The notes under the pieces: generated by a model | Databases searched by the model: none | Told to the model about the DNA's origin: nothing | What the model saw: the letters and a program-made list of their open reading frames with translations, nothing else | In this document: positions 1 to 33,303 of the stretch, one piece after another | Layout of the letters: every line of letters begins with the position of its first letter | Numbering within the stretch: position 1 is the stretch's first letter | Assembly: GCA_020053615.1 (NCBI GenBank) | Contig: JAGVMW010000114.1 | Location: forward strand, 1 to 33,303 | Source: an archaeon | GTDB taxonomy: Archaea; Nanobdellota; Nanobdellia; Woesearchaeales; GW2011-AR9 | Reading direction: 5' to 3' | Length of the DNA stretch: 33,303 nucleotides | Program-made: the position numbers and the translations under genes

Positions 1-117
1 ACTTTGCTAGCGCTAAAGAAAGTGATTCGTACAATATAAAAGAATTATCCGCTTACATCCCCTACCTGCGAGGTAGAGGATTTACGCGGGTTATTTAATG
101 CTACTCTCGGTCGCTAT

Positions 118-286
118 GGTCGGGTCGGCAAACAGGGGTTTACAGGAATTTTACTCGGCTCGTAAAATTCCCAAATGTCAATCCAGCTCTCAAAAATTTC
201 TCAGCTCTGATTTTTCATGGGTTGCCGAAAAATCGAGGAGAAATTTTTGGAGGGATTGCCACTTCTGTAAACCCCATACGTTATAC
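118..286 (+). repeat. Junction element copy A1: 166-nt structured repeat plus core CATAC-GTTATAC (candidate structured ncRNA or attC-like recombination site)
   Basis: By eye, 118-283 matches 19227-19392 at every position except the 12 nt at 216-227. It contains nested inverted repeats: 135-145 GGGGTTTACAG with 265-275 CTGTAAACCCC; 145-154 GGAATTTTAC with 162-171 GTAAAATTCC; and a long imperfect palindrome at 179-258. It starts with CGGGTCGGCAAAC, a motif shared by the other junctions. Confidence 0.8.
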
Positions 287-315
287 GCAATTGCTAATTT
301 GCCCTTGCCGATACA

Positions 316-324
316 TTTATAAAA
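316..324 (+). promoter_or_regulatory. TATA-box-like element (TTTATAAAA) upstream of the NUDIX gene
   Basis: An A/T box lies about 25-30 nt upstream of the ATG at 348, with no Shine-Dalgarno between them. The same spacing recurs at 1034, 15686 and 19478. Confidence 0.45.
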
Positions 325-347
325 ATAAAGAACCCTCATAATTTACT

Positions 348-851
348 ATGGAACTATTACACGAGGTAAAAGACAAAGAGTGGCCCAAAGATGAATCAAC
401 TTTGGAAATCAGAGAAGCTTCCAGGGCTGTGCTTTTTGACGAGAATGGCTTAATTCCTCTTCTATTTGTTTCAAATTATAATTATCACAAACTGCCCGGC
501 GGTGGAATTGATGATGGCGAAGATAAAGCTCAAGCGTTAATTCGCGAAGTGATGGAAGAAGTTGGCAGTAAGATTGAAGTTACTGGCGAAGTTGGAAAAA
601 TTATTGAATATCGCTCGCAATTTAATTTGAAACAAATATCATATTGTTATGTCGGCAAAATAATTTCAAAAGGATTGCCGACTTTCACGGAAGAGGAATT
701 AAGCCAAAACTTTAAACTAGTTTGGTTGCCATTAAATGAAGCGATTTCCAAAGTTGAAAACGATAAGCCAACGAATTATGAGGGTTCTTTTATTCAGCAA
801 AGGGATATTGTGTTTTTAAAAAAAGTTCAGCAGATGAAACGGGCAAATTAG
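348..851 (+). CDS. NUDIX hydrolase
   Basis: A full Nudix box is present: GGGIDDGE-DKAQALI-REVMEEVGS fits Gx5Ex7REUxEExGU. Confidence 0.9.
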   Translation: MELLHEVKDKEWPKDESTLEIREASRAVLFDENGLIPLLFVSNYNYHKLPGGGIDDGEDKAQALIREVMEEVGSKIEVTGEVGKIIEYRSQFNLKQISYCYVGKIISKGLPTFTEEELSQNFKLVWLPLNEAISKVENDKPTNYEGSFIQQRDIVFLKKVQQMKRAN

Positions 852-934
852 CAACTTGCTCCGCTACGCTCCGCACCACGCTACGCTCTCGCTACACTGC
901 GTTTCGCTCGGGGCGTATAACACATACGTTATAC
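852..934 (+). repeat. Junction element J2: GC-rich block (CGCTACGCTC variants) plus core GTATAAC-ACATAC-GTTATAC
   Basis: GCTCGGGGCGTATAAC aligns with the CGGGTCG-N3-AAC motif of the other junctions. The 8-nt arms CGTATAAC (914-921) and GTTATACG (928-935) are perfectly inverted around a 6-nt spacer. Confidence 0.7.
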
Positions 935-936
935 GA

Positions 937-986
937 CATATGACTCAGGACACTTTTTTACTTTTAACGAAGGAGCCCCATTTCCC
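937..986. repeat. Left arm of the inverted repeat flanking the AbiE/GrpB block (pairs with 3401-3476)
   Basis: GGACACTTTTTT (948-959), TTTTAACG (962-969) and GAGCCCCATTTCCC (973-986) recur in the same order as the reverse complement of 3401-3464. Confidence 0.75.
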
Positions 987-1033
987 GTAACTACGCTTTA
1001 TGAATTACCAGATAAGCTTACATGTAAGTAACA

Positions 1034-1044
1034 TTTATATATAA
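1034..1044 (+). promoter_or_regulatory. TATA-box-like element (TTTATATATAA)
   Basis: It lies about 25 nt upstream of the ATG at 1064 with no SD, consistent with a leaderless archaeal transcript. Confidence 0.45.
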
Positions 1045-1063
1045 GTTCAATTACCTACATCCT

Positions 1064-1648
1064 ATGCGCGGACTTAAAAGAGAAATGATCCTACGAGTAC
1101 TCCTCGCAGAATCTAAATCATTAAGCAAGAATGAACTTTCTAAAAGAGCTAACTGTAGCAGGCAGTGGGTTATTCTCTTCTTACGAGAACTAGAAAAAAA
1201 GAAACTCGTCAAAAAAACAAAAGTTGTTGATCCTGCTGGACTTATTAAATTTTGGCTAACAATCCATAAAAAACCTAAGAAATACCAAGAATACATGATT
1301 AAAGAGCCTCTAAAATTACTGAAAAAGACAAAATCAGACTATGCTCTCACCACTTATCAAGCCGAAAATATTGTACAACGCCATCTTTTCCCATCAAGAA
1401 TAGATATTTACATTAAAGAAGAAGATTTACAAGCGTGGCATTCCTTTCTACTAAAAGAAGGCTTATACGGAAAGGGTAATGTTCGTACCATCGTAACAGA
1501 AGAACAGACTTTTTATGGAAAACGAAAGCTAAACGGCCTTTCTGTTGTTTCCCTACCACAGCTCATTATCGATTTATTCACCGAGGGAGGACCAGCAGCA
1601 GAAGCCGCGGAGATACTTCTTGCTCAATTGAGGAAACATGTATCTTGA
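1064..1648 (+). CDS. Putative winged-helix regulator, AbiEi-like antitoxin partner
   Basis: The N-terminal region is wHTH-like (ILRVLLAESKSLSKNELSKRANCSRQWVILFLRELEKKKLV). The gene overlaps the downstream AbiEii-like nucleotidyltransferase gene by 11 nt. Confidence 0.45.
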   Translation: MRGLKREMILRVLLAESKSLSKNELSKRANCSRQWVILFLRELEKKKLVKKTKVVDPAGLIKFWLTIHKKPKKYQEYMIKEPLKLLKKTKSDYALTTYQAENIVQRHLFPSRIDIYIKEEDLQAWHSFLLKEGLYGKGNVRTIVTEEQTFYGKRKLNGLSVVSLPQLIIDLFTEGGPAAEAAEILLAQLRKHVS

Positions 1649-2423
1649 ATTTGAAACGAGAACCTCGTACAAATATCTCAAACAAGTAATCTCTGCCTTA
1701 GAGGAACCTATTTGCATTCTCGGGGGATGGGCAGTATTTCTTCACGTAAACAAGAACTTTCAAAAGGCACAGGGCAGACCATATCTTGGAAGTAGAGATA
1801 TTGATTTAGGATTCAACCTGGATAAAAATGCAACCGTAGAGCAAATGAAAAATTCTGCACTTGCAAAGTCACTTGATGTTCTTCAAAATAAGCTTAAATT
1901 TAAGTCCGTGTCCTTTCGACTACTCAAAGAAATCCATACTGAAACGGAGGAGGAAATCGAGGAAGGAAAGATTATTCCAGCGCATTTTATCTTTCCGATG
2001 TATGTTGATGTGCTTGTTGACAACATCCCTGCAAAATTCAAAGAGGTTTTCCGTTTTCAACCAGCAGACGAGCCATTATTACGTTTTGCGTTTGAGGATG
2101 GAAAATATAGAAAAGAATTAAAAGAGTTCAACAAGAGATTGTTGCTACCAAAACCAGAGTTATTACTTGCTACAAAATTTAATGCTTTAAAGCACAGAGA
2201 TAAAGAGCACAAGAAAATAAAAGACATCTGTGATATTTTCGCGTTACTTTGGTATACAGAAGAAAAACCAGAAGCTTTGAGAGAAAAAATAAGAAGTTTT
2301 ATTAGTCATCAATCTCTTTCAAAATCGATCAAATCTATTGATGGAAGCGATTATCAAAAAGCAGCAAACCAACTAAATCACTCACCGATAGAAATTAGAC
2401 GAGTGGTAGAAATACTACTATGA
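1638..2423 (+). CDS. Nucleotidyltransferase, AbiEii/AbiGii (DUF1814)-like toxin
   Basis: It has a GGWAVFLH...GSRDIDLGF NTase motif and a C-terminal KFNALKHRDKEHKKIKDICDIFAL helix, both typical of the AbiEii family. Confidence 0.55.
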   Translation: MYLEFETRTSYKYLKQVISALEEPICILGGWAVFLHVNKNFQKAQGRPYLGSRDIDLGFNLDKNATVEQMKNSALAKSLDVLQNKLKFKSVSFRLLKEIHTETEEEIEEGKIIPAHFIFPMYVDVLVDNIPAKFKEVFRFQPADEPLLRFAFEDGKYRKELKEFNKRLLLPKPELLLATKFNALKHRDKEHKKIKDICDIFALLWYTEEKPEALREKIRSFISHQSLSKSIKSIDGSDYQKAANQLNHSPIEIRRVVEILL

Positions 2424-3391
2424 TAAAAATGGAAAAGTACCGATTCAGAGAATATAATTCAAAGTACAAGAAGTTCTTTTTGAAAGAGAAGAACACCATA
2501 ACAAAAGCGCTTGGGGACAATTGCTTCATAGAACATGTGGGAAGCACATCCATTCCAAGCCTCGGCGGAAAAGGTATTGTTGATGTTTTAGTAGGCGTTA
2601 AATCCAAGAATCACCCTAAATTTATCAAAACGCTGAAATCTACAGGTTATGAATTCAGAGAAAAAGCAAGTACATCAGACCGACTCTTTTTCAGGAGAGA
2701 TTACAACTCAGGTAAAGAAACAAGAAGAGTACACATTCATTTAACCAAATTTGACGGTAAAGACTGGAATGAGATGATCGCTTTCCGAGATTACTTGTTA
2801 AAACATCCAGAAGATGTAAAGAAATACGTAAAAATCAAGAAAGAAGCAGTGGAAAAAGCAAAAGGTGAAGGAGAGATTTACCGAGAATTTAAACAATCAT
2901 TCATGGAAGAAATTACCAGAAAACAGTTAGCTATTAACGAACTCAGAAGAAAAGTTCAAGAGATAGTTAAAATTGCTACTACTCTCAAAAATAAGCACAT
3001 CAGCAATAAAAATGCACCCGTAAACTATGCCTGTATCTTCTCCCATAGCCAAAAAGAATATGAAGAGTCAATAAGAATTACACAGAGCATAGGAAAAATA
3101 GTAAAAGAAACACCAACAGGTTTACTATTCCAAGTTGAACCGTTAAAAACCGTTTCTGGTATTCTGAAATTACTCAAAATTCGTATTCCTGATGCTACAC
3201 GGCCGGAACTGGGTGATGCCGATTTTACAATCACAAATTTTCAAAGCTTCAAGAAAAAACATCTTCAAAAAAGAGGATTCAAGCTAATTCCACGTGAACA
3301 TTTTGAAATGATTGAACTTGTAGATTCTAAGTTTAATGTGAGAGCATATTTTTCAAATCCGCCACTGGATAAACAATTAAAAATAAAGTAA
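2420..3391 (+). CDS. GrpB (UPF0157) nucleotidyltransferase-fold domain fused to an unknown C-terminal domain of about 150 aa
   Basis: EHVGSTSIPSLGGKGIVDVLVGV, RRVHIHL and FRDYLLKHPEDVKKYVKIKKE match GrpB signatures. The start overlaps the upstream stop as ATGA. Confidence 0.7.
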   Translation: MIKMEKYRFREYNSKYKKFFLKEKNTITKALGDNCFIEHVGSTSIPSLGGKGIVDVLVGVKSKNHPKFIKTLKSTGYEFREKASTSDRLFFRRDYNSGKETRRVHIHLTKFDGKDWNEMIAFRDYLLKHPEDVKKYVKIKKEAVEKAKGEGEIYREFKQSFMEEITRKQLAINELRRKVQEIVKIATTLKNKHISNKNAPVNYACIFSHSQKEYEESIRITQSIGKIVKETPTGLLFQVEPLKTVSGILKLLKIRIPDATRPELGDADFTITNFQSFKKKHLQKRGFKLIPREHFEMIELVDSKFNVRAYFSNPPLDKQLKIK

Positions 3392-3400
3392 CACAACCTT

Positions 3401-3476
3401 GGGAAATGGGGCTCTATGACGTTAAAAACCGATGGCTCGCTGTGCTCGCCCGAAAAAAGTGTCCTTGCGTCATACG
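3401..3476. repeat. Right arm of the inverted repeat flanking the AbiE/GrpB block
   Basis: GGGAAATGGGGCTC (3401-3414), CGTTAAAA (3420-3427) and AAAAAAGTGTCC (3453-3464) are reverse complements of the left-arm blocks. A GC-rich insert of about 25 nt sits between them. Confidence 0.75.
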
Positions 3477-3565
3477 CCTCCGCTCCTCGACTGCGGTCTG
3501 CGGTGCTCTGGGACGTTGCACTTTCGCTTCGCTCACCTCGTATAACAGCAACTGCGACGTTAAAC
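3477..3565 (+). repeat. Junction element J3: GC-rich block plus core GTATAAC...GTTAAAC
   Basis: ACGTTGCACTTTCGCTTCGCTCACCTCGTATAAC-AGCAACTGCGAC-GTTAAAC aligns with J2 and J4. It has the same orientation as all other junctions. Confidence 0.7.
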
Positions 3566-3800
3566 AAAATTTTCTTACTGCCTAGTAGGTTCACTTCGTT
3601 CCCGAAAATCCTTAAAGTTAGTGCCTTCGTTAAATCTGGTAAAACGGAAACTCAAACAATCACTTCGTGACTATTTCTAACATTGATTTAACGACTACAT
3701 TTCATTCGACCCAAATTTTTACTTACTTTAAACGACTGGGGGGAATTCCGTAACGATAACTAAACGAAAAACGAACCGAAAAGAGGGGGGGCGAGAAAAC
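3566..3800 (-). repeat. Inverted copy of the leader-type (S2) repeat, abutting the hsdR stop codon
   Basis: The reverse complement contains GTTTTCTCGCC (3790-3800), ACGGAATTCCCCCC (3738-3751), TTAAAGTAAGTAAAAA (3716-3731) and GGCAGTAAGAAAA (3570-3582). These are in the same order as 13712-13904. Confidence 0.75.
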
Positions 3801-6800
3801 TTATTTACTAACCCAACCTTTAGCAATTAATTCTGCTTGCTTCAAAACTGTTTCTATTGCGTTCTTTTCCTTATCTGGAGGATAACCATATCTCCTTAAA
3901 ATCTTCTTGACTTTCAAACGCATTCCTGCTTGCACGCTTTCTCTTTGAGTCCAATCTATGGTTACACTATTTCTAATCATTTCAGTTAGTTCTAATGCGA
4001 TTTTTCTAAGAGCATCATCACCTAAAACTTTAACTGCACTATCATTGACTTCAAGAGCATCGTAAAATGCAACTTCATCATCATTCATATTAAGCTCTTT
4101 GCCTCTGCCTTTCTCATCTCTGACTTTTCTTGCTAATTCAATTAACTCTTCTATAACTTGGGTAGCTTCTATACTCCTATTTGTATATTTCTTGATGGTT
4201 TTATCAAGCAAATCCATAAATGATTTAGCTTGAACCATATTTTTCTTTGACATAATTCTTATTTCATCGTTGAGCAATTTCTTCAATGCTTCAAATGCGA
4301 GATTTTTCTGAGGCATTTCCTTGACTTCTGCTAAGAAACCTTCGGATAAAATTGAGAGTTCTGGCTTTTGAATTCCTGCTGCTTCAAAAATATCTATAAT
4401 TCTATCAGAGATAACCGCTTTTGACAAAATCTGCTTAATCGCTGAATCAAATTTATCCTGTAATTCTCTCTTTGTTTCTGTTGTTTTGGTGATAGCAGAT
4501 TTTATTGCTTGAAAAAGTCCCACTTCATCCTTTATTTTCATTGCTTTATCATGCGGAACAGCTAAAGAAAACGCTTTTAGAAGAGCAGTTACTTCTCTGG
4601 CAAATCTTTCTTTTTTATCTTTTTCTTTGAGAATATGCTCCATCGCAGACGGAACAAACGACACTCTCTCCTCTGGTCTAAGTTGGAAGAATTTTTTATA
4701 ATTGAAGCCATAGAACATATCTTTTACAACTTCGTACTTTTCCATCATTAGCTTAACTGCTTGCTCTTGGTCAAAAGTCGGTTTTCCTTTTCCGCCACTT
4801 TCAGTATAATTCATTAATGCTTTTTTTAGTTCAACACCAACGCCCATATAATCAACTATCAAACCGCCTTCTTTTCCAGGATAAACTCGGTTTACTCTGG
4901 CAATTGCCTGCATTAAAGTATGCCCTTTAATCGGCTTGTCTAAATACATGGTATGAAGAGAGGGAGCATCAAAACCTGTCAAAAACATATCCCTGACAAT
5001 CATTAATTTAAGCTCATGTTTGTCATCTTTCAGGTTGTCGCCTATCTGCTTTCTTCTTTTTCTGTTTCTTATGTGCTGTTGCCATTCTTTTGGATCAGAA
5101 GCTGAACCAGTCATAACAACTTTTATGAAACCTTTATCATCGTCTTCATTATGCCATTCTGGCTTTAATCTGATTATTTCATTGTAGAGTTCTACGCAGA
5201 TTCTTCTGCTCATGCCAACAATAATTCCTTTTCCTTCTAAAACAGACAATCTCTCCTCAAAATGCTTAACTATATCTTTGGAAATTCTTGCTATTCTTCT
5301 TGGAGAACCCGCAACTTTTTCTAATCTTGCCCACTTACTTTTGAGTATGTCCTTGCATTCAATTTCTTCTCCTTCGGTTGCTTCCTCGAAATCTGTGTCT
5401 ATCTTTGGTCTTTCTTCTGGTTTTAATTCAAGTTTTGCTAATCTGCTTTCATAATAAATTCTTACAGTAGCTCCATCTTCAACTGCCTGCTCAATATCAT
5501 AAACATCAACATATTTTCCGAATACTGCTGGCGTGCTTCTATCTGATTTCTCAATCGGAGTTCCTGTAAATCCAATAAAAGAGGCATTTGGAAGAGCATC
5601 TCTTAGATATTTTGCATATCCGTACGTGATTAATGCCTTGTCTTTCTTGTCTAATATCTTCGCAGAAAAACCATATTGGCTTCTGTGAGCTTCATCAGCT
5701 ATAACTATAATATTGTCTCTTTCTGAAAGAATCGGATACGTTTCTCTGTTCTCTTCTGGGAAAAATTTTTGTATTGTGGTGAAAACAACTCCGCCAGAAG
5801 ACACTTTGAGAAGTTTTTGCAGTTCTTTTCTGTCTTCTGCCTGTGTTGGTTTTTGCCTTAGAACATCTTGGCACTTTCCAAAAGTCCCAAAAAGCTGGTC
5901 GTCTAAATCATTTCTATCAGTTAAGACTATAATTGTAGGATTGTCAAATTCTCTTATCAATTTGCCGGTATAGAAAACCATTGTCAGCGATTTTCCAGAA
6001 CCTTGCGTATGCCAGACAACTCCTGCTTTTTTATCGCCTTTTGGCTGTTCTTTAACTGATGAAAGTCCGTAAGATTCTGGGGCTTCTCTTACTTGCATAA
6101 TTGATTTTGCGCTGGCTCTTCTGGTTGATTCTATTGCTTTAATTACAGCCCAATATTGATGATAAGCAGCTACTTTCTTTTTTGTCTCTTTATCTTTCTC
6201 AAAAACAATGAAATTTCTGATAATGTCTAATATTCTTTTCTTATCGCACATTCCTCTGAGTAGGATTTCTATTTCAGTAAATCCTTTCTTTGGCTTTTCT
6301 CCGTTGATAGTTTTCCACTGCATAAACCTCTCTCTTTCAGAGGTTATTGTTCCTGCTCTTGCTTCAATTCCATCACTGATAATTAAGATTTCATTAAATC
6401 TGAATAATGATGGTAGCTGTTGCATGTACGTCTGAAATTGGTCGTAAGCTGTCCAAATATCAGCTTTTTCGTCTGCCAAATTTTTTAATTCCAAAACTAC
6501 CAATGGCAAGCCATTTATGAAAAGAATAACATCTGGTCTTCTTTCAACATTATTTTCAATAATTGTAAACTGATTAACTGCTGAAAACTCATTATTCTCA
6601 AGATTTTCAAAATCAAATAATTTTACTATGATGTGTCTTTCTTCTCCACCTTTTGAGATTGGAATACTAACGCCATCAACGAGCAGTTTATGGAAACTTT
6701 CATTGTCTGCTATTAGCTTCTGGCTTTCGCTTCTGAGAATTTGCTTTAAAGCTAACTCTCTGGCTTCTTCTGATATGCTTGGATTGATTTTTCTGAGAGC

Positions 6801-6968
6801 ATATCTTAATTTATCAACAAGAACAACATCTTTATAGTCTGATCTTAAAGCAGAGCTTCCGCCAGGCAGATATTCCTCATTGCTTCCTCTTATTATATCA
6901 TAGTCTAAAGCCTTGAGAATATTCAAAACATTCTCTTCAACGTGTTCTTCAGTTATGAGGTGTTTCAT
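3801..6968 (-). CDS. hsdR: Type I restriction enzyme R subunit
   Basis: The N-terminal PD-(D/E)xK region reads [19 protein letters not shown]. Helicase motifs are HTQGSGKS and ADEAH. The C-terminal [12 protein letters not shown] matches a DUF3387-type tail. Confidence 0.95.
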
Positions 6969-6981
6969 CTTTATTCTTCCA

Positions 6982-7338
6982 TTATACTATTTTTAGTCTC
7001 TTTGCTTCTTTAATAAATCTTTTCTGTATATCAAGAATCATAGAGGGATTTTTACTATATTTTTCATTAATTCTATTTACATCGTCTTCGTGATCCACTA
7101 TACGACCACATTGAGAGCAAATCCACTTGGGAGTGCCCATTGGAGATGAAAAAAGAGATTCGAAACTTATCTGATTGCCATTTATATCAATAATTCTTCC
7201 ATGTGGGCAAATATTCTTCAGCTGATCAAGTTTTATTTTTCTTCTGTTTTCTAAAAATTTATTTATATCAAATTTAAAGCTAAATCTAATTGCAAAAGCA
7301 GCCACAATTATTAAAATCAGTGTTTCTAAAAATGCCAT
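6982..7338 (-). CDS. Small hypothetical protein with an N-terminal TM helix and a Cys/His cluster (CPHG...CSQCG)
   Basis: The ORF is packed between hsdS and hsdR and overlaps the hsdS end by 13 nt. It has a hydrophobic N-terminus and a zinc-ribbon-like CxH...CxxC pattern. Confidence 0.45.
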
Positions 7339-8645
7339 GCTCTAACCTCAACAGGAACTCTGATTTTTCCTGATATTAATCTTGGAAGCAGGGAATCTCG
7401 GATTTGTGAGAGTATATTTTGAGTATTGATATTATCTTCACATTTAAGCATTATTTTAATGATCGAATCTTCAAATTTTGAAATAACTTCTTTACTCGGA
7501 ACTATTATGGACATATCCAATATATCGCTGGCAGATATCCTTTGGTGACTGCCACTCGTTCCCCTGGCCATCTGTACCAACTCACCTAACACGGAATGTT
7601 CTTTAAACAGAAGATATAAGTAGCAAAAAAAGGATTTATTTGGTTTGAAAACTAAAAATTCAGTTGAGCATATTGATTTTTCTTTAGCATTTATGACTGG
7701 CCAGATTCTGGGAATTCTTGGATTCAATTTAGAGAATAAGACAGACATATTAGTGACAATAAATTTGTTGCTTAATATTTCAGAACCCCTTTGATCAAAT
7801 GATGTTTTCCCGCCATCGTATGCTTCAATACTCAAGTGACTAAATATCTCTTCAGGAGAACTAACTGGATTTATTTGTTCCTTATTTTGCGTAGCAATAT
7901 TATGAATCATTCCAATTTTCCATCCTTTCGGTATCTTTCCTAACTCAGAATCAACCATTTCTCCGCCAGTAGACTTATATGGCTTTCCTTTCTCGTTTTG
8001 AAATTCAAAGTCTATAAACCATCTTTTGAAGATTGCTCGGCTTAACTCCTCCAAAACTTTATTTATCTTCTGATTAAGTTCTATTTTTAAATCTAAATCT
8101 GAGAGGATTTTAGCGATGGCAATTTGTTCAGGAAAAGAGGGGATATTGATTTCATAGCTCATAATCGAATTTTTATCTCCACGTGGCATTTTGGTTCCTT
8201 TAGAAGTCAAAACAGTAAATTCAAAAAAGTTATCTTGAGATAAATAGTAGTAAAGATATTTGTTGTTTATGCTTGATTTTTTCCTTATAACCAATACATC
8301 ATTAGAACAACCACCGGAAAATTTTGCCAACCAAAATTTCTTAAAATATGTCCTAATATTTGAGAATAAAATATCTCCTTCTCTGAATTGAGTTACCTTC
8401 CCAACTTTAGGTAATGAAGAAGCCACAGTAATCCCGCCTTTTTCAGGCAGCATATTTTCGGTTGAAATAAAATTATTCAGATTTATTTCAACAAGACTAA
8501 TCTTTTCAGTAATATATGAAGCAGTTTCTTTTAACTCTTTAACTTCCCAATCTTCAGGAATCATTCCTATTTCAGTTTGCTTCATCTTTGATGAATGCTC
8601 AGAAAACTTGTTTTCTGTTGGTTTTAATTTAGTTTGTTGTTTCAT
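7326..8645 (-). CDS. hsdS: Type I restriction enzyme specificity subunit (two target recognition domains)
   Basis: The TRD-start motif is duplicated (IPEDWEVKELKE and IPKGWKIGMIHNI). Conserved spacer helices are present (AIAKILSDLDLKIELNQK and SQIRDSLLPRLISGKI). Confidence 0.9.
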   Translation of the reverse strand: MKQQTKLKPTENKFSEHSSKMKQTEIGMIPEDWEVKELKETASYITEKISLVEINLNNFISTENMLPEKGGITVASSLPKVGKVTQFREGDILFSNIRTYFKKFWLAKFSGGCSNDVLVIRKKSSINNKYLYYYLSQDNFFEFTVLTSKGTKMPRGDKNSIMSYEINIPSFPEQIAIAKILSDLDLKIELNQKINKVLEELSRAIFKRWFIDFEFQNEKGKPYKSTGGEMVDSELGKIPKGWKIGMIHNIATQNKEQINPVSSPEEIFSHLSIEAYDGGKTSFDQRGSEILSNKFIVTNMSVLFSKLNPRIPRIWPVINAKEKSICSTEFLVFKPNKSFFCYLYLLFKEHSVLGELVQMARGTSGSHQRISASDILDMSIIVPSKEVISKFEDSIIKIMLKCEDNINTQNILSQIRDSLLPRLISGKIRVPVEVRAWHF

Positions 8646-9007
8646 TTCTTTTTTGCCTTCTTAGCCCAAAATGTAGATTTATCTCCTGCATGAAATCGTA
8701 TCTCGCCTTCTGCGACCTCATCAGGGTTAATCTTCATCCATCCGTCACCATTTGCAGAGTCGCATTCATCACTGCCCTCAAAGGTGAAATCATAAATCAA
8801 GTCCCCATCACATTTCTTAAAATCCCCATACATTGAACCTTGCACCAATCCAAAATGAAACTCCCCACTGCCTATTTGTTCTATTCTGATGAATGCCTGC
8901 ACTTCTTCATTGACATAATCATTATCCCATTCACTCATTTTTGTAATGTGCCATGTTCCAATGAAATCTTTTTTTCCTATTTTCGTTCGTTTTATTTTAG
9001 TTTTCAT
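8642..9007 (-). CDS. Hypothetical protein embedded in the Type I R-M operon
   Basis: It has 4-nt overlaps with both neighbours. I recognise no motif. Confidence 0.55.
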   Translation of the reverse strand: MKTKIKRTKIGKKDFIGTWHITKMSEWDNDYVNEEVQAFIRIEQIGSGEFHFGLVQGSMYGDFKKCDGDLIYDFTFEGSDECDSANGDGWMKINPDEVAEGEIRFHAGDKSTFWAKKAKKK

Positions 9008-10038
9008 CCTAAATCATTAAGCCTCTTTTCTATATCTTCTTTAGATGGCAGATACTTCATGAGTTCTTTAGGAAGCAATTGCGTTATTTTATATGTAGCA
9101 ACTCCAATTGGCTTTTTGGCATCGCGCAAAGCGTACTCTACTGTTGTTCTTCTCTTTTCTTTGCAGATAATAATACCTATAGAAGCATTCTCCTCATCTA
9201 ATTTAATCCGGCTATCCAATGCCGAAAGATAGAACTGCATTTTTCCGGCATATTCCGGTTTGAACTTACCCACTTTTAATTCAATAGCGACCAAACTTCT
9301 TAATTTTCGATGATATAATAACAAATCAATAAAGTATTCTTCATCATCTACTTCCATCCTATATTGGCTTCCAACGAAACAGAAATAGTTGCCCATCTCT
9401 GATAGGAAATTTTTGATTCTACTAACAAGGGCATTTTCCATTTCTTTTTCAGAGTGTTCTTCTCCCAACTCCAAAAAATCAAAAGTATACTCGTCTTTGA
9501 CCGCTAATTTAGCTTGATTTTGATATTTAACCGGAACAGTTTGGTCAAAGTTTGTTTGGTTGAGAAGATATTTTTCATAAGACTTGTTCTCAATTTGATG
9601 GATTAGGACATCTTTAGTCCAGCCAAACTTTCTGGTCATCTTAATATAAAACTCCCGCTCTAAATCATCTTTGCATTTCTCCATAATGATTATGTTTTTT
9701 ACCCAGCTTATTTCTCGCACCAATGGTGCGAGTTTTTCACTAGCTTTGTAATTTAGGTAAAAATTTCTCATTCTCCAAAGGTTTGCTGAAGAAAAACCTC
9801 CTACGCTAGGATATTCCGCTTGTAAATCTTTAGCTAAAGTTTCTACGATAGATTTACCCCAATCCTGCTTCTCAACTATTTTCTTACCAATATCCCAATA
9901 CAAACCAATGAGTTCTTTATTTACGGCTTTGAGTGCGGAATATTGGGCTTCTCTGATTCTTTGTTTTATTTCAATAAGAAAATGCCGATAATCATCTTTG
10001 GTTAGGTTTTTATTCATGATTTTACCTCCACTTCCCAA
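9004..10038 (-). CDS. DUF1016/YhcG-family PD-(D/E)xK nuclease
   Basis: The N-terminal region reads IREAQYSALKAVNKELIGLYWDIGKKIVEKQ...GFSSANLWRMRNFY. The C-terminal FIDLLLYH...VAIELKVGKF is a D...ExK nuclease core. Confidence 0.85.
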   Translation of the reverse strand: MGSGGKIMNKNLTKDDYRHFLIEIKQRIREAQYSALKAVNKELIGLYWDIGKKIVEKQDWGKSIVETLAKDLQAEYPSVGGFSSANLWRMRNFYLNYKASEKLAPLVREISWVKNIIIMEKCKDDLEREFYIKMTRKFGWTKDVLIHQIENKSYEKYLLNQTNFDQTVPVKYQNQAKLAVKDEYTFDFLELGEEHSEKEMENALVSRIKNFLSEMGNYFCFVGSQYRMEVDDEEYFIDLLLYHRKLRSLVAIELKVGKFKPEYAGKMQFYLSALDSRIKLDEENASIGIIICKEKRRTTVEYALRDAKKPIGVATYKITQLLPKELMKYLPSKEDIEKRLNDLG

Positions 10039-10041
10039 TCT

Positions 10042-10497
10042 TCAGGAATCATTCCTTTCCAGAAGCTTTTCATGGCTCTGGAATTTTTTGGCAAAATAAT
10101 CTTTTTTTGCGCAGGCTTCCCGAATTTCATCAATATGCGCTATATGTTTGTTTTCGTTAAGCCATTCATAAAATAAATATACGCTGAAAATAGTAGAAAG
10201 CAGTTCTGATACTGTGTTAAATATCCACTTATCAATGCACCACCTGAAAAAAGTCTCTAAAGTATACCTATCAATATCCTGCGGGCTTTCTTCTTCATCT
10301 ATTGCTAGATAGTCGTTAATATACAATTCTACATTGTTAAGGTGCTTTTTTATTGTTTTTTTGCTGAGGTTCTTTCGTAATAAGTACTCTTCAAATTGGT
10401 GGAGCAGTGCGATATTTTCTTTTTGAATTTTTTCGTATTTTTCCATTGTCCTACCTTCATCCCTTCTTTCCCCAGTAATATGTATTTCTCTCATCAA
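10042..10497 (-). CDS. Hypothetical protein with weak resemblance to the tyrosine-recombinase N-terminal SAM-like (core-binding) domain
   Basis: FEEYLLRKNLSKKTIKKHLNNVELYINDYL has the pattern of a core-binding domain. The true start may be the ATG at 10446 (MEKYEKIQ). Confidence 0.4.
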   Translation of the reverse strand: MMREIHITGERRDEGRTMEKYEKIQKENIALLHQFEEYLLRKNLSKKTIKKHLNNVELYINDYLAIDEEESPQDIDRYTLETFFRWCIDKWIFNTVSELLSTIFSVYLFYEWLNENKHIAHIDEIREACAKKDYFAKKFQSHEKLLERNDS

Positions 10498-10498
10498 A

Positions 10499-11989
10499 CT
10501 ACTTCCTTACACGCCCCCGATGTTTTAATCTCCCTCTCTGAATTACAACATATCCCCCGGTTTTCTTAGAGCCTACTTTTGTAATCCTTCCTTGATGTAT
10601 TAATTCTTGCAAGTAGCGCTTTAATGTTCCAAGGGGCATCTTTGTATCCTGTTCAATATCTGCCCGTTTACAGTTAGGATTTAGCTCGATAAAGTGAAAG
10701 ATTGTCTCAGATTTTATCGGCTCACTTATCGGCTCACTTATCGGCTCATTTAGTGGCTCAAATTTAGGATGAATCTTCAATCTTGTAATAAACTGGACTC
10801 TATCATCATCCGTAATAAATACTGGTGCAGGTGAACCATTATTTTGCATAGCACTTCTTATTTTCCTAAATCCGGTATTCTTTCCCTCTGTGAGCTTTAA
10901 TTCTTTTAAAAAATCACCAATTCTCCTATTTCTATACCGTTTAGAGATTACGATAGCATCATTAATATTATCTTTATTCAATGGAGGAAGAGGCCCAGGA
11001 TAACTGATTATATCAATTCGGTCAAGTTCGATTCTTACTTCAATCGGTGCGTCTATCTCATAGCTTTTATGATAAACAGCATTAACTAATGCTTCTTCAA
11101 TTGCAGTATAAGGATATGAAAAAAATCTTATTGCCTCTGCTTTAGTTGGCACTTTTATTACTTGTTCTTGTATTGCCGAATTTTTTATGTACTGTAAAGC
11201 AGAAATGATTTGATTTTGGAGGGGCCCGCTAAATCTTTCTTCTCTGAATTTATCACCGATTTTATCTTGGAATATGGTAACCTCAATCCAAGGGGTTTTA
11301 ATATATTTTTCTGGCTCATTGGAAAAAAATAATAGCCCTACGTTTTTAGGCTTCATCATTTCGTTAGGTCCTTCAATAATATTGAGGCTCTTGCAAAGCT
11401 CTTCAAAACTTAATGCTTTTGCACTTAATCCTGAATGAATATTCTGCAAATATGATTTAATCAACTCTACATTCAAGTCATTTAGCGATGCTTTCTGGTT
11501 TATTTGATCATCATAAGGGATCTGGTTAGACATTCCAATTAATTCTTTTTCTTCTTCTTTATTTGCAACAACTGTTGATGACGAATGACGAATATAGTAT
11601 TTATATTCTGATGCAACCCCAAACGATTTTGGTGCTTTGTACGGTCTTGCAGGGCCACCGGGGCAATATAAAATTATGAGGTTTTTAGAATTATATTTTG
11701 TGGGCTCAACAATGGGATAATAAGGCCATTGAATTTTGTTAGATAATTCTACTATTTTTTTCAAGATAAAATCTATCTGATTTTCGGCAATTCCAATTAT
11801 TCTTTTTTTATCGTCAACACCGATTATAATGTAGCCCCCTCCCCAATTATTAAAATCATTTGCAAAAGCACACATAGTATGAACTATTGATTCAGGATTA
11901 AACCCTTCTTTTAATTCAATTCTTTCTGATTCAATTAAATGTTCTTCAATTAATCGTTTGGCGTTTATTGGCAGCAGCATTTTATTCAT
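10499..11989 (-). CDS. AlbA_2 (Schlafen-like) + HATPase_c_4 + C-terminal wHTH protein, often annotated as a RecG-like putative DNA-binding regulator
   Basis: The AlbA_2 region reads ESERIELKEGFN...CAFANDFNNWGGGYIIIGVDD. The ATPase-like region reads EEALVNAVYHKSYE...RNRRIGDFLKELKLTEGKNTGFRKI. The C-terminal wHTH reads LGTLKRYLQELIHQGRITKVG. Confidence 0.8.
   Translation of the reverse strand: MNKMLLPINAKRLIEEHLIESERIELKEGFNPESIVHTMCAFANDFNNWGGGYIIIGVDDKKRIIGIAENQIDFILKKIVELSNKIQWPYYPIVEPTKYNSKNLIILYCPGGPARPYKAPKSFGVASEYKYYIRHSSSTVVANKEEEKELIGMSNQIPYDDQINQKASLNDLNVELIKSYLQNIHSGLSAKALSFEELCKSLNIIEGPNEMMKPKNVGLLFFSNEPEKYIKTPWIEVTIFQDKIGDKFREERFSGPLQNQIISALQYIKNSAIQEQVIKVPTKAEAIRFFSYPYTAIEEALVNAVYHKSYEIDAPIEVRIELDRIDIISYPGPLPPLNKDNINDAIVISKRYRNRRIGDFLKELKLTEGKNTGFRKIRSAMQNNGSPAPVFITDDDRVQFITRLKIHPKFEPLNEPISEPISEPIKSETIFHFIELNPNCKRADIEQDTKMPLGTLKRYLQELIHQGRITKVGSKKTGGYVVIQRGRLKHRGRVRK
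10714..10761. repeat. In-frame 12-bp tandem repeat: two perfect and two degenerate units of TTATCGGCTCAC
   Basis: Units lie at 10714-10725, 10726-10737, 10738-10749 and 10750-10761. They encode the EPISEPISEPI linker of the AlbA_2 protein. Confidence 0.85.
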
Positions 11990-11997
11990 TCCTTTTT

Positions 11998-13521
11998 TTA
12001 TATCTTAAACCCAATCCCTTCCAGATTCTTCTTTATTTCAACATCCAACTTCTGCCCTTCTTTCATCTGTTCAGATAATTCAGCAGTTAATCGTTTCATC
12101 TTCTCTTCAAATGCTTCGTCGTCTTCTACTTCTTCTTGGATTCCAACATATCTTCCAGGAGTCAGGATAAAATTATTCTTCTCAACCTCTTCCAATTTAG
12201 CGGATTTGCAAAGGCCAGTAACATCTTCATATTTGAGCTTGTTTTCTCCTCTCCATGCGTGATAAGTGGAAGATATTTTCTTAACATCCTCATCAGTTAG
12301 TTCTCTATGTCTTCGGTCAATCATCACACCCATATTTCTGGCATCAATAAACAAGATTTGCCCTCTTCTGTCCCTAAACGAATGGTCTTTTTTATCTCGT
12401 GTAACAAACCACAAGCAGGCAGGAATTCCAGTATTGTAGAATAACTGGGCAGGTAATGCTACCATGCAATCAACAATATCAGAAGTAATCATATCCTTCC
12501 TTATTTCGCCCTCATTAGAAGTATTTGATGACATTGAGCCATTTGCCAGAACAAAGCCAGCTACGCCAGTAGGATTCAAATGATGAATAAAATGCTGAAC
12601 CCAGGCAAAATTGGCATTATTTTTTGGAGGCACTCCAAACTTCCATCTTACATCTTCCTGCAATAATTCGCCATTCCAATCTGAATCATTAAACGGAGGA
12701 TTGGCAAGAATAAAATCTGCTTTCAAATCTTTATGCTGGTCATCATGGAAAGCATCGCCCCATTTGATATTTGAGTCAATCCCTCTGATAGCCATATTCA
12801 TCTTACAAAGCTTCCATGTTGTCTGGTTGCTTTCTTGTCCATAAACCGAAATGTCTTTTATTTTTCCGCCATGAGCCTCTACAAACTTTTCGGATTGAAC
12901 AAACATTCCACCTGAACCACAGCAGGGATCAAATATTCTTCCTTTGTATGGCTCTAACATCTCAGTTAATAGTTTTACAATAGAACGAGGAGTATAGAAC
13001 TGCCCGCCTTTCTTTCCTTCAGCAGAGGCAAATTCACCTAAAAAATATTCATAGACTCTTCCAAGAATGTCTTTACTACGATTCTCTTTATCACCAAGTC
13101 CAATCGTTCCGATTAAATCAATCAATTCCCCTAATCTTTGCTTGTTCAATCCTGGACGAGCATAATTCTTTGGCAAAACTCCTTTAAGTGAGGGATTGTC
13201 TCTTTCAATAATATCCATAGCTTCATCAAGAAATTTTCCAACTTCTGGCTTTTTTGCATTGGCTTGAAGATGCTCCCATCTTGCTACTTTTGGGACAAAG
13301 AAAATTCTCCGCGAAACATACTCATCAACATCTTCTGGATCTGAATCTTTCTCTTTTTTCAGTTTTTCATAAACTTCAGTAAAAGCATCAGAAATATACT
13401 TTAAGAAAATCAAACCTAAAACAACGTGCTTATATTCAGCAGCATCCATATTGCTTCTTAGCTTATCAGCAGAAGACCATAATTTTTGTTCAAACCCTAA
13501 ATTAGCACCGTTATTTGACAT
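11998..13521 (-). CDS. hsdM: Type I R-M N6-adenine DNA methyltransferase subunit
   Basis: It has motif [12 protein letters not shown], motif [10 protein letters not shown] and an HsdM N-terminal domain ([33 protein letters not shown]). Confidence 0.95.
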
Positions 13522-13663
13522 TTTCTCGCCCCCTCTTATCTAACTCTGCTTCCATGCACTTCTCAAACTGACGAGATACTATCCAGCCTTCTTTCTTGCA
13601 TATCTCTCTATACTTATCGTAAAGTTCAGAGTTTACTTTCAATGTGATGTTTTTTGTTTTCAT
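13511..13663 (-). CDS. Ribbon-helix-helix (CopG/Arc-like) small protein RHH-1, translationally coupled to hsdM
   Basis: [41 protein letters not shown] has a beta-strand plus two-helix pattern. The ATG at 13663 is preceded by GGTGGGGTGA. The track ORF (to 13693) begins at a GTG and is probably over-extended. A paralog lies at 32630-32779. Confidence 0.7.
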
Positions 13664-13711
13664 TTCACCCCACCTGATAAGAAATACTTGCACATACTTA
13701 TAAATATTACT

Positions 13712-13904
13712 GTTTTCTCGCCACTAACTACTGAATACTGAAACTCCCACCCTACCCACCCAAAGCGTCTTCTTTTTGTAAAAAGAAGCAAAAACAAAAC
13801 GGAATTCCCCCCTACGAACGACTAAACTAATGTCTGCTTCGCAGTAATTGATGTTAAAGTAAGTAAAAACTACGGCACCTATCTGATTTTCGGCAGTAAG
13901 AAAA
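13712..13904 (+). repeat. Leader-type (S2) repeat upstream of RHH-1/hsdM; the inverted partner of 3566-3800
   Basis: It contains GTTTTCTCGCC (13712-13722), ACGGAATTCCCCCC (13799-13812), TTAAAGTAAGTAAAAA (13854-13869) and GGCAGTAAGAAAA (13892-13904). In addition, 13799-13853 is near-identical to 32898-32953. Confidence 0.8.
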
Positions 13905-13934
13905 CTTCTCCGCTTTTTTTCTGCGGAAAAAAAT

Positions 13935-13984
13935 GCTCGACCCCGTTGCACTCTCGCTACGCTCGGGTCGGCTAACAGCGGAAG
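13935..13984 (+). repeat. Junction element J4, left half (GC-rich block plus CGGGTCGGCTAACAGCGGAAG), interrupted by the IS
   Basis: CCGTTGCACTCTCGCTACGCTCGGGTCGGCTAACAG aligns with J1, J3 and J9. The expected CATAY-GTTAWAY half is found only on the far side of the IS. Confidence 0.7.
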
Positions 13985-15541
13985 CCGTCCCGCAATCCCC
14001 TCCCAAAACACAATTTAAATCTTCATTCTTCTCAGAAAAAAATAAAATCCCTCATTTAACACTCCACTGCTCCTTTCATCCTCCAAATCTTCATTAAATT
14101 ATGAGCAATACAGGCCAAATTAAACTCAATCTTCACCTTTTCCTTGCCTCGAAGCAGGAATTCCCTGAATCCCAAGTTCTGCTTGATATTCCCATACACC
14201 GGCTCGACCGTAATTTTCCGCAAAGAATACACTTTCTTTGCTTCATCTGTTTTCATCTTGTCTCTCATCCTCAGCCGTTCACGGAAGTAGAACGGCACAT
14301 CTTTTTTCTTCCCTAATTTATCATTATAATAACTCAATATCTTCATGCCGTTTTTCCTCGTGTACTGAAACTTGAAGTAAAATCGATGTTTTCCGACGAT
14401 TAATTCATCTCTCTTGGCATCATACTCATACTGGTCGTGATTCAAACTTTGCTCCTTGCCGTCAAACTCTTGTGCTTGTGCACGAGAAGGCACATATAAA
14501 TCAATCTTATTTTCCTCCGCAAATTTAATGTTCCCCGCGTCACTATAACCGCAGTCAACTCCCACCTTTGTGTCATCTTTCAAAGTTATATTCTCTTTAA
14601 CATTCTTCATCTGCGGGATGAACTGGTGAACATCATGCTTGTCCTGGCAGATCTCATTGGCAATAATTATCTGATTCCTGTCGACAGTTAGCTGAGCATT
14701 GTAGCTCAGCTCGGAATGCCTTTTCTTGGTCTGCATGGCTCTGGCTTCAGGATCAGAAAGGGAGACTTTCTTCAACCCATACTTTTCCAGTTCATTTTTA
14801 GCTTGTTCAATATTCTTTTTGACCTTCTTCTTATCTTCTGCCTCATGGAATTCCCTAACTATTTTCTTAAGGTCTCTTTTGTCAATTCCAGTAAGCCCTT
14901 CTTCCCTATCGTCGAAGAGTTGGTCTTCCAGTTCATCCAGAGCTATATCTTCTTTGATCATCTTTTCGATAGCTTGGTCCAGTTTGTCCAACCCTTTCTT
15001 ATCCATATATCTCTTGCTACCAGCGTAGGCCTTTAAGGTTGTTCCATCGATGCTGATAAAGCTGAGGTCAGTAAGGTTGTGCCTGGCGGCGATTTCCACC
15101 GTTTTTTTGAATGCATCTTTGACAAATTCAGGATGTTCCATCCTGAAGCGGTTTATCGTCCTGAAATCTGGATGGACTTTCTCTGCCAGATACATGAAAA
15201 TAAAGTTTTCTCTGGTTGCCCTGGCCAATCTTCTGGAAGATCTGGTTTTGCAAAGCATCCCGTAAACCAAGATTTTCATGATAATTCTCGGGTGATAGGC
15301 AGGATGCCCTGCGCCTTCGTAGATCAAATCAAAGTCGGAGAAATCTAACTCATCAACATAGTTTTCCACTAGGAAACAGATGTGGTCTTTAGGAATGATT
15401 TCTGTTATCGACGGTGGCAGAAGCCAATTCTGGTCTTGGTAAGAATTTATGTATGCCATATTGCACCTCATTTTATTGATGATAAGATTATAACTTGTCG
15501 ACGGGAGAACTAGTATTTATATTTTGTGAATTATGGGACGG
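13985..15541 (-). mobile_element. IS element (IS1182/IS5-like) inserted into a junction element
   Basis: It encodes a single DDE transposase. The ends are imperfectly inverted: CCGTCCCGCAATCC...AAAACACAATTTAAAT at 13985 onward, and the reverse complement of 15500-15541 reads CCGTCCCATAATTC..AAAATATAAATAC. The boundaries could instead be 13992/15534 if CCGTCCC/GGGACGG belongs to the target hairpin. No clear target-site duplication was seen. Confidence 0.6.
14056..15471 (-). CDS. DDE transposase, IS1182/IS5 superfamily
   Basis: The N-terminal DUF772-type region reads HPAYHPRIIMKILVYGMLCKTRSSRRLARATRENFIFMYLA. The C-terminal region reads VEPVYGNIKQNLGFREFLLRGKEKVKIEFNLACIAHNLMKI. Confidence 0.85.
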   Translation of the reverse strand: MRCNMAYINSYQDQNWLLPPSITEIIPKDHICFLVENYVDELDFSDFDLIYEGAGHPAYHPRIIMKILVYGMLCKTRSSRRLARATRENFIFMYLAEKVHPDFRTINRFRMEHPEFVKDAFKKTVEIAARHNLTDLSFISIDGTTLKAYAGSKRYMDKKGLDKLDQAIEKMIKEDIALDELEDQLFDDREEGLTGIDKRDLKKIVREFHEAEDKKKVKKNIEQAKNELEKYGLKKVSLSDPEARAMQTKKRHSELSYNAQLTVDRNQIIIANEICQDKHDVHQFIPQMKNVKENITLKDDTKVGVDCGYSDAGNIKFAEENKIDLYVPSRAQAQEFDGKEQSLNHDQYEYDAKRDELIVGKHRFYFKFQYTRKNGMKILSYYNDKLGKKKDVPFYFRERLRMRDKMKTDEAKKVYSLRKITVEPVYGNIKQNLGFREFLLRGKEKVKIEFNLACIAHNLMKIWRMKGAVEC

Positions 15542-15565
15542 TCTGAGGGGTCCCATATGTTATAT
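15542..15565 (+). repeat. Junction element J4, right half (TCTGAGGGGTCCCATAT-GTTATAT)
   Basis: The core CATATGTTATAT at 15554-15565 completes the junction whose left half ends at 13984. Confidence 0.65.
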
Positions 15566-15685
15566 GACATTTTCTGTCGTTGTAACTGTACTCTACGCTA
15601 ACGCTAAACTCTAAGGACTTTATGATTGACGCTTCCGTGACAGCTAACTTTAAAACTACGAGTGGGGGCTAACTTAACGGAAAGA

Positions 15686-15695
15686 TTTATATACA
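15686..15695 (+). promoter_or_regulatory. TATA-box-like element (TTTATATACA)
   Basis: It lies about 25-30 nt upstream of the ATG at 15720, with no SD. Confidence 0.45.
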
Positions 15696-15719
15696 TAATA
15701 TGATGTATCTAAGTACATA

Positions 15720-16295
15720 ATGAAAACTGAACTCAAAATCCTTAAGAACTTTATAGAAACTAAAAAACCAAAAACGATTAGAGAGATCGCTCAACAAATT
15801 AAATCTGATTACAGAATAACCCATATTGCCGTGCAAAGACTTATTGAAAAAAATGCTCTTAAAGTCCAAACTGTGGGGAAAAGTTCTTTATGCTCGCTGA
15901 ATGAGAAATACTTTGGAAGTTATATCTACGAAACTGAAAACGAAAGAAAAGAAGAGATTCTCAAAAATAAGAATATAAACCAACTTTACAAAGAAATTAT
16001 GTCCAAAGTAAAAACAGGTTCTTTTATCCTGCTTTTATTTGGTTCTTACGCAAAAAACAAGCAGACAAAAGTGTCAGATATTGATCTTCTATTCATCTCA
16101 AATGAAAGTGGCTTTGAAAATAGAATTTCAGACATTCTTTCATTACTCCCATTAAAGACTCATGCTCTGGTATTTACAGAAGAAGAATTTATCCGGATGA
16201 AAGACTCAAAAAAGTCAAATGTAATCCAAGAAGCAATAGAAAGTAATATAATACTGTATGGGATTGAAGCTTATTATAGGATAAAAAATGCTTGA
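15720..16295 (+). CDS. wHTH + minimal nucleotidyltransferase (MNT) protein
   Basis: It carries the GSYAKNKQTKVSDIDLLF NTase signature (GS...DxD). The N-terminal wHTH reads IREIAQQIKSDYRITHIAVQRLIEKNAL. Confidence 0.75.
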   Translation: MKTELKILKNFIETKKPKTIREIAQQIKSDYRITHIAVQRLIEKNALKVQTVGKSSLCSLNEKYFGSYIYETENERKEEILKNKNINQLYKEIMSKVKTGSFILLLFGSYAKNKQTKVSDIDLLFISNESGFENRISDILSLLPLKTHALVFTEEEFIRMKDSKKSNVIQEAIESNIILYGIEAYYRIKNA

Positions 16296-16824
16296 CGAAA
16301 AACGAATTAAAGAAGCGGAATCAAACGTGAGGCAGTATCTACAAGATAATCTGCTTAAGAAACAGACAGATGAGACGGCTAGAGCAATGTATATTGAAAA
16401 TGCTGATCTTTCACTGGAGACGGCTAAGAGACTTCTTGCTTTAGAAAGTAAAGATTATCAGCCTTATCTCTGGGTAATTGTCCCCTCTTACTATTCAATG
16501 TATTATATTGCCAATGCCATCCTTTTAAAATTAGGGTATAAAGTAGGAGATAAAATAAGTCATAAAGTAACTGCCGATGCCATTATTGTTTTTGTCAGAA
16601 ATAAACTCAAGAAAAGCCTCCTAGAAGAATATGAGAATGCTCAGGCAGACGCACTGGAATTAATGTCACAGCGAGCCGATGTTTTATTGAAATCCCTTGA
16701 CGAAGAACGACAAAAACGGTCAAAATTTCAATATCAAATGGATGAGCAGGTGAAACGAGGAAAAGCAATAACTTCTCTGGAACGGGCTAAAGAATTTGTG
16801 TTTGAGATGAAGAAGTTGTTATAG
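16288..16824 (+). CDS. HEPN-like (UPF0332-type) partner of the MNT
   Basis: It overlaps the MNT gene by 8 nt. The protein looks all-helical, and YYSMYYIANAILLKLGYKVGDKISHKVT resembles archaeal HEPN/UPF0332 proteins. I did not see a clean Rx4-6H motif. Confidence 0.5.
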   Translation: MLDEKRIKEAESNVRQYLQDNLLKKQTDETARAMYIENADLSLETAKRLLALESKDYQPYLWVIVPSYYSMYYIANAILLKLGYKVGDKISHKVTADAIIVFVRNKLKKSLLEEYENAQADALELMSQRADVLLKSLDEERQKRSKFQYQMDEQVKRGKAITSLERAKEFVFEMKKLL

Positions 16825-17394
16825 GTAAATTTTTTTATTTTAAAGAGATTTCCCACAGTTCAGGCTCATGATCCAGGAACGCCAAACGCCGTTGGCGCGA
16901 TTTCCATCGCCAAAGCCACTGAAGTATTAGAATCAATTGGTTATGATCGTATTCACAAATATGAATCTGAATTAGTTAGAACTGCATTCAGAGGATTAAA
17001 GCAAACTGATGGCGTAACAGTTTATGTTTCTGAATCAGAATTAGGTAGCGTCATTCCTTTTGATATTACAGGGACAGATAGCCGATTAACTGCTGAAATC
17101 CTAAGAGATGATTATGGGATTGGCGTACGAGCAGGTTCATTCTGTACTTATGAATTCATGAGAAAAATCAAAAATATTTCTGATGAACAAGACAAAAAAA
17201 TCTTAGAAGAAATTGATAGAGGCATCACAAGAAGTATTCCCGGAGTTGTTAGGGCTAGTTTTGGCTTAGTGAATAATCAAGAAGATGTTACAAGATTAAT
17301 TTCTGCTGTTAATGAAATCGCTCACAATGGAATAGAACATTATTTCGAAATATACAACCAAGACAATACCACCGGATTGTGGACAAAGAGGTAA
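16825..17394 (+). pseudogene. 5'-truncated class V aminotransferase / cysteine desulfurase-like gene (C-terminal third only)
   Basis: The frame is open from the stop at 16822-16824. From about 16861 it reads QAHDPGTPNAVGAISIAKATEVL... The xxGTPN motif normally sits about two thirds of the way into SufS/NifS-type enzymes. The PLP-lysine region is absent, and there is no ATG before 17158. Confidence 0.65.
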
Positions 17395-17397
17395 AAA

Positions 17398-18096
17398 ATG
17401 GCAACAAACGTTAAACCTAATGAATTGAATTACGACCATTACGAAACAAAAAAATATGACGATGATATTGTTCGCTCTATTCCAGGACATGAGGAACTTC
17501 ATAGACACATAGACCAAATTATTCAAAGAGATTATATTTCAAGAGGAAAAGTTAAAGTCTTAGAATTAGGAGTTGGAACGGGATTAACAGCAGAAAGAAT
17601 ATTAGGACAAATGCCAAATGCGGAATATACAGCCGTTGATTTCTCTGAGCAAATGCTCGCAGGAGCAAGAAGACGTTTATCTCAATATAATGTAACATTT
17701 GTAAATGGTGATTATTCACAAATTGATCTTCCAAATGATAACGACCTCGTAGTTTCTATTGTAGGAATACACCACCAAAAGACCAATAAAGATAAAAAAT
17801 CTCTTTTTCAAAAAATATACCATTCCATAGCTGAAGATGGTTCTTTCATTTTTGGAGATTTGGTTACATATAAAGACAGAACAGAAGCAGCTTTAAATGA
17901 AGCAAGACATTACCATCATCTTGTTGAACACGCAGAAAATGAAGAATCATTAAGAGAATGGGCGCACCATCACAAATTCTTAAACAAACTTGCTCCTTTA
18001 GAAAACCAAGTAAAATGGCTTAGAGAAGTTGGTTTTAAAAAAGTAAAATTAGTCTACCAGAAATTCAATACTGCTTTAATCTATGCAACAAAATAA
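17398..18096 (+). CDS. Class I SAM-dependent methyltransferase
   Basis: Motif I is VLELGVGTGLTAERIL. The N-terminal YDDDIVRSIPGHEELHRHI resembles CmoA-like enzymes. VVSIVGIHH is post-motif II. Confidence 0.8.
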   Translation: MATNVKPNELNYDHYETKKYDDDIVRSIPGHEELHRHIDQIIQRDYISRGKVKVLELGVGTGLTAERILGQMPNAEYTAVDFSEQMLAGARRRLSQYNVTFVNGDYSQIDLPNDNDLVVSIVGIHHQKTNKDKKSLFQKIYHSIAEDGSFIFGDLVTYKDRTEAALNEARHYHHLVEHAENEESLREWAHHHKFLNKLAPLENQVKWLREVGFKKVKLVYQKFNTALIYATK

Positions 18097-18098
18097 TG

Positions 18099-18950
18099 TC
18101 AATTCTCTTGTTTTGATTTCTTCTTTTCCAATCTTTTAACTGATTCAGCTTGCTCTACATAATTTTCAGAAGTAATAACTCTTCTGCCACTTTTTGTTTC
18201 CAAATCTCTTCTGGCTCTTCCGGCAACAGCTCCACCTTCTTGAGCAGCTTTTTTGCCCTCATCAAATCCCTCTACATTTTTATTCTTTGTAATTTCTGTT
18301 GTAGCTGCCTCACCAAGCATGGAAAAGATAAGCTCCAAGTCTGTCATGTGGTCGCGTAAATTTTCCCGTTTCAGTCCCTTTAACTCTTTGTACTCGGACG
18401 GCGTTAAACCAAAAGTCGCTTTGGATATTTCTGCGGTGAGAATTGCATATTCCCTTTCAGTCTTTATAGCTCGCTTATCCCATTCGCCGGTTAATTCATC
18501 CCTTATTGCTATCCCCCTTACCCTTCGCTCAATCCATTCATCAGAGTATCCTTTCTTTTTGTACAATTCCCTCATCCTTTTTTGAGCAAGCTCCGGGTTT
18601 TCTATCTCTTGTACTCGTTCATAGCCAACCTTTGCCAGCCATCTCTTAAATGGTTCTGCTTTCGGAGAGGGAATGGATTGAACAATCCTCAAGAGAGTTT
18701 CAGTATTGGCACAGTCCGTTTCATAAAACTTACCATCGGAAGACGGTAACTTCAGTTGTACGATTTTTTCGTACAACTCAAATCCTTCATCTTTGAGCTT
18801 AATTTTTAGATCAGACCAATATCTTCTAGGAATAGAGCTGCCAGTTAAGACTGTTACAATATCTATTATGGAGAAGAACCATTCTTCATTATGCCACAAT
18901 CTTCGTATGCCTTTTCCCTGAAAAACAATTAATGATGTTTCCGGATCCAT
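18099..18950 (-). CDS. Bro-N domain / DinD-like (DNA-damage-inducible protein D family) protein
   Basis: The N-terminal region reads FQGKGIRRLWHNEEWFFSIIDIVTVLTGS (Bro-N pattern). The C-terminal ENLRDHMTDLELIFSMLGEAATTEI resembles DinD. Confidence 0.65.
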   Translation of the reverse strand: MDPETSLIVFQGKGIRRLWHNEEWFFSIIDIVTVLTGSSIPRRYWSDLKIKLKDEGFELYEKIVQLKLPSSDGKFYETDCANTETLLRIVQSIPSPKAEPFKRWLAKVGYERVQEIENPELAQKRMRELYKKKGYSDEWIERRVRGIAIRDELTGEWDKRAIKTEREYAILTAEISKATFGLTPSEYKELKGLKRENLRDHMTDLELIFSMLGEAATTEITKNKNVEGFDEGKKAAQEGGAVAGRARRDLETKSGRRVITSENYVEQAESVKRLEKKKSKQEN

Positions 18951-19226
18951 TCTAATAGTTATTAAATAGACATTTCTTTAAATACTTTGTCCAAACCTGT
19001 CCAGTGACCAGTGGCTCTCTAAATGGAAACAACGGCTCTTAAATCCCCCTAACTTTTGTCTCTCTTCTCTCATATTCAAATAATCGAACTTTTGACGAAC
19101 TACGGTGGCACCTAAAGTCTCGGGAATGTTAAAACTTCTTCGGTTTAATGTCCTTCGGACTTAAACCTCGACCACGCTGCGCTTTCCCTACGATTTTTAT
19201 ATTCCCTTCGGTCATTAAAAATCTTC

Positions 19227-19395
19227 GGTCGGGTCGGCAAACAGGGGTTTACAGGAATTTTACTCGGCTCGTAAAATTCCCAAATGTCAATCCAGCTCTC
19301 AAAAATTTCTCAGCTCTGATTTTTGTGGGCTACCTCAAAAATCGAGGAGAAATTTTTGGAGGGATTGCCACTTCTGTAAACCCCATACGTTAAAC
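19227..19395 (+). repeat. Junction element copy A2: 166-nt structured repeat plus core CATAC-GTTAAAC
   Basis: It matches 118-283 except at 19325-19336. The closing base pair of the apical hairpin is swapped relative to copy A1 (G19325/C19336 versus C216/G227). A TTTTTATATT box at 19193-19202 lies about 25-30 nt upstream. Confidence 0.8.
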
Positions 19396-19399
19396 TCAA

Positions 19400-19434
19400 T
19401 AAAATTTCTGTTAGACTAAACTTAAGGGGTGCTT
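19400..19434. repeat. Left arm of the inverted repeat flanking the GIY-YIG/Mrr/Zn-ribbon block
   Basis: TAAAATTTCTGTTAG (19400-19414) and GGGGTGCTT (19426-19434) are exact reverse complements of 20913-20927 and 20900-20908. Confidence 0.85.
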
Positions 19435-19477
19435 ATTTTCTAATGGTTTGTAAGATAGCTTTGTAAAGGTCGAAAGA

Positions 19478-19487
19478 TTTTTATAGG
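19478..19487 (+). promoter_or_regulatory. TATA-box-like element (TTTTTATAGG)
   Basis: It lies about 25-30 nt upstream of the ATG at 19510. Confidence 0.4.
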
Positions 19488-19509
19488 TAGTTAAGAGTTA
19501 ATATATAAA

Positions 19510-20052
19510 ATGGAAATTAAACAAATATTAGATAAAATTGAATCAAATAAAAGCATACAACAATTTCCAAAAACCTCTGGAATTTATGTAATGTATGCAA
19601 AAAATAACATTATTTTTGATTTTATTACAATTAATAAAGGAGAAATAATATATATTGGCAAAAGTGAAAGTTCATTATCTGATAGAAAAACAAAACAACA
19701 TTTTAGTTCTGAAAGTACTGGTCGGTCAACTGTGAGAAGAAGTTTAGGTGCTATCCTAAAAAAAGAATTTGATATAAAATGTTTTTTAAGAGGTAAAGGA
19801 AAATCTAAAAATGATTCTAATTGTTATATATTTGATAAGGAAAGTGAAATCAGATTAACTAATTGGATGAATGAAAATATTTCCATGTCTTTTTTTGTCA
19901 CAAATAATCCAGAAGAAATAGAAGTTAGGTTAATTGCAAAATATAATCCTATTCTAAATCTAAAAGAAGCAGAACATAATTTTATAACACATATCAAAGA
20001 TTTAAGAACTAAATGTAAAGATGAAGCTGAACAAAATGGTGTCTTGAAATGA
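19510..20052 (+). CDS. GIY-YIG nuclease-domain protein
   Basis: SGIYVMYAKNN...EIIYIGKSESSLSDR fits GIY-x(n)-YIG, followed by a conserved Arg region (RSTVRRSLG). Confidence 0.6.
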   Translation: MEIKQILDKIESNKSIQQFPKTSGIYVMYAKNNIIFDFITINKGEIIYIGKSESSLSDRKTKQHFSSESTGRSTVRRSLGAILKKEFDIKCFLRGKGKSKNDSNCYIFDKESEIRLTNWMNENISMSFFVTNNPEEIEVRLIAKYNPILNLKEAEHNFITHIKDLRTKCKDEAEQNGVLK

Positions 20053-20723
20053 ATCCTAAAGAATATGAAGAATATATTGGCGAATATTTCAAAAATAAAG
20101 GGTATGATATTAAAGTAACTTCTTTTACAAATGATTATGGTGTTGATTGTTTTGCTTCAAAAGGAAAAGAAAAGATTGCAGTACAAGTAAAAATGTATGG
20201 TGAGGGTATTAGACCTGTAAATAGAAAAATGATGATGGAATTATATGGTGCAATGCACTATTTTGACTGCAATAAAGCAAAACTTGTAACAAATGGCAGA
20301 ATATTAGATGATGCCAAAGAAGTTGCAGATAAGTTAGGTATTGAAATATTATATGTCGAAGCAGTTGAAAATCATAATTCTAAAACGAAAATAGATGAAA
20401 CTTCTTTTGAATTTATCTGGGAAAGATATATCTTGCCATTAAAAGGAAAAACATTAACTAGAACTAATGGAGATACAAATATAATAAAAGATGTGGATTG
20501 GAGCGGAATAAAAAGAATAACTTCAAATGGCAACACTGCAAAAATAGATATTGAGATTTTCAAACAAGTTATTAACCACTTAAGGAAAAATGGAGAAATT
20601 TCTCGCAAAGAAATCAATGATGATTATTCAGGTAGAGCTTCATCTGGAATATGCTTAATATTATCACAAGTTCCTTTTATTCAATATCACAATAGTCCTT
20701 CAAAATTAATTTGGAGAAAATAA
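20049..20723 (+). CDS. Mrr-cat type restriction endonuclease domain protein with an unknown C-terminal domain
   Basis: YEEYIGEYFKNKGYDIKVTSFTNDYGVDCFASKGKEKIAVQVKMY fits the D...(Q/E)xK PD-(D/E)xK core of Mrr_cat. The start overlaps the upstream stop as ATGA. Confidence 0.65.
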   Translation: MNPKEYEEYIGEYFKNKGYDIKVTSFTNDYGVDCFASKGKEKIAVQVKMYGEGIRPVNRKMMMELYGAMHYFDCNKAKLVTNGRILDDAKEVADKLGIEILYVEAVENHNSKTKIDETSFEFIWERYILPLKGKTLTRTNGDTNIIKDVDWSGIKRITSNGNTAKIDIEIFKQVINHLRKNGEISRKEINDDYSGRASSGICLILSQVPFIQYHNSPSKLIWRK

Positions 20724-20724
20724 A

Positions 20725-20901
20725 ATGGTTCAAATTCCTTGTCAAAATTGCGGAAAGATGTATCCTGAAGAATGGTCTTGGTATAGCTGTAATAAATGTG
20801 ATTATAGAATTTGTCAATCTTGCATTTCCAAACATAAAGGTAAATATGGAAGCGGTTTCAAATGTAGTCAATGTACATTTGGACAAATGAAACGAAAATA
20901 A
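20725..20901 (+). CDS. 58-aa double zinc-ribbon protein (four CxxC pairs); not in the supplied ORF track
   Basis: My manual translation gives MVQIPCQNCGKMYPEEWSWYSCNKCDYRICQSCISKHKGKYGSGFKCSQCTFGQMKRK. The ATG lies 1 nt after the upstream stop. Confidence 0.5.
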   Translation: MVQIPCQNCGKMYPEEWSWYSCNKCDYRICQSCISKHKGKYGSGFKCSQCTFGQMKRK

Positions 20902-20927
20902 GCACCCCACGACTAACAGAAATTTTA
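20900..20927. repeat. Right arm of the inverted repeat flanking the GIY-YIG/Mrr/Zn-ribbon block
   Basis: AAGCACCCC (20900-20908) and CTAACAGAAATTTTA (20913-20927) pair with the left arm. The arm overlaps the Zn-ribbon stop codon. Confidence 0.85.
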
Positions 20928-20950
20928 CTTTGAATTTTTGCCTTCGACAT

Positions 20951-21000
20951 CGTTGCACTAAAATTCAATCCTAACGGAGAGTTTAACAGCGATGTTATAC
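20951..21000 (+). repeat. Junction element J7 (CGTTGCACT ... TTTAACAGCGAT-GTTATAC)
   Basis: CGTTGCACT (20951-20959) matches the S1 block of J3 and J4. AACAGCG plus GTTATAC (20985-21000) match the core. It has the same orientation as the other junctions. Confidence 0.6.
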
Positions 21001-21175
21001 TCAATATTTTAATCACCTTTTCAGGCACGCTGTCGCTTCCGTAAATCTTACGCATTGGCACCTTCGCTAAATCGGCAACGACGACAAAACGAAATTCAAT
21101 TACTTCGTAACTAAACCTAACGATGATTTAGCGGTTCACTCCATTCTCCCAAATTTTCGCTAACATAAACTAATA

Positions 21176-21238
21176 GGGGGAGTTCTAAACTTTCTGACAA
21201 CTAACTTTGACGAGGGGGGAGTTCCGTGACGACGAGAA
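21176..21238 (+). repeat. S2-type block (GGGGGAGTTCTAAAC ... GGGGGGAGTTCCGTGACGACGAGAA) next to the 3' end of the large minus-strand block
   Basis: It resembles 3738-3800 (GGGGGGAATTCCGTAACGA...GCGAGAAAAC). It is also the inverse, with one mismatch, of ACGGAATTCCCCC at 32898-32910. Confidence 0.55.
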
Positions 21239-21257
21239 TAAGTGCTTTTCAGATTGA

Positions 21258-21509
21258 CTAAATGCTTCCTTGATGCACAAGAATTACAGCACCACCAGAT
21301 ACTATAGTTCTAAGATTTCCCACCTGACGCTGGAAGATTTCACTGCCATTAAAAAATGCAGCGTGTCCGTGAGGGCTACCAATATTTGGATAACCATAGA
21401 TTACATCAGTCCTTACACCACTAGCTGAACCACGATCATTCCAATTGAACCAACCGTCGTTTGTGCGAATACTATTATTTTGGTACATATCTGAACTCTT
21501 TATGAGCAT
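21258..21509 (-). CDS. Hypothetical 83-aa Gly/Asn-rich protein
   Basis: Its start overlaps the stop of the Cas4-like gene as TAATG. I recognise no motif. Confidence 0.4.
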   Translation of the reverse strand: MLIKSSDMYQNNSIRTNDGWFNWNDRGSASGVRTDVIYGYPNIGSPHGHAAFFNGSEIFQRQVGNLRTIVSGGAVILVHQGSI

Positions 21510-22183
21510 TACTTTTTAATTATTTCGCAAGAATTCTGAACCCATTCACAAAACCCACATTCTTCAGAGGGAGCGGGAATTTCAGCTTCTAAAACTTGAA
21601 CAACTTTCTTAAAAATATTCTCGGCGTTCTTGATATTAACTTTAATCTTGATTAAATCCTTATGGAAGTCTACATCACCATTCTCATGGACTTTGCTAGG
21701 ATGGTAAAATAATAGATAAGTATAATCCTCTGTCTCATAGCCATTCTTTCGTAAGAGAAAATTGTAGATATCCATCTGGTCTTGATAATGCTCGTGCGTA
21801 TCTTCTTTTAATGGGTAGCCTCTGGTTTTATAATCTAAAACAATCAGTTTCTTTCCCTTTTGGAGCAGATTATCAATAGCTCCATGAAAGAGATTACCTT
21901 TTTTATCAGTCCATGGTATTCCTTTGAAATTGCTTCTCCAAACTTTGAGGAGTTCTTCATTGTCAAAGAGCTTTACTTCACCTTTTAATTGTTGAAGTTC
22001 TGGAGGCAATTCTCCTCTTTTCATAAAGCGGTCAAAATGTTCTTTGAGAATTTTATCCATTCCACTCGGAAGAGATGGGAAAATGGAATCTGGACGTTTA
22101 ATGTTCTTGTTTAAAGCAAGCCAGAAACATCTAGGGCAATCTTTCAGTAAGCTTAGGCTTGATGGGCTGAATTTGTAGGTCAT
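21509..22183 (-). CDS. Cas4/RecB-like PD-(D/E)xK nuclease with a Cys cluster
   Basis: Motifs are GAIDNL, VLDYKT and QDQMDIY (QxxxY). Cysteines occur at CPRC (N-terminal) and CGFCEWVQNSC (C-terminal), as in Fe-S Cas4/AddB-type nucleases. Confidence 0.75.
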   Translation of the reverse strand: MTYKFSPSSLSLLKDCPRCFWLALNKNIKRPDSIFPSLPSGMDKILKEHFDRFMKRGELPPELQQLKGEVKLFDNEELLKVWRSNFKGIPWTDKKGNLFHGAIDNLLQKGKKLIVLDYKTRGYPLKEDTHEHYQDQMDIYNFLLRKNGYETEDYTYLLFYHPSKVHENGDVDFHKDLIKIKVNIKNAENIFKKVVQVLEAEIPAPSEECGFCEWVQNSCEIIKK

Positions 22184-22184
22184 T

Positions 22185-25100
22185 TTACGAAATAAAATCT
22201 AAAGTTATTAATCTTAATTTCTTCTCATCAAACTCGTCTAAGCCTTCTTTTTCATAAACCAGCTTATCCGAAACAAAATTAGTAACATCTACAATTAGTT
22301 TTTTCCAATTTTTATGTCCTTTTCTATAATTATTCCAAACTTTTCTAATAATTTGAATCCTCTTCTTAGTTAAACTAATGTTAACTAATTTCTTTCTAGT
22401 CTCTTCCCATTGTTTTTCTAATGCATTATCTTCCGGAAAATCTAAAATGTAATCCTCTATATCTCTCTCTATTTCGATAATTAATTGGCTCAGAAACTTT
22501 TTACTTCTTTCCTTACTCCAATCCTGTTGTTTTGTATCTGCTTCTTCCTTTACTCGTATTGAATTATATGTTTCTTTAATATCTTTAAGAATATTGGTGT
22601 TAATATCATATACTTCCTCGAAAAATTTAGGAATAACTCTTTTTTCGCTCTCTTTACAAGAAATAAATTGAAGTATTTCGGTTTTGTTCTTAATTGATTT
22701 TCTCGATTCTAAATCATGCAAATACCAGAAATGGAAATCTTCTCCATATTCATAATAAAAGAAAATTCCCCTAATACTTTTTTTAATCAAACCACTATGA
22801 ATCCCATCAGGCAGGTTTTCTAATTCTTTCATTGAACTTTTCTTGAGGTAAGTTTTCAATGGCTGATAAAAAACTTCTCCTCCACCAAATACGTCAGCTT
22901 CCAATTCATCTAAAACTGAAGATTCTTTATCTTTTATCCTCCTGATTACTCCAAAAACTTTAGGATGGATTTTTTCACCCAAAACAGTCTGATCTAATCC
23001 TACTGACTTATCTATATTGATTATTTTGTTTTGAAGAATGTTAACTAATTTTAATAATTCTTCTAATTCATCTTCTGGGAAGAAATTGTAAATATATATT
23101 TTATCATATAATGAGCCAATCCTGTCAATTCTACCTGCCCGCTGAATCATTCTTGTTGGATTCCAATGCAAATCATAATTTATTAAAATTTGTGCGGTCT
23201 GTAAGTTTTGTCCTTCTGATAATACATCAGTGCTTAGAAGAATGTCTATTTCTTTGTTTTTAAATCGTTCTATAATTTTTTGTCTGTCTTTTGGTGTAAA
23301 ACTGCCAGAACCAGAGATTTTTTGAAGCTTGATGTTTTTGAATTCTTTTTGTTTAGAAAGATAATCATAAACATAATCTAAAGTATCTTTGTAATAAGTA
23401 AAAACTACAATTTGGCTTTTTTCGTGTAATTTCAATAATTTATCTTTAAATTCAAGTAATTTTGCATCTTTATCAGGAGTTAAGTTCTTTATTTTTTCTA
23501 ATATACTCCCTAATAGTTGAATATCAATTTTAATGTCTTTAAACATCTCTTCTTTATTGTAATTATTTATGTTGAATTTATCTAATTGTGCTAGTATCTC
23601 CTGTTCAATTTCTTCTGAATCTTCCTCAAAGTCTTCATCTTCGGCAAGTATATATTTTATTAGTTTAGTATAAGCTTGTTTAGATAAGAATTTTCCTTCT
23701 TCTAAACAATTCATCATTGTCTTTAAGAACTTGATATGACGACTAACGCTAATCCTGAATGCCTCAATACTGCTTTCTAGTCTTTTTAGAAGAATTGTTT
23801 TGAAAATACCGCCTATGGCAATCATACGATTTAAAGCCAAGATTTCTTCTTGCGTTTGCAAATTTTCTTTTTTATATCTAAGAATATTATAATAAGCCAT
23901 AGTCAGCTTTTCGGATATTATGTCCGCAATTTCGCGATACATCCCTTGGTAAGTTTGATTCAGTTTGTAATTGATTGTTTCTAGCTTCCTATCTGGAAAT
24001 GTTATTTTCTGCCCATTAACTGTTGCATTAGGATACTCTTTTTTAATATAATCTCTGGTTCTTCTGATAGAAATTTCATTTAGTAAGTCGTTTAATAATG
24101 CAGGATTGCCTCTCTTATCAATTTCTTTAAAATGGACAAATAAATCAGGAATGTTCTCTTTTATGAATGTTGCATTATCATTTCCAACAAGAAGAAGAAT
24201 CTGTGAATACAAATCCCAAATAGAATTATTGATGGGTGTGGCAGTCATAAAGAGAATTTTAGGTTTTTCACCGTTTTCTTTTGTGATAAACTCAATTAAT
24301 GTGTTCATGTTCTCCCACCTGTTAGAGAGTTGATTTCTAAGATTATGGCTTTCATCAACAATTATTAATTCTACTTCTTCTAAATGCCCGCCAGTGGCAG
24401 TTTTTGCTTTATCTAAGAAGTCTTTAGAAGCTAAATTTTCTTGTGAAAGAATATTTTCAGTAAGTTGCTTATCTTTCAATGCGGGAAGCCACATTGTTTC
24501 CTTTAATTGTGCCGGACAGATAACTAAGCATCTCTTTCTTCTAAAAAAACCAAATTCTTCTAATACTTTAAGCGCAATATATGTTTTACCTAAACCAACC
24601 GAATCAGCAACCATGACTGCCCCATATTTTTTTAAACGTGAGAAGACTCTTTGAACAGCATCACTTTGAAATTCGGTTAATTCAACATTTGAAATACCAC
24701 TTTTGTCTTTCTTTTTTTCTTCTTCCTCTGATTCTGCGGCTATTTCATCTTTTTGCAGTTCATAAAGTGATTTTATATAAATTTGAAATGGAGTGTATTC
24801 TGTAGTTCCAAATCTTGAATTTTTGAGTAAAGTGATTAATTGCTCTTTAAATTCTAAAGATTCTTTCCAGAATTTATTGAACCAGTTTTCTCTACTATAT
24901 TCAACAAACATTTTACCCTGCTGAACAGTGTTATATTCTCCTTCTCTTGTAAGCCCAGCATAAGTAAAATTGGAAGAGCCACTAACCACTAATTTATCAA
25001 AAATATAAGTTTTTCCATGCAATAGGTTTTTGTCATAAATTCTGATTTCCACATTATGTTTTTCTAAAAAAGTAATTAAATCAGTAACATGGTCTTTCTT

Positions 25101-25391
25101 TTCTTTTGTAAGACCTAACTCTGCAATTTCTGTTTCTACTACTTTCAGCAGGGCTTTTCCTAAAGTCTGATTGTTATCCGTAAGTTCGGGGGATTTTCCA
25201 AGAAGCAAGCGAAATTTAGTAACTCCTTCTAATTTTTCTTTAACCAAAGCATACCCCTCCACGTTAAAGAATGCGGTAGCAATATCTAAATTAGTATTGG
25301 GATCTAAATGGAGAACTTTGTTTAGGAAAACAGACAGTTTTATGTTGTTGTTATCAACAATGTTTTCGTCAATCATCATTTGAATACCCAT
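22185..25391 (-). CDS. PLD-nuclease domain fused to an SNF2-family helicase
   Basis: The N-terminal LLHGKTYIFDKLVVSGSSN is an HxK..D..GSxN PLD motif. SNF2 motifs are GLGKT, IVDESHNLRN, TATPINN, LSEGQNLQ and QRAGRIDRIG. The likely start is the ATG at 25379, in an ATGA overlap with the upstream stop. Confidence 0.9.
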   Translation of the reverse strand: MGIQMMIDENIVDNNNIKLSVFLNKVLHLDPNTNLDIATAFFNVEGYALVKEKLEGVTKFRLLLGKSPELTDNNQTLGKALLKVVETEIAELGLTKEKKDHVTDLITFLEKHNVEIRIYDKNLLHGKTYIFDKLVVSGSSNFTYAGLTREGEYNTVQQGKMFVEYSRENWFNKFWKESLEFKEQLITLLKNSRFGTTEYTPFQIYIKSLYELQKDEIAAESEEEEKKKDKSGISNVELTEFQSDAVQRVFSRLKKYGAVMVADSVGLGKTYIALKVLEEFGFFRRKRCLVICPAQLKETMWLPALKDKQLTENILSQENLASKDFLDKAKTATGGHLEEVELIIVDESHNLRNQLSNRWENMNTLIEFITKENGEKPKILFMTATPINNSIWDLYSQILLLVGNDNATFIKENIPDLFVHFKEIDKRGNPALLNDLLNEISIRRTRDYIKKEYPNATVNGQKITFPDRKLETINYKLNQTYQGMYREIADIISEKLTMAYYNILRYKKENLQTQEEILALNRMIAIGGIFKTILLKRLESSIEAFRISVSRHIKFLKTMMNCLEEGKFLSKQAYTKLIKYILAEDEDFEEDSEEIEQEILAQLDKFNINNYNKEEMFKDIKIDIQLLGSILEKIKNLTPDKDAKLLEFKDKLLKLHEKSQIVVFTYYKDTLDYVYDYLSKQKEFKNIKLQKISGSGSFTPKDRQKIIERFKNKEIDILLSTDVLSEGQNLQTAQILINYDLHWNPTRMIQRAGRIDRIGSLYDKIYIYNFFPEDELEELLKLVNILQNKIINIDKSVGLDQTVLGEKIHPKVFGVIRRIKDKESSVLDELEADVFGGGEVFYQPLKTYLKKSSMKELENLPDGIHSGLIKKSIRGIFFYYEYGEDFHFWYLHDLESRKSIKNKTEILQFISCKESEKRVIPKFFEEVYDINTNILKDIKETYNSIRVKEEADTKQQDWSKERSKKFLSQLIIEIERDIEDYILDFPEDNALEKQWEETRKKLVNISLTKKRIQIIRKVWNNYRKGHKNWKKLIVDVTNFVSDKLVYEKEGLDEFDEKKLRLITLDFIS

Positions 25392-25882
25392 CCCTCTTTT
25401 CTAAACATTTCAATCAAGAATATGCATTCAATACCATATTCTTGGCATACATAAGGAACTTTAGTTTTTTTACCACTTATTCTTTCTTCTGAAACAACTA
25501 TTCTTTTTTTTATTGTTTCAATTAATGTTTTTTGAGCGTCTGCCTCCATCTCAATAGCAAGCGCAATAACAAAAGGATCTGCAATAGGAACCATACTATC
25601 TTCATTTAACCATTTAGGATATTTGGCTAATAATTCTTGAACAATTTGGATCTGTCTAGGTGTTAAATCTTTAAACAGCTTTGTCTGTTTTTTAGACCAT
25701 TCTTTCAGGTGGTCGTCTCCCCTTTCAATTTCTTTTAAAACTTCTTTTGGTGAAACTAAAAATCCACTTTCAATTAACGATTCTATTTTTTGCCAAACAG
25801 GAGGAAAAATATCTATGGGATACTTTCTATTTAACTCTATCAGTGAACATGAATCTATCACATAGTAATTTATGGATGTCAT
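25376..25882 (-). CDS. DUF4411 (PIN-like) protein
   Basis: YVIDSCSLIELNRKYPIDIFPPVWQKIESLIESGFLVSPKEVLKEIERGDDHLKEW matches the DUF4411 pattern. It has a 4-nt overlap with the upstream ImmA gene. Confidence 0.75.
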   Translation of the reverse strand: MTSINYYVIDSCSLIELNRKYPIDIFPPVWQKIESLIESGFLVSPKEVLKEIERGDDHLKEWSKKQTKLFKDLTPRQIQIVQELLAKYPKWLNEDSMVPIADPFVIALAIEMEADAQKTLIETIKKRIVVSEERISGKKTKVPYVCQEYGIECIFLIEMFRKEGWVFK

Positions 25883-27018
25883 TTGGAAGTCCTTTTTATT
25901 ACTTTTTCAAAATATTTGGTTTTTATTGATAGATAACTCAATGCATCGCTGTATGTGATAAATCCTTTATCCATGTTATCAGCAACCAAAGAAGGTAGTT
26001 TATGCCCTAATTCTGCAATGCATTTCTGGTCTTGAGTTCGCGGATCAACGATTTTGTGTTTTCCTTCAGCTTTAACGGGTATAGGTCTCTCCAGAATTGA
26101 TTTGTAGATTGATTGAGTAATAAAATTAAGATTAAACATATTATAAACAAGCATCGCTTTACTGACTTTGTATTTTCTTTTTAGTGTATTTAACGTATTT
26201 GTTTCTGTTAATGATTCTTTTTTCTGTGAAAATACTGAATTTGCCAATTCTGCTGGAAGTAAGAAATTTGACGCAAACAGGTTACACCATTTCTCAATCT
26301 TATCCTGTGTTTGAAATTCCGTTAAAGAGATTGCAGTCTCTCCAAGTAAAACATGCCCAAACTCGTGCATCAATGTAAATATTCTAGCTTCAATCTCATC
26401 CTGAGAGTTGGTCACTACAATTTTAGGATCTTTATCTGATAACGCAAAACCTCTTGCATCTTCTATGGGCATCGATATTTGAAATGAATAAATGTTTTTC
26501 TCTTCAAGCATTTCTCTTAAATAAGAATATACTTTGTAGGCATCTTTTAATTCAGTGGTTTGCTTTTCTACTGAAAAAAATAATAGTTCCCTATACTTAG
26601 TTGCTATCTGCTGCGGGTTATCCGTAATTTTATGTAATGTGATTTTAGGTTTCAAATCATTTTCAATATTTATGGCAAGCTCTTGGATGATTCCCTGTAA
26701 ATATCTTGCTTTTCTAATTGCCAAAATTGTCTTTTTGTTAAATTTTCCTTCTTTTCCTGGAAGCATACGGTAATCTTTTGGTTTTGGCTTCTCTTCAGGC
26801 GCTTTGGGCAGGAAGAATACAGCTAAAGGTCTTTTTAATTTATCTGCAAGAGCTTCTAATTGTTTTATGGTAATATTTCCTTTTAACCAATCTTTATATA
26901 TTGCTTCAGAAATATTTAGTTTTGAAATTAGTTCAGACTCATCCCAACCGGAAGTACTGATTGCCCATTTGATGACTTCAGGCTTTATTTGTATTTTTAC
27001 GGGTTTAGTTTTTGGCAT
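25879..27018 (-). CDS. XRE-type HTH fused to an ImmA/IrrE (M78, COG2856) metallopeptidase
   Basis: The zinc site HEFGH occurs in LMHEFGHVLL. The N-terminal HTH region reads ELISKLNISEAIYKDWLKG. Confidence 0.8.
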   Translation of the reverse strand: MPKTKPVKIQIKPEVIKWAISTSGWDESELISKLNISEAIYKDWLKGNITIKQLEALADKLKRPLAVFFLPKAPEEKPKPKDYRMLPGKEGKFNKKTILAIRKARYLQGIIQELAINIENDLKPKITLHKITDNPQQIATKYRELLFFSVEKQTTELKDAYKVYSYLREMLEEKNIYSFQISMPIEDARGFALSDKDPKIVVTNSQDEIEARIFTLMHEFGHVLLGETAISLTEFQTQDKIEKWCNLFASNFLLPAELANSVFSQKKESLTETNTLNTLKRKYKVSKAMLVYNMFNLNFITQSIYKSILERPIPVKAEGKHKIVDPRTQDQKCIAELGHKLPSLVADNMDKGFITYSDALSYLSIKTKYFEKVIKRTSK

Positions 27019-27075
27019 TTTGTACCTTGTAAATGTAATATTCTTTATGGTTATCTGTACTTTGTATATTAAAGT

Positions 27076-27570
27076 TTATATTGTTTTTCTTATCAAAGCG
27101 ATTAAGTAAGTATAAACCATATGTCCTGACTCAGCCACTTTTATCTTTAGTTCTTGTAACTTAGTTCTATCTGCAATTAAATCAATTTTAAATCTATTAT
27201 CTGACTTATTATTTATTCTTCTTAATTTTATTTCGATAATAACATAGGGATTATTAAAGCCATATCCTTTTGAGGGTAGAGGAAAATGCCCGCCCTTCTT
27301 TGTTATGAGTTGGGAGACATCAAAAATAACAATATCTGATCTGCACTTTAACTTTTTAGAGCGACCATACCACCTAACTTCACAATGCACCGGAATTGAT
27401 TGCTGATTATCTTCTGTTTGTTCCAAACCGTTAAAATCAGCAAGAAGTAAATGATAAAGATAGGCTCTAACATCTTCTTCAGTTAAGAATTTATCAGGAG
27501 TAGCTTTAAATTCATCTATTAAAGTATTAATCTTTTGTTCTACTTTTACTTTGATTTGTTGATTTTCCAT
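27076..27570 (-). CDS. Hypothetical protein with a PD-(D/E)xK nuclease-like motif
   Basis: HCEVR...RSDIVIFD...PYVIIEIKLRR fits E...D...ExK spacing. The call rests on the motif alone. Confidence 0.4.
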   Translation of the reverse strand: MENQQIKVKVEQKINTLIDEFKATPDKFLTEEDVRAYLYHLLLADFNGLEQTEDNQQSIPVHCEVRWYGRSKKLKCRSDIVIFDVSQLITKKGGHFPLPSKGYGFNNPYVIIEIKLRRINNKSDNRFKIDLIADRTKLQELKIKVAESGHMVYTYLIALIRKTI

Positions 27571-27572
27571 CT

Positions 27573-28112
27573 TTAACTCAATAGCCCAAAAAACAATGGT
27601 ACGTATTTTAGGGATATACCTGCCACTATTTTCAGTAGTTCAAGAGCATTTTCTCCGCTTTCTTTTAGGGTATTAAATTTTTCTAGTATATTAAATAAGC
27701 CCTTTTTCTTTTCTGAGTCTAATTCAGAGTCTTGCTCTATCATCTGTTTTAAAATGTAATGTTTTGAGTTGTTAATTACAATGGTATTACCGTCTCCTGC
27801 GGATTGAACTACATTCCCAATTGAAGAGTTTATTATCTGTTGAGATATGTTCTGGTCAATATCAACTAACGGTCTTTTGCCACAGGCGATTTCTAAACCT
27901 TTGGCAGTAACTTTATTCCAAATCATGCCTACAAGACCTCTTGCCAGAGTTTCTGTGTATTGAACCGCTCCAATTTCTTTAAGATATTCAAGAACATCAC
28001 ACACTTCTTCTTCATTAATCTTTAATTTTTCAGGAAGTTCTTCTACTTTGATTCTATCATCAGCTAATAATTTCAATACCGGTTCAGCTAAATGTATGGT
28101 TTTGGCATTCAT
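27573..28112 (-). CDS. Hypothetical protein with a possible N-terminal wHTH and a hydrophobic C-terminus
   Basis: EEVCDVLEYLKEIGAVQY is wHTH-like. The C-terminal IVAGISLKYVPLFFGLLS is hydrophobic. The gene is tightly packed in the operon, with 1-2 nt gaps. Confidence 0.45.
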   Translation of the reverse strand: MNAKTIHLAEPVLKLLADDRIKVEELPEKLKINEEEVCDVLEYLKEIGAVQYTETLARGLVGMIWNKVTAKGLEIACGKRPLVDIDQNISQQIINSSIGNVVQSAGDGNTIVINNSKHYILKQMIEQDSELDSEKKKGLFNILEKFNTLKESGENALELLKIVAGISLKYVPLFFGLLS

Positions 28113-28113
28113 T

Positions 28114-28938
28114 TTATTTTTTAAACAGTTCTCTTATATCTTTACTTCCAACTAGCTTTACGTTGTTAAAATGTTGGGGGTATTCTTCTCTAGTTAAAGT
28201 TATTAAATAATTAACCATGTACCATTTCAATCCATTATTCTCACTTTTCGCATTTGCTAAATGAATATAAGCATTTCTTGATTCCCTAATAATGTCTAAA
28301 CAATTATGTTTGTTAATATAACTATACTTTTTTAAGTATCTTTTGCCTTTTGTACCAACTAAAGCCGGAGTTTTATCGATTTTATATTTTTGAATAAAAG
28401 AAAGATAACCTTCCTTAAGAGATTTATTAGACGCATGGAATAGTTTAATACATTCATGAAATTTGAATGTTTCTGAGGAGAAATTTGAACTAATATCTTT
28501 CTTTGCATCATAATAAATCTTATTTAATTTGGATTGGGTTAATTGTGAGATTTTATTTAATTTATCCAATTTCATGGTGTATTTCTGAGAAAATTTGTTT
28601 GACAACATTTTGTTCAAACCAGTAAAAACACCATTTTTTCTGTCAAGCCCAACACACCTATCGGTTTTGTTTATAATGAAATTTCTTTTAAGTAAGATGA
28701 GTTTGACTAAGTGTTCTGCAGTTGAACCAATTAAATTCATTTTCTGAAGATGATAAGCTCTTGATTGGTAAAATTTCTGTTTTTGTCCTTGATTATAGGA
28801 AACAACTTTTTTATTTAACAAAATTTTGACTAATTTAAGATTTTCTTTGATTAAAGCTATATAAGTATCTACTACTATTGGTTGATATAAAAGTATATCA
28901 AATTTATCTTTCGAAATTTCCCATTGTTTTAGTTTCAT
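28114..28938 (-). CDS. Hypothetical helical protein with an RNxxxH motif, possibly HEPN (Abi_2/AbiD-F-like)
   Basis: IIRESRNAYIHLANA contains Rx4H in the RNxxxH form seen in several HEPN RNases. An upstream helix reads GSTAEHLVKLILLK. The call rests on the motif alone. Confidence 0.4.
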   Translation of the reverse strand: MKLKQWEISKDKFDILLYQPIVVDTYIALIKENLKLVKILLNKKVVSYNQGQKQKFYQSRAYHLQKMNLIGSTAEHLVKLILLKRNFIINKTDRCVGLDRKNGVFTGLNKMLSNKFSQKYTMKLDKLNKISQLTQSKLNKIYYDAKKDISSNFSSETFKFHECIKLFHASNKSLKEGYLSFIQKYKIDKTPALVGTKGKRYLKKYSYINKHNCLDIIRESRNAYIHLANAKSENNGLKWYMVNYLITLTREEYPQHFNNVKLVGSKDIRELFKK

Positions 28939-31900
28939 TTTTTCAAACTCGTCGCTTTGTTTAATCTTTGCTGTACTAACTCACAGACAGCCCAATATAC
29001 TTCTTTTCTTTCTTCTTTGGTTAATCCCAATTCATCAAAGATGATATTGTCAAGTTCTGCTCGGTCTGGAAGAGGCTTTGGCTCTTGTTCACGGATGGGT
29101 TTGGTGGGGTCGATGCCGAGTTCTTCAAATATTGATTTTACTTCTCTTGTAAAAAATTTATTAATATTATATTTTGAAAAATTCAATTTTTGGAGCGATA
29201 CCATTGGGATTTTATTAGCATCCATTGTAGCTAAATCCAGAGCACCCTGACCTAAATTTGAACGTCCATAAATTTCAATAAATAAAGCAGTAAATGTAGA
29301 GTTAAGAAGTAATGAAAAGTACTTTGGATTTACTTCTTTTTTTAGTTTTATCATGTGAAAGCGACGGTCACTTAATGCTTTCTTTTCCGAATATGGATGA
29401 ATAAACCGGTCATTATACCCATATAACATAAAGCAATTTGTGAACTCAACATTAGAAATAGACCACCAGCCCGGTTTTCTATTTACTACGGTTGGAACTT
29501 CTGGCCATGGGATTCCTGCTTTGACTTTACCTTTCTCTTTTGTCTCTTGTCTCTCTCCCCATTCTATATACTTTAAAGCATTGTTATGGTCCTTTGATTT
29601 CAGCGAGTTCTTAGATTCATTACAAATAAAAACAAATTTTTTGTTGATATATTTATTTAAACTAATGCACTTAACATCCTGAGGAGATTTAATCAATGGG
29701 ATAAGATAATCAGTCTCAATTTTCCATTTTTTTACTTGTTCTTCGTTCAAATAAAAGAAATCATTTATCCCGCTGTAAAGTCCCGTATCCACTTTACCGT
29801 ATAATTCTTTTAATACTCCAACATCCTTCTTACTGAGTATACTAAAAACTATGTCTGGAGAACGCAAGAACTTACTCCCCCACTTATTTCCTTCATAACT
29901 CCCTTTGCCAAACCTTCCATTTTCATACCCTTCTGGATATTCCCAACCATCTTCCAGCAAATCTTCCTGATTAATGGGATAAACCCTAAACTCATTTGTT
30001 TTCAGTATCTTCTCTGCTTTCTCAATCTTAACCAGATTAGCCGCATTAACCACTTCCTCAAATGGCTTCTTGAACATCACAAAGCGAGCAGTTTGACTAA
30101 ATCCAGAATATGTCGCTTTTCCATTGCCATTATACTCAGCGCCATACTCAAATAATGATTTTTGCTTGCCAATTACCGGCGCACCCAAAAGTGCAATAAT
30201 TGTATTTACATCAGCATGCTCAAAGCTTCGTTTGGCTTGATTGTCATAAATTCCAATAACGTGCGAATATCTTAACAAAAACTCCTGCAACCCCTTCCCA
30301 TAACCCACATCCAGCCAAGAATTAGAGGTAATAAAACAAAACACTCCACCAGAATTAAGCAAACTCAATCCGTGAAAGTAAAAATAGACATACAAATCGC
30401 TTTTCTTATCCCAATCAATAACGACAGGAAACCTATTTTGAACGGATTTAATCAATTTCTCTTTATATCCTCGTCTATCTTCAAGTGTAACCTCTTCTTT
30501 AAGCTTATTTGGCGGAGCAATCTTCTCCTGCCGCACATACGGCGGATTGCCAATCACAATATCAAACCCGCCTTCATCTGCAAATACTTCCGCAAAATCA
30601 ATATCCCAAACAAATGGTTTCTTGGCAGGATCTTTCAATAACTCTTTTACTTTCTTTAATTTCTCAATTTCATCAGCACATTCTTTTATCCGGTTTTCAA
30701 GCTCAATTAAATTCTTCTTCTCTTTTTTGATATTCTCCGCATCAATATTAACTGAAGCGCCAAATAAGCCCGTTTGCTTCTCTTTCTTACTTGAAGAATG
30801 GGTTAAGACTTGAATATCAGTCTCTAATGATTCTATCCGTTCATTCAAAATCTCTTCAAATAATCTAACCTCTTGCACTTTAAACTCTTCTGGAGTCTTA
30901 TATTTTGCTGAGGGAGAATTTTCAAAATATCTTCTTTTCTCATTTTTCAACTCTTCCAGTTTTTTCTTTAAATGCGGCTTCAGATTATTGCTTCGCACAT
31001 TAAAGCTGATTCCACCAATTTCCTGCACTAATGAATCACCAACACGCAGATTCATGTTTAAATTTGGTAATAACGGATGTTTCCTTAATTCTTCATCTTT
31101 AAATTGTGTTTCCACAATCAACTGAAGCCATAATCTTAATTCTGAGGCATGAATTGCCCAGGGCATGACATCTACCCCATATAGAGAACGTTGGATTATC
31201 CTATACTTTAATTGGAAGTCGCTTAAGCTAGAACCAATATGCTTAAACACAATTTTATACAATTCTACCAAGACATTAAGCATCCCTACTAAAAATGCCC
31301 CCGAACCACAGGCAGGATCAACAATAGAAAGATTATCCAACGCTTCCTCTATTTTACCCCAGCATTTACGCTGATTGAACTTCTTCTCAATTTTCTCTTT
31401 ATCTTCATCAAATACAAACTCGTATAATTCCTCTTTAGGTATCTCTAAATTCTTTCCTAGATACTCTACTAAAGACCTTCGACACATAAAATCTACTTCT
31501 ACTTTAGCAGTATAGAATATACCCCAATCCCCACGCAAATCTTCTTCATTTTCATAAACATCCTCTGTAATATTAGCCAGAGACTCATAAACATAACCAA
31601 TCATTTGAGGATCAACGGAGACTTCTACATCTAATACAGAATCTTCTTTGATGGTAAAATTGTAGCTTTCGAAGAAGTCAAATATCTCTTTAAAGAGATT
31701 ATCAGATATGTTTATCTTTAAGTCGTCTAACCCTATTTTTTTAGTAAATAAGCCGCCATTAAGATAGGGACTATTTGACAATATTTTATTTACTTCCTCG
31801 GGAAGTTCAGGATGATAACTGGATTTATTATTAAAAGCCTCAAAGAACAGAGGTTTTAACCATTTATCATAAAATTCATTATTTCCATATTTACTAATTC

Positions 31901-32672
31901 GTTTATATAAATCCCAATATGCCTGCATAAATTTTCTATCTTTATTCAGCCATTCTTTCTTAGCTATAAAATAAATGAACATAATTCTATTCATAAATTG
32001 TAATGTAAATTCATGGGCTATTTTCGGGTCTACCTTCTGTTTTTTGAGTTCTTTTCTCACCACTAAAAATAGTCTTTGATAATCCTCAAAAAATTTCTTA
32101 GTAACTTTCTGAACATCAAACGCCTCTTTCCATAACCGCCAGAGTTCTCGCCATGTTTTCTTTTGGTCTTCCAGAAATATATTGCAAATTATCTCAATAT
32201 CTGTATAATAAAGCTCATCTTTTTTCAATATTAATGTGGTTGTTTTAAGTTTATGTTTTCCTACCTCCTGCTTTTCGTAATCTGGAAACACAATATGTAT
32301 CTCTTTATAATCGATTGTAATAATTAAGAGACATCGCGTGTACATTTCAGCGAATTTGTTTGCGATATATCGCATAAGAGGCTTACTAAGAGAGTTAGTT
32401 TCAATTAAGAAGACATTGAGTTTATCATAACTCATAACTGTGTAAATTGTTTTAATTTTGTCTCGTTCTTCACTGGCAAAAGAAAATTCTTTTATCTTTT
32501 TAACATAAGATGAATCAAAAATTGCTTCTTTTGGATAATTTAGACTCTTAAACAAACCATATATATCCTCTGAATTCTTTATGAAAGAGATATAATCTTT
32601 AACTTTCTTTCGGAGATCTGAATTATTATTCACTTTTCCCGCCCCCTCTTCTCTAACTCTGCTTCCATGCAT
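28935..32672 (-). CDS. Large N6-adenine DNA methyltransferase, Eco57I/type IIG- or PglX-like
   Basis: Motif I is IVDPACGSGAFLVGML and motif IV is VIGNPPYV, with a coiled-coil insert between them and a long C-terminal region. I could not identify a clear N-terminal nuclease motif. The more likely start is the GTG at 32633, in a GTGA overlap with the RHH-2 stop, rather than the ATG at 32672. Confidence 0.8.
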   Translation of the reverse strand: MHGSRVREEGAGKVNNNSDLRKKVKDYISFIKNSEDIYGLFKSLNYPKEAIFDSSYVKKIKEFSFASEERDKIKTIYTVMSYDKLNVFLIETNSLSKPLMRYIANKFAEMYTRCLLIITIDYKEIHIVFPDYEKQEVGKHKLKTTTLILKKDELYYTDIEIICNIFLEDQKKTWRELWRLWKEAFDVQKVTKKFFEDYQRLFLVVRKELKKQKVDPKIAHEFTLQFMNRIMFIYFIAKKEWLNKDRKFMQAYWDLYKRISKYGNNEFYDKWLKPLFFEAFNNKSSYHPELPEEVNKILSNSPYLNGGLFTKKIGLDDLKINISDNLFKEIFDFFESYNFTIKEDSVLDVEVSVDPQMIGYVYESLANITEDVYENEEDLRGDWGIFYTAKVEVDFMCRRSLVEYLGKNLEIPKEELYEFVFDEDKEKIEKKFNQRKCWGKIEEALDNLSIVDPACGSGAFLVGMLNVLVELYKIVFKHIGSSLSDFQLKYRIIQRSLYGVDVMPWAIHASELRLWLQLIVETQFKDEELRKHPLLPNLNMNLRVGDSLVQEIGGISFNVRSNNLKPHLKKKLEELKNEKRRYFENSPSAKYKTPEEFKVQEVRLFEEILNERIESLETDIQVLTHSSSKKEKQTGLFGASVNIDAENIKKEKKNLIELENRIKECADEIEKLKKVKELLKDPAKKPFVWDIDFAEVFADEGGFDIVIGNPPYVRQEKIAPPNKLKEEVTLEDRRGYKEKLIKSVQNRFPVVIDWDKKSDLYVYFYFHGLSLLNSGGVFCFITSNSWLDVGYGKGLQEFLLRYSHVIGIYDNQAKRSFEHADVNTIIALLGAPVIGKQKSLFEYGAEYNGNGKATYSGFSQTARFVMFKKPFEEVVNAANLVKIEKAEKILKTNEFRVYPINQEDLLEDGWEYPEGYENGRFGKGSYEGNKWGSKFLRSPDIVFSILSKKDVGVLKELYGKVDTGLYSGINDFFYLNEEQVKKWKIETDYLIPLIKSPQDVKCISLNKYINKKFVFICNESKNSLKSKDHNNALKYIEWGERQETKEKGKVKAGIPWPEVPTVVNRKPGWWSISNVEFTNCFMLYGYNDRFIHPYSEKKALSDRRFHMIKLKKEVNPKYFSLLLNSTFTALFIEIYGRSNLGQGALDLATMDANKIPMVSLQKLNFSKYNINKFFTREVKSIFEELGIDPTKPIREQEPKPLPDRAELDNIIFDELGLTKEERKEVYWAVCELVQQRLNKATSLKK

Positions 32673-32779
32673 TTCTCAAACTGACGAGAAACTATCCAGC
32701 CTTCTTTTTTGCATAACTCCCTATAGGTATCATACAATTTTGAATTAACTTTCAAAGTGATATTCTTACTCTCTTCCAT
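32630..32779 (-). CDS. Ribbon-helix-helix small protein RHH-2, a paralog of 13511-13663; not in the supplied ORF track
   Basis: My manual translation gives [49 protein letters not shown]. In my alignment 40 of 44 core residues are identical to RHH-1. The gene is preceded by GAGGGAATGA. Confidence 0.7.
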   Translation of the reverse strand: MEESKNITLKVNSKLYDTYRELCKKEGWIVSRQFEKCMEAELEKRGREK

Positions 32780-32849
32780 TATCATTCCCTCTAACTAGAT
32801 TAATAATAAATAACTGCACATACTTATAAAGATTACTATGCTGAAACTC

Positions 32850-32953
32850 TTCTCGCCCCCAACGACTTAAACTGAACTCCCTACTAACAACAAAACTACG
32901 GAATTCCCCCACGACGAACGACTAAAATAATGTCTGCTTCGCAGTAATTGATT
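32850..32953 (+). repeat. Leader-type (S2) repeat upstream of RHH-2 and the methyltransferase
   Basis: TTCTCGCCCCC (32850-32860) and ACGGAATTCCCCC...CGAACGACTAAAATAATGTCTGCTTCGCAGTAATTGAT (32898-32953) are near-identical to 13799-13853. Confidence 0.8.
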
Positions 32954-33060
32954 GATGATTCATTAAAAAACTACGGTAGCCCCTAACTCGCTCAGAAACA
33001 AAGTTTCTGGCGTGCAAGAAAAATCGCTGTTTTTCTTCGCATCTCAGCGCTGAAAAAACT

Positions 33061-33165
33061 CTGCGCACTGCGGTGCTTGCCCCGCTGCGCTCTCACTCCA
33101 TTTTTATGTCCTGCGGGACTAAAAATTCCGTTCGGGTCGAGAAACAGCGCACGCATATGTTATAT
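33061..33165 (+). repeat. Junction element J9 (GC-rich block, CGGGTCGAGAAACAGCG, core CATAT-GTTATAT)
   Basis: GCGCTCTCACTCCATTTTTATGTCCTGCGGGACTAAAAATTCCGTTCGGGTCGAG aligns with 19176-19236. The core lies at 33154-33165. Confidence 0.7.
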
Positions 33166-33276
33166 TCAATCGTGCGTGGCGCCTTTTTCGGTAAAATAAA
33201 CGGACTAATAGCATATCTCTTTAATTTAGGAACTTTTATATAGTAGTTCTCCTTTCTTTCAGTTGAGGTGATTATT

Positions 33277-33303
33277 ATGTGGAAACTAACTAAAGGGAAT
33301 ACA
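33277..33303 (+). CDS. Start of an unidentified gene, truncated by the window end
   Basis: The ATG at 33277 is preceded by GAGGTGA (33264-33270) and a TTTTATATA box (33235-33243). Only 9 codons are visible. Confidence 0.3.

Follow-up and report, generated by a model that had tools for sequence, protein, structure and literature searches.

Among the described nucleases, the DpnI-type PD-(D/E)XK-winged-helix type IV enzymes resemble ORF2, the second gene product of the cassette analyzed in this work, in that an N-terminal nuclease is followed by a C-terminal winged helix and no cognate methyltransferase is present. Winged helices have also been reported in combination with GIY-YIG nucleases (PMC11037411). 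ORF2 differs from the DpnI-type enzymes in its nuclease, which is of the Mrr_cat (PD-QxK) type, and in a predicted SH3-like barrel placed ahead of the winged helix. Moreover, its winged helix bears no specific likeness to that of DpnI, and its GIY-YIG partner is either frequently encoded alongside (43 of the 76 loci) or fused.

The Mrr protein of Escherichia coli, in which an N-terminal winged helix (Mrr_N) precedes the catalytic domain, shares with ORF2 the Mrr_cat domain with the D...QxK motif and the missing methyltransferase. In ORF2, however, the order of domains is reversed, the protein is only 224 aa long, there is no match to Mrr_N, and a second nuclease is proposed as a partner. Enzymes composed of two different polypeptides with one catalytic centre each are exemplified by BtsI, BsrDI, and BbvCI, in which the small subunit has no activity unless the large recognition subunit is present; unlike ORF1 and ORF2, they belong to type II and have cognate methyltransferases. 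To our knowledge, no pairing of a GIY-YIG and an Mrr-type nuclease as separate subunits has been described, and literature searches of incomplete coverage revealed no named GIY-YIG and Mrr system.

The Mrr-like domains of two entries of the PADLOC collection, PDC-S02 and ZorD of the Zorya system, matched residues 1-117 of ORF2 (E = 5e-11 and 7.5e-10, respectively). PDC-S02 proteins are larger (330-390 aa, with the domain located C-terminally) and ZorD is a helicase of ~1100 aa, so ORF2 shares with them a generic nuclease domain only. In the whole PADLOC v2 search there were no matches for ORF1, ORF3, or the usual GIY-YIG partner of the ORF2 family, and ORF2 matched generic Mrr domains only. 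The best full-length structural match to the ORF2 model was the archaeal protein AF1548 (PDB 1Y88; Foldseek E = 4e-6), which likewise combines an Mrr-like nuclease fold with an additional C-terminal part; the two share 13% sequence identity and an rmsd of 11.7 Å over 221 columns, which indicates a different domain arrangement.

Organization of the cassette

The window, i.e., the whole stretch of 33,303 nt of Woesearchaeota DNA subjected to the analysis, contains three tightly coupled genes of the plus strand at positions 19510-20901 (Table 1). ORF1 overlaps ORF2 by ATGA, and a single base (20724) separates ORF2 from ORF3, the gene coordinates, overlap, and gap being exactly those of a preliminary description of this DNA. 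The same description mentioned a TATA-like promoter and the lack of a methyltransferase, and both observations were confirmed. Upstream of ORF1 there is a BRE/TATA-like box, CGAAAG-ATTTTTATAGG, of the same form and spacing as the boxes preceding other first genes of the window, and it is kept in the close relatives L091-L093; its distance from the ATG would produce a leaderless or near-leaderless ORF1 transcript, and the T5 run of the 3' tail may be the terminator of the cassette. No methyltransferase was found inside the cassette, which thus lacks the adjacent cognate enzyme of a classical type II R-M system, nor in its L089/L090 copy, nor as a conserved neighbor across 78 loci; the absence of a linked methyltransferase is a feature of type IV systems. 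The G+C content of the cassette (27%) is lower than that of its flanks (38-40%), which are non-coding, G+C-richer repeats. All three genes are under purifying selection (dN/dS 0.08-0.19).

Table 1. Features of the cassette and of its left border (positions in the window).
Feature	Position	Strand	Description	Remarks
Repeat A	19227-19400	+	structured conserved intergenic repeat, ~155-175 nt	left border of the variable hotspot
Left inverted arm	19400-19451		two exact blocks, 19400-19414 (paired with 20913-20927) and 19426-19437 (paired with 20897-20908), and a weaker extension	upstream of the promoter
BRE/TATA-like promoter box	19471-19487	+	CGAAAG-ATTTTTATAGG	~29 nt upstream of the ORF1 ATG
ORF1	19510-20052	+	180 aa, GIY-YIG nuclease, GIY_YIG_2 subfamily	Pfam PF20815
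ORF2	20049-20723	+	224 aa, Mrr_cat PD-QxK nuclease (aa 1-100) and predicted SH3-like barrel/winged helix (aa ~118-224)	
ORF3	20725-20901	+	58 aa, eight Cys (4 x CxxC)	
3' tail	20902-20969	+	right inverted arm (20897-20927) and T5 run (20935-20939)	moves with the cassette

In the Pfam search ORF1 was assigned to GIY_YIG_2 with an E-value of 3.5e-25. Residues G24, Y26, Y48, G50, R59, H64, R76, R77, E138, and N150 are kept in at least 90% of 33 homologs, and the protein contains the GIY and YIG motifs together with the catalytic Arg, His/Tyr, Glu, and Asn of the GIY-YIG superfamily. It consists of the catalytic domain alone, with nothing added for DNA binding, and its dN/dS value, calculated against L089, is 0.19.

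ORF3 gave zinc-finger matches in Pfam below the threshold only; the protein probably binds two zinc ions. A check of its conservation, suggested in the preliminary description, identified a conserved coding gene: dN/dS equals 0.075 in comparison with L089 and 0.15 with L001, 16 of the 23 differences fall in third codon positions, and the homologs P0121-P0124 (~70% identity) retain all eight Cys. ORF3 is a real gene, limited to a narrow archaeal clade. Scanning for ORFs with the 4 x CxxC pattern gave none in any of the 75 bacterial and Woesearchaeota genome loci, and homologs of ORF3 also sit alone in unrelated neighborhoods, which led us to reject it as a core component.

The cassette had also been described as enclosed by exact inverted arms. 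These are real and exact in the window, where they are nested around all three ORFs, but they are peculiar to this copy, and the element cannot be defined by them. They comprise an exact 15-nt and an exact 12-nt pair, the latter reaching 26 nt at 81% (0.05 chance matches are expected in the window for the 12-mer, and 0.56 for the 15-mer with two mismatches allowed), and the gapped alignment of the arms scored 64.5, compared with 37 +/- 6 (maximum 56) for shuffled sequences. The left arm, lying 5' of the promoter, repeats the 3' end of the cassette itself in inverted orientation, while the right one is situated inside the 3' tail of the transcript. Since the left arm is absent from L091 and from L089/L090 (in which a diverged right arm only is kept), and the motif was found in no other fetched locus, the arms were rejected as terminal repeats conserved among copies of a mobile element; other traits of a transposon or insertion sequence, i.e., a transposase in the cassette or a direct repeat at the arm borders, were not found either. 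A large RNA (a group I/II intron or other) carrying the genes in its loop, to which the nested arms and the G+C-richer non-coding flanks had pointed, was likewise rejected, as Rfam searches at gathering and permissive thresholds gave nothing relevant, there were no tRNAs, and the left arm is upstream of the promoter.

The ORF2 family and its GIY-YIG partners

Residues 1-100 of ORF2 match the Mrr_cat family (PF04471, E = 5e-21). In the alignment of homologs E7, D29, D33, and Q46 show no variation, and K48 is nearly invariant; ORF2 thus carries the Mrr_cat domain with the intact D...QxK motif characteristic of the Mrr family, and the catalytic residues of both nucleases of the cassette are intact. 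A winged helix of the Mrr_N type was not found ahead of the catalytic domain of ORF2, the winged helix being C-terminal instead. Structure matches showed that the fold of the nuclease domain is like that of MspJI and AspBHI, which are modification-dependent, and like that of Hjc and EndoMS. The dN/dS value of ORF2 is 0.18.

The C-terminal part is modeled by AF2 as a small SH3-like barrel followed by a winged helix (pLDDT 86 for full-length ORF2 and 90 for the C-terminal domain alone). Pfam returned no family for this domain, and PDB sequence searches with ORF2 and with the C-terminal domain alone gave nothing significant. In Foldseek searches against PDB the best E-value for the domain was about 0.1, covering the winged-helix part only, DpnI was not among the top 50 hits, and there was no significant likeness to a modification reader. 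In the protein P0203 the same domain is joined to a UDG-family glycosylase, which fits a DNA-targeting role.

The search for ORF2 homologs gave 626 matches, mostly from Bacteroidota, with lengths of ~221-261 aa among the 120 matches listed, and at 50% identity no more than 232 representative clusters of the family exist among 1.84 billion proteins. The possibility that it is virus- or plasmid-borne was rejected, because matches in IMG/VR were distant and confined to Mrr_cat, giving no support for virus-borne members, and PLSDB contained no full-length family member.

In the genome loci with enough upstream sequence, on which the count of 76 is based, a conserved gene for a GIY-YIG-like protein of ~160 aa accompanies the ORF2 relatives in 43 and is absent in 33. 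In 40 loci this partner is on the same strand, at a median distance of 494 nt on the 5' side of the ORF2 start, which most of these genes adjoin or overlap. The pair is also encoded in cultured bacteria, e.g., Chryseobacterium piscium CCUG 51923 (L014) and Bacteroides luti DSM 26991 (L045). It is itself a GIY-YIG protein (PF01541, E = 7e-5 in L014), for which hhalign indicated homology with the ORF1 family (probability 89.5%, E = 2e-6). ORF1 was nevertheless not assigned to the family of the usual partner, as no BLASTP link exists and the distant homology is visible by profile-profile comparison only; more distant members of its own GIY-YIG subfamily stand alone. ORF1 is thus a distant relative that has taken the place of the usual partner, and the GIY-YIG/Mrr pairing survived the gene replacement.

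Both types of GIY-YIG domain were also found within single polypeptides, and in both domain orders. P0188 (E = 1e-38) and P0235 (E = 4e-58) join the Mrr_cat and C-terminal domains to a GIY-YIG domain of the usual partner type, whereas P0194 and P0190 contain a GIY_YIG_2-type domain in its place; in P0229 and P0225, which may be truncated, the C-terminal domain is joined to a GIY_YIG_2-type domain with no Mrr_cat match. Some of these sequences come from metagenome gene calls, yet there are six independent cases in two orders, and sequencing artefacts are an unlikely explanation. The occurrence of both GIY-YIG types in fusions with the ORF2 architecture argues for the pair of GIY-YIG and Mrr-cat nucleases as the functional core.

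The three-gene unit of the preliminary description does recur, with all three genes in L089/L090 and with a different GIY-YIG gene beside ORF2 and ORF3 in L001-L003, but what is conserved is the two-gene core of GIY-YIG and Mrr-cat. The proposed neighborhood analysis of homologs of the 224-aa protein accordingly returned the GIY-YIG partner, and not ORF3 in the loci scanned for it.

Genomic context and proposed function

The full cassette is present at 90% DNA identity in L089/L090, in which the flanks are unrelated and the homology stops at position 20969, the 3' tail being 76% identical; in L091-L093 it was lost or has decayed. The cassette is horizontally mobile. In the window it is surrounded by type I R-M and type IIG systems, a Cas4-like nuclease, and an HKD-SNF2 helicase, which make up a defence island, and in this setting, together with the variable hotspot described below, the cassette can reasonably be seen as a compact mobile or defence module. 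A candidate defence gene cassette is documented here in two unrelated genomic contexts, in the little-studied Woesearchaeota. Near bacterial loci of the family there are often WYL-WCX regulators (14 loci by raw count), integrases, PbeA, Mokosh, and restriction genes of types I and IV; many other neighbors are housekeeping genes.

On balance, and with confidence slightly above an even chance, we regard the cassette as a horizontally mobile, methyltransferase-free restriction-like module in which two different nucleases act as one enzyme. The C-terminal SH3-like and winged-helix module of ORF2 would recognize DNA, the Mrr-type PD-QxK domain would supply one catalytic centre and the GIY-YIG domain of ORF1 the second, and the two proteins, presumably forming a complex and dividing the strands between them, would jointly introduce a double-strand break into DNA not tolerated by the host. 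The most plausible target would be DNA with a foreign modification, so that the module may be modification-dependent (type IV-like), as was proposed earlier, and may serve against viruses. ORF3, a putative two-zinc mini-protein, would be a clade-specific accessory, possibly a regulator, with which the wider family dispenses.

The GIY-YIG fold is the classical fold of homing endonucleases, and the cassette could therefore be a selfish element, in which a homing-type GIY-YIG enzyme spreads the cassette by cleaving empty sites, with the inverted arms as the ends of the element. The occurrence of the cassette at 90% identity in unrelated contexts, its low G+C content, the hotspot with alternative cargo, and the exact, TIR-like arms of the window would all suit such an element. 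Nevertheless, we consider it rather unlikely: neither an intron or intein nor a conserved target gene is present (Rfam gave nothing, and the flanks are non-coding repeats), ORF1 has no appended DNA-binding domain, the arms are missing from other copies, and neither an evident target-site duplication nor a transposase in the cassette was found. In different phyla the wider ORF2 family is organized as a stable operon of two genes, fused in some proteins, which indicates a cellular function of the pair. That function might be one of DNA repair or recombination, with the pair acting as a structure- or lesion-specific dual-incision nuclease. UvrC is known to combine a GIY-YIG domain with another nuclease for dual incision, and the likeness of the ORF2 nuclease domain to Hjc resolvases and EndoMS, the glycosylase joined to the C-terminal domain, and the location of some loci among housekeeping genes agree with such a role. 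We give this little credence, as the family has few distinct members, its cassette changes context and sits in the variable hotspot of a defence island, close relatives have lost it or let it decay, and integrases, restriction genes, and WYL regulators occur near the bacterial loci.

A small, tightly coupled operon with no methyltransferase, located in a defence island and bearing in the ORF3 clade a tiny third gene, is also reminiscent of toxin-antitoxin or abortive infection systems, in which a nuclease toxin, held by its partner or by the small zinc protein, would be freed on infection and kill the cell. This seems quite improbable, since ORF1 and ORF2 both have full catalytic motifs, so neither resembles an inhibitor, the fusion of both nucleases in one polypeptide fits such a pair poorly, and ORF3 is missing from almost all family loci and also occurs alone elsewhere.

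If the two-nuclease module is an active restriction enzyme, it represents an unnamed family whose members are spread over several phyla, including Bacteroidota and DPANN archaea, and which obligately combines two unrelated nuclease folds, separate or fused, and a DNA-binding module not classified before, in the absence of a methylase. The exchange of the GIY-YIG partner, together with the fusions, makes an unusually clean comparative case for a two-subunit nuclease, and two-subunit nucleases are a useful source of strand-specific nickases and DNA-modification readers.

The variable hotspot and repeat A

In L109 synteny with the window was found on both sides of the cassette, with other cargo in between; on the left side it stops at position 19395. 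A further reading, which we hold to be unlikely, is that the cassette is interchangeable cargo of a Woesearchaeota cassette-exchange hotspot bordered by repeat A, with the window-specific arms as a scar of its capture, and that, independently, the pair of GIY-YIG and Mrr-cat-SH3-winged-helix proteins is a new, widespread two-nuclease immune system. If true, this would point to integron-like or repeat-guided shuffling of defence genes in DPANN archaea.

Repeat A belongs to the context and lies outside the cassette. It shows 94% identity to positions 118-291 of the window, and fifteen more copies (93-98% identity) were found in other metagenome contigs. The repeat has an apical loop of two states, and in one copy the inner hairpin is inverted.

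Organization and mobility of the nuclease cassette

The three + strand genes of the cassette, encoding a GIY-YIG nuclease (ORF1), an Mrr_cat protein (ORF2) and a small protein with four CxxC motifs (ORF3), were confirmed at the positions proposed in the preliminary description, and so was their coupling, with an ATGA shared by the end of ORF1 and the start of ORF2 and a single base between ORF2 and ORF3. The G+C content of the cassette is 27% vs 38-40% in the flanks. The promoter-like box upstream of ORF1 recurs at an equal distance from other first genes in the window and agrees with a DPANN archaeal host.

Features of the contig discussed in the text
Feature	Coordinates (strand)	Size	Match or remark
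ORF1	19510-20052 (+)	180 aa	GIY_YIG_2, PF20815, E=3.5e-25 (Pfam)
ORF2	20049-20723 (+)	224 aa	residues 1-100: Mrr_cat, PF04471, E=5e-21 (Pfam)
ORF3	20725-20901 (+)	58 aa	zinc-finger matches below threshold only (Pfam)
Promoter-like box	19471-19487		CGAAAG-ATTTTTATAGG, about 29 nt 5' of ORF1 ATG
Outer arm pair	19400-19414 / 20913-20927	15 nt	exact
Inner arm pair	19426-19437 / 20897-20908	12 nt	exact; 26 nt at 81%; nested
Repeat A	118-291; 19227-19400	about 155-175 nt	intergenic, 94% identical
Repeat E	21033-21180; 3657-3748		intergenic, 74-83% identical
Further repeat families	33042-33149; 3466-3551		
Woesearchaeota-like block	16840-18096	1.26 kb	94% identical to Candidatus Woesearchaeota MAG contig
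Methyltransferase gene	17398-18096		at least 90% identical to protein of the same MAG
Gene remnant (putative)	16840-17397		no ORF of at least 90 aa
Small ORF	13511-13693 (-)	60 aa as called	overlaps hsdM start
Small ORF	32630-32785 (-)	51 aa as called	overlaps type IIG enzyme gene start
Repeat holding the small ORFs	13521-13900 / 32634-33000		
Direct repeat	8542-8568; 10030-10056	27 nt	exact
hsdS	7326-8645 (-)		27-nt repeat at 5' end
ORF	9004-10038 (-)		27-nt repeat at 5' end

All three genes were also found in contigs L089/L090 (90% DNA identity over window 19505-20969) amid different surroundings (a Toprim protein, an ISL3 fragment, a SurA-like protein, DUF87 and PhoH), so that the proposed three-gene unit does co-occur elsewhere. 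The homology begins 5 nt before the ORF1 ATG and stops 68 nt past the ORF3 stop, in a tail whose T5 run is probably a terminator. Judged by these comparisons, the cassette is a mobile unit. Between the two copies, purifying selection was detected on all three ORFs (dN/dS of 0.19, 0.18 and 0.075 for ORF1, ORF2 and ORF3, respectively), and 16 of the 23 ORF3 differences fall in third codon positions; this bias and the low dN/dS indicate that ORF3 is a real gene. Its homologues (about 70% identical, in unrelated neighbourhoods) retain all eight cysteines. As a neighbour of ORF2, ORF3 is restricted to the window, L089/L090 and contigs L001-L003, the last having ORF2 at 79% identity and, upstream, the approximately 160-aa GIY-YIG gene that usually accompanies this family. 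ORF3 is thus a genuine small predicted zinc protein, an accessory limited to this clade.

Contig L109 shares synteny with the window to either side of the cassette (86-87% identity over window 19079-19395, with repeat A, and 21539-22184, with a Cas4-like gene), and window 19396-21538 is replaced there (L109:3452-6087) by unrelated genes of 225 and 427 aa. With other cargo between syntenic flanks, the site bounded by repeat A and the Cas4-like gene is thus a variable hotspot. A decayed cassette copy is present in L091-L093, with ORF1 at 77% identity, ORF2 shortened to 80 aa and the promoter-like box kept (L091). In L091, the position of ORF3 is occupied by a different small zinc-ribbon gene of 40 aa (L091:1425-1547), with a CxxC...CxxC pattern (MENQKFRCNSCGEKF...CKKCWHHNIL).

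The exact inverted arms described around the genes are real and nested (chance expectation 0.05 for the 12-mer and 0.56 for the 15-mer with two mismatches allowed; gapped alignment score 64.5 vs 37 +/- 6 in shuffles), but the left one is missing from the other copies (L089/L090 and L091), and the arm motif was found in no other fetched locus. The right arm lies within the 3' tail that moves with the cassette, and L089 holds a diverged version of it. The left arm, which follows repeat A immediately and precedes the promoter, resembles about 50 nt of the cassette's own 3' end copied locally in inverted orientation. On these grounds the arms are treated here as a trait of this insertion, either a scar or a terminal repeat of recent origin, and the module is not defined by them.

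The ORF2 family and its GIY-YIG partners

The search with ORF2 gave 626 homologues, of about 221-261 aa among the 120 matches listed. Eighty genome loci were recovered, the majority from Bacteroidota, with others in Ignavibacteria, Calditrichia, Acidobacteriota, Actinomycetota, Cloacimonadota, Clostridia and Woesearchaeota. Across the family the nuclease motif is preserved (E7, D29, D33 and Q46 invariant, K48 nearly so), and in the AlphaFold model (pLDDT 86) the nuclease domain resembles AF1548, the catalytic domains of the modification-dependent enzymes MspJI/AspBHI, Hjc and EndoMS. Beyond residue 100 there was no Pfam match, and for the C-terminal domain neither a Pfam family nor a PDB sequence match was found. 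Its 113 residues are modeled with confidence (pLDDT 90) as a helix, a small SH3/KOW-like barrel and a winged helix, of which only the last was partially matched structurally (probability 0.97, E about 0.1). The same domain is joined to a UDG-superfamily glycosylase in protein P0203 and follows an AAA ATPase with a degenerate Mrr region in P0183, fusions which suggest a portable DNA-targeting module.

The usual partner gene was present in 43 of the 76 loci having enough upstream sequence, in 40 of these 43 on the ORF2 strand, at a median of 494 nt 5' of the ORF2 start and mostly abutting or overlapping. Its product is a GIY-YIG protein, as shown by a PF01541 match in L014 (E=7e-5), weak PF20815 matches and the motifs GVY, VVYIGKA, GHWGGR and PFANL. 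ORF1 falls outside the cluster of these partners, to which it is remotely related in profile-profile comparison (hhalign probability 89.5%, E=2e-6), and more distant members of its own subfamily are solitary or adjacent to type III R-M genes. Since ORF1 is nevertheless paired with ORF2, the GIY-YIG and Mrr pairing has outlived a swap of the GIY-YIG protein.

When the C-terminal domain was used for an exhaustive profile search, only 232 representative clusters were found, among them single-polypeptide fusions in both domain orders. In P0188 and P0235, Mrr_cat and the C-terminal domain are joined to a GIY-YIG domain of the usual partner kind (partner-profile E=1e-38 and 4e-58, respectively), P0194 has the order Mrr_cat, C-terminal domain, GIY_YIG_2, and P0190 the order GIY_YIG_2, Mrr_cat, C-terminal domain. 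In P0229 and P0225, which may be truncated at the N-terminus, the C-terminal domain precedes GIY_YIG_2 and Mrr_cat is not matched. Such fusions, classical Rosetta-stone evidence, argue that the two proteins act together.

Presumed function of the nuclease pair

In agreement with the preliminary description, no methyltransferase is conserved near the pair in the family loci. The immediate neighbours include restriction genes of types I and IV, PbeA, Mokosh and Druantia genes, integrases and also housekeeping genes, and a WYL-WCX regulator lies upstream in fourteen bacterial loci; the ORF2 family is essentially absent from viral contigs and plasmids. For the pair, the reading with the best support is a two-nuclease restriction module that lacks a methylase. 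ORF2 would recognise DNA through its SH3-like and winged-helix module and provide one catalytic centre, and the GIY-YIG protein would provide the second. The most plausible specificity would be a type IV-like dependence on DNA modification, suggested by the missing methylase, an architecture common to ORF2 and DpnI-type enzymes (PMC11037411) and the MspJI/AspBHI-like nuclease fold. In its mode of action, the pair would be comparable to type IV or heterodimeric restriction enzymes.

Of the compact defence or selfish module originally suggested, the defence part is favoured, as a mobile, methylase-less restriction module, and a selfish homing-type element is less well supported; the same applies to a toxin-antitoxin or abortive module and to a repair nuclease. 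The cassette is neither a homing endonuclease gene nor a transposon or classical R-M system, and ORF2 does not belong to the E. coli Mrr family in a strict sense because its domains come in the opposite order and Mrr_N is missing. Neither protein is part of any system in PADLOC v2, and a literature search found no paper naming such a pair. The unnamed family, spread over several phyla, presents a solid comparative case for a putative two-nuclease enzyme; its representative in the window is archaeal and mobile, has an exchanged GIY-YIG protein and carries a zinc protein in addition. The finding is testable and useful, yet it is another candidate among many nuclease-based defence systems.

Contig setting and repeats

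The window spans an entire metagenome contig of 33.3 kb. The contig is a defence island, carrying a type I R-M system, an IS1182 transposase, a nucleotidyltransferase-related pair, a Bro-N/PDC-S13 gene, a Cas4-like nuclease, an HKD-SNF2 helicase, an M78-peptidase-like gene and a type IIG enzyme. The methyltransferase gene, the 1.26-kb block that includes it and the best genome-database relative of ORF2 all point to Woesearchaeota, and hence to a DPANN archaeon as the host. The remainder of this block corresponds to L110:9443-9997, there the 3' part of an aminotransferase gene, and appears to be what remains of a truncated gene at the island edge.

Fifteen further copies of repeat A (93-98% identity) were found in other metagenome contigs with unrelated flanks (L094-L107 and L109; e.g., L100:170-310). 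Its predicted three-way structure of 56 base pairs is nearly invariant, with a few compensatory changes; the apical loop of the long hairpin exists in two states, and the inner hairpin is inverted in L106. Repeat A matched no Rfam family and could be a MITE, an ncRNA or a recombination site. In the window and L109, the variable cargo starts directly after its 3' end. Repeat E, a second family found downstream of the cassette, also occurs at L096:3529-3673, L107:209-302 (only about 70 nt after a partial repeat A copy) and L110:7596-7720, and further repeat families match two other window segments.

The two small ORFs, each overlapping the start of a restriction methyltransferase gene, are paralogous, with a common protein stretch; they look like putative ribbon-helix-helix-like proteins and may be controller proteins common to two different restriction systems. 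The 27-nt direct repeat could be a substrate for the shuffling of type I specificity genes.

Follow-up and report, generated by a model that had tools for sequence, protein, structure and literature searches.

Two unrelated defence operons of a Woesearchaeales contig are probably very large antisense cassettes of an integron-like array

Introduction

Integron cassettes are typically ~0.5-1 kb long. In the Xer-dependent pdif modules of Acinetobacter plasmids, gene modules with toxin-antitoxin or resistance cargo lie in varied contexts between short Xer-type sites, which are 28-bp double-stranded XerC/XerD sites of alternating orientation. Archaeal carriers of attC sites include Woesearchaeales genomes (supplement of PMC9668308). 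RHH repressors control three-gene toxin-antitoxin operons, such as omega of omega-epsilon-zeta and PaaR of paaR-paaA-parE (PMC3874152).

Here, we analysed positions 1-33,303 of a contig of a GW2011-AR9 archaeon (JAGVMW010000114.1, assembly GCA_020053615.1), hereafter the window, which carries two large defence blocks, a restriction-modification (R-M) operon and a second block (block 2) whose cargo is led by an Eco57I-like methyltransferase. We conclude that the window is probably part of an integron-like gene-cassette array, in which the R-M operon and block 2 would each constitute one very large antisense cassette. The kinds that the blocks fit, archaeal integron cassettes and controller-led R-M, are already known. 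The regulator gene and the cassette-end repeats common to these two unrelated defence clusters suggest that defence systems are handled whole, as plug-in units. Coordinates are collected in Table 1, and related loci are cited by number (L002 and so on).

Table 1. Features of the two defence blocks, in window positions
Feature	Position	Strand	Remarks
R-M cassette (probable)	3560-15559, including IS 13985-15541	antisense to array	10.4 kb
R-M tail arm	3560-3800	+	TTAAAC start; outer inverted repeat AAAATTTTCTTACTGCC at 3566-3582
R-M tail-arm elements	3716-3731; 3738-3751; 3785-3800		TTTTTACTTACTTTAA; G6AATTCCGT; GGGGGGGCGAGAAAAC
RHH-1	13511-13693	-	
R-M head counterpart	13511-13984	+	junction 13799-13853, outer arm to 13907
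R-M promoter	13677-13711		89% identical to block-2 promoter
R-M pre-R'' block	13939-13976		R'' = GGCTAAC at 13970-13976
IS with DDE transposase	13985-15541		ends CCGTCCC...GGGACGG
Short, internally deleted attC-like site of upstream cassette	20981-21000	+	GTTTAAC-AGCGAT-GTTATAC
Block-2 cassette (probable)	20995-33159	antisense to array	12.2 kb
Block-2 tail arm (array-sense 5' flank)	20995-21257	+	attC-half-like stretch TAACGATGATTTAGCGGTTCACTCC...CCCAAAT
Weak outer inverted-repeat piece of block-2 tail arm	near 21018-21031		
G5AGTTC boxes of block-2 tail arm (left flank)	21176-21185 (additional box); 21214-21227		
Conserved tail genes	21258-22183	-	include an 83-aa ORF
Cas4-like PD-(D/E)XK nuclease	21509-22183	-	Pfam PDDEXK_1 7e-13; PADLOC Cas4
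Block-2 cargo	22185-28938	-	
HKD(PLD)-SNF2 helicase	22185-25391	-	C3a139 'HKD+Snf2' 1.3e-56; DrmD-like, RmrA-like
DUF4411	25376-25882	-	
M78/IrrE-like protein	25879-27018	-	
Three ORFs without family matches	27076-28938	-	
IIG-like/Eco57I methyltransferase, 1245 aa	28935-32672	-	Pfam Eco57I 3.6e-32; PADLOC REase_MTase_IIG 2.1e-58
RHH-2, small RHH-like regulator	32630-32785	-	likely start MEESK at 32779
Block-2 promoter/putative operator	32803-32837	-	archaeal-type TATA TTTATAAG in ~27-nt box AAyATTTATAARTATGTGynnwTATTT
Block-2 junction stretch of head arm	32898-32952	+	ACGGAATTCCCCC (32898-32910), ACGAACGACTAAA, CTGCTTCGCAG
Mini-hairpin CTGCTTCGCAG (GNA-loop)	13834-13844; 32934-32944		within junction stretch
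Block-2 outer head arm with own truncated attC-like site	32953-33165	+	AAAAACTACGG, T-rich hairpins; family D3
Block-2 conserved pre-R'' block	33079-33145	+	inserted hairpin 33100-33129
Block-2 own truncated attC-like site	within 32953-33165	+	GAGAAAC-AGCGCACGCATAT-GTTATAT

Results

One putative regulator gene precedes different defence cargos

No rRNA, tRNA or core genes were found within the window, in which BRE/TATA-like boxes stand ~25-30 nt ahead of start codons, an archaeal signal. The first block encodes HsdM, HsdS and HsdR (Pfam N6_Mtase/HsdM_N, Methylase_S and HSDR_N/SWI2_SNF2/T1RH-like_C), and is therefore a type I R-M system, with the order RHH-M-...-R; a truncated, 151-aa N-terminal fragment of a SAM-like integrase lies inside the operon. 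In block 2, the Eco57I-like methyltransferase is the first cargo gene behind RHH. The Cas4-like nuclease of block 2 shares 71-88% amino-acid identity with the last gene of four RHH-led loci (L004, L006, L007, L021); the matching gene of L076/80, whose available sequence yielded no RHH, has ~87% nucleotide identity. The cargo behind RHH differs between loci and comprises type I R-M, HKD-SNF2 with a IIG methyltransferase, GmrSD, RhuM, Fic (RhuM or Fic being carried by L021 and L006) and Schlafen helicase. The initial annotation spoke of methyltransferase-led operons, but RHH also heads cargo of another order, with a helicase in first place in L004, L007, L014, L016-18, L028 and L044. The MAGs holding relatives of the RHH genes are mostly labelled Woesearchaeota, Nanoarchaeota or other DPANN, and judged by these relatives the window would come from a DPANN archaeon of Woesearchaeota type.

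Both flanks of the two blocks are homologous

The right flanks (heads) of the blocks had been described as homologous over about 450 nt. They are collinear in a direct whole-flank alignment (z=18.9), and the similarity reaches well past the RHH coding sequence instead of being limited to it. The RHH coding sequences (13521-13654 and 32634-32767) are 86% identical and the promoter/operators 89%, while the junction (13799-13852 and 32898-32952), already noted as near-identical, reaches 94.5% (E=4.6e-18) and holds the palindrome GGAATTCC and the mini-hairpin CTGCTTCGCAG. Between these islands, and past 13853/32953, only short motifs can be aligned (AAAAACTACGG, CCCCGyTGCrCTCTC, TCGGGTCG..AACAGCG); the ~450 nt are therefore a patchy, not a uniform, collinear parallel. 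The left flanks (tails) are homologous too, over ~235 nt (3564-3797 vs 21001-21238, z=11.6), a relation that was missed earlier, and the block-2 tail arm has counterparts of 80-90% identity at the tails of L014/16, L063 and L076/80.

The shared head module proposed on the basis of these right flanks splits into a promoter-RHH unit and a generic cassette-end arm. The former, ~200 bp long, is common to ~45 MAG loci, mostly labelled Woesearchaeota or Nanoarchaeota, and its similarity (window 13519-13716 and 32623-32837) stops at both edges, at 13519-23 and 13711-20 in the R-M block and at 32623-36 and 32837 in block 2. A GGGGCGGGAAAAG box marks the 3' end of RHH-2, and DNA similarity to other loci ends there, at 32623-32636. 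The ~27-nt promoter box is kept in ~40 loci of different MAGs, whereas the sequence around it diverges.

RHH-1 and RHH-2 share 85% amino-acid identity. Among the 34 family members, 21 match RepB-RCR_reg, an RHH family (best Pfam E 5e-4, under the gathering score), three match RHH_5 below threshold, and Arc is matched weakly (E=0.012); no match to an Xre-type HTH fold was obtained, all matches being sub-threshold ones to RHH families. By eye, the pattern ITLKV...EGWIVSRQF is compatible with the RHH fold, which in the CopG/Arc/MetJ superfamily is beta-alpha-alpha and dimeric, with an N-terminal strand and a G-x-S/T/N turn. In an AF2 model of RHH-2 (mean pLDDT 69.7), residues 1-11 are disordered and helices span 12-25 and 33-49; a Foldseek structure search gave no match.

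As for the arm, the box-plus-ACGAACGAC pattern of the junction was detected in 34 metagenomic loci, with RHH 96-135 nt inside in nine and absent from 25, and an attC-like site starts 144-244 nt outward in 10 of them. In L052, a winged-HTH gene stands in place of RHH. L052 (98.9% identity) and L056 (95%) follow the R-M flank through window 13980, then run into an intact attC-like site. Similarly, L059/L061, which are 83.9% identical overall to window 32663-33149, with one flank stretch near-identical, carry an intact site 244-370 nt from the box. Judged from its sequence relatives, the near-identical junction stretch appears to be a generic cassette 3' arm. The R-M head has a further relative in L002 (92.6% over 1030 nt), and the block-2 head in L008 (87.8%) and L079 (84.7%); with such close relatives of each in other genomes, the two heads do not look like a local duplication.

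Inverse boxes lie inside the unit boundaries

The initial annotation had recognised GGGGGGAGTTCCGT (21214-21227) as the inverse of ACGGAATTCCCCC (32898-32910) with one mismatch, as is read directly from the sequence, and had rightly considered this pairing weaker than that of the R-M operon: gapped alignment of the left flank with the reverse-complemented right flank scored z=3.9 in the R-M block against z=1.1 in block 2. With ~0.05 13-mer pairs of at most one mismatch expected between flanks of ~260-300 nt, the block-2 pairing alone is near chance. Though weak on its own, it is validated by the R-M block, which is flanked by the same box (3738-3751/13799-13812), and by recurrence in related loci. 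This box is found upstream of RHH in 14 of 41 loci (background, 0.009 per 220 nt), and inverted copies occur at the far end of these blocks in L013, L014/16, L018, L020, L022 and L031.

The inverse boxes are, however, not private operon ends, but outer boxes of palindrome arms around attC-like sites, and the true unit boundaries are farther out. The flank logic ascribed to both blocks thus persists as a shared end logic, with units that end at a GTTA box. Indeed, the R-M tail arm displays inverted matches to 13892-13904, 13854-13869 and 13799-13812, and cassette-specific inverted repeats adjoin the sites in c2, c3 and c6, where they were scored, and in c1, where they were seen by eye. Head and tail arms even meet without intervening sequence in L028 and L076/80, where together they make up a single long palindrome.

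Both blocks are bounded at a GTTA box (3559/3560, 15559/15560, 20994/20995 and 33159/33160), and the site family repeats at 280, 928, 3559, 13976/15559, 19389, 20994 and 33159. Where the window has these block boundaries, relatives have attC-like hairpins of three-way-junction form. The similarity of the R-M tail to L006, L037, L002, L071 and L081 begins at window 3555-3566, and that of the block-2 tail to L063 at 20994, with unrelated DNA upstream in both cases; as for the heads, those of L002 and L010 both carry the AAC-AG..-GTTA end, past which they diverge. By analogy with integrons, the crossover would take place at G|TT, which would also set its exact position within the GTTA box.

Intact 166-nt sites are present in the window at 118-283 and 19227-19392 (96% identical), and intact attC-like sites were also found in seven related loci (L004, L014, L017, L019, L024, L031, L034). 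Intact sites form hairpins on a TAAC/GTTA base, with a bulge and a stem of variable sequence. In relatives, the bulge measures 2 nt and the stem 11-13 bp, two inner hairpins and a CCCAAAT linker complete the structure, and the folding z is -4.4 to -6.8 in 8 of 11; canonical attC architecture includes neither the extended arms nor the 40-nt block 5' of R''. Inspection by eye and folding served to assess site geometry, canonically R''-spacer-L''...L'-spacer-R' with extrahelical bases. A regular expression for attC-like sites gave 27 hits and 7 in shuffled sequence; a search of Rfam, which holds no attC model, returned no matches. By eye, the structured sites of related loci are antisense to RHH, with L040 as the sole exception. 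Internal deletions have shortened the sites that bound the two blocks in the window, one of which the IS splits as well. With 6-25 nt from AAC to GTT, they are too short to fold, and therefore both cassettes may be immobile fossils; folding of the short-site regions is mostly no better than that of shuffles. The AAC-AG...GAT-GTTA ends of the 20981-21000 site recur in intact sites of relatives.

Recombinases in related loci are Xer-like

Beyond the 151-aa fragment, no recombinase gene was found within the window. In L005 and L016, tyrosine recombinases are direct neighbours of the RHH-block tail; in L012, they lie within ~1.5-2.8 kb upstream of RHH. The complete L016 recombinase scores under the NCBIfam cut-offs, with 203.7 of 220 bits for XerA_Arch and 168 of 265 for the integron integrase TIGR02249, and misses the IntI-specific ~38-aa insert in an alignment to IntI1. 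The recombinases beside such blocks in relatives are Xer-like.

Other readings of the boxes and of the shared head

It is possible, if rather doubtful, that a host or cassette factor binds the G5A(A/G)TTCCGT boxes and GNA mini-hairpins as regulatory elements, upstream activating or insulating, unconnected with recombination. The inverted layout would then mirror inward-facing promoters at both ends, a reading that the cassette model allows. RHH starts have the boxes 114-232 nt upstream, often as 2-4 tandem copies among GCGAAGC-type hairpins, and in L004, L018 and L020 the boxes stand ahead of forward genes, before the promoter and ribosome-binding site; their conservation in arms that are otherwise cassette-specific argues for sequence-specific recognition. 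Yet RHH promoters have no box nearby in 27 of 41 loci, the head-side box of forward cassettes is downstream of the gene with no promoter after it (L004), and no candidate binding protein was found.

We consider it improbable that the blocks are individual non-autonomous transposons or composites resembling MITEs, with G5AATTCCGT boxes as terminal inverted repeats and a transposase acting in trans. Although the boxes are inverted at both ends in many blocks, a DDE-transposase IS resides within the array and a compact MITE-like palindrome can arise between a head box and the tail box that follows (L028, L076/80), the similarity between independent loci runs ~110-240 nt past the boxes and ends at the GTTA box. 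Moreover, no direct repeat or target duplication is seen at the boxes (...aaacgact|GGGGGG vs CCCCCC|tacgaacg), half-palindromes are found alone beside unrelated or degenerate sites, and the ends of the window IS differ from the boxes, for which no matching transposase was found.

Neither block holds an intact invertase, RHH-led cargo and attC-like sites have opposite orientations except in L040, no pair among the related loci differs by cargo orientation alone, and the boxes often come in 2-4 tandem copies of variable spacing, unlike a crossover site. These observations make it very unlikely that the boxes serve a site-specific invertase flipping the whole cargo as an on/off or orientation switch, despite their being inverted repeats with a near-palindromic core, ACGGAATTCCGT, the inward-facing G5 box...GGGGCGAGAAAAC arrangement at both ends, the inward promoter and ribosome-binding site in some tails (L018, L020) and the truncated SAM-like integrase N-domain within the R-M operon. 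Finally, a recent copying of the head from one operon to the other within the genome, by duplication or gene conversion and of no wider meaning, fits the 55-nt junction, whose 94.5% identity in the window equals or exceeds that of most copies elsewhere, but is scarcely credible and largely refuted by the RHH and promoter being only 86-89% identical between the window copies, by the 92-99% identity of the R-M head to L002, L006, L052 and L056 and 84-88% of the block-2 head to L008, L079 and L059, and by the occurrence of the module in ~80 loci of many MAGs and metagenomes.

Discussion

Under the preferred reading, in which the two blocks are large antisense cassettes, each cassette would begin directly 3' of the G in a GTTAxxx box and close with a yTAAC-AG...GAT/ATAy-G site resembling attC. 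A long imperfect palindrome around the site would place one arm at the cassette start and the other at the cassette end, with G5-6A(A/G)TTCCGT as the outermost conserved box of each arm in the cassette family of both blocks. The G5 box would thus be inverted at both operon ends because it is the outermost box of both palindrome arms, and tails as well as heads would be homologous because both cassettes carry the arms of one cassette family. In an excised circular cassette, the arms would be brought side by side and could lengthen the folded recombination hairpin, while their T-rich hairpins could serve as transcription insulators. Since the operons run antisense to the array, they need their own promoter, which the ~200-bp promoter-RHH unit supplies. 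In this unit, an archaeal TATA promoter would be overlapped by a conserved putative operator and followed by the gene of a small RHH-like repressor. Autorepression of the whole operon by RHH would allow a burst of expression on entering a naive cell, then a low steady level, a controller-type way to establish toxic R-M or defence cargo.

In block 2, as in DISARM and type IIG R-M, an SNF2 helicase and a PLD (HKD) nuclease domain accompany a large Eco57I-like N6-adenine methyltransferase. Block 2 was rejected as DISARM, the DrmA and DrmB core, which goes with DrmC, DrmD and DrmM, being absent: PADLOC matched only DrmD-like/HKD-SNF2 and DrmMI-like/IIG methyltransferase, and no separate DrmA or DrmB (DUF1998) protein in the block. 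Unlike DISARM, HKD and SNF2 are fused in a single protein (PADLOC candidate C3a139), and M78/IrrE-like, DUF4411, Cas4-like nuclease and three ORFs without family matches are added.

pdif modules resemble the blocks as discrete modules at tyrosine-recombinase sites, but the sites here are co-oriented, hairpin-forming, 60-170 nt long and variable in length. The promoter-RHH unit is reminiscent of type II R-M C proteins and of the RHH repressors of three-gene toxin-antitoxin operons (PMC3874152), where a small DNA-binding protein likewise comes first, with its operator over its own promoter, ahead of toxic cargo that needs safe establishment after transfer. C proteins are helix-turn-helix proteins, whereas the regulator here is RHH-like. 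Its promoter is of the archaeal TATA type, the putative regulator stands at the front not of type I R-M alone but of many further defence operons, and one RHH unit is joined to many cargos, with the winged-HTH gene replacing RHH in L052.

Integrons are the closest match, with differences. The cassettes of the window would be 10-12 kb multi-gene operons, the sites fold as three-way junctions that include a CCCAAAT linker and have a conserved 40-nt block 5' of R'', long palindrome arms, specific to each cassette and bearing G5AATTCCGT boxes, reach beyond the R boxes, and the aligned recombinase of a relative (L016) is Xer-like, without the IntI-specific insert. On the other hand, as in integrons and archaeal integrons/CALINs (Ghaly et al. 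2022, PMC9668308), cassettes are split by folded, variable AAC...GTT sites. These are imperfect hairpins with RYYYAAC...GTTRRRY ends, as is diagnostic of attC, those bounding the two blocks being truncated, and the unit boundary at the GTTA box is consistent with G|TT crossover. Reverse-oriented cassettes of integrons have their own promoters, as here. Sedentary chromosomal integrons likewise stockpile defence cassettes (bioRxiv 10.1101/2024.07.02.601719; PMC12614218), with R-M, toxin-antitoxin-like and defence cargo as in this array.

The two defence blocks are single units bounded by GTTA boxes

The intergenic regions of the window have one repeat family in common, composed in order of a ~40-nt block (gggACGyTGCaCTyTCGCTaCGCTCgg), yyAAC-AG, a variable stretch, (C)GAT or ATAy, and GTTAxAy. 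GTTA boxes, the R'-like end of attC-like sites, lie at 280, 928, 3559, 15559, 19389, 20994 and 33159, and cut the window into units (Table). Each defence block, the type I restriction-modification (R-M) operon or block 2 with its IIG methyltransferase and HKD-SNF2 cargo, is a single large unit with GTTA-box limits, antisense to the array, and both have homologous arms at either end and an RHH-promoter unit. Purine-rich and TTTATATA-type boxes located ~25-30 nt before the start codons of the plus-strand units look like archaeal BRE/TATA elements. The IS, which encodes a transposase of 471 aa (14056-15471, minus strand; Pfam DDE_Tnp_1_6/DUF772), interrupts the attC-like site closing the R-M cassette; a transposase 71% identical to it is found in one RHH locus, L013. 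Among the small units, an in-frame fragment without a start codon (16860-17394) leads into a 78-aa ORF (17158-17394); it resembles the C-terminal portion of a gene for a class-V aminotransferase or a cysteine-desulfurase-like protein and is probably a gene remnant in a cassette. Scanning the window with Rfam (at the gathering threshold) and for tRNAs gave no matches, and a viral origin is unsupported, IMG/VR containing neither RHH relatives nor the junction pattern.

Coordinates of units, conserved right-flank islands and cassette inverted repeats in the window
Feature	Position	Paired position	Remarks
Nudix gene unit	281-928		
Three-gene unit	929-3559		
R-M operon unit	3560-15559		
Several small units	between R-M operon unit and 19390		
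Two-gene unit	19390-20994		
Block 2 unit	20995-33159		
IS with DDE transposase	13985-15541		inverted ends CCGTCCC.../...GGGACGG
RHH coding sequence island	13521-13654 (R-M)	32634-32767 (block 2)	86% identity
Promoter/operator island	13677-13711 (R-M)	32803-32837 (block 2)	89% identity
Junction stretch island	13799-13852 (R-M)	32898-32952 (block 2)	94.5% identity, E=4.6e-18
Cassette inverted repeat	289-308	840-859	by eye in sequence
Cassette inverted repeat	947-986	3401-3465	
Cassette inverted repeat	3566-3751	13799-13907	R-M block
Cassette inverted repeat	19400-19440	20894-20927	
Cassette inverted repeat, weak	~21018-21031	33011-33025	block 2, by eye

Related loci delimit these units. The R-M tail arm, on the left flank, is common to four contigs (L006, L037, L002 and the window), in which similarity begins at GTTA(AAC/GCC/GCA)AAAATTTTCTTACTGCC and the DNA upstream is unrelated; similarity to the window also begins at 3555 (L071), 3559 (L081) and 20994 (L063). 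On the head side, L002 and L010 continue through ...CTAAC-AG...-GTTA and diverge thereafter. These boundaries match recombination at G|TT of the R' box, and are not those of an element with its ends at the G5 boxes (G5AATTCCGT or G5AGTTC). A purely regulatory role of the G5 boxes was also weighed. The boundaries speak against each block being a transposon bounded by inverted repeats, a reading that we disfavour, as we do an invertible segment, since the orientation of the cargo is near-constant. Origin of the shared head by local duplication is likewise disfavoured, because closer relatives exist elsewhere. Candidate identities of the G5 box as an archaeal ORB-like origin element, a kappaB-like coincidence or a tRNA fragment found no support. 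L002 (Candidatus Woesearchaeota MAG JACPNA010000050.1, L002:9700-11100) contains the R-M cassette of the window, 92.6% identical over 1030 nt and with the same arms, in an unrelated context and with a variant tail box, ACGGAATTCCACC; through an internal deletion, its HsdM is fused at residue 189 to the C-terminal 68 residues of HsdR.

Flank similarity exceeds the RHH coding sequence

The initial annotation had described the right flanks of the two blocks as homologous over about 450 nt. Comparison by pairwise alignment, repeat finder and blastn reduced this homology to three conserved islands, with short collinear motifs only between and beyond them. Two islands cover the promoter/operator and the junction stretch, and the similarity therefore clearly exceeds the RHH coding sequence. 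Direct homology also connects the two left flanks, 3564-3797 with 21001-21238 (z=11.6), including an attC-half-like stretch (TAAC..GATTTAGCGGTTCACTCC...CCCAAAT) and G5 boxes.

An inverse match across block 2, between GGGGGGAGTTCCGT (21214-21227) and ACGGAATTCCCCC (32898-32910) with one mismatch, is present in the sequence as claimed, and a further G5AGTTC box lies at 21176-21185. This pairing is indeed weaker than that of the R-M block (z=1.1 versus z=3.9, in gapped alignments of the left flank with the reverse complement of the right). By our own estimate, the chance expectation for such inverse pairs is ~0.05. Taken alone, the block-2 pairing is not significant; it is convincing only through the recurrence of the boxes in other loci. 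Of 41 loci, 14 have a G5 box at -300 to -80 relative to RHH, against a background of 0.009 per 220 nt, and inverted copies close the same blocks 3.6-9.8 kb further downstream.

The RHH-promoter unit precedes varied defence cargo

A genome-collection scan with both window RHH proteins returned 48 loci, mostly in MAGs labelled Woesearchaeota, Nanoarchaeota, Pacearchaeota and other DPANN or unclassified archaea, with a few on short contigs labelled Methanosarcinales or bacterial. DNA similarity to the window spans 13519-13716 and 32623-32837 and ends at both edges, and the promoter box AAyATTTATAARTATGTGynnwTATTT is preserved in ~40 loci amid diverging surroundings. The cargo is varied: type I R-M (L001-3, L005, L008, L019, L022, L027, L031, L034), HKD-SNF2 with IIG methyltransferase (L004, L007, L014, L016-18, L028, L044; helicase first, 27-32% identity to block 2), GmrSD (L031), RhuM (L021), Fic (L006) and a Schlafen-type helicase (L020). 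The block-2 tail arm and last gene, a Cas4-like PD-(D/E)XK nuclease, are common to other RHH cassettes with different cargo, the nucleases being 71-88% identical in amino acids.

Within the R-M cargo, a perfect 27-nt direct repeat, ACTTCCCAATCTTCAGGAATCATTCCT (8542-8568 and 10030-10056), encodes on the minus strand the HsdS N-terminal motif GMIPEDWEV. One copy lies in hsdS and the other at the junction of a YhcG-like gene and a truncated SAM-like integrase fragment; they enclose two inserted genes, a 121-aa ORF and the YhcG nuclease. This arrangement suggests insertion into a second hsdS, or its remnant. Between the methyltransferase and the helicase of block 2 (25376-27018) lie a DUF4411 protein and an M78/IrrE-like protein, RmrA-like in PADLOC, whose N-terminal region is HTH-like; the two look like a nested two-gene toxin-antitoxin or sensor pair.

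Fold support for the RHH-like protein is modest. Sub-threshold matches to RepB-RCR_reg, an RHH family, were obtained for 21 of 34 members; the AF2 model shows two helices and a disordered N-terminus, and neither a PDB sequence-profile search nor Foldseek with this model gave a convincing RHH match. We infer a controller role by analogy to HTH C proteins, omega and PaaR: the protein would bind a box overlapping the TATA and start region and repress its own operon. The RHH repressors omega and PaaR also stand before toxic cargo (PMC3874152).

A GGGGCGAGAAAA(C) box is found at 3785-3800 (inner end of the tail arm), at 13713-13723, just upstream of the RHH promoter, and at 13521-13532, within the final RHH codons (RGRE) and immediately ahead of the start codon of the first cargo gene, so that the RHH unit is bracketed by it. 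Since many loci have it only a few nt ahead of a start codon, the box is probably a strong ribosome-binding consensus. A recombination junction is possible; the bracketing copies were also considered as a target duplication, for which ribosome binding offers a simpler explanation.

The junction stretch is a generic cassette-end arm

The pattern ACGGAATTCCCCC-N1-4-ACGAACGAC occurred at 34 loci in a metagenome scan, with an RHH gene 96-135 nt inside the box in only nine and without one in 25; in 10 of these junction loci, an attC-like site starts 144-244 nt outward of the box. At L052:1-430, where the flank and the R-M head arm are 98.9% identical, a winged-HTH gene, MarR/ArsR-like by eye, occupies the RHH position and follows a similar TATA box. 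In the forward one-gene cassette of L004, the 5' flank bears G5AGTTC boxes and the 3' flank ACGGAATTCCCCCC-ACGAACGAC. The ~50-nt near-identical stretch is therefore a generic cassette-end arm, outside the RHH module, and the single head module of the initial annotation comes apart into two separable parts, the RHH-promoter unit and the junction stretch. Different small regulators seem interchangeable at the RHH slot. L040:250-392 is the sole case of an attC-like site co-oriented with RHH, whose promoter begins ~60 nt past the GTTA box, without a G5 box; forward-oriented RHH cassettes are therefore also possible.

In the complete window cassettes, an own inverted repeat abuts the sites (Table), and the cognate arm pairs of cassettes c2, c3 and c6 score far over non-cognate pairs and shuffles. 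With arms at both ends, each cassette thus carries both halves of one long palindrome that has the recombination site at its centre. In L028:469-700 and L076:5613-5790 (= L080), a head arm is fused to the next cassette's tail arm without a central attC-like site, forming one compact long palindrome, which suggests that the junction palindrome has lost its centre by deletion; the shortened window sites may have arisen in the same way. In an excised circle, the arm halves would become adjacent, and could extend or stabilise the folded site, while their T-rich hairpins might insulate transcription.

Intact attC-like sites fold, and those bounding the defence blocks have decayed

Conserved structure, variable sequence and conserved AAC...GTT ends are the hallmark of integron attC sites. 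The sites of the window and related loci are attC-like. The only intact ones in the window, 118-283 and 19227-19392, are structured, 166 nt long and 96% identical, with AAC on one side and GTTA on the other; the ORFs that ORF finders predict over them (98-322 and 19148-19393) are spurious. Related loci contain many sites of 76-126 nt with the same AAC and GTT ends. When 11 of these were folded as single-stranded DNA, nearly all adopted one shape, with a TAAC/GTTA base, a 2-nt bulge, an 11-13-bp stem, a CCCAAAT linker and two inner hairpins; stem sequence varies between sites with complementarity kept, the linker is conserved, and folding z is -4.4 to -6.8 in eight of the 11. A MITE was rejected as the nature of the 166-nt repeat, since homologous covarying structures fill the same AAC-GTT position in other genomes. 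Woesearchaeales genomes are among the attC carriers in the supplement of Ghaly et al. 2022 (PMC9668308).

In the sites that bound the two defence blocks, AAC and GTT are separated by just 6-25 nt (AGCAACTGCGAC, AGCGAT, AGCGCACGCATAT, and AGCGGAAG[IS]TCTGAGGGGTCCCATAT). Loci resembling the R-M right flank (L052, 98.9%; L056, 95%) have an intact site at the same position, as do L059/L061, which resemble the block-2 right flank (83.9% over 32663-33149, with a near-identical stretch in the flank); the window copies have therefore decayed. Short sites such as GTATAAC-ACATAC-GTTATAC, considered with the upstream conserved block as canonical attC hairpins, fold mostly no better than shuffles. They are better explained as internally deleted forms of the 60-170-nt sites of relatives.

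Tyrosine recombinases adjoin related blocks

The window contains no recombinase. Tyrosine recombinases directly adjoin the tail of the RHH block in L016 and L005, and lie within ~1.5-2.8 kb upstream of RHH in L012. In NCBIfam, the complete L016 protein is best matched by XerA_Arch ('tyrosine recombinase/integron integrase') at 203.7 bits, with a cut-off of 220, and by integron integrase TIGR02249 at 168 bits, with a cut-off of 265. Compared with an IntI1 reference sequence, it appears to lack ~38 residues matching the IntI-specific insert, which we treat as a lead.

Discussion

We consider it possible, if rather doubtful, that DPANN archaea have a distinct undescribed cassette system that moves 10-kb defence operons and is integron-related without being a classical integron. 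Such a system would use an Xer-like recombinase without the IntI patch and three-way-junction ssDNA sites with a conserved 40-nt block before the AAC end (pre-R'' block) bearing GCGAAGC-type mini-hairpins. The cassettes would bring along palindrome arms of 100-250 nt with G5AATTCCGT boxes at their ends, and these arms would rebuild a far longer hairpin only once a cassette is excised as a circle, or across sister cassettes. The chassis for complete 10-kb operons would comprise a tail arm, an optional Cas4-like gene, cargo, an RHH or wHTH controller and a head arm, and the whole would amount to a plug-and-play platform for defence exchange in minimal-genome organisms.

If the general reading of the window as a cassette array is correct, archaea with very small genomes may exchange whole restriction/defence systems in the form of very large cassettes that regulate themselves and have a common chassis within an integron-like array. 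The RHH-like protein and its putative 27-nt operator, present in dozens of MAGs, offer a controller family for study, and cargo between RHH head and tail arm, such as the three ORFs without family match at 27076-28938, a route for mining defence genes. Current attC finders may miss the unusual features of these recombination sites, namely the extended arms, G5AATTCCGT boxes and pre-R'' block, and, as a caution, such arrays may be served by Xer-like recombinases in place of canonical IntI.

Integrons in archaea, integron-borne defence cassettes and R-M systems led by a controller are already known. We found no published description of 10-12 kb cassettes, of a common arm chassis with G5AATTCCGT boxes and GNA mini-hairpins, of the pre-R'' block or of an RHH-type controller unit serving many unrelated DPANN defence operons, all of which appear undescribed, as possibly does the use of an Xer-like instead of an IntI recombinase. 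Whereas the C proteins that control R-M systems are HTH proteins, the putative controller in the window is RHH-like.

What the first reader, a model, noticed from the sequence alone, without database searches (positions are those of the whole stretch)
21258..32779. An 11.5-kb minus-strand block combines methyltransferase, PLD-SNF2 helicase, Cas4-like nuclease and TA-like genes without matching a named defence system
Ten co-directional genes are mostly overlapping or 1-2 nt apart, with one 57-nt gap at 27019-27075. In order they are: RHH; a 1245-aa N6A methyltransferase; a 274-aa HEPN-like protein; a 179-aa wHTH-like protein; a 164-aa PD-(D/E)xK-like protein; XRE-ImmA/IrrE; DUF4411; PLD-SNF2 (1068 aa); a Cas4-like nuclease; and an 83-aa ORF. 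The combination of methyltransferase, SNF2 and PLD recalls class 1 DISARM, and the large methyltransferase recalls BREX PglX. However, the defining partners (DrmA/DrmB, or BrxC/PglZ) are absent. The block is either a stack of three small modules or one composite, undescribed system.
Basis: partly seen in the sequence, partly recalled or inferred. Interest (0 to 1): 0.8.

Follow-up and report, generated by a model that had tools for sequence, protein, structure and literature searches.

The report
Two-gene methylase–helicase-nuclease system with cargo
The block is one operon built on a widespread but apparently unnamed two-gene restriction-like core: a large DNA adenine methyltransferase plus a helicase fused to a nuclease. 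Swappable toxin and nuclease "cargo" genes sit between the two core genes.

Summary
The ten minus-strand ORFs exist as described and are tightly packed.

**Conserved core.** Only two genes form a conserved core: the ~1232-aa Eco57I/MmeI-type N6-adenine methyltransferase and the 1068-aa HKD(PLD)-SNF2 protein.
- All 11 close-clade loci with a complete interval (window included) keep them co-directional, with 0–10 unrelated genes between them.
- 38 of 50 informative loci across bacteria and archaea pair the helicase with a recognisable homologue of this methyltransferase.
- No DrmA/DrmB, PglZ/BrxC or DUF499 partner recurs.

**Cargo.**
- XRE-M78 + DUF4411 (RosmerTA-like) recurs in that slot in 4 of 11 close loci.
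- The 164-aa PD-(D/E)xK protein recurs in one relative and is frameshifted here, which explains the "57-nt gap".
- The 274-aa and 179-aa genes are unique cargo.
- The Cas4-like gene also occurs elsewhere without the system.
- The 83-aa ORF is not conserved.

**RM-like behaviour.** The methyltransferase has no conserved nuclease motif, and its target-recognition domain (TRD) has been swapped relative to a relative whose helicase is 94% identical.

**Verdict.** This is neither three stacked systems nor a ten-gene system. It is a minimal DISARM/BREX-related, ATP-dependent restriction-like pair with an internal defence-gene hotspot. It is a new variant of a known kind, and its function is inferred, not shown.

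The parts
32803..32969 (-). Upstream leader of the operon. It holds a conserved TATA-like stretch (32803-32837, ...TTTATAAGTATGTGCA...) and the inverted-flank motif GGGGGAATTCCG (32899-32910).
   Evidence: It is duplicated upstream of the type I RM operon (13677-13711, 13807-13869; D3, D8; alignment). The motif count is 5 against 0.21 expected. The same motif pair brackets the homologous cassette in L003. The promoter role is inferred.
32630..32785 (-). 51-aa RHH-type small DNA-binding protein; a putative controller or regulator of the operon.
   Evidence: Weak RepB-RCR_reg (RHH) hit, E = 0.0076. It is 78% identical to the 52-aa gene preceding the methyltransferase in L003. A paralogue (86% nucleotide identity) precedes hsdM at 13511-13693. 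Its stop overlaps the methyltransferase's GTG start.
28935..32633 (-). CORE 1: ~1232-aa gamma-class N6-adenine DNA methyltransferase of the Eco57I/MmeI type. It has a variable target-recognition domain (about residues 900-1150) and no recognisable nuclease domain.
   Evidence: Pfam Eco57I 3.6e-32 and MmeI_Mtase. PADLOC REase_MTase_IIG 2e-58, above DrmMI 2e-23 and PglX 1e-13. Motif I is VDPACGSGAFL and motif IV is GNPPY; there is no conserved D..(D/E)xK in the N-terminal ~170 aa of 21 homologues. TRD swap against L003. Homologues lie next to PLD-SNF2 in every close locus.
28114..28938 (-). CARGO: 274-aa orphan protein with a HEPN-like R-N-x-Y-x-H motif (R221...H226); a putative RNase effector.
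   Evidence: Only 2 homologues were found in 5.8 billion proteins. One of them is embedded in a type I RM operon (L001). The motif is conserved. No HMM hits. AF2 was unusable.
27573..28112 (-). CARGO: 179-aa orphan protein, possibly with an N-terminal winged helix.
   Evidence: Sub-threshold TFIIE_alpha hit, E = 0.006. Singleton cluster. Absent from the 168 loci screened with it (L001-L168).
27005..27570 (-). CARGO: PD-(D/E)xK-type nuclease-like gene. The annotated ORF is 164 aa (27076-27570). It is frameshifted at the T-run 27095-27097, and the intact reading frame would run to 27005.
   Evidence: Family of 211 representatives. Invariant E31, D33, H62, E64, D79, K101, E113, K115. AF2 pLDDT 92. 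Weak Foldseek matches to PD-(D/E)xK nucleases. A 74%-identical homologue sits directly after the methyltransferase in L006/L007. Frameshift shown.
25879..27018 (-). RECURRENT CARGO: 379-aa XRE-HTH + M78 (ImmA/IrrE) zinc peptidase with an intact HEFGH motif; RosmerTA RmrA-like antitoxin or sensor.
   Evidence: Peptidase_M78 6e-17. RmrA 8e-18. spr1629-family antitoxin 2.5e-17. Homologues occupy the same slot in L006/7, L009, L011 and L008.
25376..25882 (-). RECURRENT CARGO: 168-aa DUF4411 PIN-like nuclease; the putative toxin partner of XRE-M78.
   Evidence: DUF4411 3e-31. Homologues follow XRE-M78 in L006/7, L009 and L011. The family is described as the toxin of HTH-DUF955 three-component TA systems (PMC5499597).
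22185..25391 (-). CORE 2: 1068-aa HKD(PLD) nuclease + SNF2 ATPase/translocase + conserved C-terminal region; the putative restriction subunit. The start may be M5 at 25379.
   Evidence: PLDc_2 34-175, SNF2, Helicase_C. PADLOC 'HKD+Snf2' C3a139 1e-56, DrmD 2e-43. Invariant H125, K127, D132, GSSN138-141, GLGKT266-270 and DESH346-349 in 21 homologues. More than 5700 relatives at E < 1e-30.
21509..22183 (-). FACULTATIVE: 224-aa Cas4-like PD-(D/E)xK nuclease ('solo-Cas4' type). It has a CxxC at C16/C19 and a C-terminal Cx2Cx6C.
   Evidence: PDDEXK_1 7e-13. Cas4 models 1e-10. Shared only with L003 among the system's loci. An 88%-identical copy in Woesearchaeota contigs lies after a wHTH gene with no methyltransferase or helicase. 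phrog_31195 3e-41.
21258..21509 (-). Doubtful 83-aa ORF; probably not a functional part of the system.
   Evidence: No family hits. The cluster holds only this contig's two gene calls. The segment 21234-21538 is missing from L003, while both sides align.
20995..21235 (-). Conserved downstream flank of the cassette, carrying inverted copies of GGGGGAGTTC (21176-21187, 21215-21226).
   Evidence: About 93% identical to L003 13893-14121, judged by eye from the alignment block; the BLAST segment is 86% over 241 nt including indels, against 87% for the adjacent coding DNA. About 70% identical to the flank after hsdR. No RNA-structure signal (z = +0.55). No Rfam hit.

Best explanation
The block is a single operon or cassette whose conserved core is a two-gene, ATP-dependent, restriction-modification-like defence system.

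**The two core genes**
- A large nuclease-free gamma-N6-adenine methyltransferase with its own target-recognition domain.
- A protein that fuses one HKD (phospholipase-D-type) nuclease domain to an SNF2 translocase.

**Proposed mechanism (inferred, not shown)**
1. The methyltransferase marks a short, probably asymmetric, host motif.
2. Unmodified sites on incoming DNA license the HKD-SNF2 protein to translocate along the DNA using ATP.
3. The DNA is cut when two single-HKD domains dimerise. This resembles type ISP, type III and MANTIS-type enzymes.
4. The small RHH protein upstream acts as a controller.

**The slot between the core genes**
The interval between the two core genes is a hotspot that accumulates interchangeable 'backup' modules. 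In this window it holds:
- a HEPN-like orphan (274 aa);
- a wHTH-like orphan (179 aa);
- a frameshifted PD-(D/E)xK nuclease (164 aa);
- a RosmerTA-like XRE-M78 / DUF4411(PIN) pair.

A solo-Cas4-like nuclease has been picked up at the 3' end.
For: **Shown: the core pair**
- The methyltransferase and HKD-SNF2 are co-directional neighbours in all 11 distinct close-clade loci with a complete interval, the window included: L003, L006, L008, L009, L010, L011, L089, L090, L175, L177. They have 0, 0, 1, 1, 1, 2, 2, 3, 5, 5 and 10 genes between them.
- In 38 of 50 informative loci from diverse bacteria and archaea the helicase has a homologous methyltransferase on the same strand within 10 kb. In 8 of the other 12 I read an upstream ORF of about 1400-2400 aa off the map, five of them with a weak methyltransferase hit.
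- Look-ups anchored on the methyltransferase recover the helicase in both cases where a context was retrieved.
- Similarity of helicase and methyltransferase to the window pair co-varies across 58 loci (Spearman 0.75, Pearson 0.91).
- Flanking co-directional ORFs show no recurrent third partner.

**Shown: the cargo slot**
- 97 intervening ORFs from other loci carry Schlafen/AlbA_2, M78 + DUF4411, MNT, PIN, DUF4258, TIR, Uma2, PDDEXK_3, SocA and Mrr_N domains.

**Shown: RM-like features**
- Catalytic motifs are intact and invariant: HKD, Walker A and DESH in the helicase; DPACGSG and NPPY in the methyltransferase.
- The methyltransferase N-terminus has no conserved nuclease motif.
- The TRD alone has been replaced between the window and L003: 16-38% identity over residues 950-1150, against 80-100% over residues 1-900 and 91% over the last ~30 residues.

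**Shown: operon structure**
- The genes are translationally coupled by overlaps.
- The whole block is bracketed by conserved inverted flanks, also seen in L003.

**Precedents from papers**
- Nuclease-SNF2 fusions defend against phage, and 66.5% of hma operons carry inserted defence genes (PMC11232893).
- Embedded HEPN, PIN, Schlafen and PD-(D/E)xK 'backup effectors' occur in BREX and BR operons (PMC12839542).
Against: - There is no experimental or methylome evidence for this family. Restriction of unmethylated DNA, site licensing and HKD dimerisation are inferences from domain content and analogy.
- 12 of 50 informative loci lack a clearly homologous methyltransferase at my threshold.
- Gene calling in the loci was a crude longest-ORF procedure.
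- The N-terminal ~170 aa of the methyltransferase is unassigned, so a divergent nuclease cannot be fully excluded.
- XRE-M78/DUF4411 shows about the same divergence as the core in four loci. It might therefore be functionally integrated rather than mere cargo.
- The literature library is partial. The pair may already be named in a paper I could not search.
Confidence: 0.7

Rival explanations
1. The block is a stack of independent systems that merely abut: a self-contained type IIG RM enzyme, a RosmerTA-like toxin-antitoxin pair, and a separate PLD-helicase (+Cas4-like) restriction enzyme of the SauUSI/type IV kind.
For: - PADLOC's best hit for the methyltransferase is REase_MTase_IIG (2e-58).
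- XRE-M78 + DUF4411 is an autonomous module elsewhere (PMC5499597; on the opposite strand in L074).
- The whole window is a defence island.
Against: - The methyltransferase and HKD-SNF2 are co-inherited in every close locus and in most distant ones.
- The methyltransferase lacks a conserved nuclease motif.
- A modification-dependent nuclease tightly linked to an active methyltransferase would be self-toxic (inference).
Confidence: 0.1
2. All ten genes form one obligate composite system in which the 274/179/164-aa trio, the TA-like pair and the Cas4-like/83-aa genes are all required components.
For: - Tight operon packing with overlaps.
- One pair of inverted flanks brackets the whole block.
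Against: - The 274-aa and 179-aa genes occur with the system nowhere else.
- L003, whose helicase is 94% identical, has ten entirely different genes in the slot.
- L010 and L177 have none.
- The Cas4-like gene occurs independently.
- The 83-aa ORF is missing from L003.
- The 164-aa gene is frameshifted.
Confidence: 0.03
3. The core pair plus XRE-M78/DUF4411 is a functionally integrated four-gene system. The peptidase-antitoxin senses failure or inhibition of the restriction core and releases the PIN-like toxin, giving an abortive-infection backstop like PrrC with EcoprrI.
For: - The pair occupies the same slot in 4 of 11 close-clade loci. L008 adds a divergent XRE-M78 homologue and L003 an XRE fragment.
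- Its divergence tracks that of the core: 49-54% identity for XRE-M78 and 50-64% for DUF4411, against 52-75% and 53-83% for the core genes.
- The M78 HExxH motif is intact.
- The concept of backup effectors in BREX/BR operons exists (PMC12839542).
Against: - The pair is absent from 5 of 11 close loci and from nearly all bacterial loci.
- The same pair is an autonomous TA module in many genomes.
- There is no evidence of physical or regulatory coupling.
Confidence: 0.15
4. It is a degenerate remnant of class 1 DISARM, or of a BREX-related (Hma / Type-2 BR) system, that has lost DrmABC or the DUF499 ATPase.
For: - DrmD and DrmMI profiles hit the two core proteins.
- Type-2 BR helicases share the N-terminal HKD + SNF2 architecture (PMC12839542).
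Against: - The scores are far below the family cut-offs (DrmD 185 against 610 bits; PglX 63 against 900).
- The partner genes are missing across the whole family and not just here.
- Both genes are intact, highly conserved (55-94% identity across phyla), and show active TRD turnover. This argues for a functional stand-alone system.
Confidence: 0.05

Closest known systems
Class 1 DISARM (DrmD SNF2 helicase, DrmMI N6A methyltransferase, DrmA, DrmB, DrmC PLD nuclease)
   Same: It combines an SNF2 ATPase, a large Eco57I-like N6-adenine methyltransferase and a PLD nuclease. DrmD and DrmMI profiles detect the two core proteins.
   Different: There is no DrmA or DrmB (DUF1998) here or around homologues. 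The PLD domain is fused to the SNF2 protein rather than being a separate DrmC. Scores are far below the NCBIfam DrmD cut-off (185 against 610 bits).
Type-2 BREX-related (BR) / Hma systems (DUF499 ATPase + N6 methyltransferase + HKD- or REase-SNF2 helicase + DUF3780)
   Same: The effector has an N-terminal HKD nuclease fused to Swi2/Snf2 and is paired with an N6 methyltransferase (PMC12839542). These operons are also known hotspots for inserted defence genes (PMC11232893; PMC12839542).
   Different: There is no DUF499 ATPase and no DUF3780. The methyltransferase is Eco57I/MmeI-type with M_Eco57I_C. The HmaA profile matches only residues 464-760 (108 bits), against 190 bits for 'HKD+Snf2' C3a139.
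Type ISP restriction-modification enzymes (LlaGI, LlaBIII) and MANTIS/Gao_RL
   Same: They combine a gamma-methyltransferase + TRD that recognises asymmetric sites with an ATP-driven translocase-nuclease that cleaves away from the site (PMC3874165; MANTIS preprint). This is the best mechanistic analogy.
   Different: Type ISP is a single polypeptide with an Mrr-type nuclease and an SF2 motor that is not SNF2. MANTIS additionally needs the AAA+ MtsA and MtsB. Here there are two polypeptides and an HKD nuclease.
Type IIG/IIL RM enzymes (MmeI, Eco57I)
   Same: The methyltransferase-TRD architecture and Pfam families are shared. The PADLOC best hit is REase_MTase_IIG, and a profile of the family hits MmeI 5HR4 weakly.
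   Different: There is no conserved N-terminal D...(D/E)xK nuclease motif. The methyltransferase is consistently paired with a separate helicase-nuclease.
RosmerTA / HTH-DUF955 + PIN-like three-component TA modules
   Same: The XRE-M78 protein matches RmrA models (8e-18). DUF4411.1 is described as the toxin downstream of HTH-DUF955 fusions (PMC5499597). RosmerTA is defined as a Zn-peptidase antitoxin plus a toxin of unknown function.
   Different: DUF4411 matches no PADLOC RmrT model. Here the pair is embedded inside another system's operon.
solo-Cas4 of DPANN archaea
   Same: It has the PD-(D/E)xK Cas4/AddB-like fold signature with Cys clusters. It is found without CRISPR-Cas, as reported for most DPANN genomes (PMC5704561).
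   Different: Here and in L003 it is fused into the 3' end of the methyltransferase/HKD-SNF2 operon, 1 nt after the helicase stop.

Membership tests
Class 1 DISARM | DrmA helicase and DrmB (DUF1998), the core genes with DrmC | tested here: not met
   No protein of the block or window matches them as best hit. A PADLOC DrmA model gives only a secondary hit on the SNF2 core of the PLD-SNF2 protein (5.5e-28, against 1e-56 for HKD+Snf2), and nothing matches DrmB or DUF1998. DUF1998 occurs in at most 1 of 77 ORFs flanking homologous cores.
Class 1 DISARM | DrmD SNF2 helicase and DrmMI methyltransferase at family level | tested here: inconclusive
   NCBIfam DISARM_DrmD scores 185 bits against a cut-off of 610. 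PADLOC DrmD is 2e-43 but 'HKD+Snf2' is better at 1e-56. DrmMI is 2e-23, weaker than type IIG at 2e-58.
Class 1 DISARM | PLD-family nuclease (DrmC) | tested here: met
   PLDc_2 at residues 34-175 with an invariant HKD motif, but as an N-terminal fusion and not a separate gene.
BREX (types 1-6) | PglZ phosphatase and BrxC/PglY ATPase | tested here: not met
   No hits in the block or the window. None recur in the flanks of homologous loci.
BREX (types 1-6) | PglX methyltransferase at family level | tested here: not met
   NCBIfam BREX methyltransferase models score 22-63 bits against cut-offs of 400-900.
Type-2 BR / Hma | DUF499 AAA+ ATPase and DUF3780 | tested here: not met
   Absent from the window. 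Not among the recurrent flanking families.
Type-2 BR / Hma | N-terminal HKD nuclease fused to a Swi2/Snf2 helicase | tested here: met
   The architecture is shown by Pfam and by invariant motifs. Orthology with BR helicases was not tested by phylogeny.
Type IIG RM enzyme | Endonuclease domain in the same polypeptide as the methyltransferase and TRD | tested here: not met
   In an alignment of 21 homologues the N-terminal ~170 aa has only L31, R88 and L102 invariant, with no acidic or Lys catalytic motif. No structure-based check of that domain was made.
Type IIG RM enzyme | Gamma-class N6A methyltransferase with a C-terminal TRD | tested here: met
   Motif I precedes NPPY. Eco57I and MmeI_Mtase hits. 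The TRD-like variable region matches the CamA and BseCI TRD regions. TRD swap.
RosmerTA | RmrA: antitoxin with HTH + Zn-peptidase | tested here: met
   16 PADLOC RmrA models hit, best 7.7e-18. Peptidase_M78 6e-17. HEFGH present.
RosmerTA | RmrT toxin | tested here: inconclusive
   DUF4411 hits no PADLOC model. RmrT toxins are heterogeneous. DUF4411 is a predicted PIN-like toxin.
Cas4 | PD-(D/E)xK nuclease with a 4-Cys Fe-S cluster, associated with CRISPR adaptation genes | tested here: inconclusive
   PDDEXK_1 is above threshold. Pfam Cas_Cas4 (17.4 against 22.7 bits) and TIGR00372 (34.6 against 65) are below threshold. The Cys residues are present by inspection. The window has no cas1/cas2 gene among its annotated ORFs and no CRISPR-like array among its repeats.
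HEPN | Rx4-6H motif in an all-alpha fold | tested here: inconclusive
   R221-N-A-Y-I-H226 is conserved in 3 sequences. The predicted secondary structure is all helical, but the model pLDDT is 42. No HMM hit.

The most novel reading that the evidence does not exclude
The methyltransferase + HKD-SNF2 pair is an undescribed, widespread, minimal ATP-dependent restriction-modification type. It would be a split, HKD-armed analogue of type ISP and the two-gene ancestor or relative of DISARM class 1 and the BR systems. On this reading its operon has a dedicated internal docking slot for abortive-infection modules. Here, the XRE-M78/DUF4411 pair would act as a guard that fires when phage anti-restriction proteins disable the core. 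The inverted flanks (GGGGGARTTCCG) shared with the neighbouring type I RM operon would mark these operons as exchangeable cassettes in DPANN archaea.
Probability: 0.25. Interest if true: 0.8.

Novelty: new variant of a known kind. Interest (0 to 1): 0.6.

Why it matters
- **A missed system.** If the inference holds, current defence finders split a very common gene pair into a "type IIG RM" call plus an orphan helicase, so the system goes unrecognised. The search returned more than 5,700 helicase relatives and more than 4,100 methyltransferase relatives, many of the best-scoring from archaea including DPANN, Asgard, Thermoplasmata and Thaumarchaeota.
- **A simple model.** It would be the simplest known member of the SNF2-plus-methyltransferase defence lineage (DISARM class 1, BREX type 3, Hma/BR, ARMADA). 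That makes it a tractable two-protein model for how these systems couple methylation status to translocation and cleavage.
- **Layered defence.** The variable slot between the two genes gives a natural catalogue of candidate backup effectors. It also offers a testable case of layered, guard-type immunity.
- **Practical point.** The methyltransferases are a pool of new m6A specificities, with evident TRD swapping.

Tried and rejected
**Searches that found nothing**
- Near-identity DNA search of the block against plasmids and phages gave nothing useful.
- Sequence search of PDB with the methyltransferase gave no hit. With the helicase it gave only generic SNF2/DEAD hits.
- PHROGs, Pfam, NCBIfam and PADLOC gave nothing for the 274-aa, 179-aa, 164-aa and 83-aa proteins.
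- A PDB profile search with the 164-aa family gave no hit.
- The viral-contig scan found only distant helicase relatives (35% identity or less), so there is no evidence that the close clade is virus-borne.
- An exact-match scan of viral contigs for the flank sequence found nothing.
- Literature searches for a named methyltransferase + HKD-SNF2 pair found only related multi-gene systems.

**Look-ups that failed**
- Exact-sequence look-up of the window's own 274-aa protein had no record.
- The same was true for the Cuniculiplasma divulgatum methyltransferase homologue.

**Analyses that gave no usable result**
- AF2 of the 274-aa protein from a 3-sequence alignment gave pLDDT 42, so I ran no fold search on it.
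- The idea that the highly conserved downstream flank is a structured RNA is rejected. There is no Rfam hit. The folding z-score is +0.55. Only 3 compensatory pairs appear among 3 sequences.

**Ideas tested and rejected**
- A conserved partner for the 274-aa family: none found.

Full report
**1. Observation**

The window is a 33.3-kb contig of about 33% GC. The best-matching proteins that carry a source name come from DPANN archaea (Nanoarchaeota, Woesearchaeota). All ten minus-strand ORFs in the finding are present at the stated coordinates.

Their junctions are overlaps or gaps of 1-2 nt:
- The RHH stop overlaps a GTG start of the methyltransferase at 32633 as GTGA. The homologue alignment agrees with that start.
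- The methyltransferase/274-aa and XRE-M78/DUF4411 junctions are 4-nt overlaps.

Profile searches confirm the annotated domains:
- Eco57I and MmeI_Mtase in the 1245-aa ORF
- Peptidase_M78 in the 379-aa ORF
- DUF4411
- PLDc_2 + SNF2 + Helicase_C in the 1068-aa ORF
- PDDEXK_1 / Cas4-like in the 224-aa ORF

The 274-aa, 179-aa, 164-aa and 83-aa proteins hit nothing above threshold in Pfam, NCBIfam, PADLOC or PHROGs.

The rest of the window is a defence island. It holds an AbiE-like pair, a type I RM operon that itself carries embedded genes, an IS transposase, MNT-HEPN, GIY-YIG and Mrr.

**2. What is conserved: a two-gene core**

The PLD-SNF2 protein belongs to a very large, strongly conserved family. 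More than 5,700 proteins match at E < 1e-30, and the best 120 are 55-94% identical, nearly all over the full length. They come from DPANN, Asgard, Altiarchaeota, Nitrospirae and Deltaproteobacteria.

Contexts of three close relatives showed the same pattern each time. A 1208-1238-aa Eco57I/MmeI-type methyltransferase lies upstream on the same strand. A different set of genes lies between it and the helicase:

| Locus | Helicase identity to window | Genes between methyltransferase and helicase |
|---|---|---|
| L003 | 94% | ten unrelated small genes (KilA-N, HTH_3, UPF0158, DUF488 and others) |
| L006/7 | 83% | three genes |
| L008 | 65% | one gene |

I then fetched 80 genome loci and 80 metagenome loci around helicase relatives. 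I called ORFs and labelled them with phmmer against the ten block proteins.
- Of 50 loci with a full-length helicase and enough flank, 38 have a homologue of the window methyltransferase (at least 60 bits) co-directional within 10 kb. It lies upstream in 25 and directly downstream in 13.
- In 8 of the remaining 12 I read an upstream ORF of about 1400-2400 aa off the locus map; five of these give a weak methyltransferase hit.
- All seven close-clade loci in that set, the window among them, have the methyltransferase upstream, with 0-10 intervening genes.

The reverse test also holds. Methyltransferase homologues at 67% and 55% identity are followed by the helicase. One has a single DUF365 gene between them (L175). 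The other, from Nitrosotenuis, has none (L177).

Similarity of the helicase and of the methyltransferase to the window pair co-varies across 58 loci (Spearman 0.75, Pearson 0.91).

A Pfam scan of 77 co-directional flanking ORFs found no recurrent third partner. DUF1998, DUF499 and PglZ each occur in at most one ORF. Only scattered OLD-type ATPases and GmrSD appear, that is, neighbouring defence systems.

**3. What varies: the slot between the core genes**

The 97 ORFs lying between methyltransferase and helicase in other loci carry these domains:
- Schlafen/AlbA_2 + HATPase_c_4 (4 ORFs)
- Peptidase_M78 (3) and DUF4411 (3)
- HTH_3
- minimal nucleotidyltransferases (3)
- DUF3800, PIN, DUF4258, Uma2, PDDEXK_3, TIR_2, SocA_Panacea, Mrr_N and KilA-N

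This is the usual repertoire of toxin-antitoxin and abortive-infection modules.

The window's own cargo resolves as follows.

*XRE-M78 + DUF4411*
- The pair sits in the same slot in the window, L006/7, L009 (uncultured archaeon ASS_A1) and L011 (Thermoplasmata).
- A divergent XRE-M78 homologue stands alone in L008, and an 86-aa XRE fragment remains in L003.
- That makes 4 of 11 distinct close-clade loci with the full pair.
- Its divergence is similar to that of the core.
- It matches RosmerTA RmrA models.
- DUF4411 is the predicted PIN-like toxin of HTH-DUF955 modules (PMC5499597).

*The 164-aa protein*
- It recurs only in L006/7, at 74% identity, directly after the methyltransferase.
- It belongs to an unannotated family of 211 representatives.
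- The family has invariant E31, D33, H62, E64, D79, K101, E113 and K115.
- An AF2 model reached pLDDT 92.
- Its weak Foldseek matches are almost all PD-(D/E)xK nucleases: cap-snatching endonucleases, the R2 restriction-like endonuclease domain, BstEII and NucC.
- The window copy lacks one T in the run at 27095-27097.

*The 274-aa protein*
- It has only two homologues in 5.8 billion proteins.
- One of them sits inside a type I RM operon, next to another RNxxxH protein.
- A conserved SRNxYxH motif is the only support for calling it HEPN.

*The 179-aa protein*
- It is a singleton.

*The Cas4-like gene*
- It follows the helicase only here and in L003.
- An 88%-identical copy lies in Woesearchaeota contigs after a wHTH gene, with no methyltransferase or helicase nearby.
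- This fits the 'solo-Cas4' reported for most DPANN genomes (PMC5704561).

*The 83-aa ORF*
- It lies in a ~300-nt segment that is absent from L003, while both sides align.

**4. Features that bear on mechanism**

*Helicase*
- One HKD motif is invariant (H125, K127, D132, GSSN138-141).
- The SNF2 motifs are also invariant: GLGKT266-270, DESH346-349 and QRAGRIDRIG.
- A single HKD domain has to dimerise to form an active site. This is established for Nuc and BfiI and is cited from general knowledge.

*Methyltransferase*
- Motif I (VDPACGSGAFL) precedes motif IV (GNPPY), which is the gamma-class N6A order.
- It has a long coiled insert, a hypervariable region and a conserved C-terminal helix bundle.
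- Its N-terminal ~170 aa has no conserved acidic or lysine motif.
- A profile of the family hits CamA and BseCI over the TRD and C-terminal part. It hits MmeI, PglX and BrxX only around motif I.

*TRD exchange*
- Window and L003 methyltransferases are 80-100% identical over residues 1-900 and 91% over the last ~30 residues.
- They are only 16-38% identical over residues 950-1150.
- By eye, L003's TRD resembles that of a distant bacterial member, L042.
- Specificity-domain exchange is typical of RM systems.

From these features I infer an RM-like division of labour. The methyltransferase would do modification and recognition. The HKD-SNF2 protein would do ATP-driven translocation and cleavage of unmodified DNA. 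The closest mechanistic analogues are type ISP enzymes (PMC3874165) and MANTIS. None of this has been shown experimentally for this family.

**5. Operon and cassette boundaries**

The RHH gene and about 300 nt of leader are duplicated in front of the window's type I RM operon. Positions 13521-13654 match 32634-32767 at 86% (alignment).

Both operons are bracketed by imperfect inverted flanks containing GGGGGARTTCCG:
- 13800-13811(-) and 3739-3750(+) for the type I RM operon
- 32899-32910(-) and 21215-21226(+) for the block
- 5 matches against 0.21 expected by chance

The same pair brackets the homologous cassette in L003, at a different genomic site.

The downstream flank (20995-21235) looks about 93% identical to L003 across the well-aligned stretch. 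The BLAST segment is 86% over 241 nt including indels, against 87% for the adjacent coding DNA. It shows no sign of being a structured RNA.

The RHH-to-Cas4-like stretch therefore behaves as one bounded unit. What the flanks do is unknown.

**6. Comparison with known systems**

- **Class 1 DISARM.** It shares the SNF2 + methyltransferase + PLD content. It is defined by DrmA and DrmB, which are absent here and around homologues. DrmD and PglX family cut-offs are missed by a wide margin.
- **Type-2 BR / Hma systems.** They have the same HKD-SNF2 architecture. They are centred on a DUF499 ATPase with DUF3780 (PMC12839542), and neither is present.
- **ARMADA.** It pairs an SNF2 helicase with a PglX-like methyltransferase, but it also needs a YprA helicase.
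- **PADLOC.** Its best model for the helicase is 'HKD+Snf2' (C3a139), a candidate family and not a defined system.

The cargo-slot behaviour has precedents. 66.5% of hma operons contain inserted defence genes (PMC11232893). BREX and BR operons embed HEPN, PIN, Schlafen and PD-(D/E)xK 'backup' effectors (PMC12839542). The window's own type I RM operon does the same.

In the searchable library I found no paper that names or tests the two-gene methyltransferase + HKD-SNF2 pair. That library is incomplete.

**7. Verdict**

The block matches no named system, and the methyltransferase and PLD-SNF2 do belong together. But it is neither three stacked systems nor a ten-gene machine. It is a minimal, widespread, apparently uncharacterised RM-like pair with an internal defence-gene hotspot.

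- Novelty: new variant of a known kind.
- Interest: 0.6.

The main caveats are that function is inferred and that the locus counts come from capped samples with crude gene calls.

Noticed in passing
window 3739-3750, 13800-13811, 21176-21226, 32899-32910; leaders 13521-13869 and 32634-32969; L003 775-786 and 13902-13913: The type I RM operon and the methyltransferase/PLD-SNF2 operon share a paralogous RHH gene and leader (86% nucleotide identity). Each is bracketed by imperfect inverted flanks containing GGGGGARTTCCG (5 hits against 0.21 expected). The same bracket surrounds the homologous cassette in L003. The flanks may be cassette boundaries or shared regulatory elements; their function is unknown.
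   Followed up: partly
window 20995-21235: This non-coding stretch downstream of the Cas4-like gene looks about 93% identical to L003 in the aligned block, at least as conserved as the adjacent coding DNA (87%). It has no Rfam hit, no significant folding energy (z = +0.55), and no exact match in viral contigs.
   Followed up: yes
window 27095-27097 (T-run) and 27005-27120: A one-base deletion relative to the L006 homologue frameshifts the 164-aa PD-(D/E)xK gene. It removes the family's conserved C-terminal ~30 aa and creates the apparent 57-nt intergenic gap. It could be a sequencing error or a real pseudogenising lesion.
   Followed up: yes
window 28935-32633 (methyltransferase residues ~900-1150) against L003 1038-4754: The target-recognition domain has been replaced between two otherwise ~95%-identical methyltransferases. 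Identity is 16-38% in the TRD and 80-100% elsewhere. L003's TRD resembles that of a distant bacterial homologue (L042).
   Followed up: partly
window 3801-13693: The type I RM operon (hsdM 11998-13521, hsdS 7326-8645, hsdR 3801-6968) also carries embedded cargo. This includes Schlafen/AlbA_2-HATPase (10499-11989), an integrase-SAM-like fragment (10042-10497), a DUF1016/YhcG nuclease (9004-10038) and small ORFs. It is the same embedding phenomenon as in the studied block.
   Followed up: partly
window 118-291 and 19227-19400: A 174-nt direct repeat at 94% identity gives two copies of a small ORF (74 aa at 98-322; 81 aa at 19148-19393) of unknown function, about 19.1 kb apart. The spacing equals that of the duplicated RHH leaders, which hints at a larger segmental duplication or a shared cassette scaffold.
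   Followed up: no
window 10714-10760: A 12-nt tandem repeat (TTATCGGCTCAC, about four copies) lies inside the Schlafen/AlbA_2 gene.
   Followed up: no
L001 6020-7391: The only long-contig homologue of the 274-aa protein lies inside a type I RM operon (hsdM ... GIY-YIG-hsdS). It is directly preceded by a 217-aa protein that also carries an RNxxxH (HEPN-like) motif.
   Followed up: partly
L008 13767-21784: In one relative the methyltransferase/HKD-SNF2 pair abuts a complete type I CRISPR-Cas locus (cas6, cas7/DevR, cas5, cas3, cas4, cas1, cas2). This may explain why PADLOC carries the helicase family as a CRISPR-linked candidate ('C3a139 HKD+Snf2').
   Followed up: no
window 14056-15471: An IS-type DDE transposase (DDE_Tnp_1 / DUF772) sits between the two RM-like cassettes. 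L006 has a DDE transposase immediately upstream of its methyltransferase.
   Followed up: no

Follow-up and report, generated by a model that had tools for sequence, protein, structure and literature searches.

Does a PLD-SNF2 helicase-nuclease gene, together with the Cas4-like nuclease gene and the small open reading frame (ORF) packed closely behind it, encode one DNA-targeting effector, or does the helicase-nuclease belong to another functional unit? The question is raised by a 33,303-nt stretch of DNA from an archaeon of the order Woesearchaeales, referred to here as the window, for which a sequence-only reading had proposed that two different nuclease folds are coupled to one translocase. 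The present analysis corrects this unit of function: the PLD-SNF2 protein belongs with a methyltransferase encoded upstream and not with the Cas4-like gene.

Layout of the block and the PLD-SNF2 protein

All three ORFs of the original proposal were recovered on the minus strand, including the spacing of a single nucleotide between the first two. They lie in a larger block (Table 1), which probably represents a single, tightly packed minus-strand defence operon with a two-gene restriction-modification-like pair as its core. The block ends in a non-coding flank that shares 86% identity over 241 nt with the nearest homologous PLD-SNF2 locus (L006, a 94%-identical relative), where the same flank stands directly behind the Cas4-like gene; in the window it holds two copies of GAACTCCCCC.

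Table 1 Features of the block, in window coordinates
Feature	Position	Strand	Basis
Adenine methyltransferase, 1245 aa	28935..32672	-	Pfam, PADLOC, adjacency survey
Three small cargo genes, 274, 179 and 164 aa	27076..28938	-	no family match
HTH/ImmA-IrrE (Peptidase_M78) protein, 379 aa, variable cargo	25879..27018	-	Pfam, PADLOC
DUF4411 (PIN-like) protein, 168 aa, variable cargo	25376..25882	-	Pfam
HKD(PLD)-SNF2 helicase-nuclease, ORF 1068 aa	22185..25391	-	Pfam, PADLOC, NCBIfam, alignment
Solo Cas4-like RecB-family PD-(D/E)XK nuclease, 224 aa, add-on	21509..22183	-	Pfam, alignment, AF2 fold
Small gene, 76 aa (ORF 83 aa = 21258-21509)	21258..21488	-	conservation, dN/dS
Conserved non-coding 3' flank, end of block	20994..21233	-	likeness to L006

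That a PLD nuclease domain and an SNF2 ATPase are joined in one polypeptide is borne out by Pfam, which detects PLDc_2 at residues 34-175 (5.6e-10) as well as ResIII/DEAD/SNF2-rel_dom and Helicase_C (2.5e-26), and by a 17-member alignment in which the catalytic motifs of both parts are invariant. These are H125-G-K127 and G138-S-S-N141 for the nuclease, and Walker A A262-DSVGLGKT270, D346-ESH349, T383-ATP386 and Q750-RAGRIDR757 for the ATPase. As had been suggested, the protein very probably targets DNA as an ATP-driven nuclease, and it is likely the restriction effector of the operon. Among the best 60 of its 128 matches to solved structures, only generic SNF2/DEAD helicases are found. Its true start is probably M5 (25379), which results in an ATGA overlap with the DUF4411 stop codon and a length in agreement with that of a 1064-aa relative.

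The upstream methyltransferase as conserved partner

In a survey of 88 related PLD-SNF2 loci, drawn from pattern-based scans and possibly biased, the recurrent partner is an MmeI/Eco57I-type adenine methyltransferase of about 1,200 aa. Many survey contigs are too short to show the neighbours, and the methyltransferase counts are limited to those with enough flank. Where the flanks reach at least 6 kb upstream and at least 4 kb downstream, a methyltransferase homologue is present in 15 of 15 loci; within the subfamily of at least 50% PLD-SNF2 identity, it occurs in all ten members with enough upstream flank, at a distance of 845-5247 nt. Loci of Nitrospirota and Nanoarchaeota are among those in which the gene precedes PLD-SNF2, while the intervening genes differ. 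The conserved partner of PLD-SNF2 is thus the upstream methyltransferase, which lies outside the region delimited by the sequence-only reading. For the pair of MmeI-type methyltransferase and HKD-SNF2 protein, more than 6,000 homologues were obtained at E≤0.001, in archaea and bacteria and at about 55% identity.

The methyltransferase of the window matches Eco57I (3.6e-32) and MmeI_Mtase (1.8e-9) in Pfam and REase_MTase_IIG (2.1e-58) in PADLOC. Its domain matches are confined to Eco57I, MmeI_Mtase and generic methyltransferase models; the N-terminal 430 aa gave no match to a nuclease domain, of MmeI type or otherwise, at E≤0.01. Classification as a Type IIG (MmeI-like) restriction-modification enzyme was rejected, as this would require a nuclease domain in the same chain.

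The genes between the two core genes vary. Searches of Pfam, PADLOC and NCBIfam gave no match for the proteins of 274, 179 and 164 aa, of which only the last recurs, in L004/L005 only (83% relative). The 379-aa protein matches Peptidase_M78 (6.2e-17, Pfam) and RmrA (7.7e-18, PADLOC), and its gene is found in only some PLD-SNF2 loci. Paired with it is the gene of the 168-aa DUF4411 protein (3.1e-31, Pfam), present in L004/L005 and absent from L001, L006, L009 and L011.

By this arrangement, the methyltransferase would mark host DNA, and PLD-SNF2, as an ATP-driven translocase-nuclease, would attack DNA that lacks the mark, which would amount to methylation-dependent discrimination between self and non-self. 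Since each chain carries one HKD motif, PLD-SNF2 is presumably dimeric and may cleave as a dimer, by analogy with BfiI, SauUSI and MtsD. The ImmA/DUF4411 pair and the three unmatched genes between the core genes would constitute exchangeable cargo, as would the Cas4-like nuclease and its 76-aa companion at the 3' end of the operon.

The Cas4-like gene and its small companion

The 224-aa protein is a RecB/Cas4-fold PD-(D/E)XK nuclease of the solo Cas4-like class. It matches PDDEXK_1 (PF12705) at 7e-13 and 49.5 bits (cut-off 22), while staying below the cut-offs of the Cas4 models (TIGR00372, 34.6 vs 65; PF01930, 17.4 vs 22.7). Its AF2 model (pLDDT 86) gives the AdnAB nuclease, Cas4 in Cas4-Cas1-Cas2, RecE, MGME1 and lambda exonuclease as best fold matches; by sequence, no significant match to a solved structure was obtained. 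The RecB nuclease motifs (D, DxK, QxxxY) and the fold are common to this protein and CRISPR Cas4. Among the Cas4-type motifs previously noted, DYK, QxxxY and the CxxC pairs stood up, being invariant in 34-35 homologues (D104, D117-Y-K119, Q136...Y140, C16-xx-C19, C209-xx-C212), whereas the third C-terminal cysteine of the supposed CxxCx6C element, C219, is variable. Canonical Cas4 ligates its Fe-S cluster with 1+3 cysteines (C...CX2CX5C); the metal site predicted for the present family comprises 2+2 (C16, C19, C209, C212).

The small gene is a real protein-coding gene, because it is under purifying selection across three lineages (78-80% amino acid identity; dN/dS 0.15-0.18, about 0.16). The TAATG overlap by which the 83-aa ORF had been joined to its neighbour is present in the sequence, but it is not the conserved start; this is M8 (ATG at 21488), which leaves 76 aa and a 20-nt gap. 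The protein belongs to a rare family with the motif GIGSPHGH, found only downstream of Cas4-like genes. Conservation of the ORF, which had been proposed as a check, thus has two sides: the gene is absent from L006, but elsewhere it is kept, each time following a Cas4-like gene that itself lies downstream of RhuM, and without PLD-SNF2. The family was not found in 400 other genomes of the host's phylum, and a search for viral-contig relatives with a degenerate GIGSPHGH DNA pattern yielded 12 loci, none of them a true homologue. An AF2 model built from three sequences reached a pLDDT of 39.7, too low for a fold search.

A dedicated three-gene effector, in which PLD-SNF2, the Cas4-like protein and the small protein act together with two nucleases on one translocase, would agree with the tight spacing (1 nt, followed by the 20-nt gap or overlap) and with the gene order of PLD-SNF2 and Cas4-like gene retained in L006. 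This relative is, however, the only one of the 88 other loci with a Cas4-like gene directly behind PLD-SNF2, even with a sensitive family HMM. Mapping of co-occurrence, suggested earlier as a check of the coupling, points the same way: in 201 genomes of the host's order, the Cas4-like gene is found in 41 and PLD-SNF2 in three, overlapping only in the genome of the window, so that the two genes spread independently. Together with the separate occurrence of the small gene, this makes the three-gene effector very unlikely. The Cas4-like gene and the small gene are a separate, independently distributed add-on and not the partner of PLD-SNF2.

The closest relatives of the Cas4-like protein (92% and 86%) stand in unrelated contexts, and neighbours elsewhere include RhuM, Bro-N, HsdR, HsdM, Fic, DpnI and a DDE transposase. 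A rival reading takes the Cas4-like gene, alone or together with the 76-aa gene, as a selfish, self-mobilising nuclease gene that would insert in a homing-like manner just after the stop codons of expressed genes. The boundaries of homology closely match the gene module (82% nucleotide identity to RhuM-context loci, starting 3 nt ahead of the Cas4-like ATG and extending to the final bases of the stop codon of the small ORF), and at least eight distinct contexts show a spacing of 0-4 nt between the upstream stop and the Cas4-like start. Moreover, one copy separates gcpE from dxr in an isoprenoid operon whose counterparts in other genomes are uninterrupted, a different family supplies the best match in the order sample (91%), compared with only 78-82% in genomes of the same family, and a nonsense allele occurs in a population. 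Yet neither repeats nor a target duplication were observed, nor could a target site be recognised, the gene usually occurs in one copy per genome, and solo-cas4 is mostly vertically inherited according to published analysis (PMC5704561). Likewise, the gcpE-dxr junction of another genome holds an unrelated nucleotidyltransferase/HEPN-like pair, so that insertion at gene junctions is general to cargo genes here and not specific to the nuclease. A selfish nuclease is therefore unlikely, although the least improbable of the rivals; its extended form, a self-propagating DPANN operon hitch-hiker that would settle behind stop codons, also in housekeeping operons, and be translated by coupling to the upstream gene, while its 'GIGSPHGH' companion would control or guide the nuclease, is somewhat more doubtful. 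Viral origin is unsupported: the 16 IMG/VR loci with relatives are mostly 27-42% identical, and a 61% match among IS200/605 and methyltransferase genes looks like an island. If the protein were instead a general DNA-repair or end-resection nuclease, placed behind PLD-SNF2 by accident, conservation over its whole length with many residues invariant down to about 57% identity, as well as the housekeeping genes among its contexts, would be explained. Its patchy occurrence (41/201 genomes of the order, 30/152 high-quality ones) and the restriction-modification, defence or mobile-element genes in about two thirds of annotated contexts render this improbable.

CRISPR Cas4 adjoins cas1/cas2, whereas the window contains neither cas genes nor a CRISPR array. 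The absence of CRISPR context stated before is thus correct for the window but not for the genome, which carries a canonical cas4-cas1-cas2 set with repeats on another contig. Service in spacer acquisition in trans could be argued from this cas1, from the fold and from the weak Cas4 HMM matches. However, a canonical cas4 with a CX2CX5C tail is already part of the cas1-cas2 locus, and the Cas4-like gene occurs in three of the 15 cas1-carrying genomes of the order sample, equal to the 20% background. Hence, a role in CRISPR adaptation was rejected as extremely improbable, and placement of the protein outside an adaptation module holds, both by the lack of adjacent cas genes and by the lack of co-occurrence with cas1 across the 201 genomes.

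The best explanation of the whole, with a probability of roughly 0.7, remains a restriction-modification-like core pair with exchangeable cargo that includes the Cas4-like add-on. Placement just after upstream stop codons would allow co-expression of the latter, which most likely serves, from its fold and context, as an auxiliary exonuclease processing DNA ends produced by the core system; in this way, it might cooperate with PLD-SNF2. The spacing of 1 nt, and the fact that two diverged relatives have both kept the Cas4-like gene (82% nucleotide identity of this gene), speak against this reading in so far as they are compatible with a genuine contribution of the gene to function in this lineage.

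Comparison with known systems

As to the earlier question whether the PLD-SNF2/Cas4-like pair corresponds to a catalogued system, no HMM library assigns it to a named one, and all NCBIfam matches remain below cut-off. The best PADLOC match of PLD-SNF2 is C3a139 'HKD+Snf2' (PDLC01075; 1.3e-56, residues 10-808), a candidate accessory protein with four members near type III CRISPR-Cas cassettes, without assigned function or system (Shah et al. 2018, PMC6546367).

In Type-2 BREX-related (BR) systems, also named MANTIS or Gao_RL, HKD-SNF2 effectors act with methyltransferases (PMC12839542; bioRxiv 10.64898/2026.09.23.753747). These systems share with the present locus the fusion of an HKD nuclease to the N-terminus of a Swi2/Snf2 helicase, a paired N6-adenine methyltransferase (here of MmeI/Eco57I type) and auxiliary nucleases, which are often embedded in their loci. 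Membership was nevertheless rejected, as PLD-SNF2 scores 152 bits against NF042964 (Type-2 BR; cut-off 1100) and the DUF499 AAA+ ATPase (MtsA) is missing among the operon proteins; PF04465 was not found in the 83%-complete genome either, with control genomes positive. DUF3780 (MtsB) gave no Pfam match among the operon proteins and none in the genome, the control set being likewise negative. DISARM class 1 (DrmD SNF2, DrmC PLD, DrmMI, DrmA, DrmB) also combines SNF2, PLD and a large adenine methyltransferase in one locus, but with PLD and SNF2 as separate proteins. The DrmD and DrmMI models match partially (DrmD NF038317, 185 bits vs cut-off 610), and DrmA/DrmB (DUF1998/MZB) were not detected in the window, nor PF09369 in the genome (control positive in eight genomes), on which grounds DISARM was rejected. 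With neither DUF499 nor DUF1998 found, the locus is neither MANTIS/Type-2 BR nor DISARM.

SauUSI (Type IV, PDB 7CLG) likewise unites a PLD nuclease and an SF2 ATPase in one chain and acts as a dimer that has one PLD active site, as cited in the MANTIS preprint. As described there, it has its own recognition domain for modified DNA and no partner methyltransferase, in contrast to PLD-SNF2; it is not among the best 60 of the 128 PDB matches of the latter by sequence. The same two-gene pairing as here was mentioned in passing, neither named nor analysed as a system, for bacterial programmed-inversion loci, in which a Type IIG-like methyltransferase stands next to a PLD and SNF helicase gene (Milman et al. 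2023, PMC9881135); no inversion module was seen in the window. The pair of MmeI-type methyltransferase and HKD-SNF2 protein corresponds to none of the named defence systems and is without the AAA+ ATPase on which methylation by MANTIS depends, and hence offers a useful minimal comparison for self/non-self discrimination in BREX-related systems.

For the Cas4-like gene, the solo Cas4/Cas4-like class (pfam12705) of DPANN archaea and CPR bacteria has been described outside CRISPR loci, with adjacency to restriction-modification genes and likely DPANN-CPR transfer already noted (Hudaiberdiev et al. 2017, PMC5704561). The present gene agrees with this class in its PF12705 match above cut-off, its non-CRISPR location and its restriction-modification neighbours, while the invariant 2+2 cysteines characterise the family here and the 76-aa companion in three lineages is undescribed there. 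New here are numbers on the distribution of solo Cas4-like genes and a companion gene, and these data bear on the long-standing question of the role of solo Cas4 in CRISPR-poor, small-genome archaea.

Operon layout and the methyltransferase/PLD-SNF2 core

On the minus strand, nine ORFs follow each other head-to-tail from 32672 to 21258, with 8 of the 9 junctions being either overlaps or gaps of 0-4 nt. The true start of PLD-SNF2, a fusion of an HKD (PLD) nuclease with a SNF2 helicase, is probably M5 (25379), which would overlap the DUF4411 stop codon by ATGA and agrees with a 1064-aa relative. The last gene starts at M8 (21488) and encodes 76 rather than 83 aa.

ORFs of the minus-strand block, listed in their 5' to 3' order
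Product	Position	Strand	Basis
1245-aa protein (methyltransferase)	28935-32672	minus	ORF and domain search
Three small ORFs (274, 179, 164 aa)	after 1245-aa ORF, before 379-aa ORF	minus	
379-aa Peptidase_M78/ImmA protein	between 164-aa ORF and DUF4411 gene	minus	
168-aa DUF4411 protein	directly before PLD-SNF2	minus	
1068-aa PLD-SNF2	22185-25391	minus	Pfam PLDc_2, ResIII/DEAD/SNF2-rel_dom, Helicase_C
224-aa Cas4-like protein	21509-22183	minus	Pfam PDDEXK_1, 7e-13
83-aa ORF	21258-21509	minus	

The PLD-SNF2 family is large (more than 6,000 proteins at E<=0.001, with 8,000 candidates scored), and full-length identity between archaeal (DPANN, Asgard, Altiarchaeota) and bacterial (Nitrospirota, Deltaproteobacteria) members is about 55%. 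Across 17 aligned members of 55-83% identity, neither the HKD motif (H125-G-K127 ... G138-SSN141) nor helicase motifs I, II, III and VI vary, so that the enzyme is almost certainly active. Its neighbourhood was surveyed in 88 PLD-SNF2 loci, of which 15 passed a flank filter of at least 6 kb upstream and at least 4 kb downstream. All 15 have a homologue of the window methyltransferase next to PLD-SNF2, and a methyltransferase of about 1,210-1,245 aa with MmeI_Mtase/Eco57I/M_Eco57I_C domains lies upstream on the same strand at every well-covered locus. Within the subfamily of at least 50% identity, it is found 845-5247 nt upstream (10/10 loci with enough flank), while in distant subfamilies the methyltransferase is located directly downstream, not upstream. 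Given this adjacency in all well-flanked loci and the differing genes in between, methyltransferase and PLD-SNF2 are the conserved functional unit, and the slot that separates them takes up variable cargo. The domain search detected no MmeI-type nuclease domain in the window methyltransferase, so that the HKD domain of PLD-SNF2 is the sole nuclease detected in the two-gene core.

The content of the slot changes from relative to relative. It comprises KilA-N, HTH, DUF488 and other proteins in the 94% and 84% relatives, a 194-aa protein with M78 and DUF4411 in the 83% relative, one 389-aa protein in the 65% relative, and a HigB-like protein, an HTH-ImmA protein and one protein of no named family in a Nitrospirota MAG. 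In a 37% relative (L067:262-7518), it holds an ATPase with a small partner, OLD/PARIS-like by eye. As the slot is filled even in this 37%-identity subfamily, it is presumably old and widespread. In the 65% relative (L011:13767-21784), the pair is the immediate neighbour of a complete type I CRISPR-Cas locus, which most likely reflects mere defence-island neighbourhood.

Nucleotide identity between the window and L006, the 94% relative, is uneven along the block: 93-97% in the helicase body, 70-84% in the PLD domain, 82% in the Cas4-like gene and 86% in the methyltransferase. This pattern suggests a block that is reshuffled or under uneven selection. The divergent PLD domain (window 24850-25391 versus L006:10001-10550) could result from domain-level recombination or from diversifying selection on the nuclease head. 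In both genomes, the block ends in a conserved non-coding flank (window 20994-21233, 86% identical to L006) containing GAACTCCCCC twice.

The Cas4-like nuclease and its small companion

The sequence-only reading had joined PLD-SNF2, the Cas4-like nuclease and the 83-aa ORF into one DNA-targeting effector, and all motifs it cited are found in the PLD-SNF2 and Cas4-like proteins. The coupling itself is not supported. A family HMM run on 2,097 ORFs from the 88 PLD-SNF2 loci recovered the Cas4-like gene elsewhere only in L006, and it is absent from the PLD-SNF2 loci of the 83%, 84%, 72% and 65% relatives. Among 201 genomes of the window's order, 41 carry the Cas4-like gene, mainly in one copy each, and 3 a PLD-SNF2 relative; both occur together in the window's genome alone.

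The Cas4-like family itself is large, with 3,689 matches, and remarkably well conserved, its best 120 clusters being 72-92% identical and labelled Woesearchaeota, Nanoarchaeota, Methanocellales, Halobacteriota and Patescibacteria. Horizontal movement of the gene is pointed to by its closest match in the order sample (91%), which belongs to another family, while same-family genomes reach 78-82%. About two thirds of some 18 annotated Cas4-like lineages show R-M, defence or mobile-element contexts. The gene is found after RhuM, Bro-N, an HsdR C-terminus, HsdM, Fic (twice), a DUF4011/DUF3320 protein or a DDE transposase, next to a DpnI/methyltransferase pair, after housekeeping genes, and between gcpE and dxr in the isoprenoid (MEP) operon. 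Its ATG is in many contexts separated by 0-4 nt from the preceding stop codon (TAAAATG in three of them), and other copies are preceded by a TATA-like box of their own at a distance of about 27 nt. In four unrelated contexts (L012:1915-1960, L015, L025:5960-6000, L031), 2-3 tandem copies of GTTGACGCAA directly precede the ATG; this motif, which may be an operator or recombination site, is not present in the window.

The gcpE-dxr junction is intact in several Woesearchaeales genomes, but one lineage has the Cas4-like gene there and another has a nucleotidyltransferase/HEPN-like pair (read by eye); at these loci (L017:4897-7826, L179:1501-4100, L181:359-2514) start and stop codons overlap the neighbours each time. 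Operon junctions seem to be places where small accessory genes insert and, since this junction elsewhere holds a different insert, such insertion seems to be general behaviour of the cargo genes of these archaea and not nuclease-specific. Archaea usually produce isoprenoids by the mevalonate route, so that the occurrence of gcpE (IspG) of the bacterial-type MEP pathway in 35 of the 201 genomes is unexpected.

The view that the Cas4-like protein is not part of a CRISPR adaptation module is borne out. The gene occurs in 3 of 15 cas1 genomes versus 20% overall in the order sample, which is the background rate, and the window's genome encodes canonical cas4, cas1 and cas2 with CRISPR repeats on another, 2.7-kb contig (C177; L162:1-2140), where cas4 is a C-terminal fragment with a CX2CX5C tail. 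Instead, the gene fits the DPANN solo Cas4-like class described in 2017, which is over-represented in DPANN and CPR, R-M-adjacent in several DPANN genomes and unassigned in function (PMC5704561).

Residues D104, D117-Y-K119, Q136, Y140, C16, C19, C209 and C212 are invariant in 34-35 homologues, while C219, the third C-terminal cysteine (x6C) of the sequence-only reading, is variable. The metal site is therefore best read as a 2+2 cysteine staple joining the N- and C-termini, in contrast to Cas4 with its 1+3 pattern. An AlphaFold2 model (pLDDT 86, pTM 0.82) gave the AdnAB Fe-S nuclease domain, Cas4 from Cas4-Cas1-Cas2 complexes, RecE, MGME1 and lambda exonuclease as best fold matches, and thus predicts a PD-(D/E)XK fold of the RecB/Cas4 exonuclease branch.

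Conservation of the small ORF was confirmed in part: it is kept elsewhere behind the Cas4-like gene, but missing from L006, the nearest PLD-SNF2 locus, where the Cas4-like stop codon abuts the same conserved flank that follows the small ORF in the window. Two further 76-aa clusters show 78-80% identity to it and share start (MYQ...) and stop; pairwise dN/dS is 0.15-0.18, with differences mostly at third codon positions (e.g. 8/9/34). By these comparisons, the ORF is a real gene. It always occurs 10-20 nt downstream of a Cas4-like gene, which in other lineages follows RhuM. Homology to these RhuM loci (82% at the nucleotide level, window 22186-21260) extends from 3 nt 5' of the Cas4-like ATG to within the small gene's stop codon, and Cas4-like copies with the small gene have in common a distinct C-terminal tail, NS[CS]E[IM]IKK. 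Being always behind the Cas4-like gene and missing in L006, the small gene is a companion of one Cas4-like sub-lineage with no link to PLD-SNF2. Searching 1.8 billion representative proteins with a profile yielded a family of 23, the small members of which have about 50-130 aa (mainly about 70-85) with invariant W, G-x-P-H-x-H and R and a GIGSPHGH core. The 76-aa protein has no Pfam match, and a search of 400 other genomes of the phylum found no member of its family. As a guess, it could regulate the nuclease or act as its partner. Some Cas4-like copies (L139:245-916 and L141) carry a nonsense codon at position 127 in DNA 99.8% identical to the intact L140, and hence null alleles seem to segregate in natural populations.

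Proposed mechanism and comparison with named systems

Anatomy, conservation and distribution of the operon are directly established, and all steps of the following, most likely mechanism are inferred. The methyltransferase would set N6-methyladenine at an asymmetric site of host DNA. PLD-SNF2 would dimerize to form one HKD active site, like BfiI, SauUSI and MtsD, and, using ATP, cut foreign DNA after translocation or communication between unmodified sites. The ImmA/DUF4411 pair and the three small genes would represent exchangeable cargo, maybe toxin-antitoxin-like or back-up modules. In bacteria, degradation of DNA ends after restriction is attributed to RecBCD or AddAB; here, the Cas4-like nuclease, co-expressed at the 3' end of the operon, would trim or degrade the resulting ends.

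Among PADLOC models, PLD-SNF2 best matches PDLC01075 'C3a139 HKD+Snf2' (1.3e-56), followed by DrmD, HmaA and BrxH models. C3a139 was defined when the surroundings of type III CRISPR-Cas cassettes were surveyed for genes in 2018; it has four members and no assigned function (PMC6546367), and the type I CRISPR-Cas neighbour in L011 fits this origin as a 'CRISPR accessory' candidate. NCBIfam matches all remain far under their cut-offs (DrmD 185 versus 610; 'phospholipase D-like anti-phage protein' 152 versus 1100). Bacterial programmed-inversion loci with a type IIG-like methyltransferase beside a PLD+SNF protein have been mentioned incidentally (PMC9881135).

The nearest described relatives of the operon are the Type-2 BREX-related (BR) systems, i.e. 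MANTIS/Gao_RL, in which the HKD-Swi2/Snf2 effector MtsD restricts DNA left unmethylated and the methyltransferase depends on a DUF499 AAA+ ATPase and a DUF3780 protein (PMC12839542). A Pfam search found neither DUF499 nor DUF3780 among the operon proteins. DUF499 was not found in the 83%-complete genome either, with control genomes being positive, while the genome search for DUF3780 gave no match and the control set gave none either; DUF1998/MZB, the DrmB hallmark, was not found in the genome. The operon thus resembles MANTIS/Type-2 BR and DISARM in its presumed mode of action but, with DUF499 missing from operon and genome and DUF1998/MZB from the genome, belongs to neither. It is a restriction-modification-like methyltransferase/HKD-SNF2 operon, an unnamed, widespread variant with swappable cargo that includes a DPANN solo Cas4-like gene and its rare 76-aa companion.

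What the first reader, a model, noticed from the sequence alone, without database searches (positions are those of the whole stretch)
27076..32672. A type IIG/PglX-like methyltransferase is followed by three tightly coupled small unknown genes with HEPN-like and PD-(D/E)xK-like motifs
The 1245-aa enzyme has clear gamma-type motifs: DPACGSGAF, then NPPY after a coiled-coil insert. I cannot find a convincing endonuclease motif in its N-terminal region. Cleavage may therefore be supplied in trans by the 164-aa protein (E...DIVIFD...EIK). The 274-aa protein carries SRNAYIH, an RNxxxH form of the HEPN Rx4-6H motif, which would add an RNase arm. The 179-aa protein looks like a wHTH with a hydrophobic tail. 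This four-gene arrangement is not one I recognise.
Basis: inference. Interest (0 to 1): 0.7.

Follow-up and report, generated by a model that had tools for sequence, protein, structure and literature searches.

The report
Methylase–helicase-nuclease defence operon with cargo genes
The four genes are the front half of a nine-gene restriction-like defence operon in which a DNA methylase works with a helicase-nuclease encoded further downstream, and the three small genes are swappable add-ons of a kind already described for related systems, not a fixed new four-gene machine.

Summary
The ORFs, the motifs and the tight gene coupling are all at the stated coordinates.

The unit is larger than reported. 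It is a nine-gene minus-strand operon (32779→21509): RHH regulator, Eco57I/PglX-type methyltransferase, HEPN-like 274-aa, wHTH 179-aa, PD-(D/E)xK-like 164-aa, M78 peptidase, DUF4411, HKD(PLD)–Swi2/Snf2 helicase-nuclease, Cas4-like nuclease.

In all 11 distinct full-length relatives examined (DPANN archaea, cyanobacteria, Deinococcus, Rhodococcus, Halorubrum), the methyltransferase's constant partner is the HKD–Snf2 protein. The genes between the two differ from locus to locus, from none to about six.

- **274-aa protein:** belongs to a new family with invariant Ex3K and RNxYxH motifs, so it is probably HEPN. Fold support is weak.
- **164-aa protein:** has invariant D…ExK and a nuclease-like fold. 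It is missing from most related systems and also occurs alone elsewhere. In this window one missing T truncates it; restoring that base gives 188 aa.
- **Cleavage:** most likely supplied by the HKD–Snf2 protein, not by the 164-aa protein.

The closest described systems are Type-2 BREX-related and Hma systems. The DUF499 ATPase and DUF3780 that define Type-2 BREX-related systems are absent here. I rate this a new variant of a known kind, of moderate interest.

The parts
32630..32779 (-). 49-aa ribbon-helix-helix-like small gene, the first gene of the operon and probably a controller or regulator. Its TGA stop overlaps the likely GTG start of the methyltransferase.
   Evidence: Sequence read. 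Homologous 49-54-aa ORFs precede the methyltransferase in L009, L016, L017, L019-L022 and L024. There is a weak Pfam match to RepB-RCR_reg (E=0.007).
28935..32633 (-). Eco57I/type IIG/PglX-like gamma-class N6-adenine DNA methyltransferase with a C-terminal target-recognition region. It is 1232 aa from GTG 32633; the maximal ORF runs from 32672 (1245 aa). No nuclease domain is detectable. Motif I (DPACGSGAF) lies at 31293-31319 and motif IV (NPPY) at 30537-30548. The variable TRD lies at about 29124-29861.
   Evidence: Pfam Eco57I 3.6e-32 and MmeI_Mtase 1.8e-9. PADLOC REase_MTase_IIG 2e-58. N-terminal residues 1-190 hit no family; the C-terminal part matches M_Eco57I_C at 2.8e-4. Relatives are 75-79% identical except at residues ~925-1170. 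D70/E78 are not conserved in bacterial homologues.
28114..28938 (-). 274-aa all-helical protein, a member of a new HEPN-like family and a predicted metal-independent RNase. The Ex3K motif (AEHLVK) lies at 28702-28719 and the Rx4H motif (SRNAYIH) at 28261-28281. It is cargo, not part of the core.
   Evidence: The family has 48 members. E75, K79, R221, Y224, H226 and E233 are invariant, and N222 is present in at least 90%. AF2 pLDDT is 91.6. Sub-threshold Pfam hits to HEPN families occur in 10 of 30 members, the best being Ribonuc_2-5A at 6e-5. The top PDB profile hit is HepS (E=0.21), aligned over the motif. The top Foldseek hit is a HEPN toxin, but at E=0.6. Local GC is 27%.
27573..28112 (-). 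179-aa protein with an N-terminal winged-helix-like domain, a Q/N/S-rich linker and a highly conserved C-terminal ~60 residues (…FNTLKESGENA…KYVPLFF). Probably a DNA-binding regulator or adaptor. It is cargo.
   Evidence: The family has 27 members. Conservation is in alignment A3. Weak wHTH hits come from Pfam (TFIIE_alpha, TrmB; E~0.01) and from a PDB profile search (ZitR/MarR 0.006, TFE 0.019). It is found next to different partners.
27005..27570 (-). PD-(D/E)xK-like small nuclease gene. The ORF as called (27570..27076, 164 aa) is truncated because one T is missing from the run at 27095-27097. Restoring it gives a family-typical 188-aa protein that ends at 27005, overlapping the M78 start. 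It is cargo.
   Evidence: The family has 61 members of ~181-194 aa. H62, E64, D79, E113 and K115 are invariant, and the near-invariant C-terminal FDKK is lost here. AF2 pLDDT is 91.6, an α/β fold. Foldseek top hits are PD-(D/E)xK nucleases, but all have E>=0.03.
25879..27018 (-). 379-aa protein with a Peptidase_M78 (ImmA/IrrE) domain, RmrA-like, paired with the next gene. It is cargo.
   Evidence: Pfam Peptidase_M78 6e-17. PADLOC RmrA 8e-18.
25376..25882 (-). 168-aa DUF4411 (PIN-like) protein that overlaps the M78 gene by ATGA. It is the likely toxin or effector partner of the M78 protein. It is cargo.
   Evidence: Pfam DUF4411 3e-31, and a weak PIN_9 match. The junction was read.
22185..25379 (-). 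N-terminal HKD (phospholipase-D-type) nuclease fused to a Swi2/Snf2 helicase. It is 1064 aa from the ATG that overlaps the DUF4411 stop. This is the conserved partner of the methyltransferase and the probable restriction effector.
   Evidence: Pfam PLDc_2, SNF2-rel_dom and Helicase_C. PADLOC 'HKD+Snf2' 1e-56 and DrmD 2e-43. The motifs H125xK127xxxxD132…GSSN, Walker A GLGKT and DESH are intact. It is present in every full-length relative.
21509..22183 (-). 224-aa Cas4-like PD-(D/E)xK nuclease with C-terminal cysteines, 1 nt downstream of the helicase. It is an accessory found in only some relatives.
   Evidence: Pfam PDDEXK_1 7e-13. PADLOC Cas4 1e-10. It is also present in L009/L018 but not detected in the other relatives.

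Best explanation
The finding is the 5' half of one nine-gene operon (32779→21509, minus strand) in a defence island, probably of a DPANN-type archaeon.

The conserved core is a two-component, ATP-dependent restriction-modification-like system, preceded by a small RHH regulator.
- A large Eco57I/PglX-type N6-adenine methyltransferase carries its own variable target-recognition region. It marks host DNA.
- An HKD(PLD)-nuclease–Swi2/Snf2-helicase fusion translocates on DNA and cuts DNA that lacks the mark.

The interval between these two genes is an insertion hotspot that holds different auxiliary defence genes in different genomes. In this window it holds:
- a new HEPN-family RNase (274 aa), most likely a second-line or backup effector of the PrrC type, embedded in an R-M operon;
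- a wHTH protein (179 aa), probably a regulator or adaptor;
- a small PD-(D/E)xK nuclease gene, which is frameshifted here;
- an M78-peptidase/DUF4411 (PIN-like) pair.

Shown: the gene content, the motif conservation, the core-versus-cargo pattern and the frameshift. Inferred: the enzymatic activities, and the functional coupling of the cargo to the core.
For: **Domains.** assign the domains.

**One operon.** All junctions are overlaps or spacers of at most 2 nt. The single exception is a 57-nt gap, and the frameshift created it.

**Core versus cargo among DPANN-type relatives**:
- L024: MTase, DUF365 protein, helicase.
- L002: MTase, 164-homologue, M78, DUF4411, helicase.
- L009: MTase, 179-homologue, 164-homologue, M78, DUF4411, helicase, Cas4-like.
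- L015: MTase, unknown 372-aa protein, AAA_14/DUF4143 ATPase, helicase.
- L017: MTase, unknown 213-aa protein, wHTH-like protein, DUF488 protein, 264-aa protein, helicase.
- L020: MTase split by a Schlafen/AlbA_2 insertion, then other cargo, then the helicase.

**Same pair on bacterial and haloarchaeal plasmids.** The helicase matches 685 plasmid records. All five inspected have an Eco57I-type large MTase directly upstream, with 0-3 different genes in between (sigma-70-like; DUF262 plus RelA/SpoT-like; SMODS plus SLATT; none; none).

**Boundaries.** Flanks of the relatives are housekeeping genes, so the system is bounded by the RHH/MTase and the helicase.

**HEPN support.**

**Precedent.** HEPN genes embedded in R-M operons, and the PrrC model, are in PMC3710099. 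Auxiliary and backup HEPN, REase, PIN and Schlafen effectors inside BREX/BR loci are in PMC12839542. An insertion hotspot inside hma operons is in PMC11232893.
Against: - No activity was tested. Methylation, ATP-dependent cleavage and RNase activity are all inferred from domains.
- Structural support for HEPN is not significant (Foldseek E=0.6). For PD-(D/E)xK the best E is 0.03.
- Functional coupling of cargo to core is not shown. The same cargo families occur without the core, which fits independent modules equally well.
- Only about a dozen loci were inspected. No genome-wide census was done.
- The methyltransferase N-terminal ~190 residues remain unassigned and could hide an unrecognised activity.
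Confidence: 0.65

Rival explanations
1. The cargo genes are autonomous modules (toxin-antitoxin or abortive-infection type). On this reading the HEPN protein, the wHTH protein, the small nuclease and M78/DUF4411 have simply lodged in a permissive intergenic hotspot. They gain co-transcription and co-transfer but have no physical or regulatory link to the methyltransferase–helicase pair.
For: - Each family occurs without the core. The 164-aa family is found alone or beside Cap4 or Shedu-type nucleases.
- The 179-aa family occurs with M78/DUF4411 only, with DUF488, or alone.
- A 274-aa homologue sits inside a type I R-M operon.
- In L013/L014 the wHTH–M78–DUF4411 trio survives next to a 40-aa relic of the methyltransferase C-terminus, with no helicase present.
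- The HEPN gene has lower GC (27%) than its neighbours.
Against: - Translational coupling to the core genes is tight.
- Both contexts known for the 274-aa family are R-M operons.
- In L015 and L017, proteins bearing an RNxxxH motif sit immediately after the methyltransferase. This is motif-level evidence only.
- Published surveys argue that such embedding is recurrent rather than incidental.
Confidence: 0.28
2. The methyltransferase and the three small genes form a dedicated four-gene system. In it the 164-aa PD-(D/E)xK protein supplies DNA cleavage in trans, and the HEPN protein adds an RNase arm.
For: - The methyltransferase has no detectable nuclease domain.
- The D…ExK motif is invariant in the 164-aa family.
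- The four genes are tightly coupled.
Against: - The four-gene set is found only in this window.
- The 164-aa gene is absent from L015, L017, L020, L024 and all five plasmid loci.
- The 164-aa gene is frameshifted here.
- An intact HKD–Snf2 nuclease-helicase is the invariant neighbour in every full-length relative examined.
Confidence: 0.04
3. The methyltransferase is a conventional single-chain type IIG enzyme whose N-terminal domain is a highly diverged but active endonuclease. The HKD–Snf2 protein would then be a separate, independent defence gene.
For: - PADLOC type IIG REase-MTase profiles give the best hits.
- An N-terminal domain of about 190 aa is conserved from archaea to cyanobacteria.
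Against: - The N-terminus hits no nuclease family.
- The candidate acidic residues are not conserved, and the Deinococcus homologue lacks most of the domain.
- Strict adjacency with HKD–Snf2 across distant phyla argues for a two-protein system.
Confidence: 0.05

Closest known systems
Type-2 BREX-related (BR) systems (Rakesh & Krishnan, NAR 2026, PMC12839542)
   Same: Both have a large N6-adenine methyltransferase and a helicase with an N-terminal HKD endoDNase fused to a Swi2/Snf2 core. Both are proposed to work like R-M systems. Both loci carry embedded HEPN, REase, PIN or Schlafen auxiliary effectors.
   Different: BR systems are defined as DUF499-centred, and Type-2 carries DUF3780 in 98% of taxa. 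Neither gene is present in the window or in the flanks of six relatives. The system here is a two-gene core plus an RHH gene.
Hma system / Type-1 BR (HmaA Snf2 helicase-nuclease, HmaB methylase, HmaC ATPase; PMC11232893)
   Same: Both combine a Snf2 helicase-nuclease with a methyltransferase. A hotspot for inserted defence genes inside the operon is documented for Hma. There is a partial PADLOC HmaA hit at 8e-32.
   Different: The HmaA nuclease is a C-terminal PD-(D/E)xK domain, whereas here it is an N-terminal HKD domain. There is no HmaC/DUF499 ATPase here.
Type ISP and type III restriction-modification enzymes (established knowledge; Loenen et al. 2014, cited)
   Same: Both combine a methyltransferase-TRD module with an SF2 ATPase and a nuclease for ATP-dependent restriction. 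Here the functions are split over two proteins, as with type III Mod/Res.
   Different: The ATPase is Swi2/Snf2 rather than Rad25-like or type ISP-like. The nuclease is HKD/PLD rather than PD-(D/E)xK or Mrr. The methyltransferase is Eco57I/PglX-like.
PrrC–EcoprrI and other HEPN genes embedded in R-M operons (Anantharaman et al. 2013, PMC3710099)
   Same: A HEPN RNase gene sits inside an R-M operon and is interpreted as a second-line effector held in check by the R-M proteins. The 274-aa family has the Rx4H motif with N after R, and an upstream Ex3K.
   Different: The 274-aa protein has no ABC-ATPase regulatory domain and matches no existing Pfam HEPN family above threshold. Its coupling to the R-M proteins is untested.
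Class 1 DISARM (DrmMI + DrmD + DrmA/B/C)
   Same: The methyltransferase hits DrmMI profiles and the helicase hits DrmD profiles. A PLD nuclease activity is present.
   Different: There is no DrmA or DrmB (DUF1998). Here PLD is fused to the Snf2 protein. The NCBIfam DrmD score is 185 bits against a cut-off of 610.

Membership tests
Type IIG restriction-modification enzyme (MmeI/Eco57I type) | Gamma-class N6-adenine methyltransferase domain (motif I before motif IV NPPY) with a C-terminal TRD in one chain | tested here: met
   Pfam Eco57I 3.6e-32 and MmeI_Mtase 1.8e-9. M_Eco57I_C matches at 2.8e-4. The hypervariable segment lies at ~925-1170.
Type IIG restriction-modification enzyme (MmeI/Eco57I type) | Endonuclease domain fused in the same polypeptide | tested here: not met
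   Residues 1-190 hit no Pfam family even at E<=10. D70/E78 are replaced by G/Q in cyanobacterial homologues, and the domain is largely missing in the Deinococcus homologue. The fold of this domain was not modelled.
BREX (PglX as part of a BREX system) | PglZ phosphatase and BrxC/PglY ATPase in the locus; PglX above the family cut-off | tested here: not met
   NCBIfam PglX models score 22-63 bits against cut-offs of 400-900. No PglZ or BrxC domain occurs in any ORF of the window.
Type-2 BREX-related (BR) system | N6-methyltransferase plus a helicase with an N-terminal HKD endoDNase and a Swi2/Snf2 core | tested here: met
   PLDc_2 lies at aa 34-175 and is followed by SNF2/Helicase_C. The HKD motif is intact.
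Type-2 BREX-related (BR) system | DUF499 AAA+ ATPase as the core component | tested here: not met
   No DUF499 hit occurs in any operon protein or any large ORF of the window. None occurs in the Pfam-annotated L002 and L009 contexts. The flanks of L015, L020 and L024 are housekeeping genes. Only ~0.5 kb upstream of the operon is available in the window itself.
Type-2 BREX-related (BR) system | Stand-alone DUF3780 gene in the locus (98% of taxa) | tested here: not met
   No DUF3780 hit occurs among the window operon proteins or the cargo proteins of relatives.
Class 1 DISARM | DrmA helicase and DrmB (DUF1998) together with DrmMI, DrmD and DrmC | tested here: not met
   There are only partial DrmD and DrmMI profile hits. 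No DUF1998 protein occurs in the window.
HEPN superfamily (274-aa protein) | Rx4-6H motif with a polar residue after R, conserved across the family | tested here: met
   R221, Y224 and H226 are invariant and N222 is present in at least 90% of 30 sequences that are 21-55% identical to the window protein.
HEPN superfamily (274-aa protein) | Upstream conserved acidic residue, typically as Ex3[KR], in an N-terminal helix | tested here: met
   E75 and K79 are invariant and lie in predicted helix 50-84.
HEPN superfamily (274-aa protein) | All-alpha up-down helical bundle fold with significant similarity to known HEPN structures or profiles | tested here: inconclusive
   The model is helical with pLDDT 91.6. 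The top Foldseek hit is the HEPN toxin 7ae9, but at E=0.6 and TM 0.18-0.31. The top PDB profile hit is HepS at E=0.21. Pfam HEPN-clan hits occur in 10 of 30 members, the best at 6e-5, and none in the window protein itself.
PD-(D/E)xK nuclease superfamily (164-aa protein) | Conserved D…(D/E)xK residues on adjacent beta-strands of an alpha/beta core | tested here: met
   D79, E113 and K115 (plus H62 and E64) are invariant in 25 sequences. They lie on predicted strands 74-83 and 108-117.
PD-(D/E)xK nuclease superfamily (164-aa protein) | Significant structural or profile similarity to known members | tested here: inconclusive
   There are no Pfam, PADLOC or NCBIfam hits. No Foldseek hit has E<=0.001. 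Even so, nearly all named top hits are PD-(D/E)xK nucleases: arenavirus endonuclease, NucC, BstEII, Cas4 and phage exonucleases.
Winged helix-turn-helix (179-aa protein) | Profile similarity of the N-terminal ~80 residues to wHTH DNA-binding domains | tested here: inconclusive
   Pfam TFIIE_alpha and TrmB match at E~0.006-0.02, below their cut-offs. A PDB profile search gives ZitR/MarR at 0.006-0.013, TFE at 0.019, and ArsR/SmtB at 0.1-0.6. No structure was predicted.
Rosmer-like / ImmA-IrrE two-gene module (M78 + DUF4411) | M78 zinc-peptidase protein (RmrA-like) paired with an adjacent toxin gene | tested here: met
   Peptidase_M78 6e-17 and DUF4411 3e-31. RmrA profiles match down to 8e-18. 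The two genes overlap by ATGA. The pair recurs in L002, L009 and L013. Whether DUF4411 is an RmrT-type toxin was not tested.

The most novel reading that the evidence does not exclude
The Eco57I-type methyltransferase plus HKD–Swi2/Snf2 pair, with neither DUF499 nor DUF3780, is an unnamed minimal ATP-dependent restriction system. It is widespread in bacteria and archaea. Its inter-gene gap acts as a dedicated docking site for second-line effectors. The new HEPN family found here, and also inside a type I R-M operon, is a guard RNase. It is held inactive by the R-M proteins and released when a virus inhibits them.
Probability: 0.25. Interest if true: 0.6.

Novelty: new variant of a known kind. 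Interest (0 to 1): 0.4.

Why it matters
If the reading is right, this locus adds a minimal two-protein relative to the Hma, BREX-related and DISARM group of Snf2-based restriction systems. That relative is found from DPANN archaea to cyanobacteria.

It also shows the same "cargo slot" behaviour between the modification and restriction genes that has been reported for hma operons. Catalogued systematically, the slot could be used to discover new defence genes.

The locus also defines three uncharacterised protein families that have no Pfam model: a HEPN-like, a PD-(D/E)xK-like and a wHTH-plus-C-terminal-domain family. These are concrete candidates for biochemical testing.

It does not reveal a new principle. 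Multi-layered R-M operons with embedded RNases and nucleases are already described.

Tried and rejected
- **Single-sequence family searches.** Pfam, PADLOC, NCBIfam and PHROGs gave nothing above threshold for the three small proteins.
- **Sequence searches against solved structures.** These gave nothing significant for the 164-aa family or the methyltransferase, and only weak hits for the 274-aa and 179-aa families.
- **Foldseek.** Both high-confidence models were searched against PDB, and the 164-aa model also against BFVD. No hit had E<=0.001. I use these only as weak, directionally consistent evidence.
- **Collection scans with the methyltransferase alignment.** The genome and metagenome scans returned few loci (2 and 8), because the back-translated patterns were very specific. 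There is therefore no statistical census.
- **274-aa protein against plasmids.** tblastn found no match.
- **Flanking repeats around the cargo.** None was convincing.
- **Possible further HEPN proteins** (L017 213 aa, L015 372 aa, L001 217 aa). These rest on an RNxxxH-like motif only. They have no profile or PDB support, so I do not count them as evidence.
- **Systems rejected as labels.** BREX, class 1 DISARM and Type-2 BR each lack defining components here.

Full report
**1. Observation**

The quoted motifs are present. DPACGSGAF is at aa 452 and NPPY at aa 709, separated by a Lys/Glu/Leu-rich insert. SRNAYIH is at aa 220 of the 274-aa protein. DIVIFD is at aa 79 and EIK at aa 113 of the 164-aa protein. 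The gene junctions are an ATGA overlap, a 1-nt spacer and a 2-nt spacer.

These are real genes. The three small proteins have 48, 27 and 61 homologues in public data.

Two corrections are needed.
- A 49-aa ribbon-helix-helix-like ORF (32779..32630) ends in a GTGA overlap with a GTG at 32633. Homologous small ORFs precede the methyltransferase in eight related loci. The methyltransferase therefore most likely starts at 32633 and is 1232 aa long.
- The 164-aa ORF is a frameshifted gene (section 3).

**2. The real unit**

Reading on downstream on the same strand, the genes continue without gaps:
- an M78 (ImmA/IrrE, RmrA-like) peptidase, 27018..25879;
- a DUF4411 PIN-like protein, 25882..25376;
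- a 1064-aa protein with an N-terminal PLD/HKD nuclease domain fused to a Swi2/Snf2 helicase, 25379..22185;
- a Cas4-like PD-(D/E)xK nuclease, 22183..21509.

The HKD motif (H125-x-K127-x4-D132…GSSN), Walker A (GLGKT) and DESH are intact. Every junction is an overlap or a spacer of at most 2 nt. The only exception is a 57-nt gap after the 164-aa ORF, and the frameshift created it.

The finding is therefore the front half of a nine-gene operon. That operon sits in a defence island that also carries a type I R-M operon, an Mrr-type nuclease and an IS transposase.

**3. The three small proteins**

*274-aa protein.* No single-sequence family hit was found. A profile search of 1.8 billion representative proteins found 48 relatives. 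In an alignment of 30 of them (21-55% identical to the window protein), E75, K79, R221, Y224, H226 and E233 are invariant, and N222 is present in at least 90%.

This matches the published HEPN signature: Rx4-6H with a polar residue after R, plus an upstream acidic residue that is typically part of Ex3[KR] (PMC3710099).

Further support is weak but consistent.
- The AlphaFold2 model is confident (pLDDT 91.6) and helical.
- Scanning the 30 members one by one against Pfam gave sub-threshold hits to HEPN-clan families in 10 of them: HEPN_Apea ×4, HEPN_RiboL-PSP ×2, DUF4145 ×2, Ribonuc_2-5A at 6e-5, and Abi_2.
- The best PDB profile hit is the HEPN defence protein HepS (E=0.21), aligned across the motif.
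- The top Foldseek hit is a HEPN toxin, but at E=0.6, which is not significant.

I call this protein a probable member of a new HEPN family.

*164-aa protein.* The family (61 hits, mostly 181-194 aa; Nanoarchaeota, CPR bacteria, Elusimicrobia) has invariant H62, E64, D79, E113 and K115, plus a near-invariant C-terminal FDKK. The model is confident (pLDDT 91.6). D79 lies on strand 74-83, and E113/K115 lie on strand 108-117.

No Foldseek hit reaches significance. Even so, the named top hits in both PDB and BFVD are almost all PD-(D/E)xK nucleases: arenavirus cap-snatching endonuclease, NucC, BstEII, Cas4, the R2 restriction-like endonuclease and phage exonucleases.

In the window the protein ends …YLIALIRKTI*, where the family has …YLIAFDKK…. 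The continuation FDKKNNINFNIQSTDNHKEYYIYKVQNAKN* is present in the adjacent frame. Adding one T to the run at 27095-27097 restores a 188-aa protein whose stop overlaps the M78 start. So the gene is either a pseudogene or carries a homopolymer assembly error.

*179-aa protein.* The N-terminal ~80 residues give weak but consistent wHTH matches: Pfam TFIIE_alpha and TrmB at E~0.01, and PDB profile hits to ZitR/MarR at 0.006 and TFE at 0.019. The most conserved part is the C-terminal ~60 residues, ending KYVPLFF. Its function is unknown.

**4.

I compared gene order in every locus fetched.

*Loci with a homologous methyltransferase (54-84% identity over the best-matching segment):*

| Locus | Gene order |
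|---|---|
| L024 | RHH – MTase – DUF365 protein – HKD/Snf2 |
| L002/L003/L023 | MTase – 164-homologue – M78 – DUF4411 – HKD/Snf2 |
| L009-L011/L018 | RHH – MTase – 179-homologue – 164-homologue – M78 – DUF4411 – HKD/Snf2 – Cas4-like |
| L015 | MTase – 372-aa unknown – AAA_14/DUF4143 ATPase – HKD/Snf2 |
| L017 | RHH – MTase – 213-aa unknown – distant 179-like – DUF488 – 264-aa – HKD/Snf2 |
| L020 | RHH – MTase (split by a Schlafen/AlbA_2 and a PRiA4-like gene) – four other genes – HKD/Snf2 |

The 274-aa gene occurs only in the window.

*The small families elsewhere:*
- The 164-aa family occurs alone in housekeeping surroundings or beside Cap4 or Shedu-type nucleases.
- The 179-aa family occurs with M78/DUF4411 only, with a DUF488 protein, or alone.
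- A 274-aa homologue lies inside a type I R-M operon, between hsdM and a GIY-YIG–hsdS gene.

*Wider distribution of the pair.* tblastn of the helicase against 72,556 plasmids hit 685 records. All five records I inspected have an Eco57I-family methyltransferase of 1060-1375 aa directly upstream, with 0-3 different genes in between:

| Host | Genes between MTase and helicase |
|---|---|
| Planktothrix | two hypothetical proteins and a sigma-70-like protein |
| Deinococcus | DUF262 protein, RelA/SpoT-like protein and a small hypothetical protein |
| Microcystis | a small hypothetical protein, SMODS and SLATT |
| Halorubrum | none |
| Rhodococcus | none |

The flanks of the archaeal relatives are tRNA synthetases and other housekeeping genes, so nothing else belongs to the system.

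The conserved unit is therefore (RHH–)methyltransferase + HKD/Snf2. The interval between them is a cargo slot.

**5. The methyltransferase**

It is a gamma-class Eco57I/MmeI/PglX-like enzyme. Three close relatives are 75-79% identical along the whole length except at residues ~925-1170. This is the expected behaviour of a target-recognition domain that is being swapped.

The first 190 residues hit no family. The only D…E pair there is not conserved in cyanobacterial homologues, and the Deinococcus protein lacks most of the domain. The explanation is the partner HKD–Snf2 protein.

**6. Mechanism** (inferred from domains and from established knowledge of ATP-dependent R-M systems)

1. The methyltransferase marks host DNA with m6A at sites read by its own TRD.
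2. The HKD–Snf2 protein, probably recruited by or complexed with the methyltransferase, uses ATP to translocate and cuts unmarked DNA with its PLD-type nuclease.
3. The RHH protein sets the timing of expression.
4. The cargo adds further layers. The HEPN RNase is a candidate PrrC-like backup that fires if the first line is blocked (PMC3710099). M78/DUF4411 is a Rosmer-like or TA-like pair. The small nuclease and the Cas4-like protein may be auxiliary DNases.

An almost equally tenable rival is that the cargo modules are autonomous and merely lodge in the slot. None of these activities was tested.

**7. Comparison with known systems**

The closest published description is the Type-2 "BREX-related" system of Rakesh & Krishnan (PMC12839542). 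It has an N6-methyltransferase, a helicase with an N-terminal HKD fused to Swi2/Snf2, a DUF499 ATPase and DUF3780. The first two features are met here. The two that define the class are absent. I therefore do not file this locus as a member.

- **Hma / Type-1 BR** shares the Snf2-nuclease + methylase logic, and it has a documented insertion hotspot inside the operon. It differs in having a C-terminal REase and a DUF499 ATPase.
- **BREX and class 1 DISARM** fail on PglZ/BrxC and on DrmA/DrmB respectively.
- **Type III and type ISP enzymes.** Functionally the system resembles a split type ISP enzyme or a type III Mod/Res pair, with a different ATPase and a different nuclease.

Embedded HEPN, REase, PIN and Schlafen "auxiliary/backup" effectors are already described for BREX and BR loci.

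**8. Verdict**

The HEPN-like, PD-(D/E)xK-like and wHTH calls are reasonable. The four-gene unit and the trans-nuclease role are not.

The locus is a new variant of a known kind: a minimal methyltransferase + HKD/Snf2 restriction-like pair, with a cargo slot that carries three uncharacterised small families. Interest is moderate (0.4).

Noticed in passing
window 13511-13693 (-) and 32630-32779 (-): A paralogue of the 49-aa RHH gene (phmmer E=2e-26) sits immediately upstream of, and overlapping, the type I hsdM gene (11998-13521). Both R-M-like operons of this island therefore start with the same small regulator family.
   Followed up: partly
window 3801-13521 (-): A complete type I R-M operon: hsdM 11998-13521, hsdS 7326-8645 and hsdR 3801-6968. 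It also has cargo between its genes: a Schlafen/AlbA_2–HATPase_c_4 protein (10499-11989) and a YhcG/DUF1016 PD-(D/E)xK nuclease (9004-10038). The theme of cargo inside an R-M operon thus occurs twice in the window.
   Followed up: partly
L020 9956-15644: In one relative the methyltransferase gene is split, at the boundary between the catalytic part (917 aa) and the TRD part (322 aa). The split is caused by insertion of a Schlafen/AlbA_2–HATPase_c_4–HTH gene and a PRiA4_ORF3-like gene. It is unclear whether the two halves still work as separate M and S-like subunits.
   Followed up: partly
L013 9873-12184 and L014 8222-10533: A 40-aa relic of the methyltransferase C-terminus (E=1e-17) directly precedes a 179-homologue–M78–DUF4411 trio. 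No methyltransferase or helicase is nearby. Either the core was deleted and the cargo survived, or the cargo moves together with the 3' end of the methyltransferase gene.
   Followed up: partly
L001 6020-8995: The only other context with substantial flanking sequence for the 274-aa family (the third member's contig is only 2.2 kb) is a type I R-M operon. There the homologue is preceded by a 217-aa protein that also carries an RNxxxH motif (AIRNIFAH), and followed by an HsdS fused to a GIY-YIG nuclease domain. The 217-aa protein has no profile support as a HEPN.
   Followed up: partly
L015 13679-14797 and L017 7006-7647: Unrelated proteins immediately downstream of the homologous methyltransferases carry RNxxxH-like motifs near the C-terminus (RVRNISHH; VRNNLIHH). 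The L017 protein also has N-terminal hydrophobic helices. They may be independent HEPN acquisitions at the same position, but this is motif-level evidence only.
   Followed up: partly
window 29124-29861 (-): The segment at about residues 925-1170 of the methyltransferase is the only part that diverges among relatives that are otherwise 75-79% identical. This suggests recent swapping of target-recognition domains and hence different recognition sequences.
   Followed up: partly
L017 7644-9046 and L025 8001-9244: The 179-aa wHTH family, or a distant relative of it, is twice followed directly by a DUF488 protein. This is a second recurrent pairing besides M78/DUF4411. It hints that the wHTH protein is a generic partner of variable downstream effectors.
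   Followed up: no
window 14056-15471 (-), 18099-18950 (-), 20049-20723 (+): A DDE transposase, a Bro-N domain protein and an Mrr_cat restriction-endonuclease-domain protein lie between the two R-M operons. This is consistent with a mobile, mosaic defence island.
   Followed up: no
L009 114-266: A 50-aa fragment homologous to the Cas4-like nuclease (E=1e-22) lies upstream of the RHH gene in the closest relative. It may be a remnant of a tandem or rearranged copy of the system.
   Followed up: no

Follow-up and report, generated by a model that had tools for sequence, protein, structure and literature searches.

Two RHH-like genes and the operons they head

The window (the whole stretch of DNA that was analysed, 33,303 nt) carries two operons with restriction-modification (R-M) genes, and at the start of each lies a small gene whose product has the pattern of a ribbon-helix-helix (RHH) protein. 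That two RHH-like ORFs stand at the head of two different R-M operons was the starting point of the original prediction, and it is borne out; both genes are on the minus strand. The genes and their junctions are as follows.

32630..32779, minus strand: RHH-2 gene, 49 aa, likely start the ATG at 32779
32630..32650, minus strand: junction of RHH-2 and the methyltransferase gene, AGAGGGGGCGGGAAAAGTGA, with the SD of the downstream gene within the last RHH codons
28935..32633, minus strand: Type IIG-like N6-adenine methyltransferase of the Eco57I/MmeI family, 1232 aa from GTG, first gene of operon 2
21258..28938, minus strand: rest of operon 2, tightly packed genes: ORFs of 274, 179 and 164 aa, an M78 peptidase (RmrA-like), DUF4411, a PLD-SNF2 helicase-nuclease (1068 aa), a Cas4-like PD-(D/E)XK nuclease and an 83-aa ORF
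13511..13663, minus strand: RHH-1 gene, 50 aa, 40/45 identical to RHH-2
13511..13537, minus strand: junction of RHH-1 and hsdM, AGAGGGGGCGAGAAAATGTCAAATAA, with the hsdM ATG (13521-13519) 11 nt inside RHH-1
11998..13521, minus strand: hsdM, 507 aa, first gene of the Type I operon (operon 1)
3801..11989, minus strand: rest of operon 1: an SLFN/AlbA_2-ATPase, an integrase-SAM-like ORF, a YhcG/DUF1016 nuclease, a 121-aa ORF, hsdS, a 118-aa ORF and hsdR

Homologues of RHH-2 start with MEESK, and the ATG at 32785 is disfavoured as a start because it is too near the SD. The small ORF was thought to be missed by default annotation, but it has already been called publicly (P0001 at NCBI, P0123 at JGI); no PADLOC model covers RHH in the window. 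In a BLASTP comparison the two proteins are identical at 40 of 45 residues (E = 3e-30), in keeping with the 40 of 44 core residues counted at first, and the beta-strand KNITLKV is the same in both.

What type of protein do these genes encode? The best Pfam match is RepB-RCR_reg (PF10723; RHH clan), with E = 0.007-0.011 and 16-17 bits (16.7 against a gathering cut-off of 21). RepB-RCR_reg is matched by 26 of 28 family members (best E = 1.6e-4), RHH_5 by two and Arc by one, all of these matches being sub-threshold. A PDB profile search gave Arc at E = 0.016 and the RHH domain of ParG at E = 0.56, and the NCBIfam matches, RepA and YbfE, are weak. Family searches returned no HTH family match; both the pattern and the model are RHH-like. 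The alignment has the strand K-N-I-T-L-K-V, a helix and then EGW-IVSRQ in a domain of ~45 aa, and the order is that of the RHH topology: an N-terminal beta strand in which polar and hydrophobic residues alternate, helix A, a turn with Gly and helix B. The predicted AlphaFold2 monomer (mean pLDDT 76) is extended at the N-terminus and helical at 13-26 and 32-48; its N-terminal strand is disordered, which would be expected for an obligate dimer but does not count in favour of one. Foldseek found no match in the PDB, the 49-residue monomer model being too small. With a total of ~49 aa, the protein ends a few residues past helix B and there is no room for an extra domain. From alignment and model together, RHH-1 and RHH-2 appear to be minimal (~45-50 aa), RHH-like proteins of one beta strand and two helices.

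Both RHH genes run into the gene that follows, as had been proposed. The RHH-1 stop codon (13513-13511) lies beyond the hsdM ATG (13521-13519), with an overlap of 11 nt, and at the end of RHH-2, in the sequence GTGA, the TGA stop shares 4 nt with the GTG start of the methyltransferase gene (32633-32631). The original prediction had a 1245-aa enzyme starting from this GTG; the GTG start stands, but it gives 1232 aa. The 1245-aa ORF is a mechanical one that begins at the ATG at 32672, and as this ATG is inside the conserved RHH codons K-C-M-E, the extension is an artefact. The SD box and its spacing (GAGGGGG plus 7-8 nt) are the same at the methyltransferase GTG and at the ATG junction of RHH-1, and a GTG start is also used at the homologous junctions of loci L023, L024, L027, L037 and L046. 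There is a consequence for annotation, in that the start codons of enzymes downstream of RHH are affected; here the enzyme has 1232 aa (GTG), not 1245 aa.

A module of DPANN archaea with defence genes as cargo

The RHH family is found almost exclusively in DPANN archaeal MAGs. A species-representative genome collection has 48 loci, almost all in MAGs labelled as DPANN, and there can be several copies per genome (the window has two, and three MAGs have two loci each). A contig end is situated <=900 nt from the RHH gene in 19 of the 48 loci. Among 45 distinct RHH copies, synonymous sites are saturated (mean pS 0.785), while pN is 0.124, dN/dS ~0.07 and the amino acids are nearly invariant. RHH-1, RHH-2 and their relatives are real, strongly constrained genes. 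Constraint at the DNA or RNA level was rejected as the cause of this conservation, as synonymous codons vary freely, and a viral origin of the module was rejected as well, with one weak relative only in 2.9 million viral contigs. The linkage is present in 48 modules and only two decayed RHH copies were seen (L065 and L066), so neither a lack of linkage elsewhere nor an accumulation of broken copies counts against the original proposal.

The close junctions are general: the RHH stop overlaps the start of the next gene in 41 of 48 distinct modules, by 4, 8 or 11 nt, and in six of the seven others RHH adjoins the next gene within a base or so. Which genes are these? Every downstream gene that was classified in the 48 distinct modules belongs to restriction, modification or related DNA defence. 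The families represented are HsdM, HsdR, PLD-SNF2, Eco57I/IIG, Type III Mod-Res and C5 or N6/N4 methylases, and in addition GmrSD, Mrr, PD-(D/E)XK, RhuM, ParB_N and MazG-like genes. Roughly one-third of modules have an R subunit as the next gene, and roughly one-third an M subunit. Many modules have the restriction subunit first (RHH, then PLD-SNF2, then a methylase), and in some the sole cargo is a Type IV enzyme (GmrSD or Mrr) with no methylase. No plasmid rep gene lies downstream of RHH in any locus.

An RHH-methyltransferase linkage, as was proposed from the window, is thus found in other genomes, but the link is to restriction and defence operons generally, with PLD-SNF2 or another R subunit in first place about as often as a methylase. 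The notion of a 'portable regulatory head' has strong support: promoter and RHH head Type I, IIG, II (C5), III and IV operons and related defence genes in 48 DPANN modules. As the same promoter-plus-RHH module stands before so many kinds of DNA-defence operon in DPANN archaea, it is probably a shared, transferable control unit.

Promoter core, upstream boxes and repeats

Upstream of each RHH gene is a short conserved region that includes the TATA box.

32808..32831, minus strand: RHH-2 promoter and putative operator core, (C)TTTATAAGTATGTGCAGTTATTT, TATA box plus conserved stretch up to the expected transcription start
13682..13705, minus strand: RHH-1 promoter and putative operator core, ATTTATAAGTATGTGCAAGTATTT

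The transcription start is a predicted one, placed from TATA spacing alone at ~24-28 nt past the first T of TTTATAA. In the whole window the 23-nt motif TTTATAAGTATGTGCAnnTATTT is present only at 13682-13704 and 32808-32830, where 0.02 chance matches are expected; the plus-strand string CACATACTTATAAA corresponds to a part of TTTATAAGTATGTGCAnnTATTT read on the opposite strand. The RHH-1 and RHH-2 operator regions agree at every specified position of this motif, and the claim that the same promoter region precedes both genes is confirmed in the form of a shared 23-nt TATA-box region. Over 40 promoters, the core ATTTATAAGTATGTGCAnnTATTT has a mean pairwise identity of 84%, vs 30-46% in the flanks; by part, TATTT (95%) and the TATA box (94%) score highest, with GTATGTGCA at 79%. 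The core is much better conserved than the saturated synonymous sites of the adjacent RHH gene. Does it represent a generic strong promoter? This explanation of the common upstream DNA was rejected, as an RHH gene follows 42 of 48 distinct core-motif matches in 570 kb of DPANN sequence.

The search for a conserved operator, which had been recommended, leads to this TATA-proximal core, universal among modules. The palindrome GGAATTCC, an operator candidate at the outset, is in only 7 of 39 modules, and its conserved form, GGGGGAGTTC, is not palindromic; it was rejected. The TATA box is the centre of a 14-bp dyad with 81% symmetry in the 40 promoters, a symmetry that is in part intrinsic to an AT-rich TATA box.

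Further boxes lie upstream of the promoters, and inverted copies are found at the far ends of the operons.

32850..32859, minus strand: GGGGCGAGAA box, 27 nt upstream of the ATTTATAA-type TATA of RHH-2
32899..32969, minus strand: RHH-2 upstream boxes, GGGGGAATTCCG (32899-32910) and a GCGAAGC mini-hairpin; repeat family D3
21176..21240, plus strand: far end of operon 2, inverted GGGGGAGTTC boxes (21176, 21215) and a GACGAGAATAAG box
13715..13724, minus strand: GTGGCGAGAA box, 19 nt upstream of the RHH-1 TATA box
13800..13869, minus strand: RHH-1 upstream boxes, GGGGGAATTCCG (13800-13811), a GCGAAGC mini-hairpin and TTTTTACTTACTTTAA (13854-13869); repeat family D3
3716..3797, plus strand: far end of operon 1, upstream boxes in inverted copy, TTTTTACTTACTTTAA, GGGGGAATTCCG and GGGGCGAGAA, ending 3 nt from the hsdR stop codon

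The decamer of the GGGGCGAGAA box is repeated at the 3' ends of the RHH genes (32636-32645 and 13523-13532), and the box is upstream of TATA in 19 of 39 modules, at a fixed 18-19 or 27 nt. The conservation of the GGGGCGAGAA box, apart from an SD or coding role, is left unexplained by an autorepressor model. Hairpin-rich repeats, all in one orientation (minus strand), lie between the gene blocks of the island, and there is a 170-nt imperfect palindrome followed by TGTTTGCC (fold z = -9.7). In a comparison with attC, the conserved repeat region is longer than the 7-nt core; there is no IntI integrase gene in the window. Rfam and tRNA scans of the window and of both upstream regions gave no known RNA. 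The upstream 'AB' repeat was rejected as a globally structured ncRNA (fold z +0.8 to -1.9, weak RNAalifold consensus), only local hairpins and the one long palindrome being of note. The heads themselves are mosaic, with short-leader and long-leader types each pairing with HsdM, PLD-SNF2 and other genes, and locus L021 is a chimera of an RHH-2-type 5' half, an RHH-1-type 3' junction and hsdM.

Proposed autorepression, its alternatives and significance

CopG, Arc, Mnt and omega are examples of small RHH proteins that bind an operator and repress their own synthesis, and the typical archaeal repressor site is at, or just downstream of, the TATA box. The favoured reading, with a probability of about 0.6, is that RHH is a minimal autoregulator that forms a portable promoter-operator-regulator head, DNA binding being predicted from sequence. 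The head consists of a TATA promoter with the operator-like core, a short SD-led leader and the RHH gene as first cistron. RHH dimers, or dimers of dimers, would bind the conserved DNA that overlaps the TATA box and extends past it, block TBP/TFB/RNA polymerase and so repress the module's own promoter; each translationally coupled downstream gene would then be held at a low, copy-number-independent level. When a cassette enters a cell that has no repressor, a burst of expression would be expected. As the copies hardly differ in the KNITLKV strand or the operator, cross-regulation of co-resident modules is predicted, and the two in the window may act as one defence regulon; such cross-regulation between RHH copies is plausible. 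The conserved core could also be the site of another factor, or a very strong promoter co-inherited with the gene.

The proposed head resembles the CopG/RepB-RCR_reg copy-control repressors (45 aa), which are also minimal single-domain RHH proteins of ~45-50 aa, encoded by the first gene of a two-gene operon, and autorepressors that dose the downstream protein from an operator overlapping the core promoter (here putative). It differs in its cargo (defence enzymes in place of a replication initiator), in its chromosomal location in DPANN archaea, in an operator of unrelated sequence and in a Pfam score of 16.7 bits, below the cut-off of 21. The omega repressor, which in inc18 plasmids controls copy number, partition and the epsilon-zeta TA system, provides a parallel for a single regulon, as one small RHH protein reads the same repeats at several promoters of a replicon. 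However, omega has a single gene and works in trans on heptad arrays, whereas each RHH operon carries its own regulator and operator; no heptad arrays were identified at RHH modules. Aca with acr genes, and the WYL regulators BrxR/CapW with BREX/CBASS, are likewise conserved regulators that, with a regulatory sequence, form a 'handle' beside variable defence-related cargo. Such handles can be used as bait to discover genes through guilt by association (PMC11065993, PMC13551039). Fold and sensing logic differ, ligand-sensing domains being present in WYL regulators and absent from RHH; unlike Aca and WYL regulators, the RHH module is nearly confined to DPANN archaea and is coupled translationally to the first cargo gene.

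Is RHH then a C protein in another guise? C proteins (C.PvuII, C.AhdI and C.Esp1396I; Xre-type HTH) are also small DNA-binding proteins at the head of R-M operons, their genes often overlap the next gene and they too are presumed to act on their own promoter; cross-talk is implied where a cell has identical regulators, as in exclusion groups. A true analogue would activate and then repress according to concentration, delaying or gating restriction relative to methylation after arrival in a new host, in the manner of the HTH C proteins known from Type II systems. RHH does head R-M operons and is predicted to be co-transcribed with and translationally coupled to them, the GGGGCGAGAA box at its fixed distance could be an activator-type site, and incompatibility-like effects of common operators would parallel C-protein exclusion groups (PMC3874152). 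A true analogue is unlikely, however: with one promoter for the whole operon, M and R are not separately timed by it, many modules have the restriction subunit first and others have Type IV cargo and no methylase. In addition, the upstream box is missing from about half of the modules, and no tandem operator pair resembling a C-box was found. The gene orders argue for simple negative feedback over a biphasic activator/repressor timing switch. Other differences are the RHH-like rather than HTH fold, the archaeal host with its TATA/BRE promoter, the frequent first position of the R gene and the use of one near-invariant RHH and operator for Type I, II, IIG, III and IV and for non-R-M defence genes.

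Another possibility, and a rather improbable one, is that RHH is an accessory DNA-binding protein of cassette mobility (cf. TraY, omega or a recombination directionality factor), the head and flanking repeats being recombination sites. Inverted GGGGG(A/G)(A/G)TTC and GGGGCGAGAA boxes, with GGGGCGAGAA innermost, bracket both operons, at 3739/3788 (+) vs 13800/13715 (-) and at 21176/21215 (+) vs 32899/32850 (-), and the same right-end arrangement occurs in L033, L034, L068, L061 and L023. The one-orientation hairpin-rich repeats and the mosaic heads are consistent with mobility, and archaeal integron-like arrays with R-M and TA cassettes are known, Nanoarchaeota included (PMC9668308). But no more than 16-19 of 39 modules have the flanking boxes, as against all of them for the promoter core and RHH; no recombinase or transposase consistently adjoins the RHH modules, and RHH is always the first cistron and coupled to the cargo, which is typical of a regulator and not of a mobility factor. 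Can autorepression and movement be combined? The RHH head may be both the control and the recombination handle of DPANN-specific exchangeable defence cassettes (promoter, RHH and cargo), bounded by inverted GGGGGAGTTC and GGGGCGAGAA boxes, separated by the one-orientation hairpin repeats in an integron- or transposon-like manner and all forming one regulon. This composite picture is doubtful; if true, episymbiotic archaea could raise or lower their whole restriction arsenal together via a near-invariant 49-aa repressor.

It is very improbable that RHH is an antitoxin-like partner that neutralises the downstream enzyme by protein-protein contact (cf. ParD, CcdA and RelB), with the operon as an addiction module. 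As in type II TA loci, a small RHH gene comes first and overlaps the next, and R-M systems may behave as addiction modules (PMC3874152). Yet RHH is a 45-aa DNA-binding core that has no C-terminal toxin-binding extension, and a specific RHH-enzyme interface is implausible because one nearly invariant RHH is paired with >12 unrelated downstream families, whose genes are large and which include harmless methyltransferases. A recent segmental duplication or gene conversion inside the island, with no function, may be dismissed: DNA repeats D2, D3 and D9 are common to both regions, but the synonymous divergence of RHH-1 and RHH-2 (pS 0.62, dS ~1.3, vs pN 0.048), the closer relatives of each copy outside this genome (L025/L026 for RHH-1, L021 for RHH-2) and the 48 loci, almost all in DPANN MAGs, refute it, and the pair, originally viewed as duplicated within the island, represents anciently diverged lineages of a widespread module.

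To our knowledge, what is understood of the regulation of R-M and defence systems comes largely from the HTH C proteins and WYL regulators of bacteria, with almost nothing known in archaea and nothing in DPANN; in the literature searched, no description of an RHH controller of R-M or defence systems was found. The putative autorepressor head appears to be a new regulatory solution, in which an ultra-conserved mini-repressor with its own operator is plugged in repeatedly at the head of Type I, II, IIG, III and IV systems and of further DNA-defence genes. A common head may help to explain the reshuffling of defence islands in reduced DPANN genomes. The head can also serve as bait, as whatever lies downstream is a candidate new defence gene in DPANN genomes, and a 49-aa RHH with a 24-bp site constitutes a putative regulon that is easy to test directly. 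As a side observation, the conserved head provides a common stretch of homology joined to many different defence operons.

The RHH genes and their operons

All relevant genes of the window lie on the minus strand. Two of them, small and ribbon-helix-helix-like (RHH), each head a tightly packed operon:

13511-13663 (-): RHH-1, 50 aa; then, in operon 1 (Type I), hsdM, an SLFN/AlbA_2 ATPase, an integrase-SAM-like ORF, a YhcG nuclease, hsdS and hsdR
32630-32779 (-): RHH-2, 49 aa; then, in operon 2, an Eco57I/MmeI-type methyltransferase, three unknown ORFs, an M78 peptidase (RmrA-like), DUF4411, a PLD-SNF2 helicase-nuclease and a Cas4-like nuclease

The remainder is a defence island with AbiE-like genes, an MNT-HEPN pair, GIY-YIG, Mrr, BRO-N and an IS transposase. 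The near-identity of the two RHH proteins put forward in the original prediction holds (40 of 45 residues identical), as do the common promoter, TTTATAAGTATGTGCAnnTATTT being present before both genes, and the overlaps with the following genes: there is an 11-nt overlap between the stop of RHH-1 and the ATG of hsdM, and a 4-nt one (GTGA) between the stop of RHH-2 and a GTG start. The methyltransferase length of 1245 aa needs correction. The ATG of that mechanically listed ORF falls within conserved RHH codons, and the GTG start yields 1232 aa. The SD (GAGGGGG) and spacing of this GTG are those of the RHH-1 ATG junction; homologous junctions elsewhere also use GTG, and at one such locus (L046) it opens the conserved PLD-SNF2 N-terminus. 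Among 48 distinct modules (promoter, putative operator, RHH gene and junction with the next gene), 19 have a 4-nt overlap between the RHH stop and the start of the following gene, 10 an 8-nt overlap and 12 an 11-nt overlap; six of the remaining seven abut the next start within about one base, and the last, L052, leaves a gap of about a dozen nt.

How are the two copies related? Local duplication is ruled out by their divergence (pS 0.62, pN 0.048) and by the wide occurrence in genomes of two sub-types. In the short-leader sub-type, TATA and the strand codons are about 51 nt apart and the N-terminus is MKTK or MTTK; in the long-leader sub-type the distance is 64-68 nt and the N-terminus MEESK. 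Both are found in many genomes, and the two copies in the window represent them. RHH-1 resembles the homologous loci L025, L026 and L028, and RHH-2 resembles L021.

Constraint on the gene and its promoter

A database search finds 213 close homologues (73-100% identity, about 50-60 aa), and within the minority that have a named source, nearly all are from Woesearchaeota or Nanoarchaeota. A species-representative genome collection holds 48 loci, almost all in DPANN-labelled MAGs, with a few under other labels (Methanosarcinales, Gottesmanbacteria, Bacillota, Promethearchaeota, Parvarchaeota), possibly through binning errors. When grouped at 50% identity, the matches of an exhaustive profile search fall into 192 clusters, almost all made up of small proteins; the module is essentially absent from viral contigs. 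The RHH gene is real and under constraint. In 43-45 distinct DNA copies its residues are nearly invariant while every synonymous codon occurs, with a mean pS of 0.785 (saturated), a mean pN of 0.124 and dN/dS of about 0.07. The accumulation of frameshifts in relatives, named beforehand as a counter-indication, is not found: only two copies, L065 and L066, are decayed.

No curated family is matched above its threshold. The sub-threshold matches agree in pointing to RHH families: 26 of 28 members match RepB-RCR_reg, RHH_5 and Arc are hit as well, and there are weak matches to RepA and YbfE in NCBIfam and to Arc and ParG in the PDB. The sequence pattern (K-N-I-T-L-K-V strand, helix A, EGW turn, helix B) and an AlphaFold2 model with helices at 13-26 and 32-48 are compatible with a minimal RHH protein without an extra domain.

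The shared promoter sequence TTTATAAGTATGTGCAnnTATTT occurs only twice in the window, with 0.02 matches expected by chance.

Mean pairwise identity per segment in an alignment of 40 distinct promoters anchored on ATTTATAAGTATGTGCAnnTATTT
ATTTATAA: 94%
GTATGTGCA: 79%
TATTT: 95%
Two 'nn' positions of the core: 36%
Sequence flanking the core: 30-46%

The core is conserved while the synonymous sites of the adjacent gene are saturated; thus, the non-coding core is under selection. The motif is also module-specific, as an RHH gene follows 42 of its 48 distinct matches in 570 kb. Archaeal repressors usually act between TATA and the transcription start. From typical archaeal spacing, the start should lie about 24-28 nt past the TATA box, and the conserved stretch would then occupy the interval between them. 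A 14-bp dyad centred on the TATA box, ATATTTA|TAAGTAT, is 81% symmetric, and a weaker dyad is centred on TGCA. The palindrome GGAATTCC, originally proposed as an operator candidate, is present in only 7 of 39 modules. A broader box, GGGGG(A/G)(A/G)TTC, is found in 16, and the GGGGCGAGAA box in 19, where its distance to the TATA box downstream is fixed at 18-19 or 27 nt; all three are facultative elements.

Upstream of the BRO-N gene (18099-18950), at 18951-19100 (-), the upstream repeat occurs a third time. After it come a diverged head promoter, ATTTAAAGAAATGTCTATTTAAT, and then BRO-N, with no RHH gene. The region is either a head that has degenerated or a relative without RHH.

Cargo and function of the head

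A linkage of RHH to methyltransferases was originally proposed. A conserved linkage does exist elsewhere (48 modules), but the partners are defence operons rather than methylases in particular.

Cargo classes downstream of the RHH gene
HsdM; Type IIG or MmeI-like; Type III Mod + Res; C5 and N6/N4 methylases
PLD-SNF2 helicase-nuclease, then Eco57I-type methylase
HsdR; SNF2 helicase; GmrSD and Mrr (Type IV); PD-(D/E)XK nuclease; RhuM; ParB_N; MazG-like

Identical classes occur with short-leader and long-leader heads, the initial cargo codons vary with junction type (MSNN, MNN, VNN, MSSD or MSDN before one conserved cargo N-terminus), and L021 is an RHH-2-type 5' half fused to an RHH-1-type 'ENVK' junction and hsdM. 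The head is therefore a module repeatedly joined to different cargo, which bears out the 'portable regulatory head' of the original prediction. The module is multi-copy: the window has two, and three MAGs have two loci each. At 19 of the 48 loci a contig end lies within 900 nt of the RHH gene, suggesting that assemblies broke at a repeat. At locus L020 (5006-6156), an unrelated ORF (MNSNIKDTF...) lies between the head promoter (2 mismatches), which drives it, and the RHH gene, and hsdM, further downstream, is broken: a case of module decay or rearrangement.

What might such a head do? RHH always occupies the first position, coupled to its cargo; its promoter core is both conserved and specific, and the module is mosaic and multi-copy. 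The best-supported reading is that RHH is a minimal autorepressor that, with its operator-promoter and built-in SD/overlap junction, forms a portable head for defence operons. The protein would bind DNA at the promoter core and probably regulate its own promoter negatively. Cross-regulation between RHH-1 and RHH-2 is predicted because the KNITLKV strand and the operators are identical in both copies. The module is comparable in function to C proteins, CopG and omega. A timing switch of the C-protein kind is less likely, as the whole operon is under a single promoter, the restriction subunit often precedes and certain cargo is solely Type IV; C proteins also have an HTH fold, which RHH lacks. 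RHH is unlikely to act as an antitoxin, since it lacks an extra domain and a single RHH sequence is paired with >12 unrelated cargo families; antitoxins are expected to have an extension and a toxin, and RHH has neither. The RHH head also differs from CopG/RepB, its score being below threshold and a rep gene absent. Text searches of the literature found no account of R-M or defence operons headed by an RHH regulator, whether in DPANN or in other organisms; a 2013 review of R-M regulation names RHH proteins for TA regulators only (PMC3874152).

Flanking boxes and repeats

Inverted boxes, GGGGG(A/G)(A/G)TTC plus GGGGCGAGAA, bracket each RHH operon, with GGGGCGAGAA innermost and abutting the last stop codon:

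3716-3797 (+) versus 13715-13869 (-): brackets of operon 1, the former ending 3 nt from the hsdR stop
21176-21240 (+) versus 32850-32910 (-): brackets of operon 2

The same right-end arrangement is found at five other loci (L033, L034, L068, L061, L023), and at some loci the G5-AGTTC box is in triplicate at intervals of about 50 nt. The brackets resemble a cassette's terminal inverted repeats or iterons.

Further out, a hairpin-rich intergenic repeat divides the gene blocks of the island, and all copies detected in the window (13865-13985, 32966-33152, 19096-19250, 842-923, 94-139 and 3507-3550) are on the minus strand regardless of neighbouring gene direction. It is also found at L011, L015 (two copies), L020, L025, L029, L031, L038, L042, L044 and L064. 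Its conserved blocks are CTGTTnnCCGACCCG, GAGAGYGCARCGKGG and CCGTAGTTTT, and between them are hairpins with varying stems and C-GNA-G loops, including a GCGAAGC mini-hairpin. Nothing in Rfam matches the repeat, its fold energy as a whole is unremarkable, and folding of the core repeat is not exceptional. A 174-nt direct repeat (118-291 and 19227-19400, minus-strand reading; copies 94% identical) folds into an imperfect but very stable palindrome that spans about 140 nt (DNA fold -43.5 kcal/mol, z = -9.7). It is followed by TGTTTGCC, and its two flanks are TAACGTAT and TGTTTGCCGACCCGACC. Directly beyond the repeat the copies diverge, and the contig start falls within one of them. The palindrome looks like an attC-like or recombination site, and the arrangement recalls integron cassette arrays. 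Such arrays are known in Archaea, including Nanoarchaeota, often with R-M and TA cassettes (PMC9668308). No integrase is present in the window.

An IS1182-like DDE transposase (DUF772 + DDE_Tnp_1_6; 14056-15471, -) adjoins the repeat region upstream of RHH-1, and a close relative in an unrelated MAG (L034, 3992-5410, +) adjoins the right-end boxes of an RHH cassette. This family may target these repeats.

Within the Type I operon, perfect 27-nt direct repeats, ACTTCCCAATCTTCAGGAATCATTCCT (8542-8568 and 10030-10056), enclose a 1.46-kb segment with the YhcG/DUF1016 nuclease gene and a 121-aa ORF, which looks like the scar of an accessory-gene insertion between hsdM and hsdS. The SLFN/AlbA_2 ATPase gene contains three tandem copies of a 12-nt unit, TTATCGGCTCAC (10714-10760). 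The PLD-SNF2 helicase-nuclease (about 1070 aa) and the Eco57I-type methyltransferase (about 1200 aa) form a recurrent two-gene unit in either order (window 21258-32633, -; L011-L018), whose best PADLOC match is the candidate system C3a139 'HKD+Snf2'. In the window the pair carries insertions, namely the M78 peptidase/DUF4411 pair, the three unknown ORFs and the Cas4-like nuclease.

The palindromic repeat, RHH gene, upstream boxes and promoter recur at a near-equal spacing of about 19.1 kb, with unrelated genes between them; for the repeat families D1, D2, D3 and D9 the start-to-start spacings are 19109, 19113, 19100 and 19126. This periodicity is either a coincidence or a size constraint.
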